A stretch of DNA of 64,000 bases from a virus, in IMG/VR virus record IMGVR_UViG_3300025133_000066, positions 14,291 to 78,290 of that record, one strand, 5' to 3'. Under the pieces are notes generated by a model. That model saw only the letters and a program-made list of their open reading frames with translations, was not told the DNA's origin and did no database searches. Positions 1 to 64,000 of the stretch are shown one piece after another (position 1 is the stretch's first letter; each line of letters starts with the position of its first letter). The translations under genes and the position numbers were made by a program.

Positions 1-547
1 CCAAGGCCAATTCTTCTTTGTAATCCATAATAGTTCCGGGGGTGCCAGCCCATCCGCTTTTTTCAGGAACGATATCGACGATGAGTTCTTCCAAGATCTC
101 ATCAAGATCTTCTAAATTTATTTCCTCTTCCAAGGTTACATCAACAGGGACAGATGAAGTCTCCGCTTCTTGGGACGAGGGTGGCTCGGCGCCCGGCACA
201 TCATCAACAAGATTTTCGTGTGGTGATGGTTCACCAATCAAATCTCCTTCTGCATCAGCAAGAGCTTCGGCCATATCTTTAAGCTCTTCCATACTTAATA
301 CAATTTCTTGCTCATCGATTGATTCTGGTGGTGCACCAGCAAGAGGAATACTATCTTCCAAGGAAGTAGATAATCCCATTCCATCCTCAACACCAAGGGC
401 AAGCTCATCGTCTTGCTCTAACAAGTTTTCCACCGCCTCTTTAATGTCGGTTGAATATTTATTCAAAATTGCAGATTCAGCATTTTTAATGGCTGCCTCT
501 TTTAAAGCTGCTGCATCAATTATCGCTTGTTCTAGTAATGAAGACAT
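1..547 (-). CDS. Putative prohead core/scaffolding protein (gp22-like), 5' part only; runs off the window and is absent from the ORF track
   Basis: ATG at 547 opens MSSLLEQAIIDAAALKEAAIKNAESAILNKYSTDIKEAVENLLEQDDEL..., an acidic helical sequence with many [IL]-x-E sites. It has a weak purine-rich RBS (AAGGGAA), the ACTATTTAT motif upstream, and lies downstream of portal and protease. Confidence 0.65.
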   Translation of the reverse strand, partial: MSSLLEQAIIDAAALKEAAIKNAESAILNKYSTDIKEAVENLLEQDDELALGVEDGMGLSTSLEDSIPLAGAPPESIDEQEIVLSMEELKDMAEALADAEGDLIGEPSPHENLVDDVPGAEPPSSQEAETSSVPVDVTLEEEINLEDLDEILEELIVDIVPEKSGWAGTPGTIMDYKEELAL

Positions 548-577
548 AGATATATTCCCTTATAGATTTACTCACAA

Positions 578-586
578 ATAAATAGT
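578..586 (-). promoter_or_regulatory. Putative late promoter motif ACTATTTAT
   Basis: Intergenic, 30 nt upstream of ATG 547; the motif recurs before structural genes. Confidence 0.6.
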
Positions 587-624
587 CTTTCGAAATACAA
601 AATGACCGTTTTTATTATAAGGAA

Positions 625-1032
625 TTAATCTGTAAGTCCGGACCCAGTTAAGGCGAACATCTCATTGTCTTTAATTCCAGTTAAGTCAGCAACCAATTCG
701 AAGGATCCCGTTGAGGTGGTTGTTTCCAGTGAAATATAAATTTCTTTACACTTTTGATTAAAAGTTATACTGTCTTTTTTATCTTCCAACGTAAAATAGT
801 GATGCCCCCCAATAACATTTCCATCTACAGCAGAATTAAAATGAACTCGGATTGGAACACTGGCACTCGTGTTTGTTACTAAAATATTTTTTGTTACATT
901 CGGAAAAGAAATTTTAACTTCACCCAAATTTGGGTTTGCAGGATCGACTAAAGTTCCAGTTAAATATGGTGTCCCGCCGACTTGATAGGATCCGACATTT
1001 TGTAATCCTGCTCTGTACTCATAAATTGGCAT
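625..1032 (-). CDS. Hypothetical beta-rich protein, probably virion-associated
   Basis: 135-aa ORF with AGGAG RBS, upstream ACTAATTAT motif and several [ST]-[GA]-[ST] tripeptides. Confidence 0.6.
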   Translation of the reverse strand: MPIYEYRAGLQNVGSYQVGGTPYLTGTLVDPANPNLGEVKISFPNVTKNILVTNTSASVPIRVHFNSAVDGNVIGGHHYFTLEDKKDSITFNQKCKEIYISLETTTSTGSFELVADLTGIKDNEMFALTGSGLTD

Positions 1033-1053
1033 TTATTAAACTCCTAACATTCT

Positions 1054-1062
1054 ATAATTAGT
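1054..1062 (-). promoter_or_regulatory. Putative late promoter motif ACTAATTAT
   Basis: Intergenic, 21 nt upstream of ATG 1032. Confidence 0.55.
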
Positions 1063-1082
1063 TTTGAAAACTTAATTATCTT

Positions 1083-1304
1083 TTATTTTATTTTATTTTC
1101 CTCAGCAAGTTTTTTAAGAACTTGCTTTCTTCTTTTCTTTTTTTCCCTTCTTTTCTCAGAAGGCTTTTCATATCGCAAAGTTTCACGATAAGTTTCTAAG
1201 ATTTTTTCTTTTTTGACCTTCTTTATAAATCTTTTTATCATTCTCTGCGGAGTGTCATTCCGGCCTCTGGGCTTGACTGATATATTCACTGGTTTTTTTG
1301 ACAT
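1083..1304 (-). CDS. rpsU: Phage-encoded ribosomal protein bS21 homolog
   Basis: 73-aa very basic protein with the bS21 pattern MIKRFIKKVKK...ILE..RE..RYEKPSEKRR and a GGAG RBS. Confidence 0.85.
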   Translation of the reverse strand: MSKKPVNISVKPRGRNDTPQRMIKRFIKKVKKEKILETYRETLRYEKPSEKRREKKKRRKQVLKKLAEENKIK

Positions 1305-1318
1305 TTTATCTCCATAAT

Positions 1319-1969
1319 TTATCCAACTTTTTTAATTATCGGAATAACAACCTTGTTGTTTCCTTTAAAATAATTACAATTTTTTGGGATTTCTATATCT
1401 ATTATCTTTTCTTTATATAAAATTCTCGGGTTCTCTATAATTAGGTCCTTCCAGCGCGAATGATTGAATTTGCTTTCAGAAGAATTTAAATAACACGATA
1501 AGATCGATTCAGGCTTCATATGCCAATCTAAACAAATATCAATAAACAGATAGAGCCTTTCCTGATCTACTCTGAATTGTAATAAATTTTCTTTTGTAAC
1601 CTCTTCAAATGTTTCGAGAGGATAGTCATCAAAAAATATAAAATCAAACTCTCCCACAGAAGATAAAGCTTTTTGCCAAGTATTATGAATAATGTTAATA
1701 TTCTTATATTTTTCTGACCAGTTTTTGCACCTCTGGATTACTGTAGTGTCACATTCAATTATTGTATGACTTTTGGGATTATAGTGCTGAATTTGTGTTG
1801 CCGAATACCCACACCCAAATCCGATTTCAAGAACATCACCAGTAGGCTTTATTTCATCAATAATCGCCTCCATATAGGGCTTTTCCCATTCCATCATCAC
1901 TTGGTATTTTGAACCTTTAAGTAAAAGCTCTTTTTGATTTTCATCTAAAATAAATTCTTGTTCTAACAT
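1319..1969 (-). CDS. Class I SAM methyltransferase, guanidinoacetate N-methyltransferase/RMT2-like
   Basis: Motifs VMMEWEKPYM, VLEIGFGCG, HTIIEC and FDFIFFDDYP match the GAMT/RMT2 family pattern. Confidence 0.8.
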   Translation of the reverse strand: MLEQEFILDENQKELLLKGSKYQVMMEWEKPYMEAIIDEIKPTGDVLEIGFGCGYSATQIQHYNPKSHTIIECDTTVIQRCKNWSEKYKNINIIHNTWQKALSSVGEFDFIFFDDYPLETFEEVTKENLLQFRVDQERLYLFIDICLDWHMKPESILSCYLNSSESKFNHSRWKDLIIENPRILYKEKIIDIEIPKNCNYFKGNNKVVIPIIKKVG

Positions 1970-1978
1970 TCGCGCCCC

Positions 1979-2491
1979 TTATGTCTTCTTTCTTATAAAG
2001 ATTTTACCACCAAACACCTCATCGCTGGAATTCGTCGGCTGGAAACTTATAATAACATAATTTGATCCGTCTCCGGGAACTACACTAGTAAAAGTATGTA
2101 TTACATTTTGAGCGCCGAAGAAAAGCTGAAGATCCGTCACGGCCGTGCTATCAAGTGCGGAACTAAAAGCCCTGAGGCTATAAAGAGGGGTTACGGTCCC
2201 ACGGATGATGAAGGCGTATGCCTCATAGGCTCTGGGAATAATCTTCATAGCATACGAAGCACCAGCGGAAGTGCCAGCAGGAATTCGGATAGCACCCGCG
2301 CCGACTGTAGCTGTATATTGACCTTCGATAGCTGTTGATTGAGGGCGACTAGTTGATGCATACTCGCGAACATTAAAATCAGTCCCCAATAACGGGATAT
2401 ACTCACTATTTCCCAAGTAACCAGCAGACCAGCCATCATCGACTGTGATGGGATCAGAAATATAATTTGGGCTTGGTCTAAATCTTGACAT
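1979..2491 (-). CDS. Hypothetical beta-rich protein, paralog A of a tandem triplet
   Basis: 170 aa; shares MSRFR, GYLGN.EYIP, FNVREY, AMKIIP, GDG and GGKIFIRK with the next two ORFs. Confidence 0.75.
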   Translation of the reverse strand: MSRFRPSPNYISDPITVDDGWSAGYLGNSEYIPLLGTDFNVREYASTSRPQSTAIEGQYTATVGAGAIRIPAGTSAGASYAMKIIPRAYEAYAFIIRGTVTPLYSLRAFSSALDSTAVTDLQLFFGAQNVIHTFTSVVPGDGSNYVIISFQPTNSSDEVFGGKIFIRKKT

Positions 2492-2504
2492 TAATTAATC
2501 CCCC

Positions 2505-3011
2505 TCATGTTTTCTTTCTTATAAAAATTTTACCACCATACACCTCAGACTTGATATTTGCTGGCTCGAAATATATAGCAACATAATTGGAACCATCTCC
2601 GGGAACTACACTAGTAAAAGTATGTGTTGTATTTTGCGCGCCGGGGGCAGCTTGAAGATTCGTCACGGTGTTGCTATCGAGTGTAGAACTAAAAGCTCTG
2701 ACATTGTAAGTAGGAAATATAGTACCATGCACAATAAAAGCAAAGGCTTCGTAAGCCTTAGGAATAATCTTCATAGCATATGAGGGCCCCATGGCGGCGC
2801 CAGCAGGAATTCGGATAGCACCTCCTGTCCCATTTGTATATTGACCTTCGATAGCTGTTGATTGAGGGCGACCAGTTGTTGCATACTCGCGAACATTAAA
2901 ATCAGAACCAAACACTGGAATATATTCATCATTTCCCAAGTAGCCGGCAGACCAAGAGCCATCGACCGTGAGGCCACCAAAAATCTTATTATTAGCTCTG
3001 AATCTTGACAT
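2505..3011 (-). CDS. Hypothetical beta-rich protein, paralog B
   Basis: 168 aa; long identical DNA tracts shared with paralog A; GGGGGA RBS. Confidence 0.75.
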   Translation of the reverse strand: MSRFRANNKIFGGLTVDGSWSAGYLGNDEYIPVFGSDFNVREYATTGRPQSTAIEGQYTNGTGGAIRIPAGAAMGPSYAMKIIPKAYEAFAFIVHGTIFPTYNVRAFSSTLDSNTVTNLQAAPGAQNTTHTFTSVVPGDGSNYVAIYFEPANIKSEVYGGKIFIRKKT

Positions 3012-3075
3012 TAATTAATCCCCCCCTATATTTATATAGTTCTCATTTTTGAAGAAGAGAACCAAAAAACACCTC

Positions 3076-3579
3076 TCAAGGTATTTTTCTTATGAAAATT
3101 TTACCACCAAACATCTCATCGGTGGCGTTTACCGGATCGAATTCTATAATAACATAAGTTTGTCCGTCTCCGGAGCCAGCAGTAGTAAAAGTGTGTATTA
3201 TATTTTGATTACCCGAAGCAACAGACGGATTGGCACCGGTAGTGAGGCGCGATCCATATGCCGCAACATCAAAAAGAGGAGCAATTTGCCCGTGAATAAT
3301 GAAAGCGAATGCTTCATATCCAGGGGGAATGATTTTCATAGCAAATGATCCACCATCAGTGCACGGAAGAACAACAGAGCCCCCCGGTGGGGTCGTTGTA
3401 GTCTGTAAGCCTTCTATAACATTATTCTGTGTAGTAGTAGTGCGACTATACTCCCGCACATTAAAATCTGTTGGGAGCAATGGAATATATTCGTCATTCC
3501 CCAAGTAACCATCATTCCACTCACCATTAACTGTGATACCACCATAAATATAATTTGGGCTTGGTCTAAATCTGGACAC
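3076..3579 (-). CDS. Hypothetical beta-rich protein, paralog C
   Basis: 167 aa, GTG start, GGAGG RBS, upstream ACTATTTAT motif. Confidence 0.75.
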   Translation of the reverse strand: MSRFRPSPNYIYGGITVNGEWNDGYLGNDEYIPLLPTDFNVREYSRTTTTQNNVIEGLQTTTTPPGGSVVLPCTDGGSFAMKIIPPGYEAFAFIIHGQIAPLFDVAAYGSRLTTGANPSVASGNQNIIHTFTTAGSGDGQTYVIIEFDPVNATDEMFGGKIFIRKIP

Positions 3580-3593
3580 TTATAACCTCCGCT

Positions 3594-3602
3594 ATAAATA
3601 GT
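3594..3602 (-). promoter_or_regulatory. Putative late promoter motif ACTATTTAT
   Basis: Intergenic, 14 nt upstream of GTG 3579. Confidence 0.6.
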
Positions 3603-3614
3603 CAGAAAGACAAT

Positions 3615-4037
3615 CTAAATCATGTTTTTCCAGTTCTTTCCGCCACCAATTGCCATGATTCCACTTATATCGACACCCGGATCGTTTGCTGCATAAGTTG
3701 CTAAAGGGCCCTGGGCCGGAGATCCGCCAGGAGACCCCCCTTTGTGGAGGGGTTCAACATCTTCAAAAATTCCTTTAAATCCGCTGCCGAGGGATTCTTC
3801 AAGCTTTCTCTTTTTTTCCGTCATTGCAGCATGTGCTTCTTCTTGGAGTTCCACACGCTGTCTTGAGAAGTCGTGTTCTGGCTCTGATGCCTTGGATTCA
3901 ACGATTGTTTGCTGAGAGCCAATACCCAGTGCGACTTCTTTAATTAAATTTGACAAAATACCCTCTTCAAAGATTACTTCCTTGATGCATTCTTTGATAA
4001 GAGGTTTTAATATTTTCTTAAATTCATTCTTTTTCAT
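3615..4037 (-). CDS. Hypothetical head-region protein with N-terminal LIKE helix
   Basis: Start moved to ATG 4037 (ATGA overlap with the upstream stop); begins MKKNEFKKILKPLIKECIKEVIFEE. Confidence 0.7.
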   Translation of the reverse strand: MKKNEFKKILKPLIKECIKEVIFEEGILSNLIKEVALGIGSQQTIVESKASEPEHDFSRQRVELQEEAHAAMTEKKRKLEESLGSGFKGIFEDVEPLHKGGSPGGSPAQGPLATYAANDPGVDISGIMAIGGGKNWKNMI

Positions 4038-4393
4038 TTTCTTCTCTTTTTTTCTATAAAATGGCGCCAATTTTCTGTTAGGGATTTTGTTTGTTTATGA
4101 TCTGACCAGCCTTCATTGGCGGCGGCGGCCTTAGGAACGGCCGGGGGGGACGGGGATCTTTTGATATTCATTGGTGTTGGTGCCATCCTACCATATGTAT
4201 TTTGCCCTATTTGGAGACTAAGGGCATCTGTTCCGGCCACCAAAGCAGTAAGCTGATCGATGCTTATATCCATACCTTCTAGGGTATCTAATATTTTTTG
4301 TAAGATCTCAACTTGTTTCGCACCTAATTTTTCCGCGCCCCTAGAGTCCAGAAACTCTTTTAAAAGAACCAAAGAAGATAGTTTAATTTCCAT
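4034..4393 (-). CDS. Hypothetical protein with C-terminal ENWRHF motif
   Basis: 119-aa ORF packed between neighbours, immediately downstream of the protease. Confidence 0.6.
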   Translation of the reverse strand: MEIKLSSLVLLKEFLDSRGAEKLGAKQVEILQKILDTLEGMDISIDQLTALVAGTDALSLQIGQNTYGRMAPTPMNIKRSPSPPAVPKAAAANEGWSDHKQTKSLTENWRHFIEKKRRK

Positions 4394-4396
4394 TTT

Positions 4397-5008
4397 TTAA
4401 TTTCCCAGTATATTGTTTAAAGCTCTATTAATTCTATCTGCTTTTGTAAAAATATTTGGCTCTTTATATTGCTTGCCTTCCTGCAAATTCATGAAGGCGT
4501 TTGGTGTACTTGGCTCCGAAACAAAATCAAAACAAATAAGTTGAAAATCATCCTCGACCATTGTTCCTTGAGTGCTTTCACGAACAGAACCAAGGCCTCG
4601 TGACGAAATACCAAGTTGGACTCCCGATTCAACGAGGGATCTTAGGATTCCGCCGGCTGGGGTGTTAAGAACCTTAACGGTTCCCATAACTTTTGGGCCG
4701 TCTGCCCAAATATTGGTAACCATGTGGCTAGCATTTCTTAAATTAATGACAGAATCATCTGGATGATCAAGTTCGCCAAGGGCTCGCTTTTCTTTGACAA
4801 GCTTTTGGTATGTCTTAACCTCCCTCATAAGGGTCTTTTGAGGATAAACCCTCCCATTGCCATTCTGGACATCGCAGTGCTGCATAAGGCCAGTTAAATA
4901 CATGGCATTGTTTTCTCTTATATCTCTCTTCTCGGCCTCTGTCAGCAGATCTTGACAAACGCCCCCCTCACAAAGAGCATAATATTCTCTCAATAAAACT
5001 TTACTCAT
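4397..5008 (-). CDS. Prohead core protein protease (T4 gp21-like)
   Basis: Motifs NGRVYP, GELDHP, GISSRGLGS and DFVSEPS. Confidence 0.93.
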   Translation of the reverse strand: MSKVLLREYYALCEGGVCQDLLTEAEKRDIRENNAMYLTGLMQHCDVQNGNGRVYPQKTLMREVKTYQKLVKEKRALGELDHPDDSVINLRNASHMVTNIWADGPKVMGTVKVLNTPAGGILRSLVESGVQLGISSRGLGSVRESTQGTMVEDDFQLICFDFVSEPSTPNAFMNLQEGKQYKEPNIFTKADRINRALNNILGN

Positions 5009-5029
5009 TTTTTTCCCTCTTTAAAGTAG

Positions 5030-5083
5030 TCAACAACCGTTTTTACAACGACGGACTCCTCGAAGCATATATCTTATAAACAT
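5030..5083 (-). CDS. 17-aa Arg/Cys-rich small peptide MFIRYMLRGVRRCKNGC (not in ORF track)
   Basis: Extended Shine-Dalgarno AGGAGGTGA 5 nt before ATG 5083; fills the gap between two genes. Confidence 0.55.
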   Translation of the reverse strand: MFIRYMLRGVRRCKNGC

Positions 5084-5084
5084 G

Positions 5085-5372
5085 TTAATCACCTCCTCGT
5101 AGATTTATGCCGTTATCTCCAAATACCGTGCTTAAGATATAAGAAGTTCCAGAACTTAGGCAGCCACAAATAAAGAAATTCATAACATTAAGTTCGTATG
5201 TAAATAGTTCCGTAAAAGGGCTTATTCCACATAAAAAAATACCAACCCAAAAGCCAGTGCACATTGGACATCTCCAAAAGTAGCCACTTGGTCGGATTTT
5301 ATTAAAAATTTTGGCATAACAGATTAATTGAGTTAATCCGTAGGCAGTTAGGATGAAATAGAGGAGGGACAA
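5085..5372 (-). CDS. Small membrane protein with CxxC (DUF1360-like)
   Basis: Hydrophobic 95-aa protein with CPMCTGFW motif; TTG start. Confidence 0.6.
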   Translation of the reverse strand: MSLLYFILTAYGLTQLICYAKIFNKIRPSGYFWRCPMCTGFWVGIFLCGISPFTELFTYELNVMNFFICGCLSSGTSYILSTVFGDNGINLRGGD

Positions 5373-5376
5373 CTGG

Positions 5377-5763
5377 TTACCGCAGAGCTTCTAAAAACTG
5401 CTCTTCGCCGTATTTGGTGAGAAATGCTTTTATGGCTTTTAAATAGTCTTCGATCGTGTAATCTCCACTGACCATCAAGTCGGACTCAAGATCGTCATAT
5501 CCCGGAGCCTCACCATCTGCGGGCATGTCCTTAAGCCAATGATCTTCATCTTCTTCTTCAATCGCGGCCTCCAACTTGTCGAACAATTGTTGTTTTAAAT
5601 TAAATAATTTACTAGAATCAGCAGTAGATCTAGTATCCTGTGGTTCTGAGCCTCTTCCGATGCCCATCTCCCGGTTCATTCCGCCCATCATTTTAGTTTC
5701 TGACAGGACGTTTCTAACCTCTTCTTTAATAATCTTTCTCAATTGTTTTGATGTAAGTTTCAT
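5377..5763 (-). CDS. Hypothetical protein carrying the MKLTxxQLRKIIKEE tag
   Basis: Starts MKLTSKQLRKIIKEEVRNVLSE, followed by an acidic cargo region. Confidence 0.7.
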   Translation of the reverse strand: MKLTSKQLRKIIKEEVRNVLSETKMMGGMNREMGIGRGSEPQDTRSTADSSKLFNLKQQLFDKLEAAIEEEDEDHWLKDMPADGEAPGYDDLESDLMVSGDYTIEDYLKAIKAFLTKYGEEQFLEALR

Positions 5764-6308
5764 TTTTCTTTTCCTTCAAGCATGTAGCTCATCCAATATG
5801 GCTGATAAGTATATCCGGGCTTGATTGAACCCTTTTCAGAGGCTTGCGGCACTTCACCAAGTTCTGTAGAGTCTTGATCTGTCGGATGTGTATAATAATT
5901 GTCAAGCATTTGTTCATAATCATCGATGTAATCATAATATGGTTTTTCTTCTTTTAAGAACTTATAAATACCATAAATTGTATAATCTACTGGATTTATT
6001 TCTTTATTTTTAGAAGTCGGAATTAAACCCTCCAATGATCCATAAACGCTGCCTCCTCTGATTGACTCATATTCGACAACACCATTTCGTTTTAAAAATT
6101 CAAATAGTCTATTTTGAGCCTCGTAAACGGTTTCAGAATAATCATTCTTGGCAAAAGTTACAACCTTGCTCTTAGTCGGCATAATTACGATATCCATCTC
6201 TTCGTGATCAAAGATCATAATATTTCCATCAAGAGATTTTCTAGCTTTTAATTCTAAAGTAATTTTCTCTTGGCGCGCTGCTTTTCCAATCTGGATTGTA
6301 ATTGCCAT
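5760..6308 (-). CDS. Hypothetical head-module protein
   Basis: 182-aa ORF translationally coupled to both neighbours. Confidence 0.7.
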   Translation of the reverse strand: MAITIQIGKAARQEKITLELKARKSLDGNIMIFDHEEMDIVIMPTKSKVVTFAKNDYSETVYEAQNRLFEFLKRNGVVEYESIRGGSVYGSLEGLIPTSKNKEINPVDYTIYGIYKFLKEEKPYYDYIDDYEQMLDNYYTHPTDQDSTELGEVPQASEKGSIKPGYTYQPYWMSYMLEGKEK

Positions 6309-7127
6309 TTAAGCCAGTTCCTTAACGAGACCTTGAATTTTTAAAATATCATGAACAAATTTATTATCCAAGACTCTCTTTGATGTCGTTTCCAAAATTT
6401 TAATAACTTTTTTTGTCTTTTCCACCATATCTTGATCATTTTTGATTTCTTTCAAATTAAGAGAATTTTTGACGATATTTGTAAGTCTGGGGATTTCCTC
6501 ATTCAAAAACATCTTCAATTCGATACCGTGATCAGCAAAGGAACCGATATATTTACTCAATAATTCTTTTTGTTCTTTTATTAGCTTATTAGAATACTTC
6601 TCATTAAACTTTTGAACAAATGTTTTATAAGTTAGGTTGTCAATTGGTTTTAAAAATTCTTTTTCGCGCTCTTCTTCGGTAATCATAATGTTGATCATAT
6701 GATTTTCCAACAATACTCTTTGTTTTGTTTTTACTTTTGGATTAAAAATTTGAAAAACTGTTGCCAAATCTCTATAATTTGGAATAAAATTGGAAAATGC
6801 CTCTGGAGATATAAATTTATTTATTTTGTCGATTATCGCCGTCTGTTCTTTGAAAAGCTCTCGATGATTGATAGTCTTTTTCTGCATTCTTGATTCGAAA
6901 ATTAATCTTTCCGCTGTATGTCTCTCGACGTTTTTGGTGTCCAGAATTGATTTATAAATATCCATATCCTTAGCCAAAACAGTATTTCCCCTAAAGTGTT
7001 CCTTAATGAGCTTCATAATAATTTTTTTCTTATTATCATTTTTTTCCATAATGGTTTTGGCCAGTTCCCTGATTAGCACCTCGAAAATAAAAGCGCTATT
7101 GCGCTTCTTATTGTGTTTCATTTTCAT
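6309..7127 (-). CDS. Hypothetical helical protein directly downstream of portal
   Basis: 272-aa ORF overlapping the portal stop; basic N-terminus KHNKKRN. Confidence 0.7.
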   Translation of the reverse strand: MKMKHNKKRNSAFIFEVLIRELAKTIMEKNDNKKKIIMKLIKEHFRGNTVLAKDMDIYKSILDTKNVERHTAERLIFESRMQKKTINHRELFKEQTAIIDKINKFISPEAFSNFIPNYRDLATVFQIFNPKVKTKQRVLLENHMINIMITEEEREKEFLKPIDNLTYKTFVQKFNEKYSNKLIKEQKELLSKYIGSFADHGIELKMFLNEEIPRLTNIVKNSLNLKEIKNDQDMVEKTKKVIKILETTSKRVLDNKFVHDILKIQGLVKELA

Positions 7128-9090
7128 CTATTTGAATCTCCAAGTTTTCTAATTCTGCGACTAAATCTTTAACTCTTGAGCTTGCTTCAAACAAAAGAGC
7201 TTCTTCTTTATTATAATTAGGTTGTTTAGTTTCGTAAATACCCCGAGAAAGACCCATTAAATTTTCCATTCCCGGTACTATCTCTTTTGACTTTGGGAAT
7301 GCTATGGCTGTATAGTTTTGTTCTCTCCCATTTCGGCCGTCGTGTCCCCTTAATTCTTTGGGAACATATCTCTTTCCTTTGGCCTTTTTTCCTAAAGAAT
7401 TTTTAGTATATCGGCGGTTTCTATCGTCACGATCATCATTTCGCTTCGCTGGGGCTGCCAAAAGGGGGCCTCCCCCCTCTTCACCGCCAAGGTCTTCACC
7501 GCCGCCGAGATCGCCAAGATCCCCGCCGCCAAGATCCCCAAGGTCTTCACCGCCGCCAAGATCCCCAAGATCACCGCCGCCAAGATCCCCAAGATCACCG
7601 CCGCCGAGATCCCCAATCCCTCCAGCAGCGGCTTCGCCGGCAGATTCTGCTGCGGCATTAAGTTCTGCTTCATATTTTCTATCGTGGAACATTTCTCTTT
7701 GGTTTCTAACAAACTCCTCTTCGGAAAGACTAAAAATGTTTTGAGCAATCCAACGACGGCTAAAAAAGTTTTCGGTGGCGCCGCTGGCAATATCAAATTT
7801 TGATTTCCAGTGCTCCAATTCTTGAAGTTCGGCAATTTTGGATGGATTATTTAACTTTAATCGGAAACTTACTAAATCATCGCCTCTAAATCCCAAAGTA
7901 TATAAATGAACGATTCCAATCTTTTCCAACTCGGCAATAACAGAGCGCTGTAGTCTTTGGATGGTTCTTGCGAAGCGAACATCTTTTTGTGCAAGTGTTG
8001 TCCTATCCTCCACACTTTCTGTATCACTTGACAAATATGCGGACGGTATCTTTATCGCAGAGAACATTTTGTCTCGAAGATATTTCACATCATCAATATC
8101 ACCAGTAAATTGACCGCCAGGAAGTGACTCAATTTTAGATGATTCTCCTCCTCTAATTGGAACAAAATAGTCTTCTTCAACCGAAAGAGGGTTATATCTC
8201 AAATCGACTCTTCCCGTATTCGCATCAACAACCTGATTTCGTTTCATAGATGTAATTGTCTTTTGAATGAAGGTTTCTACATCTTGCGGGGCAATATTTC
8301 CGACATCGATATAAAAAACTCTTCGTTCTGCTGAACGGACAATCCGATAAGCCATCATTGCATCTTCCATAAGAACCAACTGACGCCAAATACGTCGAGC
8401 AGATTCCATCACGGAGGTACCATATGGGGAATATTTGTCATTTCCAAGTATTCGGAAATGAGCAATTTGCCAATTTTCAAAAGTCATACCAGCAGAGTTC
8501 CACTGGTATTGGACGTAGTTTGGATTAGTAGGATCTTCGCCTTCCATCCTTTCAATCTCTTTCAGTGGGATTGGGATGACAGATTTTACACCGATACGGT
8601 CATCAATATCCATATAAAGAATAAAATCTCCGAATTTGCACATTGAGCGACACCATCCAAACAAATTATGATTAATATTTAAAACATTTTCATAAAGAGA
8701 GCGAAGAACCGCTTTGATTTCTTCGTTTGGGCACTCAATATCCATCATAGGAGAAAGAGCAGAGTGTGTTGTCATTTCATCAGCATAAATATCCATTGCG
8801 GAGGCCAATTCTGGCATATATTCCATTTGTTCATAATCAATATATCTCTCGGCTCTATTTTGTTGAGCCATGATCTTCGAATGCATGACATCAAAGGGGC
8901 TATATTCTGATTTTTTAAATTGTTGACCACTTGCTGATCTGAAATCTGTTGAATATTTGTCAAGCGCCGTTCTTCGAATCTTTCGATTCATCTGGGTACG
9001 CCAGTTTACGATTGGACCCGAAAATAATCTCGTTAATCTCCTAAAAAGTTCTGATTGTGAGTTATTGGGGTTTTTCTTTTGGTCGGCCAT
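7108..9090 (-). CDS. Portal vertex protein (T4 gp20-like) with long C-terminal extension
   Basis: Motifs LMEDAMMAYRIVRSAERRVFYIDVGN, EEDYFVP.RG, LPGG, DVKY and DVRFARTIQRLQ. Confidence 0.95.
   Translation of the reverse strand: MADQKKNPNNSQSELFRRLTRLFSGPIVNWRTQMNRKIRRTALDKYSTDFRSASGQQFKKSEYSPFDVMHSKIMAQQNRAERYIDYEQMEYMPELASAMDIYADEMTTHSALSPMMDIECPNEEIKAVLRSLYENVLNINHNLFGWCRSMCKFGDFILYMDIDDRIGVKSVIPIPLKEIERMEGEDPTNPNYVQYQWNSAGMTFENWQIAHFRILGNDKYSPYGTSVMESARRIWRQLVLMEDAMMAYRIVRSAERRVFYIDVGNIAPQDVETFIQKTITSMKRNQVVDANTGRVDLRYNPLSVEEDYFVPIRGGESSKIESLPGGQFTGDIDDVKYLRDKMFSAIKIPSAYLSSDTESVEDRTTLAQKDVRFARTIQRLQRSVIAELEKIGIVHLYTLGFRGDDLVSFRLKLNNPSKIAELQELEHWKSKFDIASGATENFFSRRWIAQNIFSLSEEEFVRNQREMFHDRKYEAELNAAAESAGEAAAGGIGDLGGGDLGDLGGGDLGDLGGGEDLGDLGGGDLGDLGGGEDLGGEEGGGPLLAAPAKRNDDRDDRNRRYTKNSLGKKAKGKRYVPKELRGHDGRNGREQNYTAIAFPKSKEIVPGMENLMGLSRGIYETKQPNYNKEEALLFEASSRVKDLVAELENLEIQIDENETQ
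7481..7620 (-). repeat. GC-rich tandem repeat encoding (GDLGGG[E]DL)n in the portal tail
   Basis: Repeated units such as ccgccgccaagatccccaagatca on the plus strand. Confidence 0.9.
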
Positions 9091-9093
9091 TCT

Positions 9094-10683
9094 TTATCCT
9101 TTTATTAACCAAGAATATTGTTCATAATCTTCTTTTGCTTTAAACATCTTCTCATCTAATGCTTCTTTTCTATTATATCCCTGCATTCCTGGGATTGTTG
9201 TATTAATTTTTGTATTAACTCTAATCATGGAATCCAAACACGCCTTTTTATATTCTAATTCTCTCTTATTAACACTCAATGCTGTATCCCTCACCCAACA
9301 ACCAATTGCTAATGCCATAATAAGGTCATCATTATATCCCCTCATCGCCTGAGGTTTGCCATTGTGCCAAATAAAAGTTCGCAATTCGTTAGAAAAGCGA
9401 ACCGAATATACTTTAATTAGTTTGTTTCTAATGAATTCTTCTAATTTTGCAACGATAAGAGGTCGGGTTTTTAAAGATGTTGTAAATCCTGGGACAGCAG
9501 AGTTGTTCGTTGCTCCCTGGTGGCTATCTACATATTCATGGGTACCCTTTATCGAATAATATAAATTCGGATATTGCAACTCAATTAATTTTTCCAAAAC
9601 GGAAATGCCAATGCCAACATTTTCAACAACCAACAAACAATTACCATATTCTTTGCCAGCCTGCATTAAAATGCTGGAATACATATCTAAACTGGGTTTT
9701 CCTTGATACTCTGCTATAACTTCCATTGTATCTAATTTGATGATGTGAAAAACAGAATAATCTGCCCCATCTCCTCTTGCGACATCGGCAACAAGGAGGT
9801 AAGTGCATTCGGGATTATATTCTTCCCAAATCCACATATTTCTGTCAAAACTTGTTCTGTATTTAGGATCTTTAACGTTCGTTTCTACCCACGCGATATC
9901 ATCCGGATGAATAATTGTCTCGCCCGATGTATTGAAGTTACATTCAAGCTCCTGAGCGATCTCTCGTCTGGACATATTTCTTGTTTCTTTCTCAAACCAT
10001 TCCTGATCTCGGTCAGGGTGAACGTCCCAATTCAGCACAACGGGGTGAAAGTCGTTTGACCCCTCCGCTGCCTCGCTATATGTCTTGTGAAACCAGTTTC
10101 CAACACCATTTGGAGTAGAAAGAGCGATCACTCGACCACCAGTTGAAATTGTAGGATACAGGCCGGCCCAAAGCTCGCTTAGGTTTTCAACGTGTGCGGC
10201 CTCATCAATCACCAAAAGAGAAAGTGCTTCGGAACGACCAGCATCGCCGGAAGTTGAGGCTGCTTGAATTTGTGAACCGTTGGAAAGCTCGAAAGATGCC
10301 CTATTATCAATTGATATATTGGCGATAAGAAGAAAGTCTGGGACATTTTTCATAATTGCCTTAACTTTTTTGACAAGATTGGCCGCTGTTTTGAATTTTG
10401 TGGCCATAACAAGAATGTTCTTGTCTCTATGAAACAGCATCATCCAAACAATATAGCCAGCAGCAATAGTTGAGATGCCCAACTGGCGTGCTTTGAGGAT
10501 TACATTAAAGCGGTAATCATTAAAATCTGTTAAAAGGTCAGCCTGATAGTCATAAGTCTTAAATGGAATAAGACCTTTGATCGGGTGTGAGATTCTTGCG
10601 TAATTATTTACGAAGTAGATCGGATCTTTTCCACACTTTAGTATTTCAGCTACTATTTCCTTTTTGGAGAGTGTGTATGACAT
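9094..10683 (-). CDS. Terminase large subunit (T4 gp17-like)
   Basis: Walker A KARQLGIST, Walker B LLVIDEAA, STPNG, and nuclease motifs ADVARG.G.DYS and DDLIMA. Confidence 0.95.
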   Translation of the reverse strand: MSYTLSKKEIVAEILKCGKDPIYFVNNYARISHPIKGLIPFKTYDYQADLLTDFNDYRFNVILKARQLGISTIAAGYIVWMMLFHRDKNILVMATKFKTAANLVKKVKAIMKNVPDFLLIANISIDNRASFELSNGSQIQAASTSGDAGRSEALSLLVIDEAAHVENLSELWAGLYPTISTGGRVIALSTPNGVGNWFHKTYSEAAEGSNDFHPVVLNWDVHPDRDQEWFEKETRNMSRREIAQELECNFNTSGETIIHPDDIAWVETNVKDPKYRTSFDRNMWIWEEYNPECTYLLVADVARGDGADYSVFHIIKLDTMEVIAEYQGKPSLDMYSSILMQAGKEYGNCLLVVENVGIGISVLEKLIELQYPNLYYSIKGTHEYVDSHQGATNNSAVPGFTTSLKTRPLIVAKLEEFIRNKLIKVYSVRFSNELRTFIWHNGKPQAMRGYNDDLIMALAIGCWVRDTALSVNKRELEYKKACLDSMIRVNTKINTTIPGMQGYNRKEALDEKMFKAKEDYEQYSWLIKG

Positions 10684-10686
10684 TGT

Positions 10687-11202
10687 TTATTCTTTGGCGA
10701 ATCCGCCTTCTTTTAAGAATTTGTGGTAATTGACAGCCATCGTGTCGGTCACTGCCTCACCAAGGGTGGTAACCTGCTTCATTCCGCCAATCTTGTACAT
10801 CTTGTGTGCTGTCACAAATGTTCTCACTCTTGATGTATTCTGGACAAGGCACTTTGCTTCGCCTTGTGGAGTGATTGAGAGTGATTTTCCAGTGATAGCC
10901 TTATATTCCTTCTTCAAAAAGTCTGCGATCTGTTGAATTTTGCGTTCGCATTCTTCCTCAAAGCCAACTGCATAAACAGAAGACAGGGCAACATTTGATT
11001 CATAGTTAATTTGGAGCATGTCTCCGACAATTTTCACGCCGAAACCATCAGAAACCCGACTATCAATGATTGGGCAGCCCTCTTCCCGATTTAGACCAAT
11101 CTTTTTGACATCTCCGGTTACGAAGCGCTCGTCGTGGGATCCATCGTAGGCATTTGCTGCTGCCTGATTAATCCCTGTAATAATTTCTAATGTTGTAGCC
11201 AT
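10687..11202 (-). CDS. Hypothetical protein
   Basis: 171-aa ORF; its C-terminal NYHKFLKE resembles the ENWxxF tag. Confidence 0.7.
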   Translation of the reverse strand: MATTLEIITGINQAAANAYDGSHDERFVTGDVKKIGLNREEGCPIIDSRVSDGFGVKIVGDMLQINYESNVALSSVYAVGFEEECERKIQQIADFLKKEYKAITGKSLSITPQGEAKCLVQNTSRVRTFVTAHKMYKIGGMKQVTTLGEAVTDTMAVNYHKFLKEGGFAKE

Positions 11203-11889
11203 TTATTTAATTCCTTTTTCTTTTTTATAAGAATTGTACTGAGCCAGGTGGGCGCCGGTAAGGCCCGGGTCCTCCGGGTTTACATATTTGTTTTTGATCA
11301 TATCCTCGATATCACTCCTTTCGGAGCCGGGAGGCCTTAGGAGAATGTTCCTGATGTATTCTTCCACACTCTGACTGAACCACGCAACTTCATCTTCTTC
11401 GCGGTAGATCTGATTCAGGACTGGCAACGTTTTTGCCAGCCATGGCTCTTCTGTATATTGAGCGTCTCCTGCAAAAATCGCACGAAGGTGATTTACCATT
11501 TGTTTGGCCAATTCTTCCCCGTGGGACTCCAGATATTTCTGGACACTACCCTTGCTGTCTTCCTCTTGCACATGTACAAAAGCGTGCTCCAACTCGGAAT
11601 TGGGATCAAAAAGAGCCGGGAGTTCATCGATGATCTGGTCTTGGAAGTGTTTTTTGTCGTCGGCGAGCTTTGTGGCCACTTCGGCGTCAGCGTCGGCCTT
11701 CAATGTGCTAGCCGCAGACAAATAATCTCCCCACCCTTCTTTCATCAAATTATTAATTTCTTCTTTAACGATATTAGCTAATTGTGATTTTGTAAGCTTA
11801 ATTTTACCACGAAGGTGAGGGCGCCGAACGGAGACATTTTTGATTTCTTCCTTGATGAGTTTTCTCAACTGTGATTTCGTAAGTTTCAT
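11203..11889 (-). CDS. Hypothetical protein with two copies of the KLTKSQL..I.KEE tag
   Basis: MKLTKSQLRKLIKEEIKNV...IKLTKSQLANIVKEEINNLMKEGW, followed by a GC-richer acidic cargo. Confidence 0.75.
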   Translation of the reverse strand: MKLTKSQLRKLIKEEIKNVSVRRPHLRGKIKLTKSQLANIVKEEINNLMKEGWGDYLSAASTLKADADAEVATKLADDKKHFQDQIIDELPALFDPNSELEHAFVHVQEEDSKGSVQKYLESHGEELAKQMVNHLRAIFAGDAQYTEEPWLAKTLPVLNQIYREEDEVAWFSQSVEEYIRNILLRPPGSERSDIEDMIKNKYVNPEDPGLTGAHLAQYNSYKKEKGIK

Positions 11890-11903
11890 AATTTTTTTCC
11901 TTT

Positions 11904-12173
11904 TTATAGACTCTGAGTTAGGGCCTCTAGGACCTCTTCTTTTGTCATTCCAGATTGCAGTGCCAGAGCACCGATGGCAAGAAGAGCATCTCTAGCACTA
12001 GTCTTTGATGTCCCGAGATCTGGAAGCTCTCCAGATTCACCACCCAATTCAGCAGCCTTTCCCCAATATTTTTCTCCTTCCGTATCTCCGAAAGCGTCAG
12101 AGGGCGCGCCTTCGATAACCTTTCCAATCTCTTCTTTGATAATTTTTCTCAATTGAAATTTTGTAAGTTTCAT
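11904..12173 (-). CDS. Hypothetical protein carrying the MKLTxxQLRKIIKEE tag
   Basis: Start moved to ATG 12173 (AAGGA RBS); begins MKLTKFQLRKIIKEEIGKVIEG. Confidence 0.7.
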   Translation of the reverse strand: MKLTKFQLRKIIKEEIGKVIEGAPSDAFGDTEGEKYWGKAAELGGESGELPDLGTSKTSARDALLAIGALALQSGMTKEEVLEALTQSL

Positions 12174-12177
12174 TATT

Positions 12178-12558
12178 TTATTCCTTTTCGGGGCGCCATC
12201 CAGACTTCCACCTTTCCTCGCGACCTTCGACCCACTGAATGTAGCACTTAAAACAACAATCAAATTTTGTCATATAAACATCATCACGCGAATCAAAAGA
12301 ATAAGAACGACATGTTTGACAAATCCTATTATTGTCTTTATTAATTAGTTTTTTAGATATTAAAACTCCATCAACTTCTACTTTTTCATTATTTTCTCGA
12401 TGTTTTATTTCTTTTTTGTGTAATTCGCGGATTTGCTGCTGATAATCTTTTTCTTTTTCATCATCCCAGTCGGCTTTTGGGTGCTGTATTGCTTCTTTCC
12501 CATATTTCTTAGAAATAGCATTTTCATATTTGGCAACTTCATTTAAGTCTTTTTTCAT
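12178..12558 (-). CDS. Hypothetical protein with C-terminal Cys cluster (putative Zn finger)
   Basis: CQTC...CCFKC motif. Confidence 0.65.
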   Translation of the reverse strand: MKKDLNEVAKYENAISKKYGKEAIQHPKADWDDEKEKDYQQQIRELHKKEIKHRENNEKVEVDGVLISKKLINKDNNRICQTCRSYSFDSRDDVYMTKFDCCFKCYIQWVEGREERWKSGWRPEKE

Positions 12559-12986
12559 TTATTCACCGCATATGTTATTCCAATAGTTGCCCCGACACCA
12601 ATTGCAAAGCCTCCGATAACACCCCAAATAAGGGCGTTCTTTCCAGGCTTCTTTCGGATGATCTTGTTTAATTGCTCGATTTCTGTGTTTTTTAAAACTA
12701 ATGTTGAATTGAATCTTTCTCTTTCTGTGTCAATTGTAATATTTAGTTGATCAATTTTAAGTTGGCATTGTGCTTTTTGCTTTTGCAGTTCGAATCCGAG
12801 TTTTAAATCATATTCTTCTTTTAGAAACTTGTGATTTGCCAATAATCTGGCTGTTGCCTCGGGATCAAATAATGTTCCAGTAAAGGGTGCTGCCTTTCCT
12901 TCTTGAATAAAGGTAAATTTGCCATCGGCAGCTTGTGCTGAATTTAAAAAACCAAAAAGAAACAATAATGTGATTTTACTCCACAT
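12555..12986 (-). CDS. Secreted/membrane coiled-coil protein, possible spanin-like component
   Basis: Start at ATG 12986; signal peptide ending AQA-A, a coiled coil and a C-terminal Gly-rich TM helix; overlaps the end of the upstream gene. Confidence 0.5.
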   Translation of the reverse strand: MWSKITLLFLFGFLNSAQAADGKFTFIQEGKAAPFTGTLFDPEATARLLANHKFLKEEYDLKLGFELQKQKAQCQLKIDQLNITIDTERERFNSTLVLKNTEIEQLNKIIRKKPGKNALIWGVIGGFAIGVGATIGITYAVNK

Positions 12987-13377
12987 ATTCAAATCCAAAA
13001 GCCTCCTCAATTTCTCTGGCCAACTCCTCTGGCTGCTCGTCGAAATCTCTGATGAACTTTTTTATGTCTTTTTCTTTATTTTTGCTTAAATCGGCTACCG
13101 ACTCATTATATTTTTCTGTCAGATTTATCAGATCACGCTCAAATTTGGCTATAGCCTCTTCTCGGGCGGCCAACTCTTTTTGGTGGAGAGCTTCCAATGT
13201 TGCAATCTGCTCTTCATAGCTTGTACTCATTACATCCATCGACTTTTTGAGTGATGAATAATCATTTTTTGTTATAAAAAAGAGGATAATCATAATAACC
13301 AAGCCGACACCTTGCCAGTTTTTAATTAAGAACATGCCGACCGACTTAAATAAATCTCCAATGTTGATATTAATCAA
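12976..13377 (-). CDS. Membrane-anchored coiled-coil protein, i-spanin-like
   Basis: N-terminal TM segment (GVGLVIMIILFFI) followed by a long coiled coil. Confidence 0.5.
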   Translation of the reverse strand: MININIGDLFKSVGMFLIKNWQGVGLVIMIILFFITKNDYSSLKKSMDVMSTSYEEQIATLEALHQKELAAREEAIAKFERDLINLTEKYNESVADLSKNKEKDIKKFIRDFDEQPEELAREIEEAFGFEYVE

Positions 13378-13381
13378 TTTT

Positions 13382-13684
13382 TTATTTTATCCTTGGGTGC
13401 CATTGACGAAATATATTTTCTACTTCGTCTTCTGTAGCAGAAGGGGAAGCCCAATCAAAATTAATATCTTGAAGGTGTGTCAAAAATATATTTTTGGTGG
13501 CTATATGACCAACACTATCAGATAGTGGATTTTCACGAGAGAGTTCTATAGCTCTTTTCATAATTCCATCAACCTTGAATTTGTGTTCAAGACTGTCTCT
13601 TTCCTCTTCCTTTTCTTGATCGCTGATCATTTCATTAAGCCCCTCTTTGATGAGCCTTCTTAACTGGGATTCTGTTAACTTCAC
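13382..13684 (-). CDS. Hypothetical protein carrying the MKLTxxQLRxxIKE tag
   Basis: GTG start, MKLTESQLRRLIKEGLNEM; GGGAG RBS. Confidence 0.7.
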   Translation of the reverse strand: MKLTESQLRRLIKEGLNEMISDQEKEEERDSLEHKFKVDGIMKRAIELSRENPLSDSVGHIATKNIFLTHLQDINFDWASPSATEDEVENIFRQWHPRIK

Positions 13685-13687
13685 CTT

Positions 13688-13888
13688 TTAAACTCCCTTT
13701 AATTTAACAATCGCATCAATTACAGACTGGCCACCGATATATAGTGCACTCAGAATGAGCCAATCGCCACTATCGATATGAGAAGTAAACATAAGTCCAG
13801 TGGCGGCCGCCCAAACAAGCAATTTTCGGGAAACCATCTTTTCAAGTGCGATATCAATTACACCTTTTGCTGTTTCTACCATGATCAT
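13688..13888 (-). CDS. Small two-TM protein, putative holin
   Basis: 66 aa, SRK followed by two hydrophobic segments; AGGAGG RBS; late motif upstream. Confidence 0.55.
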   Translation of the reverse strand: MIMVETAKGVIDIALEKMVSRKLLVWAAATGLMFTSHIDSGDWLILSALYIGGQSVIDAIVKLKGV

Positions 13889-13908
13889 AAACCCTCCTTT
13901 TATACTCT

Positions 13909-13917
13909 ATAATTAGT
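13909..13917 (-). promoter_or_regulatory. Putative late promoter motif ACTAATTAT
   Basis: Intergenic, 20 nt upstream of ATG 13888. Confidence 0.6.
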
Positions 13918-13918
13918 C

Positions 13919-16900
13919 TCACTGTTCAATAAAGGCATAACCATTTTTCTTGTCAATTACAATTTGCATATCAACACAATCTTTAAGACTGTCCAGATGG
14001 GAGATAAGAAGGACTGTTTTGAAATAAGATCTAATCAAATCCAGGATATCAACAAATCCTTGCATATTTTCTTCATCTAGGGCAGTTCCTGGCTCATCAA
14101 GGATGAAGAAATCCGACTTTGGAAGAGAAGAAACACTCAACAGAGCCAAGCGAATTGCCATGGCGGCAATTGTTTTCTCGGCTCCAGACCCCATTTCTAG
14201 CGGACGAGGTTCGTGGCGTGGATGTTTGATGAAAATATCAAGTCTTTTACCGTCATCCTCGAAGAAAACCTCAAAATCAACGATATTTGCCAGGATTTTG
14301 GCAACCTCATCATTGATTACGGGTAATTTGCGCTTAATAACATCATAGGCTATCCCATTTGGGTGCATGCAGCGCAGGTAAAGATCATAAGAAGAGAATT
14401 CTTCCTGTAAATCAAGGTATTCGTTTCTCTGAGTTATCAGATTATTAACTTTTTGTTCTAAAGATCCGACAGACTTATATATATCCAGAATAGATGATGT
14501 ACACTTTTCATGATTGCTTTGAAAATTTTGTGATTTGATTTTTAAGCCTCTTAACTTTTGTGACAAATTCCCCAGATTTTCAATAATTTCCTTATTTAGT
14601 TCATATTCTGAGACCTTTTCTTCTGATATTTCTATTTCAGACATCAAGTTTTTAATGATACTAACATTTTTCTCTATTTTAAGGTCATAATTTGTTATTT
14701 TATTGGACAGTGCATTCTTTTTATTAACAATTTCATTGTATTTTCCTATATGATCTTCAACTTCATCGGGGTTAATCTCCTCAATATCGTCGTTCAGGTC
14801 ATCAATTTGCCCCGAGAGGTTCTCGGCCTCTTTTTCGTTGAGCGGAATGGTTGCTTTAGAAACATATGCATCCTTAATAAATTTACATTTGGGATGTGCG
14901 GTACCACAGGGAATTCCCTGAAGCAACTGAAGCTTGTTTTTATTTCTTTTAAGCTCTTCCTCTTCTACACTCAATGAATTTTCTAAGATTACTAGTTGAT
15001 TTAATAATTCATGAACCCTTTCCTGTTTCTCAAAGAGGGCTTTCTTATCAAATTCTCCCAAAAAAAGAAGAATCTTTCGATATTTCTCCTTATCTGCATC
15101 TCTTTCTATATAAAACTCACTATTTTGGTCTGAAACGGAGATTAATTGGTTCTTTTTGTCATTTAATTCTTGTTGAACTTTCATAACATCTATAATTTCG
15201 GCAGGAATTGACTTTATCTTTTCATTTATTTCTCCTATTTCTTTATTACATTGAGAAATGTTGAATTTGATAGTCTCGCAGTGGTGTTTTTTCCTTTCAA
15301 GATCGTTGTTGGCATTCTCAAGCTCTTCTTGTGCAAATAAAATATCGTTATTAAAGTCTCTTCCCTCTGATTTTTTTAGAGCGCCCCTAGTATCGGATGC
15401 ATCTTCTTTGGCTAATCGAAATTTATGTTCAAAAAATTCCAAATCAAGAAACTTGGCAAGAATCTCCTTTCTCTTTGTTGAACCTTCTTTAATAAAGGTA
15501 AGAGAATCGAGTTGAGAGGCCATTGATGAATAAAGAAAGTCCTCCAATGTTCCAAAAACCTTTCTAATGTTCTTGTCAGTTTGATTTCTCGTCAAACCAT
15601 TGAGGCTCTCCATATCTCCAAGTGCAGGATCATAAACTGTGAATTCTACATTTGTTTTTGCTTCCTGAGTTACAGATCCTTTTAATTTTCTAGTATATTT
15701 TTCTGAATTTCTCTCAATATAATAATCCTTATCTCCGATAGAGATCTTAACTTTACCGGATCCGACTTTTTTATTTTGATTTATAATATTTAGGTTTTTT
15801 CTGTCGTTTTTTGATGTTGAATTGAACACTGTATACAAGATTGAATCAATAATACTCGACTTTCCAGAAAAGTTCTTTCCGAAAATGCCGACGATACCCT
15901 CTAGGCTATCAAAATTAATGCTATTCCCCTCTGCATAATTAAATAAATTGCTCCATTCAATAGATCGAAGCCTCCAATTGATGTTTCGAGAGACCTCTTC
16001 GTTCTCCTCGGCAATCTTATTGTATTTTAAATTTAAATTAATGACCCTTTGCATCAATTCATCGTCAACCTCAAAATCTTTCAAGTATTCTTTAATGAGT
16101 TCCTCTTGAATTTGAATATTTCTAAGGTCTTCAGTCTCTAAACCATCTGTAATATTCTGGATATCTCCTTTTTCTCCGGTTGCTCGGTTCAAAAAGGTAA
16201 TGCTCTCTGGTTTAAACCTTCGTTTTGCCACCTCTGTTGCCTTCCTCATTACATCGAGGGGTAAATTGTTGTTTGAGACCAATCGAAGTCTAGCAGATTG
16301 CGGAATATTTTTGGCTGCACTTCTCGGCATCTTACCTTTTGGTGTCAATTCGATGGTCATGAAGGGTCTTGGGTTCTTAATATTAAAATGTTGGCAAGTA
16401 AAGTCTTCCTTACTTTGAATATCCCATAGTAAAAATCCCTTGTCGTTTGTTTCGCCGTGATTTTGTTGGATTGTGGATCCAGGATAGCGAATTTTACCTT
16501 CGGCATCAAGTCTTTGGTCAGTTTTGTGAATATCTCCCAATAAGCCGTAATCATGTCCTTCAAAAATCTCAATAGGGTGCTCTCCATGAGTCATAACCCA
16601 GCCTGTATCAGTGACAACACCGGAAACGGATCCGTGATAAAGAGCAATATTAATTTTGCTCGGATCCGAAGGTTTAACCCACCCCTCCTCATCAAAAACA
16701 GACAAAATATTTAGTGTTACATTCGCCGATAGAGGTGTTTCGCCCGATTTCTTAAGCAAATATAGGTTTGGGTGAGCTAAGGCCTCCACGATAGGTGTGA
16801 GGGCATCCTGACGGCTACTATTGCGCAGATTTCCGTCGTGATTTCCCAGAATGACGTAAGTTGGTGCGATATGAGCGAGATTACTCAAAAAATCAGAGCA

Positions 16901-17077
16901 CATTTCGACAAATTCTGGACTAATTTGTGTTTTTGTGTGAGCAATATCACCACAATGAACGATATAATCTGGCTTTTCCCTTCTTAAAATATCATATAGC
17001 TCGTTGAAAATAATTCTGTATTCATAATGATACTTTAAATTCTTAATATGTGTGTCTGCAATGTGGGCAATTCTCAA
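13919..17077 (-). CDS. Fused Mre11/SbcD nuclease and Rad50/SbcC ATPase (gp47-gp46 fusion)
   Basis: Metallophosphoesterase motifs ADTH, GDIAH, GNHD and LGDIH; Walker A GKNFSGKSS; coiled coil; signature GSGAE; Walker B FILDE; ISH loop. Confidence 0.92.
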   Translation of the reverse strand: MRIAHIADTHIKNLKYHYEYRIIFNELYDILRREKPDYIVHCGDIAHTKTQISPEFVEMCSDFLSNLAHIAPTYVILGNHDGNLRNSSRQDALTPIVEALAHPNLYLLKKSGETPLSANVTLNILSVFDEEGWVKPSDPSKINIALYHGSVSGVVTDTGWVMTHGEHPIEIFEGHDYGLLGDIHKTDQRLDAEGKIRYPGSTIQQNHGETNDKGFLLWDIQSKEDFTCQHFNIKNPRPFMTIELTPKGKMPRSAAKNIPQSARLRLVSNNNLPLDVMRKATEVAKRRFKPESITFLNRATGEKGDIQNITDGLETEDLRNIQIQEELIKEYLKDFEVDDELMQRVINLNLKYNKIAEENEEVSRNINWRLRSIEWSNLFNYAEGNSINFDSLEGIVGIFGKNFSGKSSIIDSILYTVFNSTSKNDRKNLNIINQNKKVGSGKVKISIGDKDYYIERNSEKYTRKLKGSVTQEAKTNVEFTVYDPALGDMESLNGLTRNQTDKNIRKVFGTLEDFLYSSMASQLDSLTFIKEGSTKRKEILAKFLDLEFFEHKFRLAKEDASDTRGALKKSEGRDFNNDILFAQEELENANNDLERKKHHCETIKFNISQCNKEIGEINEKIKSIPAEIIDVMKVQQELNDKKNQLISVSDQNSEFYIERDADKEKYRKILLFLGEFDKKALFEKQERVHELLNQLVILENSLSVEEEELKRNKNKLQLLQGIPCGTAHPKCKFIKDAYVSKATIPLNEKEAENLSGQIDDLNDDIEEINPDEVEDHIGKYNEIVNKKNALSNKITNYDLKIEKNVSIIKNLMSEIEISEEKVSEYELNKEIIENLGNLSQKLRGLKIKSQNFQSNHEKCTSSILDIYKSVGSLEQKVNNLITQRNEYLDLQEEFSSYDLYLRCMHPNGIAYDVIKRKLPVINDEVAKILANIVDFEVFFEDDGKRLDIFIKHPRHEPRPLEMGSGAEKTIAAMAIRLALLSVSSLPKSDFFILDEPGTALDEENMQGFVDILDLIRSYFKTVLLISHLDSLKDCVDMQIVIDKKNGYAFIEQ

Positions 17078-17086
17078 ACTTCTCTC

Positions 17087-18010
17087 CTATAAATTAGAAA
17101 TTGCCGAAACCAAGGAATCCTCTTCCTTAATAAGCGGTGCATTCTGACTTAAATTCTTAACTTCTTCTTTGGACATATCACCTATGTCCCTCTCGTCATC
17201 ATATTGTATTTCACGGATCTCAATTCCGTATTTCAAAAACAATCTTTTGATGTTTTCGGCTTTGTATTTTGCATCTGGGTCTAGTGCCAACAAAATTGGT
17301 GTGTCGTTTTGAACTATTCTTCTGAATATTCTCGATGTTTCTCTAATCGTTGATCCCAAAATAGGAATCGCGTTCTCGGCTTTAATGGCATCGAATGCAC
17401 CTTCAACAATTGTTACCTCCTTATCAAAATCAACGTATAATTCATTGAATATGATATCTCGACTAACTGGGGGATTTAAATATCTTTTGTAGTTGTCGGT
17501 AAATGTTCTCGCAATAAAATAGTTAAGGTCACCGTTTTCGTTAAAAGACGGGATAATAATTCTTCCCCTATACGGACCATCGGAACAAAAGCCCATCTTC
17601 CACTTTAAGATGTCTTTTTTATCAATTCCGCGATCTTTAAGATATTTTAGGGGTGTCTGGAACCTCTTATTGCCGCACAAACTCTTAAAACTTGGTGGCA
17701 TTTGTAATATCTGTTCAAAATTTTCTTTCTCGTCTTCTTCGAAGAGGTTATCAAACCCATTTAAGTCTGTTTTTTCTCCCGAAAGAGCTTTCCAAGTTTC
17801 TCGTTGCTTAAAAGATCCAAATCGACGTATTAATCGATAGAGACTTCGACCTTTTGCATCACAAATCCAACATTTATAAACTCCGCGCTTAATGTTGACA
17901 GAAAATTTTCTTTTATGATGTTTACAGTAGGGGCATTGAAAAAGATGTTCATCATTTGACTCATAATAAGATCCAAGAATGTCTGATAATAGAGAGATTT
18001 TTTCTTTCAT
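17087..18010 (-). CDS. DNA primase (Zn finger plus TOPRIM)
   Basis: CPYC...CWIC Zn ribbon, RIIIP, IVEGAFDA and LALDPDA. Confidence 0.9.
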   Translation of the reverse strand: MKEKISLLSDILGSYYESNDEHLFQCPYCKHHKRKFSVNIKRGVYKCWICDAKGRSLYRLIRRFGSFKQRETWKALSGEKTDLNGFDNLFEEDEKENFEQILQMPPSFKSLCGNKRFQTPLKYLKDRGIDKKDILKWKMGFCSDGPYRGRIIIPSFNENGDLNYFIARTFTDNYKRYLNPPVSRDIIFNELYVDFDKEVTIVEGAFDAIKAENAIPILGSTIRETSRIFRRIVQNDTPILLALDPDAKYKAENIKRLFLKYGIEIREIQYDDERDIGDMSKEEVKNLSQNAPLIKEEDSLVSAISNL

Positions 18011-18147
18011 TCAATTTCAACATTACAGAATGGTAATATACGGCTATATTGGTACATGGTATATTTTTGACCAAGATAAAATCCCCAAACCAAACCGTTT
18101 AAGAGTATTAAACCTATCCAAAAAGCTAAATAACATTTTTTTTTCAT
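18007..18147 (-). CDS. 46-aa single-TM protein (not in ORF track)
   Basis: MKKKCYLAFWIGLILLNGLVWGFYLGQKY...; GGAG RBS; ATGA overlap with the primase start; directly follows a sigma70 promoter. Confidence 0.7.
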   Translation of the reverse strand: MKKKCYLAFWIGLILLNGLVWGFYLGQKYTMYQYSRILPFCNVEIE

Positions 18148-18167
18148 AAGATTTCTCCATTACTTAT

Positions 18168-18196
18168 ATTATAATAGATTTAGCATCAAAAGTCAA
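18168..18196 (-). promoter_or_regulatory. Sigma70-type promoter TTGACT-N17-TATAAT
   Basis: Near-consensus -35/-10 with 17-nt spacer, intergenic, upstream of the primase/Mre11-Rad50 operon. Confidence 0.85.
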
Positions 18197-18201
18197 GCTT
18201 T

Positions 18202-19467
18202 TTATTTATTTATTTTTGCATCGCGGTTGTCGTCTGCGGCGCCCATGGCGTCAATCATCATGTCTACCACTTCACTTTGGCTTTCTCCGGTAGCATCCTG
18301 ATATTTTTTGGCCAGCGCTATCTGGAACTCTTCAAGATTATCAAATCCATTTTCGCTTGTTATGGCTAGGCGCTCTTCAGGGGTGCCGTTTATCATTCCA
18401 GTCATTACTCTTTTTATTGTAGTTTCATAAATATCATGGGCTATTGACCATTCAAGAGGCAACATTTGTGCTCTTAGGTCGGGGTGTGATGCCAAGCCAG
18501 AGCCATATCGTCCTTGCGTCTTATATCCATGTTGGCCAATATCGCCGTGAATATATGCTTCAAGTTGTTCAAGTTCTCTTAAATTGTAAGATGGCCCTGT
18601 ACACACTCTTGTTTCCTCCCCTGTTTCCGGGTCTTTCTCTTCCCTACAACCAGTAGGAGCCATTCCCCCTCGGAGCCTCTTTGTGGTGTCCATAAAATAG
18701 CCCGGACCTGCCCCTTCGCGGGATTCGGAATAAAATTGCTCTCGTGGCATCGGATCGGTTCCGCTAATTTTCGCCCTAAAGTCGGCCACAGTCATTTGTG
18801 ATCCAGGAAGCAGGAAATCATCAGATAGGGATTTCGCTGGTATATAAGCATATTGGCCGCTTTGTCCTGCGGGTGCCATTTCCCACCCTTCGGCTGGGAG
18901 GTCCTCAGGGGATTTTATGGATTTCTCATTATTATAAAAGCTTTTATAGCGCTGCAATTCGGCTTTTCTTTCTTTTTCGTAAACTTCATTTGCGATGCGG
19001 ATTTGGTGCATCTCATTCATAGCTTTAATCACATATCCGCCGCCTACAGTCGCTGAGGCGACCAGAGCTAGGCCGGCCAGTATTGGCATAATTTTCATTA
19101 ATTTTCGTTTTCGCGCCATGGATTTCTCATAGTCTAATATATCTGTGCCCTCTTGTCCAAAAAGCTCTTCAACATCACCATGACGGTCAAAAGGATTCCA
19201 ACGACCTTCTTGCATTGAGGCCGATGTTGATCCTTGTGCCAACTTCTTCAATGTAGATATGGCAGATTCAGCGATCTCTTCTGGAGATTTTCCTTCTCCT
19301 TGAAGTTTAGCAAGCATCTCGTGGGCGCGTTCGAGGTCTTCTTTGGTCACTCCAAATTTGTTCACTAGATCTTTTATTTTTTGCGGAGATGGTGGCTCTT
19401 CTTCTTCTTCTTCTTCTTCTTTCATATATTTCTGCCACTTTTCCATCAAAAGGCGCATTTCGGACAT
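18202..19467 (-). CDS. Hypothetical protein with N-terminal MEKWQKY tag and internal TM helix
   Basis: MSEMRLLMEKWQKYMKEEEEEEEE, then hydrophobic ILAGLALVASATVGGGYVI; AGGAG RBS. Confidence 0.75.
   Translation of the reverse strand: MSEMRLLMEKWQKYMKEEEEEEEEPPSPQKIKDLVNKFGVTKEDLERAHEMLAKLQGEGKSPEEIAESAISTLKKLAQGSTSASMQEGRWNPFDRHGDVEELFGQEGTDILDYEKSMARKRKLMKIMPILAGLALVASATVGGGYVIKAMNEMHQIRIANEVYEKERKAELQRYKSFYNNEKSIKSPEDLPAEGWEMAPAGQSGQYAYIPAKSLSDDFLLPGSQMTVADFRAKISGTDPMPREQFYSESREGAGPGYFMDTTKRLRGGMAPTGCREEKDPETGEETRVCTGPSYNLRELEQLEAYIHGDIGQHGYKTQGRYGSGLASHPDLRAQMLPLEWSIAHDIYETTIKRVMTGMINGTPEERLAITSENGFDNLEEFQIALAKKYQDATGESQSEVVDMMIDAMGAADDNRDAKINK
19397..19420 (-). repeat. (GAA)n trinucleotide run encoding poly-Glu
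   Basis: cttcttctt... run on the plus strand. Confidence 0.8.
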
Positions 19468-19485
19468 TTTTTAGATTCTCCTGTA

Positions 19486-19494
19486 ATAAGTAGT
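19486..19494 (-). promoter_or_regulatory. Putative late promoter motif ACTACTTAT
   Basis: Intergenic, 18 nt upstream of ATG 19467. Confidence 0.55.
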
Positions 19495-19549
19495 GCCATG
19501 CGCGAGGAACGACGATCGTGCTTTTTTGTCAAGAACTATTTTAGTTTTT

Positions 19550-20137
19550 TTACTCTGGCTCTTCGACAGCATATCCGGTTTTTCCAAATAAGTTTTTATT
19601 ATTGACAAACTTCTTTATCATAATATCAATATCTGGTATGGGGGCATCAGGATTGGTTTTTATTTGTGTTTCGACATCTTTGAACATTTTTTCCATAAAT
19701 TCTTTTTCTAAACCATCATCAACTAATTTTTGAAGACCGTCATCGAGATTGAATGCGTCTAAAACTGGATTTGCTTTTGTAACCTCGTCTTCCTCCTGCC
19801 CATAAGTTTTATAAATCCCCCTTACTCTATTTACGATGTTTTTTGCGGCGACGAGGCCGCCGATGACTGGCACAAATGAGGCCACGATGTCCATTACATC
19901 GCTGCCCAAATCTTTTGCCAACTGCTTTTGTCTTTCTCGACTAAGTTCGCCAGCTTTTACTGCTTGTGCGATTTTCAGCGCCTGATCCAACTGTCTCCAA
20001 GTTAATTTTCCGGACTTCATTTGTTCTCTTGACTGGCTGGCCTTTTCTTCTTTATCTTGGCTTGCTGCTTCCTCTCTCCATCCTTCATTTATTTCAAAAT
20101 TTCTCCAATTTTCCATAATAAGCTTCATTTTAGACAT
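19550..20137 (-). CDS. Hypothetical protein with N-terminal MENWRNF tag
   Basis: MSKMKLIMENWRNFEINEGW; hydrophobic segment IVASFVPVIGGLVAA. Confidence 0.75.
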   Translation of the reverse strand: MSKMKLIMENWRNFEINEGWREEAASQDKEEKASQSREQMKSGKLTWRQLDQALKIAQAVKAGELSRERQKQLAKDLGSDVMDIVASFVPVIGGLVAAKNIVNRVRGIYKTYGQEEDEVTKANPVLDAFNLDDGLQKLVDDGLEKEFMEKMFKDVETQIKTNPDAPIPDIDIMIKKFVNNKNLFGKTGYAVEEPE

Positions 20138-20143
20138 TTTAGA

Positions 20144-20656
20144 CTATTTCCCTTGTAATAAATAGTGTCCAGCGCGGGCAACAACAATTGCATCTGCAAT
20201 ATCATAGCAATATTTTTGAACATTCCCAAATCTGGTATAAATAATCTCAAATTCTTTACTTTCAATGAAGTGTTCCATAACAACTTCTTTTGCCTTCTTG
20301 CCTCGGGCTATTTTTATGCCACATTTAGAGCGAGCACTGATCGGACTTATATAGTTCGGTTCCATATCATATATATTATAACACATCCAAGATATAATGC
20401 CATTAAATCGTTGAAGAATTGACATAGTTTTGGCAGTCGAGCCGCCTCTTCGGAAAAACATGAGAGCTTGTTCTATAAAAATGTGTTTTACATCGTACTT
20501 TTCTTTAACCTCTTTTAAAGTTGTTTCTACTTTTCTGGCTTTTTCAAAGAATGAACCAGTCTTGCGTAAATCAACATAGTCTGTATAAATTATTTTGTCA
20601 TTTTCGAGGATACAGACGCCTATAATACTTGTACTTATATCAAGTCCTAAAATCAT
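20144..20656 (-). CDS. ruvC: RuvC-like Holliday junction resolvase
   Basis: Catalytic pattern ILGLDIST, IFIEQ and DIADA. Confidence 0.85.
   Translation of the reverse strand: MILGLDISTSIIGVCILENDKIIYTDYVDLRKTGSFFEKARKVETTLKEVKEKYDVKHIFIEQALMFFRRGGSTAKTMSILQRFNGIISWMCYNIYDMEPNYISPISARSKCGIKIARGKKAKEVVMEHFIESKEFEIIYTRFGNVQKYCYDIADAIVVARAGHYLLQGK
20158..20166 (-). promoter_or_regulatory. Putative late promoter motif ACTATTTAT inside the ruvC 3' end
   Basis: 20 nt upstream of ATG 20137, matching the spacing of the intergenic copies. Confidence 0.5.
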
Positions 20657-21825
20657 TAAATATCCAATTTGAGTTTAAAGGTAAGATCCCTGTCTTGTGT
20701 TTTTTTGACAGGATTTGCAACCGTTGCGATTCCAATCAAATTTTTATCCTCGTCATATATGCCTACTTTTGATATATAAGTTACTTTTTCAAAAGATCCT
20801 GCTGGATCTGTATAAGAAGAGCTAACTATGTTTTTAATAGAAAGATTAGTGTTTTCTTTATAAATGTCGGATGCAGTTAAAGGTGCCTCAACCTGTCCAT
20901 ATTCAATATATGTTGGATTATTGGAGTGATTCATCTCTATTTTATTTGCATGAGCAAACATAGTTAATGTAGGGATACTATTAACACCCTTCATATTAAA
21001 TGAATAACTAGAAGATGGAATAATTCCCGATGGAATTCCATCGTTCGCGCCAACTCCAAAGAAAAGCCACGAAGATGTCATAAGATTGGTTCCATCATTC
21101 AAATAATTTCTGGCAATTCCTGTTTCAAGATACCAAGATCCAGTTAAGAGAACAAACCCCTCATTATACAGGGCTACACCAGCTACGGATCCCGATCCGG
21201 TGCTTCCTGCGGGACCAGTTTGAACCATTTCTCCATTTTGCCTCTCATCTTTTAGAGTTCCGATGAGGGTTCCTGAAATATAAAAACTTAATTCTAATCC
21301 TCCTTTCTTTACTGAGCTTCCATAAAGAATTGATGGAATAGAAATTAGATTAAGCGGCTGTGTTCCCTTGTTCCCAAAAGAAGAGCTATATTGATATTGT
21401 CGGCTTAGGCTTGTATAAAAATTTAAAGTATTTTTAAGGGCGTCCACTTCTGGGCGCGACTGGCCTAGCTGATAAAAATTCCTTTTAATGCTCGATGAAA
21501 GAGGATAGCTACCGGTTATTGTATCTCCATATAAAAAATCACTATTAAAAGTGGTAGTGGAAATTGTTTTTGTTCCAATGCGACTTCCACCCTTTGTGAC
21601 AAACGGATAAATTAATCCTGTATCGGTCTCGTTTCTGTCGACATTGATCTCGAATAAAGAAACAAACCCTGTTTCCACACACGGAACAGGGGCAGTAAAT
21701 TGCCCACTTATTTGTTTTTGATTATTCCAGTATACATTTGAATCATATATTTCAAATGTTTGCTCTGGATTTGTTTCCAGAACATTATAAAGTATATCTT
21801 TGTCCTCAAACTTTTTAAATGTCAT
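20656..21825 (-). CDS. Virion structural protein (baseplate/tail-collar-like C-terminus)
   Basis: C-terminal ISKVGIYDEDKNLIGIA..NPVKK..FKLKLDI, paralogous to the next gene's C-terminus. Confidence 0.7.
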   Translation of the reverse strand: MTFKKFEDKDILYNVLETNPEQTFEIYDSNVYWNNQKQISGQFTAPVPCVETGFVSLFEINVDRNETDTGLIYPFVTKGGSRIGTKTISTTTFNSDFLYGDTITGSYPLSSSIKRNFYQLGQSRPEVDALKNTLNFYTSLSRQYQYSSSFGNKGTQPLNLISIPSILYGSSVKKGGLELSFYISGTLIGTLKDERQNGEMVQTGPAGSTGSGSVAGVALYNEGFVLLTGSWYLETGIARNYLNDGTNLMTSSWLFFGVGANDGIPSGIIPSSSYSFNMKGVNSIPTLTMFAHANKIEMNHSNNPTYIEYGQVEAPLTASDIYKENTNLSIKNIVSSSYTDPAGSFEKVTYISKVGIYDEDKNLIGIATVANPVKKTQDRDLTFKLKLDI

Positions 21826-21832
21826 ATCATTA

Positions 21833-21841
21833 ATAAATAGT
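21833..21841 (-). promoter_or_regulatory. Putative late promoter motif ACTATTTAT
   Basis: Intergenic, only 7 nt upstream of ATG 21825. Confidence 0.55.
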
Positions 21842-21851
21842 CAACTGACTA

Positions 21852-22892
21852 TTAATAATCTAATCTTACACGAAGAGTTAATTCATTCGTGGGATCTTTT
21901 TTCAGAGGTTCTGAAACTTTTGCAACAGCAAGAAGTTCATTATCATCAGAATAAAGCCCAATTGTGGTAATATAAGCCGCAGGATTGTCTGTGGAAATAT
22001 TTTTTACTCTTATTTTGCTTCCATTAAGATATGTTGGGTTTGCGCTGTAATTAAATTCATTTGTACTTGCACGACAGAAGTAAATGGTACTGTTCAATTC
22101 CGTGGTGTTATTAAAATCAAGATCATCCCATCTGTTTCTAACACCATCGCATGCAGAAGAAATTTCTGTTCCGGTCAAAACTGCATCAATTGAAGCGGTA
22201 TCATAAGTTGCACCTGGAGCACCAAACTCGCCATCAAATATAGATGCGGTCAAAACGGCGATTCCAGCCTGATAATAAAGCAAGCCGACGCCAGAACCGG
22301 AATTTGGGGGGGCTGAACTTGTATATAGAATTCCATAATCTCCTGCTGGAGAATTTGTTCTATAATCGCTACCTGCTCCATAATCAGAAATTGTCTTTAG
22401 GGAAGAAAAATCGGGTGCGCTCGGGGCCCCGCCTGTGGCAAAAGAAAGAAAGAACGATTGTTTTTTGATTTCGTCCTTTGTCAAAAGGCGTGAAAAATTA
22501 ATAAACACGCATTCATTCAAATTATCACCAGCAGTAGAATAGCTTCCATCTCTATCAAATCTACGAATGTCACCATTAGTATCATATCCAGCCAAAACTT
22601 GCGCCATTTGATTATAAATATTGATCTTTTTGGCATTTTGAACGGAAAGTGAACTGGATAATCCAGACTCCGATGAATAGCCGACTGTCAAATCAAAAAT
22701 GTGATTTGCAGATGAGCTTAAATAAGGATAATCATAAACACTCTGGAACATCCCGTGTGCATAATTCTTAATGTTTTCGTCTTCATATGTACCAGAAATT
22801 ATTGTTCCCGTAATCGGAATTGCTTCGTGAAGTAATGTCCGAGTATTTGCAATGTCTTTATCTAATACTAATGTTTTAAAGGTGGTAGCCAT
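21852..22892 (-). CDS. Virion structural protein (baseplate/tail-collar-like C-terminus)
   Basis: FNYSANPT and YITTIGLYSDDNELLAVAKVSEPLKK..LRVRLDY. Confidence 0.7.
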   Translation of the reverse strand: MATTFKTLVLDKDIANTRTLLHEAIPITGTIISGTYEDENIKNYAHGMFQSVYDYPYLSSSANHIFDLTVGYSSESGLSSSLSVQNAKKINIYNQMAQVLAGYDTNGDIRRFDRDGSYSTAGDNLNECVFINFSRLLTKDEIKKQSFFLSFATGGAPSAPDFSSLKTISDYGAGSDYRTNSPAGDYGILYTSSAPPNSGSGVGLLYYQAGIAVLTASIFDGEFGAPGATYDTASIDAVLTGTEISSACDGVRNRWDDLDFNNTTELNSTIYFCRASTNEFNYSANPTYLNGSKIRVKNISTDNPAAYITTIGLYSDDNELLAVAKVSEPLKKDPTNELTLRVRLDY

Positions 22893-22902
22893 ATTTTAGT
22901 CC

Positions 22903-23832
22903 TTATAATTTCAATAATCTTATCGGAATATCTATTCTATATCCCGTTGTGAGTCCAATAATTCTGAGATTTGTATCAATATAATTAAAAGTAGTATTTA
23001 GTCCCCCTCCCTCTGGCTGTACAAGCGTGGTACTGCCCAGTGTTGTAAACAAATATGTACTATCTCGCAAATCTATACTAGATTGAAGTCCTATTTTTAA
23101 TCTTGTTCCTCTTGGGCCCTCTATCGAGCTTTGTTCCGCGCCGCCGGTAAAAGTACTAATATCTTGGATAGGATCAGTTGCGGAGGTTGTATAAGCCACC
23201 GAATATGTAGCAATAGAATCATCATCTATAAAAGAAACAGCAATGGGCGTTCCGGTGCCATCTGTTAGGCTAATTAAGCGATTATCCATTTGAATAGAAT
23301 ATTGCGTCTCAAACAAATCTGTTGGAAGTCCCGATTCAGTAGGGGGAATTCTGTCGGTGTCTAATCCCTGATCGGTTATGACTGCTGGCTTAACGGGCTG
23401 TTCTGCATTGTAAAAAAGAAACTTTGACGTAGTAGTACCATTGAGTGAGTCATTGGTTGTTGTATCAACTGACACGGGAATTGTTCCGGCCAAACCGGTA
23501 ACAGTACTTAAACCCAATCCCGCGCCTTGGGTGAAAAGCTTTAAAACGGGCAAATATAAAACATTTGTTCTGGTAATTGTGATTAACTTTGACTTCATAG
23601 AGGAAGTATTGTTCGTAAATGCCTCCAAGACTGGGGTTTGTAAAATCTCCAAATCATAAAATGCAGATCCCCTTAGATCATTGGGATCGTAAAGTTCATA
23701 GTTGATTTCATCATCGCCCAAGGCAAATTTAGTAATCTTGAAGCTTCCATCACCTCTTGCCAATCTTTCTCTACCAGCATCTGTCAAAACGGCATCTAAT
23801 ATGATGTCTCCGCTATTATCTAAAAATGACAT
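22903..23832 (-). CDS. Virion structural protein (baseplate/tail-collar-like N-terminus)
   Basis: ILDAVLTDAGRERLARG..FKITKFALGDDEINY; GAGGA RBS. Confidence 0.7.
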   Translation of the reverse strand: MSFLDNSGDIILDAVLTDAGRERLARGDGSFKITKFALGDDEINYELYDPNDLRGSAFYDLEILQTPVLEAFTNNTSSMKSKLITITRTNVLYLPVLKLFTQGAGLGLSTVTGLAGTIPVSVDTTTNDSLNGTTTSKFLFYNAEQPVKPAVITDQGLDTDRIPPTESGLPTDLFETQYSIQMDNRLISLTDGTGTPIAVSFIDDDSIATYSVAYTTSATDPIQDISTFTGGAEQSSIEGPRGTRLKIGLQSSIDLRDSTYLFTTLGSTTLVQPEGGGLNTTFNYIDTNLRIIGLTTGYRIDIPIRLLKL

Positions 23833-23871
23833 TAATAAATCCTCTTTTTCATTTAAAATGTTTTTCCTATA

Positions 23872-23880
23872 ATAAATAGT
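23872..23880 (-). promoter_or_regulatory. Putative late promoter motif ACTATTTAT
   Basis: Intergenic, 39 nt upstream of ATG 23832. Confidence 0.55.
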
Positions 23881-23916
23881 TTAATTTTATCAATTTTTCC
23901 AAAACATTTTCTTTTA

Positions 23917-26877
23917 TTATTCGCGCTCAACAGTTGAATCAAAACTTACATTCAAATCTACTGCTTTTCCTGTTTTTTTAGAAGTTAATCTAATCTTAAA
24001 TGTCTTACCAAAAAGGGGCTCCTCTTTAAGCCCAAGTTTGATATCTCCCCCTTCGGTAAAACTACCTGCTGAAACATCCGGTAAAACTTGTGTAAGTCTG
24101 GGAAGTATATTAAATAGTCTCTTGAAACTTTTTAATGTTTGTTTCGAATCCTTCACGACTTCATAAGATTCTATAAGTGGATATATGGCTCCGCTATTTT
24201 CAACTAATTCAACCTGATAAATCGCTGTTGGGTTTGAAGCGGTTCCCCTTCTGTCAACGGCTCTGAACATATAATAATATTTCTTATTTGGCTCTATATT
24301 ATCCAAAAAGGCGGCGGCAGAAGCGAAATGATTTATACCATATGGCGTCGTTATTATAGAAGTATTCGCATCTTTAAAATCTTCATAACTTTTTGGGGGA
24401 GTTGATAACCTTCTTACTTCAAAAATGGCAGCAAGATTTTCAAACTCATCAGATTTAAATAATATTTTTTGAAAATCGTTCATTTTTCTTGCTTCTCGGA
24501 ATAATGTATAATATTTTTCCTCTTTTTCACTAAAAGTAATCGGTTCTTCTTCGAGACTTCCTTGGCTAGAATTTAAAAATAAAGATAGTTTGCTATCTCT
24601 CCCCTTATAAGTAATAAAATTAATATTCGGAAATAAGGGGGGATTGTCTAATATTGTTCCACGGCTTTCATAATAAGGAATTTGTACAAACTTGAGAGAA
24701 GGCTTGGTTAAAACATTTAATTTATATTCTTTGGGATCTTCCGGATCTATTTTGAGGACGGCCTGGAGGCCTTGAAGCGCCACGAGTGCGTCGTGAAATT
24801 CTTTTATGATTTCCAAAAAAGCTGTTCCGGCTTCACCGAGTATGGACATATTTTGTTCTGTCCAGTCACTCTTCTCCCCCGATACGTCTACTCTTGCAAT
24901 TTCATCCATAGCATCTGCATAACTGTCAAATTTTGTCATAAACCTCGTTTTGTCGGCACCATCGAGGCTTTGATATATCTCGGTGCCGGCGAGGGCCAGG
25001 ATGCCCCCGTATTCAGATGTAGATGCCGGATTAAACAAAGTCCTCAAATTATAATAAGCTTGAAAATAAAGATCCCAACCTGGAGTCACGTCGTGTGAAA
25101 CAGTTGTGACACCTCCCGTTGCTGTTGATCCACCAGCAACCTCTGTTGCTTTAGTTCGGACGAACTCTGGATCTAAATCATAAACATATCCCGGAGATTC
25201 AAATGCATCCTCAGAGCTAATTCCTCGCAGGCTTCTTAATACTCGCTCAAATTTAAATACCTCAGCAATCAGCGGGCCGACTTGATCTCCAAAAGTGTCT
25301 AAAATAGACGGCGGAATGGGTTTTTGTAATCGATATTGGTATTCGGATCCGATCGTCATTTTGTAGGCATAAATTTTGTATTCGTATTTCTTTCCATATT
25401 TTACTTGTGTATCAACATAGTCCAGCCCAAGATAAATGCTTTCTGCTGGAATCCAGAAATTTTGGATTGGTGTTGTAGACCCAAATTCAAATTTAGCTAT
25501 TCTGTAGAACATAACATTTGAAAGATATGGTTTTTTACCGGAGAGGATCTGTGTAAAAGATCGTGTTTCGCTATCTAAAAGATCTTGAATCTCTTTTTTG
25601 ATGTCCGAAAGTCCCACCCTATAAGCTAAGGCGACCGATGTTCCTCTTTTATGAATTTGGCTGACTCTATATTTAAGCTCCGTTGAGCGTCCTCCAGTCA
25701 TATCTAGATATCCCGATTTATCTTCTAAAATATATTTATTTGCATCTTCCTCGGAAATGTCAGGCGCTGCGGATAGGGCTAGAAGCAATATATCTACATC
25801 TATCAGTTTGATATTTTCATCTTTTAGTGCGTAAACTTCCTTGAATTCCTGTTGAGTTTCGTCTAAATATGATGATGCAAGATAAGAATTGGTAAAGGAT
25901 CTTTCCAGAGCCGCATAAGATAACTGAGTTATTGGTGCGTCTTCTGAGAGGCCGATATTTATTGCATCGCAGAAAGCCGTGGTAAAATCATTTTCAAATA
26001 TTGCATCCCGTGCGCGATCAGACTCCGAAGTTCCCGGTGGATTTGAAAACGATATCATATTATAAAATGGAAATACATCCTGATACTGAAATAGGGCTGT
26101 ACTTTCTTTGTAGGATTTTTGAGTTATGAAAAAATCTTTATAATCAGTGGTTCTAGCCTTGGATGGATCTGAAACACTTTTTATTAGGTAATCTCCTATG
26201 GAATATTCAGATTTTAAGGGAGCCGCCTCGGAAGGTCTTTTATAATATTTTGTAACGTCAGTTTCTTGACTTACAACTTGAAAAAAGTTATAAAAATTAT
26301 CAATCTCGGTTTCTTTAACCTCGGCTGAATTTATTGCTCTTTCATATTTTTCTAATCCGTAGTTATAGCGATAATCAACGGTTCCCTCTATGAGACTTAT
26401 ATTATCAACATCTGAAACATATTCTATGGGAGCCGCTATATCGAAATAATAATCATAAAAGACTGTCTTCTCTGCGGGAATTATACTATTTTCTATGAAA
26501 TTTTTAAAAAGAATATCTGGGTTTGGATCATCGGCTGTGGTCTCACTATCGTCTGCGTGATCGCCCGGTAATTTAGCTCTTATTTCGATCGTCTCGATAT
26601 AGGTGGTAAGAAATAATCTGGAAAGACCACCAGGGCCGTGTATATTTTGGCGCGATGGAAGAATTGATTTATATTCGTAATTAACTTGACTCGTAGGTAA
26701 TCCGAACTTGTCACCTATATCCAGACTATATTTTTGTAAAATCCGGAAGGTCTCTTCGCCACTAAATTGAGTGCTCCAATAGTTTTTTAAATCATTTCGA
26801 ATAGGTTCCGTTGAGGAATTGAAATTATCAGTTAAAACAAATGTTTTATTATTAGCAATTGCACCTTCGTCAGCCAT
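23917..26877 (-). CDS. Large hypothetical virion protein with FN3-like segments
   Basis: 986 aa; YVDTQVKYGKKYEYKIYA and FLDNIEPNKKYYYMFRAVD resemble FN3 strands. Confidence 0.6.
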   Translation of the reverse strand: MADEGAIANNKTFVLTDNFNSSTEPIRNDLKNYWSTQFSGEETFRILQKYSLDIGDKFGLPTSQVNYEYKSILPSRQNIHGPGGLSRLFLTTYIETIEIRAKLPGDHADDSETTADDPNPDILFKNFIENSIIPAEKTVFYDYYFDIAAPIEYVSDVDNISLIEGTVDYRYNYGLEKYERAINSAEVKETEIDNFYNFFQVVSQETDVTKYYKRPSEAAPLKSEYSIGDYLIKSVSDPSKARTTDYKDFFITQKSYKESTALFQYQDVFPFYNMISFSNPPGTSESDRARDAIFENDFTTAFCDAINIGLSEDAPITQLSYAALERSFTNSYLASSYLDETQQEFKEVYALKDENIKLIDVDILLLALSAAPDISEEDANKYILEDKSGYLDMTGGRSTELKYRVSQIHKRGTSVALAYRVGLSDIKKEIQDLLDSETRSFTQILSGKKPYLSNVMFYRIAKFEFGSTTPIQNFWIPAESIYLGLDYVDTQVKYGKKYEYKIYAYKMTIGSEYQYRLQKPIPPSILDTFGDQVGPLIAEVFKFERVLRSLRGISSEDAFESPGYVYDLDPEFVRTKATEVAGGSTATGGVTTVSHDVTPGWDLYFQAYYNLRTLFNPASTSEYGGILALAGTEIYQSLDGADKTRFMTKFDSYADAMDEIARVDVSGEKSDWTEQNMSILGEAGTAFLEIIKEFHDALVALQGLQAVLKIDPEDPKEYKLNVLTKPSLKFVQIPYYESRGTILDNPPLFPNINFITYKGRDSKLSLFLNSSQGSLEEEPITFSEKEEKYYTLFREARKMNDFQKILFKSDEFENLAAIFEVRRLSTPPKSYEDFKDANTSIITTPYGINHFASAAAFLDNIEPNKKYYYMFRAVDRRGTASNPTAIYQVELVENSGAIYPLIESYEVVKDSKQTLKSFKRLFNILPRLTQVLPDVSAGSFTEGGDIKLGLKEEPLFGKTFKIRLTSKKTGKAVDLNVSFDSTVERE

Positions 26878-29673
26878 TTAATTTCCTCCCCTTCGATTGG
26901 TAAATCCATCAATTATAAACTGTGGTACATCTATGATACTAAATTCTTCTTCTGGGGTTATATCTCCGGTGGGGTCGGAAATTCCAAGATCGAGACCAGA
27001 GATCTCTGCGGCGCCTGCGAGATTTAAGAGAAAATATCTATCGGGATAATTTCTCTCTTCAAATCCAATGCCAACTTTGAAAGCCTGATCATCGTACAGC
27101 GATAGTTTGCAGAGAAACTTTCCTGCCTGATTTATGTCATTCGTCTTAAACCTTCTAAATAGTGGCATTTTTAAACTTGGTATTCCATTTACATCGTTTC
27201 CAAAGCTATGTAAAATTTCTATTTTAACTAAATTCATATAATTTTCTTTCATCATATAGTAAGTATCTGGATTATCAAAATAATCACCTTCTGTTGCCAA
27301 CCATTTGTTGGTACACTTGTCGGATTTACCGGCAAATAAAGCGCGGATTTGATTTGGCATATTTTTTACTTTTTTTAGTTCTTGAGAGCCGACAGATAAG
27401 GATGTGGCCAATTTGATGTTGAATAAGTTTGCTATAGTAGATTCTATATTATTAAAAAATTCCTTGCTCAAATTCCAATCTTCTTCTTGCTTTAAGATGG
27501 CGTTTATAAATAATCTATATCTATCTCTCGTATCTGTTGGTCCTTCGAATTCACCTTTTATCAACTCCACAGGTTCTGATTCGTAGGAAGTCATTTCAAC
27601 CCCATCTAGACTTGTTGCGTTAGTATAGGTTTCTTCTTTTTTTGGATCCGCTTTAGATTCTAGTTCATAAAAAGATCTTGCTTGAAGTGATATTCCAAGT
27701 TGTTGCATAAAATAAGAAACAGACAAGTCGGGGTCCATAAGCGTACTATGTTTATTTTGATAATGTATATTGTTTAATACTTCATTATTAAATATATTAA
27801 ACTTTGTAAGCTCGACACCACTTATTATTTTGGGAGCCAAATAGGAATAGCGAGTTTGATCAAAATTAAAATATGAATTTCCCAACTCATTGGATGGACC
27901 CGGTGAGGAGAAGAATGTATCCCCATATATTTCAATTGATAAGTCGCGAAATGATTCTGGGCGGTTTTTTATTAATTTTCCAAACTCAAAACCACACCTA
28001 TCGACAAAATCTATCTCGGACATTGAAGAAATTCCAAGGTCATCGTTCGCCGTAATATTAATATAATCATAATTTAAATTTCTTAATTCATCAAAGTTCA
28101 CAATTGTATTAAACTTTGTTTGAAATTCCAAAAAGAATAAATGTGCATTATCTTTTGCATAACCAGTAGATAATGAAAAATTTATTTGAGAAGTTAGAGC
28201 CGATGAACCAATGAAGACAGAGATTTTATTTACAAAATTATCCACATATCTCATTAGTTCTAGGGTGGTTTTTTCATAAACTAAAAGATTTAGGAACTCA
28301 TATCGTAATTCAGGTGTTACATCAATATTAGAATTTAGTGTACTTAAGATATCCACCAGAGTATTGATGGCGGCGATGTTTTGGCTGATCAGGGCAACTT
28401 CGGCGGCGGGTGTGTCAATAAAGGTGAAGTCGGTGGAACCACTCTTTGCACTTAAATTTATATATTTTACTAGATAATAATTTTTAAAGGTATTTTGTGC
28501 ATCGACAAGTTTTTCTAATGAGTTCAATAACCACAATAAAATACCATCTTCCATCTTTAACCCGACAAAATATGCATATTTACCATCGTTGGCTGTATCA
28601 TAATCATTAAAAGCGATCACCTTGTAATATTTTTCAGGAAATCCCAGACTTATTTCTCCAATTCTTGACATTGGAAGATTTGAAGTGCTAAAGGTCCTCG
28701 TGGCATCTTGTATTTTGTTGTTATTCTCGAACGTTTCAATGAGAAGCTCTTTTATCTCGTTTTTAGAGGCTGCTATCGTGTTGTTTTTAAAATCTCTTGT
28801 GTTCTTTTGTTTTTGCCTATAGATTCGAATACTATTTAAGCATGAACTTGACATAATTTCATCTTTGATTTTTGGCTTTATTTTAGGATTACTTAATATC
28901 TTGCCAAATGTGCTGTTATCTCTCAAAAAATTTAATTTATCAAAAACAAACATCGACTTAATTTCATTTTTCTTGCCATAAGAGGGCATAAGGTCAGAAA
29001 TATTAGCCTTTTTAATAGGCTTTTCACGAAACAAGTTGAAATTGAACAAATTATTGTAATAATTTTGCCTCAAATCTTCAATGCTTGATTTTTTTGGCGC
29101 CAGAGATCCCTTTTCTATGACTGTCTGGGAGATCGCAATATCATATTCTCTGCTTGAGAATGTTGCTGCCGATGCTTGGTCAAATCCACGCCTCTCTACC
29201 TCTCCCTGCTCTCCTAAAATTGATTCCAAATACGGCAAAACAATAATTTGTAAATTTTCACTCTTATTTAATGTTGTTTTAAATAAGAAAGGATATTTTA
29301 TTACTGTACCCGACCTTAAGTCTTCTTTTTTAATGGTATATAGGCTTGGATTTAGTTTATTAGCACCTATAAATGTTTGATATTCTAATTTTCTTGTCTG
29401 AATTATAAAATGGTCTGGTGGTTTTTCGACCGACGAGATAAAATCGGCGGCGCTCGTGGATATTGGGTCTCCATAATTATATATCACCTTAACATACAGC
29501 GGGAGGCCCAAAGATAGATCCAAATCTGGTATCAATTTATTTTCCTCTGCTATGAGTCTGGTGTTGATGGAAATATTCACGCCTATGGCATATTCTTCTT
29601 CGGTAGAATCAGAAGATGTTACATTGGTAATGGATGTTTTATCAATTTTTAATGCACCGTTAAGAAACCCCAT
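26878..29673 (-). CDS. Large hypothetical protein in the baseplate/tail block
   Basis: 931-aa ORF coupled to both neighbours. Confidence 0.65.
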   Translation of the reverse strand: MGFLNGALKIDKTSITNVTSSDSTEEEYAIGVNISINTRLIAEENKLIPDLDLSLGLPLYVKVIYNYGDPISTSAADFISSVEKPPDHFIIQTRKLEYQTFIGANKLNPSLYTIKKEDLRSGTVIKYPFLFKTTLNKSENLQIIVLPYLESILGEQGEVERRGFDQASAATFSSREYDIAISQTVIEKGSLAPKKSSIEDLRQNYYNNLFNFNLFREKPIKKANISDLMPSYGKKNEIKSMFVFDKLNFLRDNSTFGKILSNPKIKPKIKDEIMSSSCLNSIRIYRQKQKNTRDFKNNTIAASKNEIKELLIETFENNNKIQDATRTFSTSNLPMSRIGEISLGFPEKYYKVIAFNDYDTANDGKYAYFVGLKMEDGILLWLLNSLEKLVDAQNTFKNYYLVKYINLSAKSGSTDFTFIDTPAAEVALISQNIAAINTLVDILSTLNSNIDVTPELRYEFLNLLVYEKTTLELMRYVDNFVNKISVFIGSSALTSQINFSLSTGYAKDNAHLFFLEFQTKFNTIVNFDELRNLNYDYINITANDDLGISSMSEIDFVDRCGFEFGKLIKNRPESFRDLSIEIYGDTFFSSPGPSNELGNSYFNFDQTRYSYLAPKIISGVELTKFNIFNNEVLNNIHYQNKHSTLMDPDLSVSYFMQQLGISLQARSFYELESKADPKKEETYTNATSLDGVEMTSYESEPVELIKGEFEGPTDTRDRYRLFINAILKQEEDWNLSKEFFNNIESTIANLFNIKLATSLSVGSQELKKVKNMPNQIRALFAGKSDKCTNKWLATEGDYFDNPDTYYMMKENYMNLVKIEILHSFGNDVNGIPSLKMPLFRRFKTNDINQAGKFLCKLSLYDDQAFKVGIGFEERNYPDRYFLLNLAGAAEISGLDLGISDPTGDITPEEEFSIIDVPQFIIDGFTNRRGGN

Positions 29674-30710
29674 CAGCTACAGTCCTCCACATCAGCAGAA
29701 GTTACATTTGTGCCGTAAATATCTGCAACTGCCTTTATTACATTAGGTGCGCGATCAGATGAGTAGCCGTTATCAGTATAAAATCCTTTTGATTTGATTT
29801 CGCTGATAGAATTTGCTATTATTTCTTTATCGATGTTAGAGTCGCAATATATATCGAAGTAATATTCAACATTTGTCGTCTCTAAGATAATTTCTTCGTC
29901 ATCCTCCGCGTCATCCTCGTCAAGCAAAATATTATTGACAATTTTCTGCTTTTTCTGTTTTTTAGCAAAAGTCAAAGGAATCAACTCTTCTTCTCCGCTG
30001 TCGCTAGAATCTATTTTAAAAACTTCAATATCAAAGTTCTCCATTTTAAAATTAGTATTTTCTTCTAAAATATCAGCTAAAATATAATCATTTTTTATGA
30101 ATAAAAAACTACCATCATCTGCAAGTTGTGATGTGATATAGGAATCGGCTAATTCAGCTACCTGATTCTCATCGGTGGGGCTCAAATTATCATCAAAATC
30201 CATAGGCAAACCATCTCCAGACGTAAAAAGAGATTCTTGAACATATATTTTATAATTTACCGATGCACTCAATTGAGGAATTATTTTTTTACCAAATTTA
30301 GTCTCATAAGTCAAATCATAAGAATCTACGCCCCCCTTCAAGAACTTCATCACAATTGCTGGATATTTATCATTGGATATCTGAGATGTTCCCAAGTCTC
30401 GACTTAAAGAATCCCTCTTAGATGGAGCGGTGGGAACTATTTTATCTCCTCCTCCAAAATCAACTTCAATTCCTTCTTGAAATTTTCCTGTAAACTTGTA
30501 TTGAGTTTGTAATTGGGGAGTTGTGCTCCTTATTCTATTGTCAATTTCATTTTGATTTTCGGTTGTGCCGCCATATTGAGAGTCATAAAGCATATTATCA
30601 TCAAAAAATGCATAGTAAGCTGGTCTAAATTTACCCTTCGAAAGTAAATATTTACCATATGGAGTTAATTCGATGTCCAAGACTTCTTCTTTTTTATTCA
30701 TAAAAAGCAT
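29673..30710 (-). CDS. Virion structural protein; N-terminus similar to 22903..23832
   Basis: VLDIELTPYGKYLLSKGKFRPAYYAFFDDNMLYD. Confidence 0.65.
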   Translation of the reverse strand: MLFMNKKEEVLDIELTPYGKYLLSKGKFRPAYYAFFDDNMLYDSQYGGTTENQNEIDNRIRSTTPQLQTQYKFTGKFQEGIEVDFGGGDKIVPTAPSKRDSLSRDLGTSQISNDKYPAIVMKFLKGGVDSYDLTYETKFGKKIIPQLSASVNYKIYVQESLFTSGDGLPMDFDDNLSPTDENQVAELADSYITSQLADDGSFLFIKNDYILADILEENTNFKMENFDIEVFKIDSSDSGEEELIPLTFAKKQKKQKIVNNILLDEDDAEDDEEIILETTNVEYYFDIYCDSNIDKEIIANSISEIKSKGFYTDNGYSSDRAPNVIKAVADIYGTNVTSADVEDCS

Positions 30711-30715
30711 TTATT

Positions 30716-33700
30716 TTAATCCTCCTCCGATGGTGGTATTGTCGGAGTGAAGCCCGAACTAGGACCAATGTCTCTTTTCTGTATATCTATATTTGCTACC
30801 ACTCCCGCTTGTACGGCAGCGGCGGAGTTCTTATTCTGCGCGGCGGATGAGGCATTTGCTTGGCCAACATCTGTGTTTAAGTCTGGTGGGAGGCCAGTGG
30901 TGGAAACCGGTGCTGTTTTTGCGAGTGCTGCCAAACCATCATCTCCATAAGAAACAGTTGCATCTATTTTGGCAAATTCAACCATTGAGAAATAATCATA
31001 AGGCCAGTTGTAGCCGAATACCAATTGATCTTCCGCAGATAACGCCGATGTTTTTTTGGTAGATTCGGCAAGATTATCATAATAATTAGTTTCCGCTCTC
31101 TGTTTTACTTTGAATACCATCCACCGTACTTCATCTTGTAAATCCTTCAACATTTGTTTATTTTTTAAAAGAGGATGAGATATTGTTGCAGTTGATTCTT
31201 TAAATTGAGTTCCAAATTTCGGAGCAATGTTTTGCCATATATAAGATAGATCATTTTTATCGAATGTGTGTTCAAATTCAAAAATATACATTGCGACAGG
31301 CTTTGCGCTTAAGTTTCTAATAAAATCAAATTCAGGCGGGAAAACATATTTATTTTTAATTTTATCTGCCATTTGAAGAACATCTTCATCCACCAGCATT
31401 TTATCAGAAAGATCTTGAGAAATCCCCGAAACATATTCTGCCCAACTTATATTTGCAAAAGGAAGAGAGGGAAAACGATCTTCGATGGGCGCTGACGACC
31501 ATGCTATTGAATAAACATCATTTGTTGGAAGTTCGAAAAACGACCTCCTAGCAAGATTTCCAATTTTAATTTTTTTAGCTGTCTTTTTGATGTTTACCAC
31601 AAAAGGAACAGCCACAATAGCTTCGTAAACCGTTCTTGAATCTGAGAGTTGCCCAAGTTTCTTGGTGTTTTTTGCCTGTCTTACCGGACGTCCTGGATTT
31701 TGTTTTGGAATAAATCCGAGGTTCTGCGCCAAAGACTTTACATCGCCGCCATTATAAAAGGCCGTTATATCGGAATCGTCGGCGCGAGTCTCTAACCAAC
31801 TTCGGTCGATATCGGCAACTTCAAGAAAAATTCCCTTATTTTCTTCCGGAATTAATCCAAATTGATGCCACATACCAATGGGAGTTGTAGTAATTCCTCC
31901 ATATCCTTCCCACGGCTCTTCTGCACCTGTACCCGTTGTCGGAGTTGCAATAACATCAAAGTTTAATGGTCTCTCTGTGGTGTCTCCGAAATTCATTATT
32001 GGTGTTTCAAATTTAGTTTGAATTGTCCACCTGAGAACATTTGTTGACGGATCCGCATCTGATGGGACATACTCTTTTTGAAATATGTTTAAAGAGGAGC
32101 TTAATTGCATCGCAAAGCCGTTGACATTATCTTTGTACATTGGATATCCAGTTCCCGAGCCCGTGCTTGGCCAAGATTCAATGCTTGGGATGACCATCGA
32201 ATCGAGATTCTTTTTATCGATTCTCCAATATTTTAAAGCGGCATCATTAAATATTTGATCTAGAGTGGGGGTGCCATCGGCAGACGCTTCATATATAATA
32301 TCTAGCCAAGCTTCTCCATTATAATAGGGGGGAGTGTGAGAGGGGTAATATCCTTGTGTTGCATCAGCAAGAGAATAATTATTGGGGCCCGTATTTACAG
32401 TGGCTCCTGTATTCCTGTCTACATTTGGGGCGCCGGCTACCGGTGGCCCAAAAGCAGATGGTCTGGAATACATAGTCATAGTCTCAAAGTTATCGTTGTT
32501 AAAAAATAAGTCCTGAGGATATGGATGTTGATTCCCGGCACCGCCACCGAAACCGCGATTACCTACCGTCGATCTATACATTTTAATTCTCATCCCGTAA
32601 AACGAGCCAGATTTCAATGGAATAAAATTATCTTCTGATACAGATGAGATAGAACTTAGGGATTCATTTTTTAAGAAGAATTTAGGTACCTCACCCAAGA
32701 AATTGTTTATCATTAGTTTGTAAGGGTTTCTTGGATCTGTTGGGGCGTTCCTTATTTCTGTCCAAAACTTGCCAGTATTGGCGGAGGAACTAGCACTCGC
32801 AGATGGGTGGGGCTCCATATCATATATCTTAATATCAAAATCATCAAACGATTCTGGCTCCAACAGTGCCTCAAACGGCACCCTATAATCCCACGCATCG
32901 CCTCCTCCGGGCCCAGAGCCGACACCAACTAAATAATAGTCACTATCATCAGTTGTGGAGCCGACTCCTCCCGAGTTTGCAATTCTGACCGGCGTCCAAT
33001 CATCTGTATAAATTGGATAATCAACTGCCACCCCGGATTTGATGGTATTAAACATCACTCCTGGTGCAAACATTGTTGCCAGAATGGGCCTATATTTTAA
33101 AATATCCACATCTGCGGGTAGGCCATACTTGTCATCGGGAACAATTGCGGACTCGTCTAAAAATGAAGTTTTAAATTCTTTAGCGATTTCCAAAGTTCTT
33201 TCGACAGGATAAAAGCCGTCATAAGGAATAAATTTCATTAATGCTTTGCAAGAAAGAGTTAGATTCTTTGGCAAGCCCGTAAATTGATCGTGCTCATCGG
33301 AAATAACTTCAAAATATTCCATAAAATCTGAGAAAGAATAAATTTTGTAAAAATCGGGTTCGGAGCTATTCTGTGGGGTGTTATCTGATGTTTGGATAGC
33401 ATATGAGGCGCCATTTCCATCTATGGTGGTATATAAGACTGTTTGAATATTGTCCTCATTGACTCCAAAAATTGAAAATGACGCGGAGTTATTTGAATTA
33501 AAACCGTCTGATATATATTTTTGAATATGATCGCTTATTCTAAATTCTGGGATTAAGGACATATCTTTGTTTTTTAATCTCATATTAAGATTGTATAATT
33601 CATATTTATCATAAAATGGTGTTGATGGAGAAGAAACAAAAGATCCGTCTTCAACATAACCAGCCAATGTGTGGGCTTCAAATTTAGCATTTCCCCCAAA

Positions 33701-36700
33701 GATAGAAAGATGACCCAAGGAATTAAATAATGAAACACTTGGCCAGTTATTTCCCGTTATTTCATTAGCCATCAAATAATTAGAAGATGTTGCAACAGCC
33801 CTCAAAGATGCTGGGCCCGAGCGATTCAACGAGGAGTGTATGCTTCCCAGCGTATGTTTTCTAGCATAAGTCGGAGAAGGCTTTAGATCTGCTTGAAGCC
33901 CGGTAACGGCCTGATTGAATAACCTAAAAGCAAATGTATAGTCATTTTGAAGCTCTCCTGCGGCGCCAATAGATGCACTTTCGGCTATATATGTCGAAAG
34001 GCCTGTTCCAAATTGCTCGGCAGTGTCAATGGACCAAGCGCTTTGGGAAACCACAAATCCTTGTGAATTTTCTCCTCCTCCGAATTTAGATTCGCCAAGA
34101 GTTGTTCTATCTAATCTGGAATCTCTCCAAAAAGTATTTTGATATCCAACCCTTGCTCTATTTCTGGTGCTGTAACAATTAATGGCTGCTGGGTATATTT
34201 GTTCTCCATAGGCAAAATAATCAATTCCCTGTATAGGATTATTTATATTAAGCAGGGCGCCATTTGTATACAAAGATAGAATGCGTTCATAGGAGGTCGT
34301 AACATTGTCATTTGTTATGTTTAGATCTGTCGAAATCGCGCGATTAGCAAAAAATGTTTTTTCACTTCCGTAGGAACTATTGATTTTTATGGTTGCTAAA
34401 GAAGGGGTATAGGGCCCCGAGGTTAAGTTTGGAGTTGCCGTTGTTAATATATGTCTTAGTGGCTTGTATTTGGAAATAATAGGAGGATCTTCTCTCAATT
34501 TAAAGCTGTCATTTTCCAAATTATATGCAGTTATATTCGAGCTATTCCACTTTTTAACCAACGGATTTTCGTTTCCTCGAATTTGTTTCCACGAAGGATG
34601 TTGATAGGGGCCATTGCGCTTTAATAATATAGCATTTAATAGTGCAGCAGGGCCGGCATCATAATCAAATGCATCTTGATTAGTAAACCCATCTGGAATT
34701 AGAGCGGAATTCACATAATCTGAAATATTTGCAGCCGAGGGCCCATATCCTATGAAAGAATTTGAATATTCCAAAGGCTCGTAAACATTATAATTAAGCC
34801 AATTATAAACCGTTGGAATATAGTAGCTCGAAGTAAAAGAATAAGAGCCGCCTGTACCCAATACGGGCAACGAATTTTTATCAAAGCCAAAGACATAAAA
34901 ATTCTGTGCTGGTGGACCTGCAAAGGGGTTTTTTTGATAATGTATTGATACATAATCACTCGCAGAAGAGAATGTCACCAAATCCCCCTCTCCGCTATAA
35001 GGAAGATACCCAAATGTATCATAGGAAATAGCCGAAGCTGTTATCCAAGCATACTGTAAATCTGTTCTTGGGATTGGATGTTGGACATAAAAGTTGTCAT
35101 AGACCGATGCTGTAACCGTTGTTGCTCCAGAATCCTTCATTTGTTTGATCGGGTTGCGATTAACCTGATATATACTGCCGGTTCCGTCATAATTTAATGA
35201 ATTAACTGAAGAAGAGCCAACACCGATGTTAAATGTATCGGCATAATACCCAAATTGGTTTACATGCGATGCCAGCAAAAGCCTATAAGGATCTCTTACG
35301 GCGAAATTTCTGTAATTAATATCATTATACACCGAAAATTCAGCAGCCTCTGGGTCCAAACCAGGACCGCCATCAGAATCGCCTGCTGTGGACGCGTCTC
35401 CCGGACAAGAAAACCGATTCACAAAGACCCATGCTGATCTTCCTCTTTGTAGTTTTACATAATCATCCAATCCGGCGACAAAAGGAGATGGAATTTCTGA
35501 AGCTTCGAAGCCTCCCGCTTTTACAAAGGCAGAATTGTTCTCGGTTCTTCCACAAGTTTGGACAATTTGATAATCTTGACTATAGTTTCCAAGCTCTCCT
35601 GTGGTCATGTTATCTTTGATATTCTTAATATTGAGAGATCTTTTTGCTACCAAATCTCGATAAAACACGGCTCGGGGCGAATTCACAGGCTGATGTACAA
35701 ATTTCATCGCTGTTGGGCCGGTCTGAAATTCTAATGCCCATGCTTCTGGTCGGTCTGTGACAGTATCCGTACCCTGATTAAGAGGAATATGTCTGTGTTG
35801 GTTTCCGCCAACCCACTTCTCAGTAAATGGGCCCTGTAACGGCACCTCATAATCTTCATATGAATCAATATGCAGGTTATTTACTCCAAATCCTGGTTTG
35901 AAGTCTGTATTTATCTTGCTATTGTACCCCGTCGTAACGGATGAACTAACTGGGACGAATGGGGCTAGGAAATCACCTTCACCAGTCGCATAGCCAGATT
36001 CATCAGCCGTATTTGTAGCCTCAAAAGAAAATTTCTTCTTTAAATGAGGATCTAAAACATCGTTACAGTCTTTAAGTCCCTTTACCTGAGATTCTCGGAT
36101 GATGACTCCGGAAGAATTTCCAAATTGGATAGCACTTTTTACATTCGTTCTGATATTATTATTATTCGAAGTTAGGCCGCCGTGGATATCATTAGATCTT
36201 ATAATATTTAATTTAAGGGGTGTAGAAAGTTTTCTATTCAAAGCTGAAAGTGTGACTGATAGGATTTGTTCTTTATCGGCATCAACTCCTGCATCGCCAG
36301 TAGCTAATGGTGCTTTATTTCTCTCTGCTTTTTCTTTCCACCAAAAACATGACTCATTTTGAGCATCAGAAACTGGGTGGTGTCCATATTCCCAGTTATA
36401 TAACATCTCGTTGATTCCGCGCGCGGCGGCTTCAGGATCATCTTGCTTTAAATCAACAGTTGGATATTTATTCCAATATTTATTTCGCTCTAAAATGTGA
36501 CTTTCGACAACGGTTCTTATTCCATCCTGCTTAACAACACTGGCAGGGAACAAATCCATTATCATTTGGCCCAAAGAGCTATCAATCCACTTATAATACT
36601 CGATATATCTCTCTATATCGGGCTCATTTTGAACTTTTTCAAAAAATAAATGTCTTAATTTTTGGAGATCTTTATATTCTTGACGATATCTGTTAACCGG

Positions 36701-39700
36701 GTTGCCGATTAAATTATTAAAATCTAAAATTGTTGCGAAATAATTGATAATTTGTTGAGTTATCGCGCGATACATGCTTTTTTCTACCATAAAGTAGAAA
36801 CTAGATGGCCTTGTCTGCTTTGTAAAAAGTTGATCATCCTCAATATTAAAAACTTTGACCGTATCGTAAGAATTAACAATTTCCGGAGTTGTTTGCTGGG
36901 CAACTGGAACAAATTCCATGTTTATAATACTCGTATCATTGGGATAAAAGAGATCTCCTCGCCCAGTATGTTGAGATCCTAAAACATTTCCCAACCAATC
37001 ATATCTTTGGCGTGTAATCGCAGATCCAGAGGAGAAATCAACTATATTAAAGCCAGCATCTGGCACAGTTGACACTCCTCCGCCGGCATCAGTAGTTGTT
37101 ATTTGATCGAAGCTCCAGTGGAGAGCCAACGTCTCCATTTGTGGTATTTCTACATTTCCAATTGATGTAACAAAATTATATGTATTTTGATAAGGAGAAT
37201 ATACTCCAAAATTATCATTGTCGCGGGCATGCGACTTAATGACAGAATTATTAAGGTAACTCATCCAATATCTCGTGGATGAAAACTTAAGATCTGAACT
37301 CTGGATAAGAGAGCCCGTGAAATTTTGCCTATGTGCCCCCATATACACCCTTTTGGGTGTCGTCAACAGCTTGTCACCGTCGACTGCGATTGAAGAAGTT
37401 AATATTCTTTCTTCTTGGACAACATCAACTATGGTATTAAGTGCATATAACTCTACAAGATAGTTTGTTATTGTAGAACCAGACACAAGATCCGCGTCTG
37501 TTTTCTCTGGAGATACTCTTAGGGCCAGATTCCACTTCTTATTATCATAAAGATCCTTTATGATCGAGCTTCTTTCTTCAATTCCGAAAAAAGAACTCGT
37601 AATCATAAGGTGGCCGTCCTTAATATTGCTATTTGTGGCGGGCCTTATGGCATATACTTGCAAATCATAATCGGTTGCTGGCCAAGTAAAGTCAGTTGGG
37701 GCTGTAGAGTCTGCCGAATGGAATCCAAAGATTGAAGATGTGATAAACGGAGTGGGATAATATACATTATTGCTAATAATCTTCTTTTTGGGAAATATAA
37801 CTTCTGTTTCATAGGTAAAAGAAGTATAAGTTTCTAAAGTTCCTCCAGATGCTGATATAAAAGATACCGAATCTGGGTTTCCAGAAGCAGTCTGTTGATA
37901 AATCGTGCCTGCGAAGTTGTCAGGCTTATAAAAGTCTATGAATTTTTTCTTTGTCGACGAAAAATCATAATTTTCATTTAGATTATAAACAAGATTGTTG
38001 GCATATGCGTTAATTTTTATTAAATTTTCATCTACGCCATAACAACGGATTAGTTGCTTAAAAGATCTTGAAGTGCCCTTCGATTTATAAATATCAACTA
38101 TATTATTATAGATATTTTTATAAATCATATTCTTTGTATCAAACAAGCTGTCCGCGAACTCTTTTTTCTCATCTCTATTGAAGATCTGATTTATCACAGA
38201 TGAATCTACGAATATTTCTGGTGCGACGAGACCAACGCCTTCCAACAACTCTCCAGCGAAAGGTATTGGCTTATCACCGGAACTTACATAAGAAATGTTC
38301 TTAATTTTATTTATTTGTTCTATCTGCAAATGAAGAGTGTCAAAATAGCTGGACATAATTTGAGTTAGGCGCTTTAATTCTCCATCGCTGTCGTTGTCAC
38401 CATCTATAATCCAATTTGGGAAACCATTATATAGAGATGTTGTATTATTATAATCATGATATGAGCCAGATGCCAACATTTCTGTCAAAACGGTTTGAAC
38501 TGCTGGATTTTCGGGATAGATAATCGGATCTTTGAATTCGGATGCTGCCGCGTTTGCCTCTACCATCGCTGAATCTGTTGTTCTGGAATTTGTGGTATAA
38601 CCTGTCCATGATCCATTTGAAACGCGGCCAGAATAATCGAGGACGCTAGAATCGATTGAATTAATTCCGGAGATTCCTTCATTAAATTTGTAATAAACAC
38701 CAAGAGTTGTATTTGCTATATCTGTATTGGTTCCTCCGTAAACTTGTGTGAACCAATATCGACTAATGTCTTCCGAAGTTCTCTGGGTTTTCCAATAGCG
38801 GAATTCATCAAGGGAGCCGGTTAATTTACCATCGCCAAGAATTGTGTCCGAGCCAGGATAATTAGCAACCAATGCCCCAATGTTGGCTTGCAGGGATCCC
38901 GTTATCTCAACGGGCTGGGATCCAACAATAAGATCTGTTTCTACTAAATTTCCGTTTAAATATAGCCTCCACAGGGCATCAGAGCCAGTATTTGCATAAG
39001 ATACTGCAAAATGATTCCACGATCCACTTGTCGTGGCAAAATAAGAAGTTATGTCTTCAAAGAAGATGTTATCAACGCCGTCTCCCCTAAATAGGCAGTC
39101 AAGATAAGTTGTTGTGCCATCCCGGTCGCGGGCCAACGATATATTAAATCTTCCGTCATTTGAGCCGCTTAAATCAAAAATCGTCTCATAAGTGTGATAT
39201 GTTGGAAGTGCAGACGCAGGAGGGGCCCATGTCGGCTTCTTTAACCAAAATTCTACTGTTACACCATTGTCCGGATCACATTTGAGATTACTCTCTCTCG
39301 TTCCTTTCCCCGTAAATCCAACATTATCATAAATATCTGTGTCGTAAATGTTTGAATCATCGAAGGTTTCATGAATCGGCTTTCCAATCATTCCTTGGGA
39401 AGCAGTGTGGGGGCCCGCGTATAAATGAATGTATTCTAGGGGTACTGATGTTGGCCAGAATTTGATGCCGCCGTCGTCGTTGTAGTCAATTCCTGCATAA
39501 CCACCCTCTCCGTGGTTTATATATCCATTTCTTCTTGGATATTTATTATCCAATAACCATAGGTCGATATATGTTGACTCATTTAGGAATTCTTGTTTTT
39601 CTTTTGAGGATCCGTCATAAGGATATTCTTCATAAATTCTTGTTATGGCATCTTGATAATATTGTTCAGCAGATCCATATCTGGCGAAGTTTTCTGGATT

Positions 39701-39850
39701 TGAAAAGTCTACTTGGGGAATAAATCGATTTTTATTTTTCCAAGTCTCTGTAATATTTTCTAGAGATTCTCCATCCTTTCGTATATTTTCGGGTGTTTCT
39801 GAAAATATTTGGGATGGGTTGTCGCCATCAAAAAGGTTTCTTATACTCAT
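30716..39850 (-). CDS. Giant (~3,040 aa) virion/baseplate protein with LamG/concanavalin-like domain(s)
   Basis: Start moved to ATG 39850 (ATGA overlap). LamG pattern TVEFWLK...WNHFAVSY...LYLNG...GSLDEFRYW; IYKSKGT..F..LIRCYG resembles baseplate wedge proteins. Confidence 0.75.
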   Translation of the reverse strand: MSIRNLFDGDNPSQIFSETPENIRKDGESLENITETWKNKNRFIPQVDFSNPENFARYGSAEQYYQDAITRIYEEYPYDGSSKEKQEFLNESTYIDLWLLDNKYPRRNGYINHGEGGYAGIDYNDDGGIKFWPTSVPLEYIHLYAGPHTASQGMIGKPIHETFDDSNIYDTDIYDNVGFTGKGTRESNLKCDPDNGVTVEFWLKKPTWAPPASALPTYHTYETIFDLSGSNDGRFNISLARDRDGTTTYLDCLFRGDGVDNIFFEDITSYFATTSGSWNHFAVSYANTGSDALWRLYLNGNLVETDLIVGSQPVEITGSLQANIGALVANYPGSDTILGDGKLTGSLDEFRYWKTQRTSEDISRYWFTQVYGGTNTDIANTTLGVYYKFNEGISGINSIDSSVLDYSGRVSNGSWTGYTTNSRTTDSAMVEANAAASEFKDPIIYPENPAVQTVLTEMLASGSYHDYNNTTSLYNGFPNWIIDGDNDSDGELKRLTQIMSSYFDTLHLQIEQINKIKNISYVSSGDKPIPFAGELLEGVGLVAPEIFVDSSVINQIFNRDEKKEFADSLFDTKNMIYKNIYNNIVDIYKSKGTSRSFKQLIRCYGVDENLIKINAYANNLVYNLNENYDFSSTKKKFIDFYKPDNFAGTIYQQTASGNPDSVSFISASGGTLETYTSFTYETEVIFPKKKIISNNVYYPTPFITSSIFGFHSADSTAPTDFTWPATDYDLQVYAIRPATNSNIKDGHLMITSSFFGIEERSSIIKDLYDNKKWNLALRVSPEKTDADLVSGSTITNYLVELYALNTIVDVVQEERILTSSIAVDGDKLLTTPKRVYMGAHRQNFTGSLIQSSDLKFSSTRYWMSYLNNSVIKSHARDNDNFGVYSPYQNTYNFVTSIGNVEIPQMETLALHWSFDQITTTDAGGGVSTVPDAGFNIVDFSSGSAITRQRYDWLGNVLGSQHTGRGDLFYPNDTSIINMEFVPVAQQTTPEIVNSYDTVKVFNIEDDQLFTKQTRPSSFYFMVEKSMYRAITQQIINYFATILDFNNLIGNPVNRYRQEYKDLQKLRHLFFEKVQNEPDIERYIEYYKWIDSSLGQMIMDLFPASVVKQDGIRTVVESHILERNKYWNKYPTVDLKQDDPEAAARGINEMLYNWEYGHHPVSDAQNESCFWWKEKAERNKAPLATGDAGVDADKEQILSVTLSALNRKLSTPLKLNIIRSNDIHGGLTSNNNNIRTNVKSAIQFGNSSGVIIRESQVKGLKDCNDVLDPHLKKKFSFEATNTADESGYATGEGDFLAPFVPVSSSVTTGYNSKINTDFKPGFGVNNLHIDSYEDYEVPLQGPFTEKWVGGNQHRHIPLNQGTDTVTDRPEAWALEFQTGPTAMKFVHQPVNSPRAVFYRDLVAKRSLNIKNIKDNMTTGELGNYSQDYQIVQTCGRTENNSAFVKAGGFEASEIPSPFVAGLDDYVKLQRGRSAWVFVNRFSCPGDASTAGDSDGGPGLDPEAAEFSVYNDINYRNFAVRDPYRLLLASHVNQFGYYADTFNIGVGSSSVNSLNYDGTGSIYQVNRNPIKQMKDSGATTVTASVYDNFYVQHPIPRTDLQYAWITASAISYDTFGYLPYSGEGDLVTFSSASDYVSIHYQKNPFAGPPAQNFYVFGFDKNSLPVLGTGGSYSFTSSYYIPTVYNWLNYNVYEPLEYSNSFIGYGPSAANISDYVNSALIPDGFTNQDAFDYDAGPAALLNAILLKRNGPYQHPSWKQIRGNENPLVKKWNSSNITAYNLENDSFKLREDPPIISKYKPLRHILTTATPNLTSGPYTPSLATIKINSSYGSEKTFFANRAISTDLNITNDNVTTSYERILSLYTNGALLNINNPIQGIDYFAYGEQIYPAAINCYSTRNRARVGYQNTFWRDSRLDRTTLGESKFGGGENSQGFVVSQSAWSIDTAEQFGTGLSTYIAESASIGAAGELQNDYTFAFRLFNQAVTGLQADLKPSPTYARKHTLGSIHSSLNRSGPASLRAVATSSNYLMANEITGNNWPSVSLFNSLGHLSIFGGNAKFEAHTLAGYVEDGSFVSSPSTPFYDKYELYNLNMRLKNKDMSLIPEFRISDHIQKYISDGFNSNNSASFSIFGVNEDNIQTVLYTTIDGNGASYAIQTSDNTPQNSSEPDFYKIYSFSDFMEYFEVISDEHDQFTGLPKNLTLSCKALMKFIPYDGFYPVERTLEIAKEFKTSFLDESAIVPDDKYGLPADVDILKYRPILATMFAPGVMFNTIKSGVAVDYPIYTDDWTPVRIANSGGVGSTTDDSDYYLVGVGSGPGGGDAWDYRVPFEALLEPESFDDFDIKIYDMEPHPSASASSSANTGKFWTEIRNAPTDPRNPYKLMINNFLGEVPKFFLKNESLSSISSVSEDNFIPLKSGSFYGMRIKMYRSTVGNRGFGGGAGNQHPYPQDLFFNNDNFETMTMYSRPSAFGPPVAGAPNVDRNTGATVNTGPNNYSLADATQGYYPSHTPPYYNGEAWLDIIYEASADGTPTLDQIFNDAALKYWRIDKKNLDSMVIPSIESWPSTGSGTGYPMYKDNVNGFAMQLSSSLNIFQKEYVPSDADPSTNVLRWTIQTKFETPIMNFGDTTERPLNFDVIATPTTGTGAEEPWEGYGGITTTPIGMWHQFGLIPEENKGIFLEVADIDRSWLETRADDSDITAFYNGGDVKSLAQNLGFIPKQNPGRPVRQAKNTKKLGQLSDSRTVYEAIVAVPFVVNIKKTAKKIKIGNLARRSFFELPTNDVYSIAWSSAPIEDRFPSLPFANISWAEYVSGISQDLSDKMLVDEDVLQMADKIKNKYVFPPEFDFIRNLSAKPVAMYIFEFEHTFDKNDLSYIWQNIAPKFGTQFKESTATISHPLLKNKQMLKDLQDEVRWMVFKVKQRAETNYYDNLAESTKKTSALSAEDQLVFGYNWPYDYFSMVEFAKIDATVSYGDDGLAALAKTAPVSTTGLPPDLNTDVGQANASSAAQNKNSAAAVQAGVVANIDIQKRDIGPSSGFTPTIPPSEED

Positions 39851-42048
39851 ACTTCTTCTACCCTGAATTTCCACTCATAAGGCTGCCCAACATAACTATC
39901 AACTGTTTCGTTGTAATAAGCTATCTTAATCCCATAAGAATACCCAGGTTCTAGAAGATCCATTTCCAAATCAAAATAATTTCCACTCATATCAAAAGAC
40001 ATTTGCGTCCCTCTATCACTTCCCGTATTATATGGAATTACGATTAAATCATCGATTACCCTATGAACTTGATAAGATGCACTTTCATTAACAAGTGTGT
40101 CTGTTATTGTAGTAGCTACTGTATAAATAGTCGGGCTCCAATCTTTTTGTCGTTCATAAAATCTGAATCTTGCCGTTTCAGAAGTGGTGTAAACCGACCT
40201 GAGATTTGTAAGTGTTGTCACTAAATTTCCATAGGGATTGTGTGTGCTTGCTGCATATTGTTTTACATCAAAAGTTCCGGTGTGATAAACATCTGACAAT
40301 CCAGAGCTATACCACCTATCATATACTGTGCTGACGGTCGTGTCTAGAGCAAAAGATGCCGAATAAATACCAAGTGAAACATAGCCCCCTGTTATGGGAG
40401 TCGGGGTTAAATCTGTTCCTGCCGATACTGATGTATACACTTTAACATAAATTTCACCGGTTCCAACTGCTGGAATGTTTCTTAATCTTCCCCCTATCAC
40501 ATTATAAAGATAGAGTGTTCTCATATTATCCGCTGCGGGGACTAGAGAGCTACTTGCATAGAAGTTTCCCCTGTCGTCTTTTATTGAGGAATCCCACCGG
40601 GCCTGAATTGCTGGTCTTGAGAAGAAGAACTCTGTTCCTCTTCCAAAAAATTTCTTTGTGTAATATGTTTCCTTTGCTCCGCCGGCATTAATTAATTGGC
40701 CATCTGACTCTCGGCCCACGGTTCCGTTTTGGCCGGAGCATGAGCCAGTTACGATAGCCATGCCTCCCGAACCGGTGGCATAAAGATTCGCGGTACCAAC
40801 CCTGTCATAAATACTTATTTCTGTTGGGGGAGTTCCAAGATTAATTTCATCTCTAGGATCATCGCCGTGAACCCACCAATTTGAGAGATTTTCATAAATA
40901 GAAAGCTCTTTAATTGGGGCCGGACATGCGCCGTTATAAAGCTCAGTTATTTCTCCGGGACTTAAAATTTTGTTAAAAGATGCTACATCGTCTATAAATC
41001 CATTAAAATTATAGGAAACTCCCGATCTTGAGCCTCCAATAGCAAACATATCGACATCAGTTAATGCAGAACCTGCGCCCTGTATGACCGTTGCAGAAGC
41101 GGAGATTGAGTTTATATAAATTGAGGGAATATCTGCTGAGTCTTGAGTGTCAGTCACTACTATGTGGGTCCAGGTGTTCGGGGGGAGGGAATCATCAGTT
41201 GTTATTGTGGTGGTACCTCCGGAGTACATCTTTCTATAAGTAATTGCGGTGCCGGCAGGGTCTATTTGCAAAACCCTCCGGAGGTGGTGATCGACCTCTC
41301 TCTCCCAAAAAAGTACATATCTCGTGCCCGTGTTGTTAGATTGCTTAATCCAGGCGGATATTGTAGAATCGTTTTCCTGATCGGTATCTGATGTTCCTGA
41401 AAGGAACGCTAAACCGTCAAAATGTACGGCTTCTCTTGGGTAATATTCTGCGAAATAAGCTTCCTGGCTCGATGTTAGATGAACACCGATGCCATAATTT
41501 GTAATTGTCCCAGCAATCCAGTCCTCAACAAGTGGAGTTATATCAATTTCTAAATCTTCGTTTCCAATTGGAAAGGTTTGAGAATAAACCGGAGAAGTTA
41601 AATAATCTCCACCTTCCCTTGTCCAAGGATCGCCTTGTCCTGCATTAATCCAGTTGGATCCGACATTTCCTTTTGTTACATCTTTATATTCTTCCATATC
41701 CAGACCAGTACCCTCTTGCCAAGATTGGGATATGGGAAGAACTACCAATTTAAGCTCTCGCGGCAATGTTTGATTGCTGCACGCATTGTACATATTGAGA
41801 TAGAAACTAACACTGCCAGAAGCAGGAATAATATTGCTCGCCCTGTCTGCTGTTATTTGATTAATTGGAAACTCAATTAATATTCTCTCAAGCTCGGTTG
41901 ATCCCGATGATTGTTGTGCATAAATAGAAAATGTTTCAAGGACATCCGAAAGTCCCATATTTGCACCAGTGCCACGAGTTCGCAAATTGGCCCTAAATGC
42001 ATTGGTTATGGTGTTGTCTTTATCAGCATAATATTTTTTTATAGCCAT
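39847..42048 (-). CDS. Virion structural protein with inserted LamG domain
   Basis: TISAWIK...WTHIVVT...IYIN...FNGFIDDVASFNKILS..EI..LYN within a beta-rich scaffold. Confidence 0.75.
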   Translation of the reverse strand: MAIKKYYADKDNTITNAFRANLRTRGTGANMGLSDVLETFSIYAQQSSGSTELERILIEFPINQITADRASNIIPASGSVSFYLNMYNACSNQTLPRELKLVVLPISQSWQEGTGLDMEEYKDVTKGNVGSNWINAGQGDPWTREGGDYLTSPVYSQTFPIGNEDLEIDITPLVEDWIAGTITNYGIGVHLTSSQEAYFAEYYPREAVHFDGLAFLSGTSDTDQENDSTISAWIKQSNNTGTRYVLFWEREVDHHLRRVLQIDPAGTAITYRKMYSGGTTTITTDDSLPPNTWTHIVVTDTQDSADIPSIYINSISASATVIQGAGSALTDVDMFAIGGSRSGVSYNFNGFIDDVASFNKILSPGEITELYNGACPAPIKELSIYENLSNWWVHGDDPRDEINLGTPPTEISIYDRVGTANLYATGSGGMAIVTGSCSGQNGTVGRESDGQLINAGGAKETYYTKKFFGRGTEFFFSRPAIQARWDSSIKDDRGNFYASSSLVPAADNMRTLYLYNVIGGRLRNIPAVGTGEIYVKVYTSVSAGTDLTPTPITGGYVSLGIYSASFALDTTVSTVYDRWYSSGLSDVYHTGTFDVKQYAASTHNPYGNLVTTLTNLRSVYTTSETARFRFYERQKDWSPTIYTVATTITDTLVNESASYQVHRVIDDLIVIPYNTGSDRGTQMSFDMSGNYFDLEMDLLEPGYSYGIKIAYYNETVDSYVGQPYEWKFRVEEV

Positions 42049-43841
42049 TACCTAACGACTCCTCGGATATCTACCGTTGGAAATTTGATTTCGAAACAAA
42101 CATTAGATGGGCACGACAAGTATCTACCATCTGCTGACATATTTTCTTCTATGGAAAAAGACAAATCAGAGTATCTCATGCCATTTTTATTTACCAGAAA
42201 AACATTTTGTGTATCAACGACGCCTCGAACACGATTAAGTTCATAATAAATATCTGTTAAATAAAGCGGTTCTCCCATTTGTAGTGCTCTATTGTATCTT
42301 TCTGCTAAAATATTTATACATTTAGCATATACGTCAGATGCATTATAATCTGGATCTCCAATGATCTCAAAATTAATTTCAATATTAACAATTTTTCCGT
42401 TTATAATATCAACTGTATCATTGATCATTTTATAATCAGATATCCAAAACCTAAGATTTTCTTTTTGTGTATTATTGGATGAGATAAGTTTTCCATTTTG
42501 ATCAGAAGATAGGACGTATAAATTTAAATTTCTTTTAAAAGAATCCTGATCTAAAATAACATTGCATCGCGCGATGGCGCCATACTGTGCAGGCATCGAG
42601 TATACCATTGATTCATAATCATTACTTGTAACTGCTCTTTTTTGTGTTGCAAAATGTGATAAAGCTCGTTGTTTTATTTCTTCACCAGATGGCGAAACAG
42701 AGCTTCCTACAATAGGGTTCTCGTTAGTACACTCCAAAGATCTTCTTACTGATAGAATTTTTGAAGAATTTAGAGTTGTTATGTCATCAAAGGCGGATAT
42801 TATATTTGTTATGTTTCTAACTGTTCCTGTTTTTGCATTTGAATTAGCATTTGAGTTTTTTCTATAAGTTATTGTCAGCGTTGTATTTGAGGGAGAAACT
42901 CCTAATTTATCACTGGTCAACAATTTAGATGGATCCAAATTTACATCTGAAACATAGTCACGACCATATAATTGTATAGCAACCGAAGAAGGGTCTGCAA
43001 TCGGATTTATTTTTATTTCATCCTCGGAGCCATAACCAAATTGCAAGAAATAATTATCACCATCATAATCAAAAGTGAATCTCCTGGGAACAATTACTGG
43101 TCTTAAATATTCTTTTACTGTATCTGTATTTTGACCCAAATTTGAAAAAGATTTATATATTATATTTTGTGTTAAATTGTCTACTTGAAAATATTCATTT
43201 CCGTCTGAATCTTCTACTGACATAATTTCGACAACATCTGTATCATCTAAGTCAATTTTTCTAAATCTAATATAATCCCCAACTGTGTATAAGCGTTGCT
43301 TGATCTCTCCAGATATTACCGCCCCCTTTGCTTTTACTGCGTAAGAGGTTGGAAGACCTGTTGTACCGTCTACTCGACCTACAACAATTTCATTAGCGGG
43401 ATTATCAAATCTAATATCTTCTACAGTTGTGAAGCTATTACCATTTGTTGTAGAAAATGTGGATCCTTGTTTTATTATAAGATAATAATTAGAATCAGGG
43501 CCAACGCCTAGTTCATTGGTTGGGATTAGTGCATACAGGGATATTTCTCCTAGCGACGAGGCCACGTTCTGATATTTATATCCAAGCTGCCTAGATAGCT
43601 TAATTATGTTAGATGTTTCAAACGCCGTATCCAAGAAAGATTCATTGACCTGATAATCAATAAAGTAAGACATTATATCGCCAACATATGAAACTGTATC
43701 TATCATCAAGGAACCAAACGAAGCGTCATTAAAATCTTGATAAACTTGGGGATAATATCTTTGTGCATAATCAACTAAAGATCTTTTAATAGAATTAAAA
43801 TCCCTAGCAGTATAATCTATTGAAACTTTTTTCTTGGCCAT
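42048..43841 (-). CDS. Baseplate wedge protein (T4 gp6 / baseplate J-like)
   Basis: DYTARDF..IK..L, DFNDASFG..ID..SYVGD, LGYK, FGYG and QKRAVTSNDY. Confidence 0.9.
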   Translation of the reverse strand: MAKKKVSIDYTARDFNSIKRSLVDYAQRYYPQVYQDFNDASFGSLMIDTVSYVGDIMSYFIDYQVNESFLDTAFETSNIIKLSRQLGYKYQNVASSLGEISLYALIPTNELGVGPDSNYYLIIKQGSTFSTTNGNSFTTVEDIRFDNPANEIVVGRVDGTTGLPTSYAVKAKGAVISGEIKQRLYTVGDYIRFRKIDLDDTDVVEIMSVEDSDGNEYFQVDNLTQNIIYKSFSNLGQNTDTVKEYLRPVIVPRRFTFDYDGDNYFLQFGYGSEDEIKINPIADPSSVAIQLYGRDYVSDVNLDPSKLLTSDKLGVSPSNTTLTITYRKNSNANSNAKTGTVRNITNIISAFDDITTLNSSKILSVRRSLECTNENPIVGSSVSPSGEEIKQRALSHFATQKRAVTSNDYESMVYSMPAQYGAIARCNVILDQDSFKRNLNLYVLSSDQNGKLISSNNTQKENLRFWISDYKMINDTVDIINGKIVNIEINFEIIGDPDYNASDVYAKCINILAERYNRALQMGEPLYLTDIYYELNRVRGVVDTQNVFLVNKNGMRYSDLSFSIEENMSADGRYLSCPSNVCFEIKFPTVDIRGVVR

Positions 43842-43854
43842 TTAATGTTTTTCC

Positions 43855-44256
43855 TTAAATAAAATCTGTATCGTTTGAGTCAATATCTAAATAAAGTACC
43901 TCTTTCAATGCGAATGATGGAATAAAATATGATATTTTTAGGCGCTTAGTATTATTATTAAGCTCGTCAGACTCAATTTGTATATTTGTTATGTTCACAT
44001 ATGGAATATATTTAGCTACTTGAGATAAGATATTTTGTTCAATAATCCCCGCATCAAAAAATCCCTCCTGATTAAAGAGATATCTGCTTATACCAACTCC
44101 AAAAGTCGGATCCATTACTCTTTCTCCAGGATTGGTTAATATTATCATTTTTAAATTCTGCTTTCCCACATCCTTAATAGTTTTTAACGACAAATACGGC
44201 CCATCTGTATCATCGTATTTTAATGGTAGCTTTGGAGAAAATCCATAAGACGACAT
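43855..44256 (-). CDS. Baseplate protein gp25-like
   Basis: QNLKMIILTNPGERVMDPTFGVG..YLF. Confidence 0.92.
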   Translation of the reverse strand: MSSYGFSPKLPLKYDDTDGPYLSLKTIKDVGKQNLKMIILTNPGERVMDPTFGVGISRYLFNQEGFFDAGIIEQNILSQVAKYIPYVNITNIQIESDELNNNTKRLKISYFIPSFALKEVLYLDIDSNDTDFI

Positions 44257-44257
44257 A

Positions 44258-47200
44258 TTAGCTTTCCTTTATCAATTGCATTGCAAAATTTTGTGAGTCT
44301 TCGAACAATTTTTTACTCCAATTCGGAGGCGGTGCGATATTTCCCAACGATTCATAGTTATAAATAGTTACCAAAGTCAATAAATTTTCTATATTCATGC
44401 CGGCATAATAAAAATCAACAAATTTTTCTGAATTTATTAAATTGTTTATCATCTCATTATCATCATATGAACCTATTATTAATTTATCAATTGTTTGATC
44501 GGGGATCTCCTCTTCAAAAGATATAATTGGCAATAAAAAAGAGGACCCCATTGTGCCACCCTTTAATAAAAAGGCTTTATTTTTATATCTTTCTGAATTT
44601 AAATCAGGATGATCTGTGGGATCAAAATCAGACTCTTCCACTCCTGATATATCAAGTGGGTACACCGAAGATATTCTAATTCCATATTTCCAACCATCTG
44701 GCCACGAGTCTGATATTTTATTGTGAACGGCTGTTGTCGAACTAATATAGGATTCCAAATCCGCAAGTCGTTGAATCCCACTTGGAATGCTCTCGGCGGT
44801 TGAAGGGCCTACATTAATATATTTCTCCACTCTTAGATAAGGGATCTCTGTAGTACGATCAAAAGAATCAACATTTCCCCACACATTCTTGACCTCTCCA
44901 TTGTTGAGAGTAGCGCCAAGTGATAGTGTTTTGATATTATATAGACCTCCAATCTGAATTAAACCTTTGATTATCGTGTAGCTGGTACTATTAAAATATT
45001 CCGATATTCTTTCGGTCACAAACAATGAAACTATATAATCGATGTCATCTTTATTGTCGTTCAAAACATCGCTCCTATTAGATATTTCTCCCCTTATCCA
45101 ACTTCTTATGACTTCATTAAAATTTTCCGTTATCTCTTCCAGATTATCATCTGTATTTTCAACAATTCCAGTCTCGACCAATTTTAAATAAATTTGACAA
45201 ATTGTTTCATAAAAATTCAGTTTTTCACTGCCAAATATTTGTGATAAATTATTTTTCACCAATTCGGATAACATTTTTTTAGTTTCAAGTGTTTCGGGAT
45301 TAAAACCAGCAAAAATTGAAGTACCCCTTAAAATAATCTCAGAAATTATTATATTGGTCAATAAAATCAAACCGGCATAGTTGGTGGTCAATTCTTCGGA
45401 CGATGTTGCCATATTAAATGGCACATATAAAGAGCCTTCTAAATTTAAATTTGCTTTTTTATATAAATCTCCCACTTGTTTCTCTATATCAGGGCTTCCC
45501 ACCAAAACACTAGAATTATCCTCAAGTTTATCATATAAATTTGTCCAATAAGACTTATCATATGCTGTTTTGCCCGAAGTGGGCAATATTTTATCTTTTA
45601 TTACATTCTGGTATCGAAATACATGAGTTTGCAAGGGAGAAGGCCGCTCTCCGAACGGAGTTGAAACTAAAAATCCAGTTTTTATTTTATTTCTCAGGCT
45701 TGCGACTGGAGAGAGAGAACCTTCTAACAATTCAGAAATTTTATGGGCCCCAGATTCCAAATTAGTTGTCGGAGGCACTTTATAACTTAAAATATTTTCC
45801 TTGTTAAAAGAGACACTCATATTTCCACTTGATTTCTGTGAAGATGCTATCTTAGGCTGATATAATGACATTTGAAAATTATCACCGTTAATTTCTGAGT
45901 CATATCCCACATCTTTTAAGCGGTTGGCGCGGGTTTTGAAAGCTTCCAATACAGTCAATGACGGCGCCGGTGACAAAAGTGCGGTTGGATCGAAAGGCAG
46001 GAGGGCCAAAAACTTTTGATTATTATAGCCCACAAAGGGAACACCATTGTTTCCCAGTATAACATCAAAAAATCCCTTGTTTTTATATAAATCATTATGA
46101 TAACTTTTATAAAATATTTCCAACTGCTTATTTATTCCTTCTACAAAATATTCAGCTTGTTTTTCTTTGATTTTTCCGTATACTGGTCCGTCTGGATCCA
46201 ATATACTTTCCATAGCTTGACCAAAAATGGGCGCCTGAGCATTCCCCATAGTGCTTGCTGAAAAACATAGTTTATCTTTCTGGATATTCTTTAAGACATC
46301 CTCCATTCTGGAAATTTGTTCTTCTGTTATGCCAGGTTTATTTTGAAGATATGCCCTGTCCAGCATATCTGTTTCTATTATACAAAATTCTACGGGAAGA
46401 GACGCATTATATAGATTATTAAAATAGTCTGCTTCCATCTTTGAAACATCCAGAAGTTTTCCAATTTCCAAGAATATTTGCTCTATATCAGAATAATTTT
46501 TTAAATAAACTTCGAGGGGGGTATCAGCAACCAACTGTCTTACTTTTTCGTAGGTTGTTCCTCCGGCTTCACCTTTAAATAATTTTATCTTTTCATATTC
46601 ACCCAAAGACACTGAAATTATTTTTAAAAAAGAATCAACTTCTTCAAGACTCAATTCCTGTGTTATATTTGCGGGTTCTCTAGCATCATATATTATTTGT
46701 CTGACACACTCATTAACTTCGGAACTCTCTTCTTTCTTATTATTTGCAACTTTATAAAAGGCATCGTGCATAAAATTTTCATTTTGAAATAAATCTGGAA
46801 TGTATCCGCCTCTCTTAAAATAATCGGTATCTCCCGAAACGCCGGCCGATATAATTTGAAATAATTGAGACATAGTAGATGTTATCAATCGGACAATGAG
46901 TCCAATAATTATATTTTTTATTTCTTCCACTACAATTGTTGCAAGAGAGGAAAATACTGAAGAACCACCACCAGAGGCCTCTGGTAATTTTGGCATATTT
47001 ATTCTTTTGCACGGATTTAAAGCTATTTTAGTTTTAATAATGCCTGAATGGCCGGTGGTGCACTTGCTTAAAACCCCAGTAGTTAAATCTGTAAAAAAAC
47101 CAATCCATCCCATCTCATCTGGGAATATATCTAACAGTGTGCTCAATAAGTCGTTAGGATTAATATATAAATTTACCGATTCTTTATATGCTCGGAACCT

Positions 47201-48760
47201 AACATCAATATCAGCAGCTTCCTCATCTGATGTTGGAACTTTTAATGTGTATTTTTCATACAGTGCATCGTCTGTTTTTAAATTTTTATTATAATCAGGA
47301 GGATTATAACCTTTTGCTTTCCACGGAAGGATAGTGTCGCCCACTAGTTGTCTGTATTTTTCCACTATTTCTGTAGATTTACCAAATTTCCCTATATTTT
47401 TAGATAAGGCATATAGCTTATCATTATCTAAATTTTCTAAAGCACATTTAGAAATTTCCTCAGAATATTCATCTGCGTTTAGGTAGGACATGGCAGTATT
47501 TGCCACCAACGATATTAAATCTCCCAAACCACAAAAACCAAGTCGGTTTAAAACATCTTTTCCTAGTGATTGGAGAGCTTCTTTGCCTTGTTTTTTGGAT
47601 ACCTTTTGTAAAATATCAGGAAGACTATTTAAAAAGGCATCTCCAATTTGATTTTTAACATCCTCGGCAAATGTTAGCTTTTCTTCTTCGGATTCTTCTA
47701 ATTCTTTATCTTTTTTTGCTTTTAATTCTGGAGTCAAGCATGGTTTATCGTAAATGGAATCCAAAACTGCATTTTGAAACAATTTTACTGATCTTTTAGA
47801 GATTTCTTTAAAAGCCGCAGTTCCTTTATCTATATCTTTATTCGAAATTCCATAAGAAGTGCTATTTTTGTCTGTTCTTTTTATTATATTGCTATTTGAG
47901 GCACTATTTTTAGACGGAGTATTGAGAAACCTTGTTTCAATAATATTTTGATATGTTATAGATGCAGATTTGCACAACGCATATAGCTCGTCCAAAGAAT
48001 AAATGAAATAATTTGTTTGTGGTCTATTTTGAGGATTTGTATTTATGAAATCACTAAAAGAAACCGCCAAGGTCGTTCTTGTTAAGAAGCCAAATAAAGA
48101 AATATATACTATTTCGTATGAATTGTTGAAATGAATTTCTACGTTTTCATAAATTGAAGAATCTATATCGTTTGAGGTTATTAAATTATTTAAATTTGAA
48201 GAAAAAGAATAAAGATTGTCAGCTTCCAAGATAAAATCCAGACCTTTATAGCCAGAATTTTTCATTTTAGAAATATCTTCAATATAATCTGCCTGAAACT
48301 GTTGAAATTTCTCTGCGACCAGATCAATCTTGTCATAAAATGAATCTAAACTATAAGAAGACTTTAAAGAATCTTCTAAATCAGGTGGAGGAGCATCAGA
48401 TAATCTATCTATTTGATCTTTTGGGATTCCCAATAAGATTTTTTGTTTTATATTGGGAAATGGACTAATAAAATCCTGAATTACTTCAATCTTTTTAATT
48501 AAATCTGCTCTATATTTTCCATATGTAATGGCTGATGCTTCTGTGCCGTCTGCGGTCTCTTTTGCTAGGGCGGCCAATATATTATCTAAAAATAAAGAAT
48601 AATAACTTGAAAATACACCACTTTTTGCGTCTTCTGCGACAACTTCTTGGTTCAATAAAATTGTAGAAACATATTGATCAGTTGAGCTATCGTAATATGT
48701 TTTATTGGCAGGTATTATTGTCCAATCTTTGGGTATCTCTGATAATGCAGAAGTTGTCAT
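44258..48760 (-). CDS. 1,500-aa hypothetical protein in the baseplate block
   Basis: Long, largely helical ORF between the spike and gp25; no recognisable motif. Confidence 0.65.
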   Translation of the reverse strand: MTTSALSEIPKDWTIIPANKTYYDSSTDQYVSTILLNQEVVAEDAKSGVFSSYYSLFLDNILAALAKETADGTEASAITYGKYRADLIKKIEVIQDFISPFPNIKQKILLGIPKDQIDRLSDAPPPDLEDSLKSSYSLDSFYDKIDLVAEKFQQFQADYIEDISKMKNSGYKGLDFILEADNLYSFSSNLNNLITSNDIDSSIYENVEIHFNNSYEIVYISLFGFLTRTTLAVSFSDFINTNPQNRPQTNYFIYSLDELYALCKSASITYQNIIETRFLNTPSKNSASNSNIIKRTDKNSTSYGISNKDIDKGTAAFKEISKRSVKLFQNAVLDSIYDKPCLTPELKAKKDKELEESEEEKLTFAEDVKNQIGDAFLNSLPDILQKVSKKQGKEALQSLGKDVLNRLGFCGLGDLISLVANTAMSYLNADEYSEEISKCALENLDNDKLYALSKNIGKFGKSTEIVEKYRQLVGDTILPWKAKGYNPPDYNKNLKTDDALYEKYTLKVPTSDEEAADIDVRFRAYKESVNLYINPNDLLSTLLDIFPDEMGWIGFFTDLTTGVLSKCTTGHSGIIKTKIALNPCKRINMPKLPEASGGGSSVFSSLATIVVEEIKNIIIGLIVRLITSTMSQLFQIISAGVSGDTDYFKRGGYIPDLFQNENFMHDAFYKVANNKKEESSEVNECVRQIIYDAREPANITQELSLEEVDSFLKIISVSLGEYEKIKLFKGEAGGTTYEKVRQLVADTPLEVYLKNYSDIEQIFLEIGKLLDVSKMEADYFNNLYNASLPVEFCIIETDMLDRAYLQNKPGITEEQISRMEDVLKNIQKDKLCFSASTMGNAQAPIFGQAMESILDPDGPVYGKIKEKQAEYFVEGINKQLEIFYKSYHNDLYKNKGFFDVILGNNGVPFVGYNNQKFLALLPFDPTALLSPAPSLTVLEAFKTRANRLKDVGYDSEINGDNFQMSLYQPKIASSQKSSGNMSVSFNKENILSYKVPPTTNLESGAHKISELLEGSLSPVASLRNKIKTGFLVSTPFGERPSPLQTHVFRYQNVIKDKILPTSGKTAYDKSYWTNLYDKLEDNSSVLVGSPDIEKQVGDLYKKANLNLEGSLYVPFNMATSSEELTTNYAGLILLTNIIISEIILRGTSIFAGFNPETLETKKMLSELVKNNLSQIFGSEKLNFYETICQIYLKLVETGIVENTDDNLEEITENFNEVIRSWIRGEISNRSDVLNDNKDDIDYIVSLFVTERISEYFNSTSYTIIKGLIQIGGLYNIKTLSLGATLNNGEVKNVWGNVDSFDRTTEIPYLRVEKYINVGPSTAESIPSGIQRLADLESYISSTTAVHNKISDSWPDGWKYGIRISSVYPLDISGVEESDFDPTDHPDLNSERYKNKAFLLKGGTMGSSFLLPIISFEEEIPDQTIDKLIIGSYDDNEMINNLINSEKFVDFYYAGMNIENLLTLVTIYNYESLGNIAPPPNWSKKLFEDSQNFAMQLIKES

Positions 48761-49722
48761 TAATTTGTCCTATTAAAATCACTATTGATATAGGAATTAC
48801 CAAGCGAATAGGTATAATTAAACTCATCGAAAAATAAATTTGTTTTGATGCCCAGTCCTCCAACTAAACCAATATTTATATTTGTAGCAACAAATTTTCC
48901 AGCACTCGGGGCTAAATCTGGAGAGGGGGCTGCGGTCATGATGGGTAGAGCCACAGGATGAGTGTGAAGACCCAGAGCTTGACCAAGCATTGCATTTTCT
49001 CCAGCTATATCCATTACCATATCTGCCAGCTTATCTATTCTTTTATATAGTGTATATATACAATCTATAAGATTATCACCTTTTACTAGTGGTTGTAAGT
49101 CACTGTCATTATTGTTGGCTATAAGTTCAACTCCTGTTCCAGAACTTATCTTACCACTCTTTGAATTATGATCTCCACTTGGGGAAGTCACAATCTTGAC
49201 GCCCAGCCTTCCTTTGATGGCAACATTATCAGCTATAATAGCAACACCTGAACGATTTTCAAATTTTGGATTATCACCTTCTGCTAATTTACAAGCTTTA
49301 TCTAAATCAGTAGTTTGAGATATATATACTCTAGCAGCATCGTGATCAAAATCATCATTGACGAATAAATTAGAGTTTTTTGCAGCTTCGGCTACGGCTG
49401 ATACTCTTCCACAAACGAGGTCTATGGATGCGGCTGGTGCTCCAGTGGCGCTGTAACCGGTTCCTGGACCTCTGGGTGCGTCCTGTGCCATCGTGATATA
49501 ACTTCCGTTGTGTTCGTTGGTTTTTGCAGCGTCGATGGCATTATAAGTCGGTAAGGATACAATTCTGTTTTTTCCATTGATACCTCGACCTGAAACATTC
49601 TTCTTGGGGCTAAGTGAATTATTTAAAGAAAGAAAATTTTGTTGTGTTTGGTTGAACTGATTATCGGCTAAATTAGTATAGTATGGAGAATTTAACCATG
49701 GTGGTAATAAATTTTGACTCAT
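48760..49722 (-). CDS. Putative baseplate central spike protein (gp5/gpV-like C-terminal part)
   Basis: Beta-strand repeats, QPLVKGDNL, and a C-terminal HTH (His-x-His) motif typical of spike apexes. Confidence 0.6.
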   Translation of the reverse strand: MSQNLLPPWLNSPYYTNLADNQFNQTQQNFLSLNNSLSPKKNVSGRGINGKNRIVSLPTYNAIDAAKTNEHNGSYITMAQDAPRGPGTGYSATGAPAASIDLVCGRVSAVAEAAKNSNLFVNDDFDHDAARVYISQTTDLDKACKLAEGDNPKFENRSGVAIIADNVAIKGRLGVKIVTSPSGDHNSKSGKISSGTGVELIANNNDSDLQPLVKGDNLIDCIYTLYKRIDKLADMVMDIAGENAMLGQALGLHTHPVALPIMTAAPSPDLAPSAGKFVATNINIGLVGGLGIKTNLFFDEFNYTYSLGNSYINSDFNRTN

Positions 49723-51255
49723 TTATCTTTTCTTCTTTTGTGTTAGCGCCCCGAATAATTTTATATGCATTCCGACAACGGCTGTCTTATAATTATCGAG
49801 ATATTTTTGATTTTCGGCCACGATTGCTGTGATTTGGGCATCTGTAAATCTTTTTACTTTAAAATATTTGAAAGAAAGGGGATCAACACTAATTTTTTTA
49901 CCAGATTTTACAACCTGTACTGAAAAATGAAGATGGACACCGGTAGACCCACCGCTTCCTGGCCATGAACAGTATAATCGGCCGACTGGCGGTTCGCGGT
50001 CTGGATTCGGAGTTGTATAACCCCAATTCCCGCCGCCGACATATGCAATAACGTGGCCCGCTGGCACGACATCCCCGCGCCTGAGTTGCACGGGCTTGCC
50101 ATCTTTGCCTTTTTTTGTAGGATGATTCCCCACCCTTACTATATGACAATAGCCAGTATATACTTTATAATCTCTATCTCCGGTGGGGTGAGTCATACCC
50201 ATAGAGGCGCCTCCGCTAGTGGGGGCCCCGATTGGTTTTATTTCTGGCCACCCCTTAGAAGCATGATTTTTGTTCGGGATCGGTTGATATCTTCTTTCCA
50301 TCGCTGTTTCGGGGCTTACTATATATCGAATAGTTCCAGCGGCTGGGGCGACAATTGGCATTAGGGCGGCGACCCAACAATCTATGCCGTTGTGAGGTCG
50401 GATGGTTCCTGACCCCATGGGATCTTTTCTTCCCGGTTTAATTGCAAATTTGCTTCCGCAATGGATTTTTGAATTTTTTGTTGTTCCAGTTGCCAAAGGA
50501 TTGAATTCCATCTGCCAATTTAGTTCTTCGGTTATAAATGTAACGTCTGGGTGAGCGGGGAAAGCACTTATGGGAAATGAACTTACTGGTGATTTATAAA
50601 ACCCACCTGCCGGAACAACAAGGACACCATTTACAAAGACTGGCATTGCTCCTCCCCAATTTCCCGCAGGAGGGGTTGTTACGAAGTCTGCTGTTAAGCC
50701 GGTTTGCTTAACCACTTTATCAATTTTACACATATTTTTATCATCATTTGTATATGTTTGATATACCTCCGATCCCACCTCGATTAGAGGACTTCCGGCT
50801 TCGCCCTTCGTTATGATAGCTTGCGGGTGTAAATAAGTCATTATTCGCCTCGTAAGTGCATCGGAGGGAAGTGCGGAACCACTATTGTTATAGTAATAAG
50901 GGGGATGACCGGCGCGCTCGGGGCCCTCTGCGCACCTAGTACTCATTGTCTTGTGGTTCTGGCGTACAGCTTCCAAATTGGCTGCATCGGTTTCGCCCAT
51001 GTTTATTTGAAGCGCCTCAAGGAAAGAGGGGAGGCGTTCAGCGACGCATACAGAAAGCCTTACATCTGATTTTGTTTTTGTACTGCTTTCCCCGATCACC
51101 CTATCTATTATAGATGGGACTACTGTGCTGGCATTTGTTTGAGTTGCGAAAGCGGCAGGAACAGCATCAATTGATCTTTTAAAAGAGTTAAATTCTCCCA
51201 ATTGTTCTCTTAGATATAGTTCTTCTGCCAGGGCTTCTGGGCTCTTTTCAGCCAT
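49723..51255 (-). CDS. Baseplate-associated M23 family peptidase (peptidoglycan hydrolase)
   Basis: HNGID (HxxxD), YTGYCH, V..G.VIAYVG and STGVHLHF (HxH). Confidence 0.8.
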   Translation of the reverse strand: MAEKSPEALAEELYLREQLGEFNSFKRSIDAVPAAFATQTNASTVVPSIIDRVIGESSTKTKSDVRLSVCVAERLPSFLEALQINMGETDAANLEAVRQNHKTMSTRCAEGPERAGHPPYYYNNSGSALPSDALTRRIMTYLHPQAIITKGEAGSPLIEVGSEVYQTYTNDDKNMCKIDKVVKQTGLTADFVTTPPAGNWGGAMPVFVNGVLVVPAGGFYKSPVSSFPISAFPAHPDVTFITEELNWQMEFNPLATGTTKNSKIHCGSKFAIKPGRKDPMGSGTIRPHNGIDCWVAALMPIVAPAAGTIRYIVSPETAMERRYQPIPNKNHASKGWPEIKPIGAPTSGGASMGMTHPTGDRDYKVYTGYCHIVRVGNHPTKKGKDGKPVQLRRGDVVPAGHVIAYVGGGNWGYTTPNPDREPPVGRLYCSWPGSGGSTGVHLHFSVQVVKSGKKISVDPLSFKYFKVKRFTDAQITAIVAENQKYLDNYKTAVVGMHIKLFGALTQKKKR

Positions 51256-51544
51256 TTTTTAATCCCCCCTCTTGGAGCAAATCAAAAATACCCCTCTTAT
51301 CATCGTCAGTTAGTCCGACTTGTTTCGACTCCTCCTTTTGTAAAAGAGTGGAAATTTTGACCAATTGTTCGTTTGATCTTTGGAGAGTCTCAACATATTT
51401 AGCAGCAGTTAATCCGACCTCTTTATGTCTTTCTTCACTTTTGCTAAGATAAACCATAACATCGTCGAGAAGACGACGAGTTATATCTCTATCATCTCTG
51501 ATGTTTTTGATGGCTTCATCAATATATTTCTCTGTCTTTTTCAT
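51248..51544 (-). CDS. Hypothetical coiled-coil protein
   Basis: 98-aa ORF directly after the sigma factor. Confidence 0.65.
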   Translation of the reverse strand: MKKTEKYIDEAIKNIRDDRDITRRLLDDVMVYLSKSEERHKEVGLTAAKYVETLQRSNEQLVKISTLLQKEESKQVGLTDDDKRGIFDLLQEGGLKNG

Positions 51545-51547
51545 ATC

Positions 51548-52282
51548 TCATTGGTCTCCCCGATCCCATTTTGTCTTGAATGTTTTATATTTTTTTCTCA
51601 TCTTATTTAAAGAATTAACAATCTGTTTGGTATTCAAGCCGGTAATTTCTCTCATGTACAAATAAATAGCTTTCTTATTAAAAATTTCTATATCATCTGG
51701 CGAACTTAGTAAGATTTTTACAGCTTCAAGGACTTTTTTCTCATTTTCCTTCAATTTATCGGTATCCCATGTTTCTATTTCAGTCCAAAGATGCTTCCAA
51801 AACTCATCCTTTTCCCTAGTCTCATCATAATCGTTGGTGGTGGAAACGTGCTTTAATTCAAGCTCTCTCGAAAGTTCAGAAAGTTCTATTTCTCTTTGAT
51901 TTTTCTTCTTATTTTTTTTAACCTGCTGTATAAACCAATTTTTTGTTATGACTGAAAAATATGAAAAGGCCTTTGATCCCTTGGAGGGATCAAATTTATT
52001 TAAAACAGTAATCAACCAAATTTTACACTCGTCTCTTAGTACCTCAATATTTGGTAAAATTGTAAATCTATATGTGAAAACAATCTTATCGACTAATTGA
52101 CTAAATACTGGCTGCAATAATTTGACATATAATTCTTCCCTTCTTTTGAAGGTGGTCTCTGGAAGATTATATTCATTAATTGCGTCTTCGTGAATTTGTG
52201 TGAAATAATTTTTTGAATTTTTGCTTCTGCGGATCCTGCGGCGCCTTTTCTTCTTTGGCGCGACTTTCTGTGATGTCGTCAT
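51548..52282 (-). CDS. Phage RNA polymerase sigma factor (probable late sigma, gp55-like role)
   Basis: Region-2-like KFDPSKGSKAFSYFSVITKNWF, C-terminal HTH-like helices, GAGGA RBS. Confidence 0.75.
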   Translation of the reverse strand: MTTSQKVAPKKKRRRRIRRSKNSKNYFTQIHEDAINEYNLPETTFKRREELYVKLLQPVFSQLVDKIVFTYRFTILPNIEVLRDECKIWLITVLNKFDPSKGSKAFSYFSVITKNWFIQQVKKNKKKNQREIELSELSRELELKHVSTTNDYDETREKDEFWKHLWTEIETWDTDKLKENEKKVLEAVKILLSSPDDIEIFNKKAIYLYMREITGLNTKQIVNSLNKMRKKYKTFKTKWDRGDQ

Positions 52283-52589
52283 TGATAAATTCCTCTTCTG
52301 TTATGTCATCTTCCGCATATAAATTAGGCTCATCAAACGCTTCGGTCAAATCTTGTGCGTGTCGTAATAAGTGTCTCAATGTTTCGTCCCCATAAAACAT
52401 TTCTAATTCATATACGGATTTAAGATGATTTGTAAAATTGTGAATAACAGTCATGGTTTCTGTTAATTCATCATCATAATATTTTATTTGTTGTATAGAT
52501 TTCCACCCATACCACAGCAAAAATATATTAAGTGCTGCCGATAAAAGCAATATTAAAAATAAAATCACTGATATTAATATCCAATTCAT
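52176..52589 (-). CDS. Single-TM membrane protein with acidic tail
   Basis: N-terminal hydrophobic helix; overlaps the sigma gene by 107 nt. Confidence 0.65.
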   Translation of the reverse strand: MNWILISVILFLILLLSAALNIFLLWYGWKSIQQIKYYDDELTETMTVIHNFTNHLKSVYELEMFYGDETLRHLLRHAQDLTEAFDEPNLYAEDDITEEEFINDDITESRAKEEKAPQDPQKQKFKKLFHTNSRRRN

Positions 52590-52849
52590 GCTTTATATTC
52601 CTTCTCTTTTAACTTTTTCTTTTCTTCTTTAACGGACTTTTTGTTCTTTTCTATATATTCTTCGACCAAAGATCCAACCTTCTTTTCAATTTTTGCCGTT
52701 CTAATCTTTTGAATATAGGCTGGAGTAGATGGAACACGACTAAAATCCCGAGAATCACAAGAAATGCAATTCGTCAGGGCCTCTGACATGCCGTGTTTTA
52801 TTTCGAAGTATTCATCGCAATCTTCGCAATGATAATTATACCTCGGCAT
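52586..52849 (-). CDS. FmdB-family zinc-ribbon protein
   Basis: MPRYNYHCEDC...CISC pattern. Confidence 0.8.
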   Translation of the reverse strand: MPRYNYHCEDCDEYFEIKHGMSEALTNCISCDSRDFSRVPSTPAYIQKIRTAKIEKKVGSLVEEYIEKNKKSVKEEKKKLKEKEYKA

Positions 52850-53030
52850 CTGTCTGTTCTTCTTCCTCTTGTTGGCCGAACTCTAAAATGGGTGGATTTT
52901 CCACTATCAACCCGTCGTCGGTCTCTTTAAAGACGAATTCTTGAAAAACTGGAACAATATCTGATTGATCCATTAATGATTTTTGAAGAGCCATCATTAC
53001 TGCTCCAATTGCTTGATTTGATAAGTGCAT
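52836..53030 (-). CDS. Hypothetical protein
   Basis: 64 aa; AAGGAG RBS; first gene after a consensus sigma70 promoter. Confidence 0.7.
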   Translation of the reverse strand: MHLSNQAIGAVMMALQKSLMDQSDIVPVFQEFVFKETDDGLIVENPPILEFGQQEEEEQTDAEV

Positions 53031-53049
53031 ATCTATTCTCCTTGTATAT

Positions 53050-53078
53050 ATTATAACCCACTATTCCTTGATTGTCAA
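53050..53078 (-). promoter_or_regulatory. Perfect sigma70 consensus promoter TTGACA-N17-TATAAT
   Basis: Exact -35/-10 hexamers with 17-nt spacer, intergenic. Confidence 0.9.
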
Positions 53079-53096
53079 GGATTAAAGTGAATTATT

Positions 53097-53936
53097 TTAG
53101 TCTTCCTCTGAAATGGCGCGCCCTTTTAAAAGTTCCCAATCTTTTTCTGGTCTAACTTCTAAATTCTTTTCCCAAACTGCTCTTAAAAATAGAGGATTAT
53201 ATTTATTTTTATCAGAATGGTCGATTAACGCTAATAAATCTTTTGGGAAACATGTGCCCCCGAAGCCTCTCGCTTGATCGGGGCCCGGTGTGTTGAGATG
53301 CGATTTACCAATTCTCACATCCAAGAGGGCCAAGTCTTTTACTTTATCATATTCTATTGATAAAGCTTGACATATATCATACATTTCATTTGCAAAAGAG
53401 ACTTTAGTTGCCAAAAATGTATTCGTAAAATACTTAACCATTTCGGCTGTTTTATAGTCGGTTAATTGATAATTTTTGCCTACAAAATGTTTTTCAAATA
53501 AATCTTTCACCACTTTAATGTCTTTTTGTTCGCCGCCAAAAACCACCCGAGAGGAATTTTTGAAATCCTCAATGGAATTTTTTTCAGTAAGGAATTCGGG
53601 GCTGTATACGAGGCGCATTTGGGGATATATCTTTTTGATCCAATCGCATGTACCGGGGGGCACTGTGGATTTTAAAATAATTATATTATCATTGTACCAA
53701 TAATGAATAGCCGCCATCACCTTCCCTATAATAGATATATCGCAACAACCCTCTTTTGTCATGGGGGTAGGCAATGCTACAAAAATTATCTTGGTGTGGT
53801 GTAAGACCTCATATATCGCGTTACAGTTAGCTCGGGTTGGGTCCTTATCATAAATCATGAATTCATGAAAGTCTTTAAAATTCTCATAAATTGCATTTCC
53901 AACAAATCCTTTACCTATTAATCCTATTTTATCCAT
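53097..53936 (-). CDS. UDP-glucose/GDP-mannose dehydrogenase family, short form
   Basis: GKGFVG, LPTP, KSTVPPGT, SPEFL, AEMVKYFTN and GFGGTCFPKD; ends shortly after the catalytic Cys. Confidence 0.88.
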   Translation of the reverse strand: MDKIGLIGKGFVGNAIYENFKDFHEFMIYDKDPTRANCNAIYEVLHHTKIIFVALPTPMTKEGCCDISIIGKVMAAIHYWYNDNIIILKSTVPPGTCDWIKKIYPQMRLVYSPEFLTEKNSIEDFKNSSRVVFGGEQKDIKVVKDLFEKHFVGKNYQLTDYKTAEMVKYFTNTFLATKVSFANEMYDICQALSIEYDKVKDLALLDVRIGKSHLNTPGPDQARGFGGTCFPKDLLALIDHSDKNKYNPLFLRAVWEKNLEVRPEKDWELLKGRAISEED

Positions 53937-54642
53937 TTTTCATCTCCATATCTAAATCAAAAGATAAATATTTTTTCCACTCATCATGGATTCTTAAATC
54001 TTCGCGTCCTTGGTGGTCCGTAAATAAGAAACATTCGGTTTTGTGCCACAAGGCCCAGTAAAGCAAAATGCTATTAAAACCAACAAAATATTTACATTCT
54101 CTAATTTTCTCCAATGCTGGAATAAAATCTAGTTTTCCACTATAATTTATACCAAACTCTGGAATAAAATCATTATCTATACCAAACCACAATACCTTAT
54201 CTGGATCGTAGTTATTGCGTACATATTCTACAACGGGTTTTATTTTATGGTTTCTCGTGCTATTCATCCCGGCCTCGACCTGAACGGCTATAAAATTTTT
54301 CTTTGGGGGAATATATTTTGCAAATGCTTCGGAAAAACCTTCATCTCTGCATGGCTCCCAGTGGTAGGATCTTCTAGGAATATTTATATACCCCTTTGCG
54401 CACACATTAAAATGTTTATCAAAATTTTTATGATGTTCTCCCCACCATCTCCTTATATTGTTCACGGTATAGCAATCATTTTCTATCTCAAAATAATCCA
54501 AAAGGTCTTTGGCCAATTCGAGTCTTTCCGGATTCTTATTGTTATCAATATGAGTATGAATCAAGGGTCTTTCATATTCCAAGATTTTTAATATTGCTAT
54601 AAAGCAATCACCCAAACCACCGTGGCTCAAACTTATTTCCAT
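53929..54642 (-). CDS. GT9-like (heptosyltransferase-like) glycosyltransferase
   Basis: Start moved to ATG 54642 (GGGGGA RBS); GGLGD motif near the N-terminus and C-terminal I.ECKYFVGFNS. Confidence 0.55.
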   Translation of the reverse strand: MEISLSHGGLGDCFIAILKILEYERPLIHTHIDNNKNPERLELAKDLLDYFEIENDCYTVNNIRRWWGEHHKNFDKHFNVCAKGYINIPRRSYHWEPCRDEGFSEAFAKYIPPKKNFIAVQVEAGMNSTRNHKIKPVVEYVRNNYDPDKVLWFGIDNDFIPEFGINYSGKLDFIPALEKIRECKYFVGFNSILLYWALWHKTECFLFTDHQGREDLRIHDEWKKYLSFDLDMEMKNG

Positions 54643-54646
54643 TCTT

Positions 54647-55012
54647 TTAATCCCCCCTAATGATGCGATAGCTATCTTCATCAAAGTGTTGAGTTGAAAA
54701 TTCGAACAATTCCGTATCTTGGAGGGCATATATTTGATGTCGAAGTCCGCGATATACATGAAAATTATCTCCCGGCGACAGAATTAATTCTTTGGCCTGG
54801 GATAAATCATCATTATCAGAATATTTTATAAGCACCTTGCCAGATTGGACATAAAAAACTTCATCTTTTAATTTATGATAATGCCAAGAGCAGCGCTTCC
54901 CTTTTACCAAATATAAAAGTTTGCCGCAATATTCTTCACAATTGACAATCCACTTTTCAAATCCCCATCCCTTGGGAACAAAATTAATCTCTTGTGTTGA
55001 AAAAGTCTTCAT
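54647..55012 (-). CDS. Cupin-fold sugar isomerase-like protein (mannose-6-P isomerase/D-lyxose isomerase-like)
   Basis: VPKGWG.E.W, SWHYHKLKDE.F and H...A..D..LFEFST. Confidence 0.75.
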   Translation of the reverse strand: MKTFSTQEINFVPKGWGFEKWIVNCEEYCGKLLYLVKGKRCSWHYHKLKDEVFYVQSGKVLIKYSDNDDLSQAKELILSPGDNFHVYRGLRHQIYALQDTELFEFSTQHFDEDSYRIIRGD

Positions 55013-55310
55013 CTGATATGCCTTTGTCATCTATATAAAAATCAGCGGATGGTTTGCCAAGAAAAAGATAGTGATATTTCACCTTCCATTTGTCAAGCTG
55101 TTTTTTTGTTAAATCATAAAATTCACTGTATGCAAATTCTGCATTGTTATTACTTCTGCCCATACCTCTTGCAGTTAAGAAATTTATCTCATGCCCTTCG
55201 TCATAAAGTTTATTAATTTTTATTATTCTATCTTTTATGGGTACACTGTTCTTATAATCTCCACCATTATTATAACATATTGTATTATCTATGTCAAATA
55301 CATAAACCAT
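54984..55310 (-). CDS. Small HAD-superfamily phosphatase
   Basis: Start moved to ATG 55310; FDIDNT, TARG, GKP and YIDDK motifs. Confidence 0.8.
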   Translation of the reverse strand: MVYVFDIDNTICYNNGGDYKNSVPIKDRIIKINKLYDEGHEINFLTARGMGRSNNNAEFAYSEFYDLTKKQLDKWKVKYHYLFLGKPSADFYIDDKGISDEDFFNTRD

Positions 55311-56079
55311 TAATATCCTCCTTTTGTATCGCATAAGTTCCAAATTTTTGAACCACAATACTGCTACAATGGTTAGCAAATTTAATCGACTGATTCATGT
55401 CGTCCGTGGTTAAATAGGCGTAGACTAAAGCCGACAAGAAAGTATCGCCGGCGCCGCAAACATCAAAAATTTCAGTTTTGTTGGTGGGGAATCTTTCCCC
55501 GAGGTAGAGAGCCCCCTCCTCCCCGAGTGTTACAATCAAATTATAGTTCGGTGGCAAATCGGTTAAAGCTTCATATTCGTTTTGATTAATTTTTATAATA
55601 CAATTATTATAACACGATAAGTCTGTCTTTTTACTATCAACGAAAACTTTTTTATTTTTAGCTCTCATTAAAATTTGATTTACTGTGTGGGTATCTAATA
55701 AGCCCTTATCGTAATCCGAGATTACTACGGCGTCGAACAAATTAAAAGAAATTGAATTTATTTTTTCTTCACTAAGTGGCTCAACTTTTTTTTCTTCGCC
55801 CCAGTCAACTCGTAAAAGATGCTGCCGGGATTTTTGATCAATGTGGCGCACTTTTACTATTTCCTCGTCGTTTGTGAGAAGGCAAACTTCAACACCAAGT
55901 CCCTCTAAATTGGATTTAACATTATAAGCCATGCCGCCATTCTTTTCTGTTTTTAAAACCTTGAAAATGGGAACTGGAGCCTCTGGATTCATTCTTTCAC
56001 AGATCCCGTAATGATAACGATCGATGCAAGAATCACCTATTAATAATATTTTTAATGATTTGGGTTGTTGAATATCCAT
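55294..56079 (-). CDS. PfkB-family heptose-7-phosphate kinase-like protein (HldE/RfaE domain I)
   Basis: IGDSCID.Y..G...R..PEAPVP, GG.A.NV, ISDYDKG and DVCGAGDTF. Confidence 0.88.
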   Translation of the reverse strand: MDIQQPKSLKILLIGDSCIDRYHYGICERMNPEAPVPIFKVLKTEKNGGMAYNVKSNLEGLGVEVCLLTNDEEIVKVRHIDQKSRQHLLRVDWGEEKKVEPLSEEKINSISFNLFDAVVISDYDKGLLDTHTVNQILMRAKNKKVFVDSKKTDLSCYNNCIIKINQNEYEALTDLPPNYNLIVTLGEEGALYLGERFPTNKTEIFDVCGAGDTFLSALVYAYLTTDDMNQSIKFANHCSSIVVQKFGTYAIQKEDINGLCI

Positions 56080-56458
56080 CAATTCTATCAAAATATTTTA
56101 CCTCTTTCGTGTACTGGCTGCCCACGATTGGTTTGCCTCTCCAATCGGAACCAACTACCATTATATCGGGATTAATGTTCTTTACTAGTAATTCCAGACC
56201 CACAGTATTATGGAATACATGAACCTCATCAACCCACTCGATTGATTCCAATATGAATTTGCGCTCCTCAAAATTATTAATCGGCCGATTGGGGCCCTTG
56301 TCACACTGGACTTTTGTATCAGAATCGATACCGACGATAAGTTTATCGCCCAAGGTCCGCGCATATTGAAATAGCTCTATGTGACCACGGTGGAGAATGT
56401 CAAAACAGCCGTTTGTAAAGATCACCTTCGTTTCTTTTTCTTCCTCGCGAGATTTCAT
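56033..56458 (-). CDS. Nucleotidyltransferase (HldE/RfaE domain II-like)
   Basis: FTNGCFDILHRGH, KGPNRPIN, GSDW and YSTT. Confidence 0.9.
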   Translation of the reverse strand: MKSREEEKETKVIFTNGCFDILHRGHIELFQYARTLGDKLIVGIDSDTKVQCDKGPNRPINNFEERKFILESIEWVDEVHVFHNTVGLELLVKNINPDIMVVGSDWRGKPIVGSQYTKEVKYFDRIDGYSTTQIIKNIINR

Positions 56459-57072
56459 ATATTTTTAACTTGCACTAGACCAAGCGATTTTTGTTCATAT
56501 CCTGATTTAAGTGGGTTCCCGATAAATGTTTCTTCAAAAACAATATTCCATGGTTCAGCTTGCAAATTTAAACGTGCCGCCTTTGAGGAATGAGCGATCG
56601 CGGGAGATGCCCCAGAAGAAAGAAATGTGGTTGTAAGAAGCCATTGAATTTTACTTTTTCGAATGTTTTCAAAAAACAAAGATATTTCACTCGCTGAGAG
56701 ATGAAATAAAACATCGCGCGCAATAAATAAATCACAAGGCGGAATAGGATCCATGCATGCATCCATTTGTCTAAAGCTAATATTCTCTTTGTATAGAGTC
56801 TTATCTATCCTTGCAAGACATGTTTCTGAGATGTCTATTCCTAAATAAGACCCTCCGTAGTCTTTAAGAAAATCAAATTGCCACCGGAAATCTCCACAAA
56901 TATCTACAATTGAGCGGATATTATATCGTTTAATTACTTCTTTAATATAAAGAATATCATGTCGAACAAATTCCGGGCTTGATCCCCTCCCAGAATGAGT
57001 ATTCGCATATACTCCCCACGATTTTCTTTTATAAATATTTTCAAAATATTCTTTTCTTTGTTTCTTAGACAT
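56455..57072 (-). CDS. Class I SAM-dependent methyltransferase
   Basis: SGRGS, SIVDICGD, YLGIDIS and DLFIARDVLFHL. Confidence 0.75.
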   Translation of the reverse strand: MSKKQRKEYFENIYKRKSWGVYANTHSGRGSSPEFVRHDILYIKEVIKRYNIRSIVDICGDFRWQFDFLKDYGGSYLGIDISETCLARIDKTLYKENISFRQMDACMDPIPPCDLFIARDVLFHLSASEISLFFENIRKSKIQWLLTTTFLSSGASPAIAHSSKAARLNLQAEPWNIVFEETFIGNPLKSGYEQKSLGLVQVKNI

Positions 57073-57075
57073 TGT

Positions 57076-57756
57076 TCAAATACCCACCCAGTTCTCTTTT
57101 AAATAAATATATTCTTCAATATCAGGAAATACCTCAATATGTTCTCGCGTTTTTCCTTTTGGGACACATCTAGGTTGAGGCTCCACATGTGTTAAAATCT
57201 TTTTTTCATGTTTTAATACTTCGGGTATAAAATGTTCGCCCAAAAAATATTCATCGGCTCCAAAAACTGATTTATCGCCCGGATAAGCCTCTATCAGTTT
57301 TTTTGTATTAAAGGGAAGTTCTCTTGCAGAAACGCATCCAGCCATAAAATATCTTCTATTTTTTCTTTGCCATGCATCGAGACGATTGTGGCATACCCAT
57401 ATAAAATGAACTTTATGATCTGTTTCTAACCACTCTCTAATAGAAATAAGATCATTTTCTTGAAACTTGAAATCTAAATCTCGACAAACTGCTATTTCGC
57501 AATCGTCAAAGGCCAAAAATCTCCAGAAACACCCCTCTCTTCCTTTGCCCCGGGGCATTTCAATAAGTTGAGTATTTTCCATATCCTGCAAACTTTTAAT
57601 AATGTCTTTCGGAGCAGTATCATCATAGTACATTCTAAATTTCCACTCAGGTAAATGTTCTTTAAGATATCTCGCTGTTTGTGGGGCATGCTTGGCATAT
57701 CTATGATAAGCTCTCGGACTTTTCCCAAAAAGACAAGTTGAAACTACCTTAAACAT
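57076..57756 (-). CDS. Putative GT-A/DxD sugar-modifying enzyme
   Basis: FWRFLAFDD..VCRDLD and FGADEYFL; located in the glycosylation cluster. Confidence 0.5.
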   Translation of the reverse strand: MFKVVSTCLFGKSPRAYHRYAKHAPQTARYLKEHLPEWKFRMYYDDTAPKDIIKSLQDMENTQLIEMPRGKGREGCFWRFLAFDDCEIAVCRDLDFKFQENDLISIREWLETDHKVHFIWVCHNRLDAWQRKNRRYFMAGCVSARELPFNTKKLIEAYPGDKSVFGADEYFLGEHFIPEVLKHEKKILTHVEPQPRCVPKGKTREHIEVFPDIEEYIYLKENWVGI

Positions 57757-58306
57757 TATCTTTTCTCTGCAATACCACTAAGCTTTGACCTTGCTTGATA
57801 TGGTCCACGACTTTATATTTCTCTTCTACTACATGATAGGGTTTTCGCCCCCAATAATCATGTATAAAAACATATGCACCTTCATTTAAAAAATCATAGA
57901 TAAATTTAGCACATTCTGGACGGGCTCGGCCGTCCACTAAGACAGCATCATACTTCTTATTGATAATAGAGGGATATTTTACATATTCCTCATATGCAGT
58001 GTAACTTGTACTTTTTTCTAAATTATCCCAACAGTCAGCATGGATTCGCGGGGCGGCCATCTTTTTATTTTCAGATAAGAAAGTTGTGATTTTATCGTTG
58101 TTGGAGATTTTAATTTTTACCTTGTTATACCATTCTTTATTGTGTTCTAAACTATAATACTCTTTTACAAATTTAGAAAAATGTATAGTACTTCCTCCCG
58201 AGCCATATTCTAACATAATAGTTTCAGGAGTTAGATATTTTTCTATCATTTTAATCTCTTTTTGTGACATCCATACTTTCATATATTGTTCCTCTCTTTT
58301 TGACAT
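57749..58306 (-). CDS. SAM-dependent methyltransferase (polysaccharide O-methyltransferase-like)
   Basis: Start moved to ATG 58306; LEYGSGGST, SLEHN.EW, VLVDGRAR and FIHDY. Confidence 0.75.
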   Translation of the reverse strand: MSKREEQYMKVWMSQKEIKMIEKYLTPETIMLEYGSGGSTIHFSKFVKEYYSLEHNKEWYNKVKIKISNNDKITTFLSENKKMAAPRIHADCWDNLEKSTSYTAYEEYVKYPSIINKKYDAVLVDGRARPECAKFIYDFLNEGAYVFIHDYWGRKPYHVVEEKYKVVDHIKQGQSLVVLQRKDNV

Positions 58307-58307
58307 A

Positions 58308-59309
58308 TTATTTTTTCCATGTAGGGCCCCCAACAATATCAAAATCTTCTATTACGCGATCTTCCGGGTGGTTTCGAAGTGTAATTTGATCAAAACCCCA
58401 TTTCGCCCAAGTCTGTTCGGTCGCATGGAGGCCTCTTCGTCCAATATATTTGGCTCGATTTTGAGATGACATTAATCTAACAAAGCCCTTCGACGCCAGA
58501 TTAGATTCAGTCATAGCGTCTTGTCCGGTTGCAACATTTAGACTATGAATTCTTTTTCTTTTTGATTTAATGAAGGGATCTTTTAAAATATTTTCAGGTG
58601 CGGAGTCGAAGTCAAAATCCTCCCAACAACTCCTCATAAATTTGCGCACCGTTGGTAGATCGCTTTCGAATGCTTGTTTCCCCATTCCATTTTTTGGGAG
58701 TGGATCGTGAAATATCTCTTCATATTTATACATATTTTCTTTAATACCATCCCACGCTTTTCGGGGCATTAAATATCCCCACAAATGTGTCGCGCCTACG
58801 GCCTCAAAAGATGAAAGCTTTTCCATCGTTGGCTCTTCTTCATTGGCCTCAGAGTCTAAATTCCAACCTTGTATCATTCCAATATTATCATATTTTTTAG
58901 ACAAACCATCATAAGTATTCAGAAGGAGACGGATGTAGTTATCAGATATTACCAAATCGTCCTCGAAAACAAATGCTAGTTCAAAGTCTAATTTATCAAA
59001 AACGAATCTTCGAGCATCAATTATGTTTTTAGAGCATCCGACATTCCCATCGCGGCAGATAAGAAACTTATTTTTTATATTTTCATAAGATTTGATTATT
59101 TCAATATTTTCTTTTATCGTCGCGAAAGGGCCGCCATCTAGGTAAAAGAATACTGGTAATTCTTCGGCTTCCTTATTCTTTGAAATGGAGTCGAGAACCT
59201 TCGAAAAATAGTCGGGACGATTGAACGCGATAACGATAATCGCAGTTTTCTTATTATGTGAAATCGTATAATCTATATTTTCAACTCTCTCTTTTATCTG
59301 GTTAATCAT
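58308..59309 (-). CDS. GT-A fold glycosyltransferase (GT2/GnT-I-like)
   Basis: Start moved to ATG 59309 (AAGGAG RBS); IAFNRPDYF, FYLDG, VFEDDL and LWG. Confidence 0.75.
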   Translation of the reverse strand: MINQIKERVENIDYTISHNKKTAIIVIAFNRPDYFSKVLDSISKNKEAEELPVFFYLDGGPFATIKENIEIIKSYENIKNKFLICRDGNVGCSKNIIDARRFVFDKLDFELAFVFEDDLVISDNYIRLLLNTYDGLSKKYDNIGMIQGWNLDSEANEEEPTMEKLSSFEAVGATHLWGYLMPRKAWDGIKENMYKYEEIFHDPLPKNGMGKQAFESDLPTVRKFMRSCWEDFDFDSAPENILKDPFIKSKRKRIHSLNVATGQDAMTESNLASKGFVRLMSSQNRAKYIGRRGLHATEQTWAKWGFDQITLRNHPEDRVIEDFDIVGGPTWKK

Positions 59310-60495
59310 TCTCGAATGCTCCTTCCAAAACATCTTTAAATCTTTTGCCGACTTCTTTTTCACTAAAGCCAATAGGATTATTTCTTTCGCGGCTTAAACG
59401 ACCCGCAGTCCAATCATTGTACGCGTTTCTCAAAGACTTTCTTATAGAGATAATATCCGGTTCGTACCAATTCATATTACAACTATACCCCGGTATGGAG
59501 TGATATGGTGACCAACAACCCTTGAAAAAATATTTATTTTTATAGTTCTTCAAATAATCAAGATGTCCACCCGCATCTGGGACAACTACAGGTAACCCAG
59601 ACATGGTTGCTTCTGCAATTGTCAAACCAAAACCCTCCCCTCTTGTAGCCAAAGCAAAGACATGTGATTGTTCATATAACCAATTTATTTCTTCTTCAGG
59701 AATAACTTTTGGTATTATAATAACTTTACAAACCGCTTTCTTTCCGTTTTCTAGCTCTATAGATTCTTTTAATAATCGGGCTTGATCAACTATTGATCTC
59801 GCTTGTTGGACTTGGGAAATAGCATAGTTACTCATTATAATGCCATATGTTTTTATTAACAAACAAGCATTGTCAACATCCCCGAATTCCATACAGAAAG
59901 CGCGAATGAGGGTGTCATAACCTTTCCTATGCTGCCACTGAGACATGCTGAACACCACAAAATTCTTTTTGAAATCTAACGGTAGATCCATAGGTTTAGA
60001 CAAACCTCTTGGTTCTTCCAGGGAGTGGGGTATTAAATGTGCCTTTATATCGAGGTCTTTAAACAAAGTTTGATTCCACACACTGGGTACTATTACATTT
60101 TTTGTTTTTCTCTTTTTATATATTTCTACCCATCGATCTGGAAGCTTTGTGGCTTCCCATGCCAGTATATTAAGATTATCCGTAGCTTTACGAAATGTTT
60201 CTTGTGTAATTTTCATGTTCATCACTTTTTCGGACATCGGCGGCGGCATATGCCAAAGTATGACATATTCTTCCTTTTCTATAAAATCATATAGAGCTTC
60301 TTTATTTGAAAGATCATATTTATCCAGCATCTCTTTATCGGATTCGGTGATATGACTATGGACAGTTTCCAAAGAAAGGGAAAGTATCTTTAATTTCTCT
60401 GGAGGGAAATAATGTTGCATAGAGCGCAGATTGCCTCTGGCTGCGGAGCCATATCCACAGTTGTCATGAAACTGGCTAATATAAATATATTTCAT
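59302..60495 (-). CDS. GT4-family glycosyltransferase
   Basis: GYG..AR, WE, VPS.WN, RKG and RGEGFGLTIAEA...GLPV. Confidence 0.88.
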   Translation of the reverse strand: MKYIYISQFHDNCGYGSAARGNLRSMQHYFPPEKLKILSLSLETVHSHITESDKEMLDKYDLSNKEALYDFIEKEEYVILWHMPPPMSEKVMNMKITQETFRKATDNLNILAWEATKLPDRWVEIYKKRKTKNVIVPSVWNQTLFKDLDIKAHLIPHSLEEPRGLSKPMDLPLDFKKNFVVFSMSQWQHRKGYDTLIRAFCMEFGDVDNACLLIKTYGIIMSNYAISQVQQARSIVDQARLLKESIELENGKKAVCKVIIIPKVIPEEEINWLYEQSHVFALATRGEGFGLTIAEATMSGLPVVVPDAGGHLDYLKNYKNKYFFKGCWSPYHSIPGYSCNMNWYEPDIISIRKSLRNAYNDWTAGRLSRERNNPIGFSEKEVGKRFKDVLEGAFEND

Positions 60496-61733
60496 AAGAT
60501 GGTATACTCTGTTTCGGAAGAAAAAACTTTATTTATAGAGTTTATAAACTCACCATATTTCTTTTCTTCCGTAAAGTTCTTAACAATATATTTTTGAAGT
60601 TTCTTCGCATTTTTCAAAAATCGTGGATATTGACTTCGAACTTCTCGCATGCGGCGCTTAAAACTTGCTTCTCTCGGGAAAGCCCATTGAGAGTCAGCTT
60701 GGATGACATTATCCCATACAGCCTGCTTTTGTACATTTTGAAGATCATATTCGACAGATGCGAACATTGGTTTCTTTTTCCCCGATTTTCTTCGAGCATC
60801 TGGCATATAAAGGAAATCACAGTGGCCGGACCATCCGGAGACAATCACAGGCAGTCCGTTATAGGCAGCTTCAAACAGCGGGAGGCCGAAGCCTTCTCCG
60901 TGTGCTGTGGAAACGAGTGCTTTAATTTTGGGGTGCTGATAAAGGCCATTCATTTCTTCGGGTGTCAAATCTCCATGAATCAGATAGACCTTGCACTTAC
61001 AATTTTCCCCTCCGAAACTGCGCAAAAGAGATTTCAAACGCGAGCCAGTATGCTCGCGGTCGATGATGCTGTTGTTCTTGACTGATGTTTTCAGAACAAG
61101 GCCGACTTCTTGATCAAAATTTTCCTCAAGGAACCATTTGACGAGATTGTCAAAGTTCTTTCTTGGGCCCCATTGAGAAATTGCAAGGTAATTGAAATTA
61201 TAATCAAGTTTAAGATCAAGCTTTTCTTTTTCAAAGTGACGAACTGGGTAATTGACTGCTGTAATCGGTGTTTGACAGGATAAATGAACAGTTTCGCCTG
61301 TCTGATTATTTTGTCCTTGGTAGTTTGTAGCCTCGAAGACATTCTTGGAGTGGTTAGAAACAACGATGATTCTATCCATTTCGTTGGCTTTCTGAAGCCA
61401 AACTGGTGCCACCTTTGTTGTTTCAATACCGGCTGTATACCCAATATTAACTGGGGCGATTTTTTCCCATTCGTTGGGAATAGTTATTTGTAATGACATA
61501 TCGAAGCGGCCGCCTTGTTGGCCAAAAACGTGAGTTTGTGCGATTCTTTTATCTGTCCAAACACGCTCTTCGTTGTCGGAGCTTACCCAACCGGTTTGCC
61601 CCCAAACTGTAGGAATTATATAAATATCGAAAATATCTTCTCTTGATCTTAATGCTCTAATTGCGAATCTTGCTTGCTCTCCGTATCCAGATTGTGAAAG
61701 GACTGGGCCCCTTACTACGATTTTCTGTTTCAT
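60492..61733 (-). CDS. GT4-family glycosyltransferase
   Basis: Start moved to ATG 61733 (ATGA overlap); SGYGEQAR, RKN and HGEGFGLPLFEA. Confidence 0.88.
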   Translation of the reverse strand: MKQKIVVRGPVLSQSGYGEQARFAIRALRSREDIFDIYIIPTVWGQTGWVSSDNEERVWTDKRIAQTHVFGQQGGRFDMSLQITIPNEWEKIAPVNIGYTAGIETTKVAPVWLQKANEMDRIIVVSNHSKNVFEATNYQGQNNQTGETVHLSCQTPITAVNYPVRHFEKEKLDLKLDYNFNYLAISQWGPRKNFDNLVKWFLEENFDQEVGLVLKTSVKNNSIIDREHTGSRLKSLLRSFGGENCKCKVYLIHGDLTPEEMNGLYQHPKIKALVSTAHGEGFGLPLFEAAYNGLPVIVSGWSGHCDFLYMPDARRKSGKKKPMFASVEYDLQNVQKQAVWDNVIQADSQWAFPREASFKRRMREVRSQYPRFLKNAKKLQKYIVKNFTEEKKYGEFINSINKVFSSETEYTIL

Positions 61734-62992
61734 TTTGTAATCTCCGTGAAAGCCCAAGGCTTATAGTGTTTTCGCGATTCCCAAGAACCGTATTTCTCGA
61801 TAACCGAATCTATCATTTTAATCCACTGTTTTTGGTAATTTTCAAAATTATAATTTGTAACAACATGCTGTTTTCCTTTAAGGCCGAGGAATTTTCTCTG
61901 GTTCGGTGTCATATTAAAAACATCTCTCAGAGCCTGTATAAAGTCTTCCTTAGAAATCCTATCCTCATAGATGTATGGAACCTGTTGAGAGCCTATGATG
62001 GCCTTTGAAGCCGGCTCAATGCCTATTCCAAACCACTCTTTTCCATCTGTCACCTGCTCTTGCAATCCACCCGTCATATTGACGATAATCGGAGTTTCAC
62101 AGGCCAAAGATTCAAGAGTCGCCAATCCAAAACCTTCCGCATCCGAAATATTAATAGTGCAATCTGCTATGTTATACATCACAGCTAAAGCTTCTGGCGG
62201 GATTTTATTTTGTGAAATAAGAATTCGCCCATCGTCTGCCTGGAGATTGCTGATTAAGATCTCTAGATCTTGACCATTTGGATCTTTTGGATCGGTGTGC
62301 ATAATAAGGCGGACTTTTTCTGGCCCCACTTCTTCTGCGAATTCGTTAAACCAGTGAACCAATGAACCGCTCATTTTGCGGCGGGCATTTCTATTATTCC
62401 AAAAGAATGTTACTTTTTTATCATCTTCGCCGAAATGCTGTTTGCGGTGGTTTGCGATATCTTCGTTGGAAAGACAACAAAAAATATTTGTATCAACAGC
62501 ATGTGGAAGATAGTGACTTTCTACATCTGGTGCCACAGTATTAACAATGTCATAAGTTACTTTTGAAATTGAAACAACAACATCCGTTGATTCATAAAAT
62601 TTCTTGTTATAGTGAGGATATGGATAATTATCCCAAACATGATAATAAACCATAGGAATATGAGTTCTTATTTCATTCTCAATCATCCACAGCCAACCAT
62701 AAAAACGAGGGTCTGTCATAAACCAAAGCATATCTGGTTTTTCATTAAAGATCGCCGAACGAACCATTTCTGGTGTTCCATAACCCTTAACCGGATAGAT
62801 AATCCAATCTTCTTCCCATCCCTCAATTTTTTGTGGTTTATAATCTTGATGTTTCACTGCTCCACCAAGACAGACAAACTTATATTTTCCTGTTTTTAGT
62901 AGAGTTTCAATAATATATTTTGTTTGAGTCCCCACTCCTGACGGGGCCATTGGGTGATCTGATATCACCAAAATCTTCTTCTTTTCTGTCAT
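61730..62992 (-). CDS. GT4-family glycosyltransferase
   Basis: SGVG, PHAVD, NRNARRK and AEGFGLATLES...PII. Confidence 0.88.
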   Translation of the reverse strand: MTEKKKILVISDHPMAPSGVGTQTKYIIETLLKTGKYKFVCLGGAVKHQDYKPQKIEGWEEDWIIYPVKGYGTPEMVRSAIFNEKPDMLWFMTDPRFYGWLWMIENEIRTHIPMVYYHVWDNYPYPHYNKKFYESTDVVVSISKVTYDIVNTVAPDVESHYLPHAVDTNIFCCLSNEDIANHRKQHFGEDDKKVTFFWNNRNARRKMSGSLVHWFNEFAEEVGPEKVRLIMHTDPKDPNGQDLEILISNLQADDGRILISQNKIPPEALAVMYNIADCTINISDAEGFGLATLESLACETPIIVNMTGGLQEQVTDGKEWFGIGIEPASKAIIGSQQVPYIYEDRISKEDFIQALRDVFNMTPNQRKFLGLKGKQHVVTNYNFENYQKQWIKMIDSVIEKYGSWESRKHYKPWAFTEITK

Positions 62993-63003
62993 TTAAACCT
63001 CTA

Positions 63004-63765
63004 TTATGGACACTCGGGAGATCTGCAAAATTCACATTTACCACACGACCGCTTATCCTTTATGTAATTTTTCTTTTTTATGTTGAAAAGCGCCTTGTTC
63101 AAAAGATTAGTCGCATTTTCTATTTTCTTATTTCCGCTTGTAACTCTAAAAATTTCCACTCTGTCCTTCTTGGCTGTTCTCTTTAATAGAGCGAAATGTG
63201 TTTCAATATCTTTCAAATCGATACCGTGCTGTTTTGCAAAGAAGATCTTGTACAAAGTCAACTGATATGTAACCATTGGATCAGATCGTCGGCGCATATC
63301 CCAACCCCAAGAGCAGGATTTCCAATCAATAATATGATATTTACCGTCAGGTGTCTTTACGACTGCATCGATATACCCCTTGAAACTATAATCTTCGTCA
63401 TCGATTGGAACCATCAGCTTCTCTTCTGTTGAGATGACCATGTAACCATCGGCGAAGTATTCTTCCATTGCTGGCATGATCTCTGGCAAGATTCCCATTG
63501 CTTGAACAGCCATTTTTTCAGGATCTTCCCTGAATTTAATGTCGTCGTCAAGCTCTGTAAGACATTGTTCAAATCTTTTAACAAAATATTCTGCTGCCTC
63601 GAACGATTCGTGGAGCAACTTTCTCTCTGCAACATCATGAATGGCTGTTCCAAAAGCAGTATATTCATTTCCTCGGAAACCCTTGAGTTTATCGATGTAA
63701 GTCAATTTATGATAAAAGGGGCAGAAATTCCAGTTCTTTAATTCTGAAAACGATATGTGGGACAA
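63004..63765 (-). CDS. PD-(D/E)XK nuclease (Cas4/RecB-like, probable Fe-S cluster)
   Basis: SFS....CP, FGTAIH, E..L, GYID, IIDWKS, QL.LY and C-terminal C..C.F....CP. Confidence 0.85.
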   Translation of the reverse strand: MSHISFSELKNWNFCPFYHKLTYIDKLKGFRGNEYTAFGTAIHDVAERKLLHESFEAAEYFVKRFEQCLTELDDDIKFREDPEKMAVQAMGILPEIMPAMEEYFADGYMVISTEEKLMVPIDDEDYSFKGYIDAVVKTPDGKYHIIDWKSCSWGWDMRRRSDPMVTYQLTLYKIFFAKQHGIDLKDIETHFALLKRTAKKDRVEIFRVTSGNKKIENATNLLNKALFNIKKKNYIKDKRSCGKCEFCRSPECP

Positions 63766-64000
63766 TTAATCCTCTTTTAATGGTAAAGTTTTTTCTTGTA
63801 CTTCTATTATAACATCTTTTTGAGATTTGTCAAGTGTTTTTTTTGTCTTTTTTGTGGCACTGGTTCTTTTTTTGGGAGATGTAGTTCTTTTTTTGAGAGA
63901 TGTAGTTCTTTTTTTGGGAGATGTAAGCTTTTTATCTTTATAATCTAAATTTACAAATTCCAAAGAAGTTTCTAATATTCCAAATTTATTATCTACTTTA
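63766..64000 (-). CDS. 3' end of a protein with a Lys-rich TSPKK repeat tail (5' end outside the window)
   Basis: The frame stays open to the window edge (KVDNKFGILETSLEFV...). Confidence 0.6.
   Translation of the reverse strand, partial: KVDNKFGILETSLEFVNLDYKDKKLTSPKKRTTSLKKRTTSPKKRTSATKKTKKTLDKSQKDVIIEVQEKTLPLKED
63806..63833 (-). promoter_or_regulatory. Sigma70-type promoter TTGACA-N16-TATAAT with extended -10 (TGn)
   Basis: Exact hexamers embedded in the upstream CDS, 40 nt before the nuclease start. Confidence 0.8.
63863..63925. repeat. 3 x 21-bp tandem repeat encoding T-S-[PL]-K-K-R-T
   Basis: gttctttttttg[ga]gagatgta at 63863, 63884 and 63905. Confidence 0.95.

Follow-up and report, generated by a model that had tools for sequence, protein, structure and literature searches.

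Tagged genes of the window and their neighbours

The stretch of DNA analysed here (the window, 64,000 nucleotides covering positions 14,291 to 78,290 of IMG/VR record IMGVR_UViG_3300025133_000066) encodes four genes carrying five copies of one peptide, the tag, whose consensus is MK[LI]TxxQL[RK]xIIKEE followed by a hydrophobic-x-Glu site. All features given coordinates in this section lie on the minus strand. The first tagged gene (5377..5763, 128 aa) combines tag residues 1-22 (5698..5763, ending L-S-E) with a variable linker and an acidic helical body. Its insertion site lies in the portal-to-protease block, where the flanking 182-aa and 95-aa genes are conserved. The second gene (11203..11889, 228 aa) has two tags, copy 1 at 11824..11889 and copy 2 at 11737..11799, the latter without a Met and ending in M-K-E before a Gly. 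In the third (11904..12173, 89 aa), which starts at the ATG at 12173 and not at an upstream TTG, the tag (12108..12173) ends V-I-E, then G, and precedes a Gly-rich acidic body. The fourth (13382..13684, 100 aa) begins with a GTG 3 nt past the stop of the preceding gene, and its tag (13619..13684) is a variant with G15 and L-N-E as its second site.

A preliminary description of this DNA had reported these four genes, their five tag copies and the second sites LSE, MKE, VIE and LNE. We recovered all of them at these coordinates and on this strand, and the tag profile matched the five copies with E-values of 3.5e-18 to 4.8e-7. A pattern scan of the entire 78,290-bp contig returned exactly these five tag sites and no further ones. 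The same description had seen a looser version of the tag at 3615..4037; with the tag HMM this gene reaches only -0.6 bits, and we exclude it from the tag system. A Gp23 capsid protein and a terminase, also picked up as “tagged” by a loose regular expression, were false positives to which the HMM gives no score. Searches of Pfam and PHROGs returned no match on the four tagged proteins.

The tagged genes share the window with genes of T4-like head assembly. The gene at 4397..5008, previously described as a gp21-type protease, does encode a prohead protease of the T4 gp21 family (Peptidase_S77, PF03420; E 7.7e-31, 107.6 bits against a cut-off of 27). At the edge of the window, 2..547 is the 3' part of a gene for a very acidic 332-aa protein with no Pfam or PHROG match. 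This gene immediately precedes that of the major capsid protein, where T4 encodes its gp22 scaffold.

In this phage’s group, tagged genes and structural genes have a promoter-like motif in common, ACTAWTTA. The coding strand has 11 copies of the longer form ACTAWTTAT, against 2.2±1.4 in shuffled sequences, and the other strand has none; these copies precede sheath, baseplate wedge, connector-like and scaffold-position genes by 16-50 nt. One copy, ACTAATTAT (13909..13917), lies 29 nt upstream of a 66-aa gene and heads a tightly packed string in which that gene is followed by three tagged genes, the terminase and the portal. Overall, the motif precedes 26 of 416 tagged genes (2.5 expected); in the closest complete relative, the two tagged genes outside the head region both have it. 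The T4 late promoter TATAAATA was not enriched (8 found, 7.6 expected), and sigma-70-like promoters and intrinsic terminators were at background level. Head genes of the 280-kb relatives are often preceded by a related heptamer, ATAYTTA; before the tagged genes of these relatives its count (4, against 1.8±1.3) was not significant.

Conservation and Glu sites of the tag

The portable core of the tag consists of residues 1-15, M-K-[IL]-T-K-x-Q-L-[RK]-x-I-I-K-E-E, with a weaker extension to about residue 22. Conservation peaks over residues 1-15, a block that closes on I-x-E, and information content is at background by residue 23, where Gly and Pro together rise from 0-1% to 18%; as the strict tag set was picked with an HMM spanning residues 1-24, the conservation of the core is partly circular. 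Within the family of 5377..5763, conservation is highest in the tag through L-S-E-T; an indel-rich linker comes next. The tag had been described as a basic amphipathic helix. Residues 1-13 are indeed basic (+3 to +5) and the tag is predicted to be helical, but the hydrophobic moment of the tag is not above that of shuffled sequences. A PDB profile search with the tag gave an unrelated protein as its best match (E 0.058), and an ESM Atlas look-up returned viral hypothetical clusters only, below 0.9.

Selection could act mainly on the nucleic acid, with the 45-66 nt leader serving as a translation-initiation or mRNA element, or as a recombination handle, and the peptide arising as a by-product. 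The leaders at 5763, 11889 and 12173 are alike as DNA, each with an AAGGA ribosome-binding site 8-10 nt upstream. Moreover, cassettes are replaced at a fixed genomic junction (see below), and tags are somewhat closer within a genome than between genomes (identity of 0.557 versus 0.510). However, third codon positions in the DNA alignment of the tag copies differ synonymously while the residues are kept, which points to selection on the peptide and not on the DNA, with no conserved DNA cassette. Copy 2 of 11203..11889, an internal copy with neither start codon nor ribosome-binding site, is nevertheless conserved as protein in eight homologs, in which the 12-residue linker between the two copies is hypervariable. 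The tag also persists across lineages whose portals are merely 35-60% identical. We regard selection on the leader as nucleic acid as very improbable.

Glu residues in the tag are position-specific. Among the tag cluster representatives, 96% have I12-x-E14 and 78% have a further [LIVMF]-x-E between residues 17 and 28, compared with 12-24% in later sequence windows. This second site peaks at E22 and is followed by small or polar residues. At the level of sequence motif, the end of the tag matches that of prohead proteases (L/I-x-E in T4), and the capsid propeptide of this lineage retains L-[RK]-E, then A, S or V, where T4 gp23 is cut. According to extracts of the source, gp21 of T4 cleaves after L/I-x-E, and the capsid targeting sequence (CTS) of this phage has 10 residues, the last three being I-A-E (PMC9026906). 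The Glu periodicity could instead be a property of the helix itself and not mark a cleavage site.

Distribution of the tag and diversity of the bodies behind it

A tag peptide of 15-22 residues fronts thousands of otherwise unrelated small proteins in this uncultured marine T4-like phage and its relatives. The phage itself is present in at least 23 metagenome runs. Searching a library of 1.84 billion representative proteins with the tag profile (E<=0.001) yielded 10,982 matching protein clusters (50% identity). We found relatives by a DNA-pattern scan of IMG/VR and then ran family searches on the matching records. The tag profile had been predicted to uncover, in relatives, numerous orphan ORFs that combine the tag with non-homologous bodies, and it did so, with 518 ORFs falling into 332 body clusters. 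Complete relatives have up to 35 tagged genes per genome, frequently in tandem arrays, and multi-unit tag chains as well as tandem and internal tag copies exist. The impression that all tagged genes sit among head genes held for the window, where three are found immediately upstream of the terminase and the fourth between portal and protease, but not for complete relatives, whose tagged genes are mostly in arrays at least 100 kb from the protease gene. In relatives of about 280-293 kb, most of them occur in dense arrays of small orphan genes distant from head genes.

Tagged genes behave as accessory cassettes. Of 54 relatives, only 6 have a tagged gene in the conserved portal-to-protease block; in five of these six it occupies the same junction as in the window, with five different bodies in all. 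No carrier was found among cultured phages: of 50,697 phage records, isolated or deposited, LR756508.1 alone matched the tagged proteins or the tag by itself in tblastn. In this 484-kb phage, no fewer than nine small genes bearing divergent tags flank the protease gene.

The tag is found on viral or mis-binned viral contigs only and is restricted to phages of the S77/Gp23 type. The “cellular” matches were confined to six MAG contigs with conflicting taxonomy; S77 adjoins Gp23 in the two MAGs that were tested. Among 24 long tag-bearing viral contigs, 20 encode the S77 protease, as do all five of those at least 90% complete. This co-occurrence may be a clade-restricted trait alone, since, to our knowledge, S77 is present in all T4-like phages. 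The tag might also be a leader for a modifying enzyme, following a RiPP-like logic, and a methyltransferase gene does lie in the head module (1319..1969). Yet this gene matches rRNA adenine dimethylases and adjoins bS21, no recurrent enzyme gene was found by the tagged genes or arrays in the window and six array loci, and the S77 protease is the only enzyme found to co-occur consistently. A modification leader is, in our judgement, highly unlikely.

The bodies in the window were first described as unrelated and acidic; tag-stripped, they indeed have no credible pairwise similarity, and their pI is 4.2-5.1. Across relatives, the 518 tag-stripped bodies formed 332 BLAST clusters, and arrays of 23 tagged genes held 19 body clusters. 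Such a pattern could come from an ordinary fast-evolving paralog family in which the helix is the sole conserved structural element, the bodies have diverged beyond detection and no addressing takes place. Tandem arrays suggest duplication, one single-linkage cluster unites 84 bodies, and a weak C-terminal “[FV]LEAL” is common to the bodies of 5377..5763 and 11904..12173; detectable similarity also fades fast in small helical acidic proteins. Against common descent of the bodies, the tag precedes complete and unrelated Pfam domains, namely AAA_33 (a P-loop kinase, profile positions 1-141 of 143, only 5 residues behind the tag), YkuD (an L,D-transpeptidase, here with no signal peptide) and DUF6321. 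Furthermore, 270 of the 332 clusters are singletons, body lengths run from 45 to several hundred residues, and bodies swap behind one tag at a single genomic junction. We consider simple paralogy improbable.

The bodies have a median pI of 4.8, with 69% below 5.5, whereas mature T4 IPI-III have a pI of 9.0-9.7; the tagged cargo is mostly acidic and does not resemble small basic DNA-associated proteins such as these. AlphaFold2 models of the 228-aa and 128-aa families were of low confidence (pLDDT 47.2 and 47.4); secondary structure alone was used.

A candidate capsid-targeting propeptide

We propose that the tag works as a propeptide directing proteins to the prohead (capsid), analogous to the T4 CTS, and give this sequence-based reading roughly even credence. 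The preliminary description had proposed such an address label; those of its predictions that lent themselves to computation were all borne out, and we judge its interpretation to be supported in part. From it we infer docking, cleavage, presence in the virion, injection and any cargo function. The basic tag helix would dock a protein on the acidic scaffold core during prohead assembly, the proposed partner being the product of the 332-aa acidic gene (3' part at 2..547). The gp21-type S77 protease (4397..5008) would then cut after I12-x-E14 and/or the second [LIVMF]-x-E near residue 22. Cleavage would free the body inside the head, and the body may later exit with the DNA.

The closest parallel is in T4, where Mullaney and Black reportedly described a capsid targeting sequence on internal proteins in 1996. 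In extracts of two sources, the CTS is found on IPI, IPII, IPIII (and Alt) and is removed by the prohead protease gp21 (PMC9026906, PMC3012670). Like the CTS, the tag is one short N-terminal peptide on otherwise unrelated proteins of the same phage, starting with M-K and ending with the hydrophobic-x-Glu of the gp21 motif. The phage also resembles T4 in its gp21-family protease, gp20-type portal and gp23-type capsid, and its tagged cargo genes, like ipI, ipII and ipIII, are accessory, variable and partly scattered beyond the head module. Unlike the 10-residue CTS, however, the tag has 15-22 residues, is strongly basic, offers two candidate cut sites and bears no sequence similarity to MKTYQEFIAE. 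In T4 three or four proteins are tagged, in contrast to the up to 35 genes per genome and more than 10,000 families seen here, and the tandem and internal copies and multi-unit chains also set this system apart. The tag profile found nothing at E<=10 in the whole T4 genome, in which the N-termini of ipII and ipIII were read directly. The “LIKEEK” of T4 gp67, considered as a relative of the tag core, scored 2-5 bits with the tag HMM and, given the empty unbiased scan of the T4 genome, is a chance likeness. Among the points against the capsid-targeting reading are the acidic bodies, the distant arrays, the missing homology to the T4 CTS and the low confidence of the fold predictions.

Two other systems offer partial parallels. 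In the giant phages phiKZ, 201phi2-1 and SPN3US, as described in extracts of the sources, a diverged gp21 homolog cleaves many proteins of the head interior at the C-terminal side of Glu, the ejection and inner-body propeptides being cut after S/A-x-E with redundant sites within them (PMC9026906, PMC10052503, PMC5694885). Those propeptides are defined by their cleavage motif, and the extracts mention no common N-terminal tag, whereas here one conserved tag is the defining feature and the protease is a close S77 member, not of the diverged phiKZ type. In phage P1, a signal formed by about 30 N-terminal residues of DarB suffices to bring a heterologous reporter into the capsid; the head packages the Dar anti-restriction proteins, which are delivered to the cell as cargo that counters host defence (PMC9024508). 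P1 differs in its protease and capsid lineage, the DarB signal was reported on one protein, compared with the multi-gene tag described here, and no sequence relation between the two is expected.

Alternatively, the tag could be a docking helix for another common partner (host RNA polymerase, ribosome or protease, or a phage protein) or a self-associating coiled-coil, in which case the arrays would hold cytoplasmic host-takeover or anti-defence genes. The orphan-gene arrays of the 280-293 kb relatives look like typical hyperplastic accessory regions, the bodies are small, acidic and unlike T4 internal proteins, and the hydrophobic positions 3, 8, 11/12, 16 and 19/20 of the tag suit a heptad-like helix. 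Internal tag copies are maintained, which indicates that the N-terminal position is not strictly required. Left unexplained by such a partner, however, are the conservation that ends in I-x-E-E with a second hydrophobic-x-E at the boundary of a Gly/Pro-rich linker, the placement of tagged genes beside the protease gene in two distant lineages, and the structural-gene motif upstream of tagged genes in this phage’s group. We hold docking to another partner to be rather unlikely.

Capsid targeting could extend further. As a tentative possibility, which we would sooner doubt than assume, the tag may be a universal capsid-loading address that serves dozens of genes in each genome and, across an abundant uncultured marine T4-like clade, over 10,000 families of cargo. 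The head would then be a delivery vehicle for fast-diversifying small, mostly acidic effectors and a few enzymes, and the prohead protease would cut multi-tag chains into units. The acidic effectors are possibly DNA mimics or other anti-defence proteins. Capsid loading on such a scale would be undescribed for any phage, and T4, with its few internal proteins, would be a minor case of a far more extensive strategy.

Should the tag prove to be a capsid address, thousands of proteins in abundant uncultured ocean phages would be picked out by a simple sequence criterion as candidates for packaging, and probably for injection, and ORFs of the “viral dark matter” would become a defined functional class. 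If it serves another partner, it would still rank with the largest short protein modules in viral sequence space that lack annotation; neither Pfam nor PHROGs contains it. As to expression of the window, a single metatranscriptome run had reads at 8500-9217, the portal/terminase junction, and 31-mers in the bS21 gene, and nowhere else.

A shared N-terminal peptide on dissimilar proteins

The preliminary description had reported five copies of a shared N-terminal peptide (hereafter, the tag), and we recovered all of them: at the starts of the minus-strand genes 5377..5763 (128 aa), 11203..11889 (228 aa), 11904..12173 (89 aa) and 13382..13684 (100 aa, with a GTG start codon), named here 5763, 11889, 12173 and 13684 by their start positions, and internally at 11799, within 11203..11889. 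Scanning the full contig for the pattern gave no sixth copy, and a looser version proposed at 3615..4037 does not belong to the set, scoring -0.6 bits against the tag HMM. The copies vary at synonymous third positions (AAA/AAG, CTT/TTA, CAA/CAG and ATT/CTC), and therefore the peptide is the conserved entity; selection at the nucleic-acid level is an unlikely source of such a pattern. The remainders of the four proteins (their bodies) had been described as unrelated and acidic. Indeed, once stripped of the tag, they share no credible pairwise similarity and have pI values of 4.2-5.1, and none of the four proteins matched Pfam or PHROGs.

As anticipated, relatives encode many tagged ORFs; we collected 526 in a loose set and 436 in a strict one (>=15 HMM bits). 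The 518 tag-stripped bodies fell into 332 clusters by single-linkage BLAST, 270 of them singletons, and arrays of 23 tagged genes held 19 body clusters; simple paralogy is thus unlikely to account for the shared N-terminus. About 85% of 92 long representatives had no Pfam match. Where cargo domains were recognisable, they were complete and C-terminal to the tag. For example, an AAA_33 kinase domain begins at residue 28, five residues past L-R-E, and DUF6321 lies at the end of one multi-tag protein. A tag that serves as leader for a modifying enzyme is likewise unlikely, given that neither the window nor six array loci show a recurring enzyme gene next to tagged genes. In an IMG/VR locus (L192:6258-7055, minus strand), the tag and a linker of ~45 residues precede a complete YkuD L,D-transpeptidase domain. 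This protein carries no signal peptide, and a periplasm-acting enzyme devoid of an export signal would fit virion-borne delivery.

Using one representative per body cluster, we next delineated the tag. Information content was 2.2-5.1 bits per position across residues 1-15 (position 6 excepted), a strength that is partly circular since the selection HMM covers residues 1-24. The boundary pattern is less affected: residues 16-22 carried 0.4-1.4 bits with a local maximum at E22, and from residue 23 information was at background while Gly plus Pro rose from 0-1% to 18%. Of the representatives, 96% contain I12-x-E14. In 78% there is a second [LIVMF]-x-E whose Glu falls at residues 17-28, compared with 12-24% in downstream windows of the same size; this Glu was E22 in 119/332 and E21 in 57/332, followed mainly by G, A, Q, S, N or D. 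The tag has a basic character, and AlphaFold models of low confidence tentatively predict it to be helical over residues 5-21/27, with coil thereafter. The helix had been called amphipathic, which did not hold, as its amphipathicity is no higher than in shuffles. The 128-aa family, for which 5.8 billion proteins yielded only five relatives, is most conserved over the tag through L-S-E-T, and an indel-rich stretch follows. In the 228-aa family, conservation covers the body and both copies of the tag; the linker between the copies is hypervariable.

Distribution of the tag among phages

We scanned 80 portal-centred loci; of the 53 pattern matches, 41 had a start codon immediately before the Lys, and all 41 lay on the portal strand. 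We then built a 42-column tag profile, A3, from 36 N-termini. It found 631 proteins among 8,000 scored word-sharing candidates from the 5.8-billion-protein collection, and, when HMMER was run exhaustively against 1.84 billion representatives, 10,982 clusters at 50% identity (E<=0.001). The top-scoring matches contained two to four tag copies each; chains of two to four tag-plus-body units within one ORF were seen in database proteins P0001, P0005, P0017, P0019, P0029 and others. Internal copies mostly retain the initial 'MK' and come after what looks like a translated ribosome-binding site, which would be expected of fused tandem genes. Besides gene fusion, nested starts or true polyproteins may explain such chains.

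The number of tag matches varied among complete relatives: 14-35 in genomes of 280-293 kb, 13 in one 190-kb relative, and 3-6 in the closest ones. Most of these genes form dense same-strand tandem arrays, encode 80-250 aa, and start with MKITKRQLRRIIKEE(K)AKLLxE. In two complete relatives (G020 and G006), arrays occupy both contig ends (in G020, 270-284 kb and 0-0.6 kb), and the repeated tag-coding DNA may have been the assembler's break point in a circularly permuted genome.

The tag is specific to viruses: a degenerate DNA pattern of it matched more than 118 IMG/VR stretches, whereas in the genomes of 185,579 species its matches were limited to six MAG contigs, whose taxonomic assignments conflict with one another. 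Two MAG contigs in GTDB, NHDW01000006.1 (306 kb, Methylococcaceae) and PBIO01000025.1 (101 kb, Halobacteriovorax), bear 6-7 tags each; the two MAGs examined each encode one Peptidase_S77 (S77) prohead protease ~6 kb from a Gp23 gene, consistent with mis-binned phage contigs. These two contigs are very likely phage genomes binned in error. We found no tag in cultured phages: Microcystis phage Mel-JY01 had none, a Flavobacterium phage gave weak partial matches only, and the sole tblastn match was to the uncultured 484-kb phage LR756508.1, which has 17 tag matches.

The head module and its upstream motif

The window spans bases 14,291-78,290 of a single viral contig of 78,290 bp, 43% complete by CheckV, with 74 of 75 called genes on the minus strand; complete relatives measure ~190 kb. 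Its head module is T4-like, comprising a gp20-type portal (7108..9090), a terminase (9094..10683), a prohead protease at 4397..5008 whose earlier assignment as gp21-type is borne out by a Peptidase_S77 match, and a Gp23-type capsid protein gene just upstream of the window. The closest cultured relatives of the portal, ~39% identical, belong to Mel-JY01 and the Flavobacterium 'immuto' phages. Related portals are encoded on more than 590 IMG/VR contigs, and no fewer than 23 metagenome runs of marine origin contain the window stretch. The phage is a member of an abundant, uncultured marine myovirus lineage.

T4 TATAAATA was not enriched. The motif ACTAWTTAT, in contrast to 2.2±1.4 occurrences in shuffles, occurred 11 times on the coding strand of the whole contig and never on the opposite strand. 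Copies of ACTAWTTA(T), such as 13909..13917, 578..586, 1054..1062 and 3594..3602 in window coordinates, precede a number of genes at a distance of 16-50 nt, among them the tail sheath, connector-like and scaffold-position genes (the last a 332-aa acidic gene in the place of T4 gp22) and the first of three head-module paralogs; for a baseplate wedge gene the distance is 112 nt. All identifiable targets are virion genes. One copy sits 29 nt upstream of a 66-aa gene at 13888, which heads a string, spaced by gaps of 0-14 nt with no terminator-like sites between genes, that includes tagged genes 13684, 12173 and 11889 and continues into the terminase and portal. Of 416 tagged genes in relatives, 26 have ACTAWTTA ahead of them (2.5±1.7 expected), mainly at 20-50 nt; the two tagged genes that lie outside the head module in the closest complete relative are among these 26. 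The motif is missing from the tag arrays of 280-kb phages, where a related heptamer gave no significant signal. These patterns support probable co-regulation of tagged and structural genes within the ~190-kb group, for which we infer ACTAWTTA(T) to be a candidate late promoter.

The window also holds the following genes, all on the minus strand. Within the head module, a bS21 ribosomal protein gene (1083..1304; PF01165, E 4e-8), whose equivalent slot in Mel-JY01 is occupied by RpsU, directly adjoins a methyltransferase gene (1319..1969) with an rRNA adenine dimethylase match (RrnaAD/KsgA type, PF00398, 27.9 bits, cut-off 24); both products would act at the 30S platform near the 16S rRNA 3' end. 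Next come three tandem paralogs of 167-170 aa (MSRFR...GGKIFIRK; 1979..2491, 2505..3011 and 3076..3579), unmatched in Pfam or PHROGs, with a ACTATTTAT motif 23 nt upstream of the first transcribed. The portal's C-terminal region (~7440..7600) repeats the Gly/Asp-rich GGGDLGDL ~6 times before a basic tail, outside the matches to cultured phages' portals. Finally, a 1052-aa protein (13919..17077) unites an SbcD/Mre11-type phosphoesterase (Metallophos) with an SbcC/Rad50-type ATPase (AAA_23, SMC_N), functions that T4 divides between gp47 and gp46.

Likeness to T4 capsid targeting

The nearest precedent for the tag is the T4 capsid targeting sequence (CTS). According to the T4 record, internal proteins (IPs) II and III begin with MKTYQEFIAE and IPI with MKTFKEF. 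The first 10 residues of IPIII are described as enough to bring foreign proteins into the T4 head, processing is controlled by residues 8 and 10, and the T-even internal proteins form a diverse set with the CTS alone in common (PMC9026906; PMC3012670). P1 DarB carries an analogous 30-residue signal (PMC9024508). The tag resembles the CTS in architecture (M-K..., a hydrophobic pair, x and Glu) and in its genomic logic. However, the two share no sequence similarity; the tag is longer and basic, marks an order of magnitude more genes per genome, and precedes acidic bodies (median pI 4.8), unlike mature T4 IPs (9.0-9.7).

The S77 protease was present in 20 of 24 long tag-bearing records, including 5/5 of those at least 90% complete; the four lacking it are fragments, 20-81% complete. 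The lineage's capsid propeptide is conserved through ...ELL[RK]E, after which a short stretch varies, and its L-x-E|[A/S/V] site coincides with the T4 gp23 cut position (...FLTE|AE). T4-like protease specificity is therefore plausible, and the gp21 rule is given as L/I-x-E (PMC9026906). Between portal and protease lie three conserved genes (~272, 183 and 96 aa). Only 6 of 54 relatives carry a tagged gene in this block, with five different bodies across the six, and in five the insertion falls between the 183-aa and ~96-aa genes, as in the window. Such sporadic occurrence with changing bodies indicates accessory cassettes, unlike T4 gp67 and gp68, which are essential core components.

Weighing these likenesses and differences, we give about even chances to the tag being a T4-CTS-like signal. 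The main rival, a docking helix for another common partner, is possible but rather doubtful. N-terminal capsid targeting is a known class of mechanism; this particular tag sequence appears undescribed, matching no Pfam or PHROG family, nor any report in a literature search with the sequence string.

The distant huge phage LR756508.1, whose portal is 35% identical, has its protease gene bordered directly by at least nine small genes that carry divergent versions of the tag. In this phage, a single 574-aa ORF (156,480..158,204, locus L220) matches S77 in two separate pieces (profile 21-127 and 98-195), which points to a large insertion in the protease, perhaps an intein or an additional domain.
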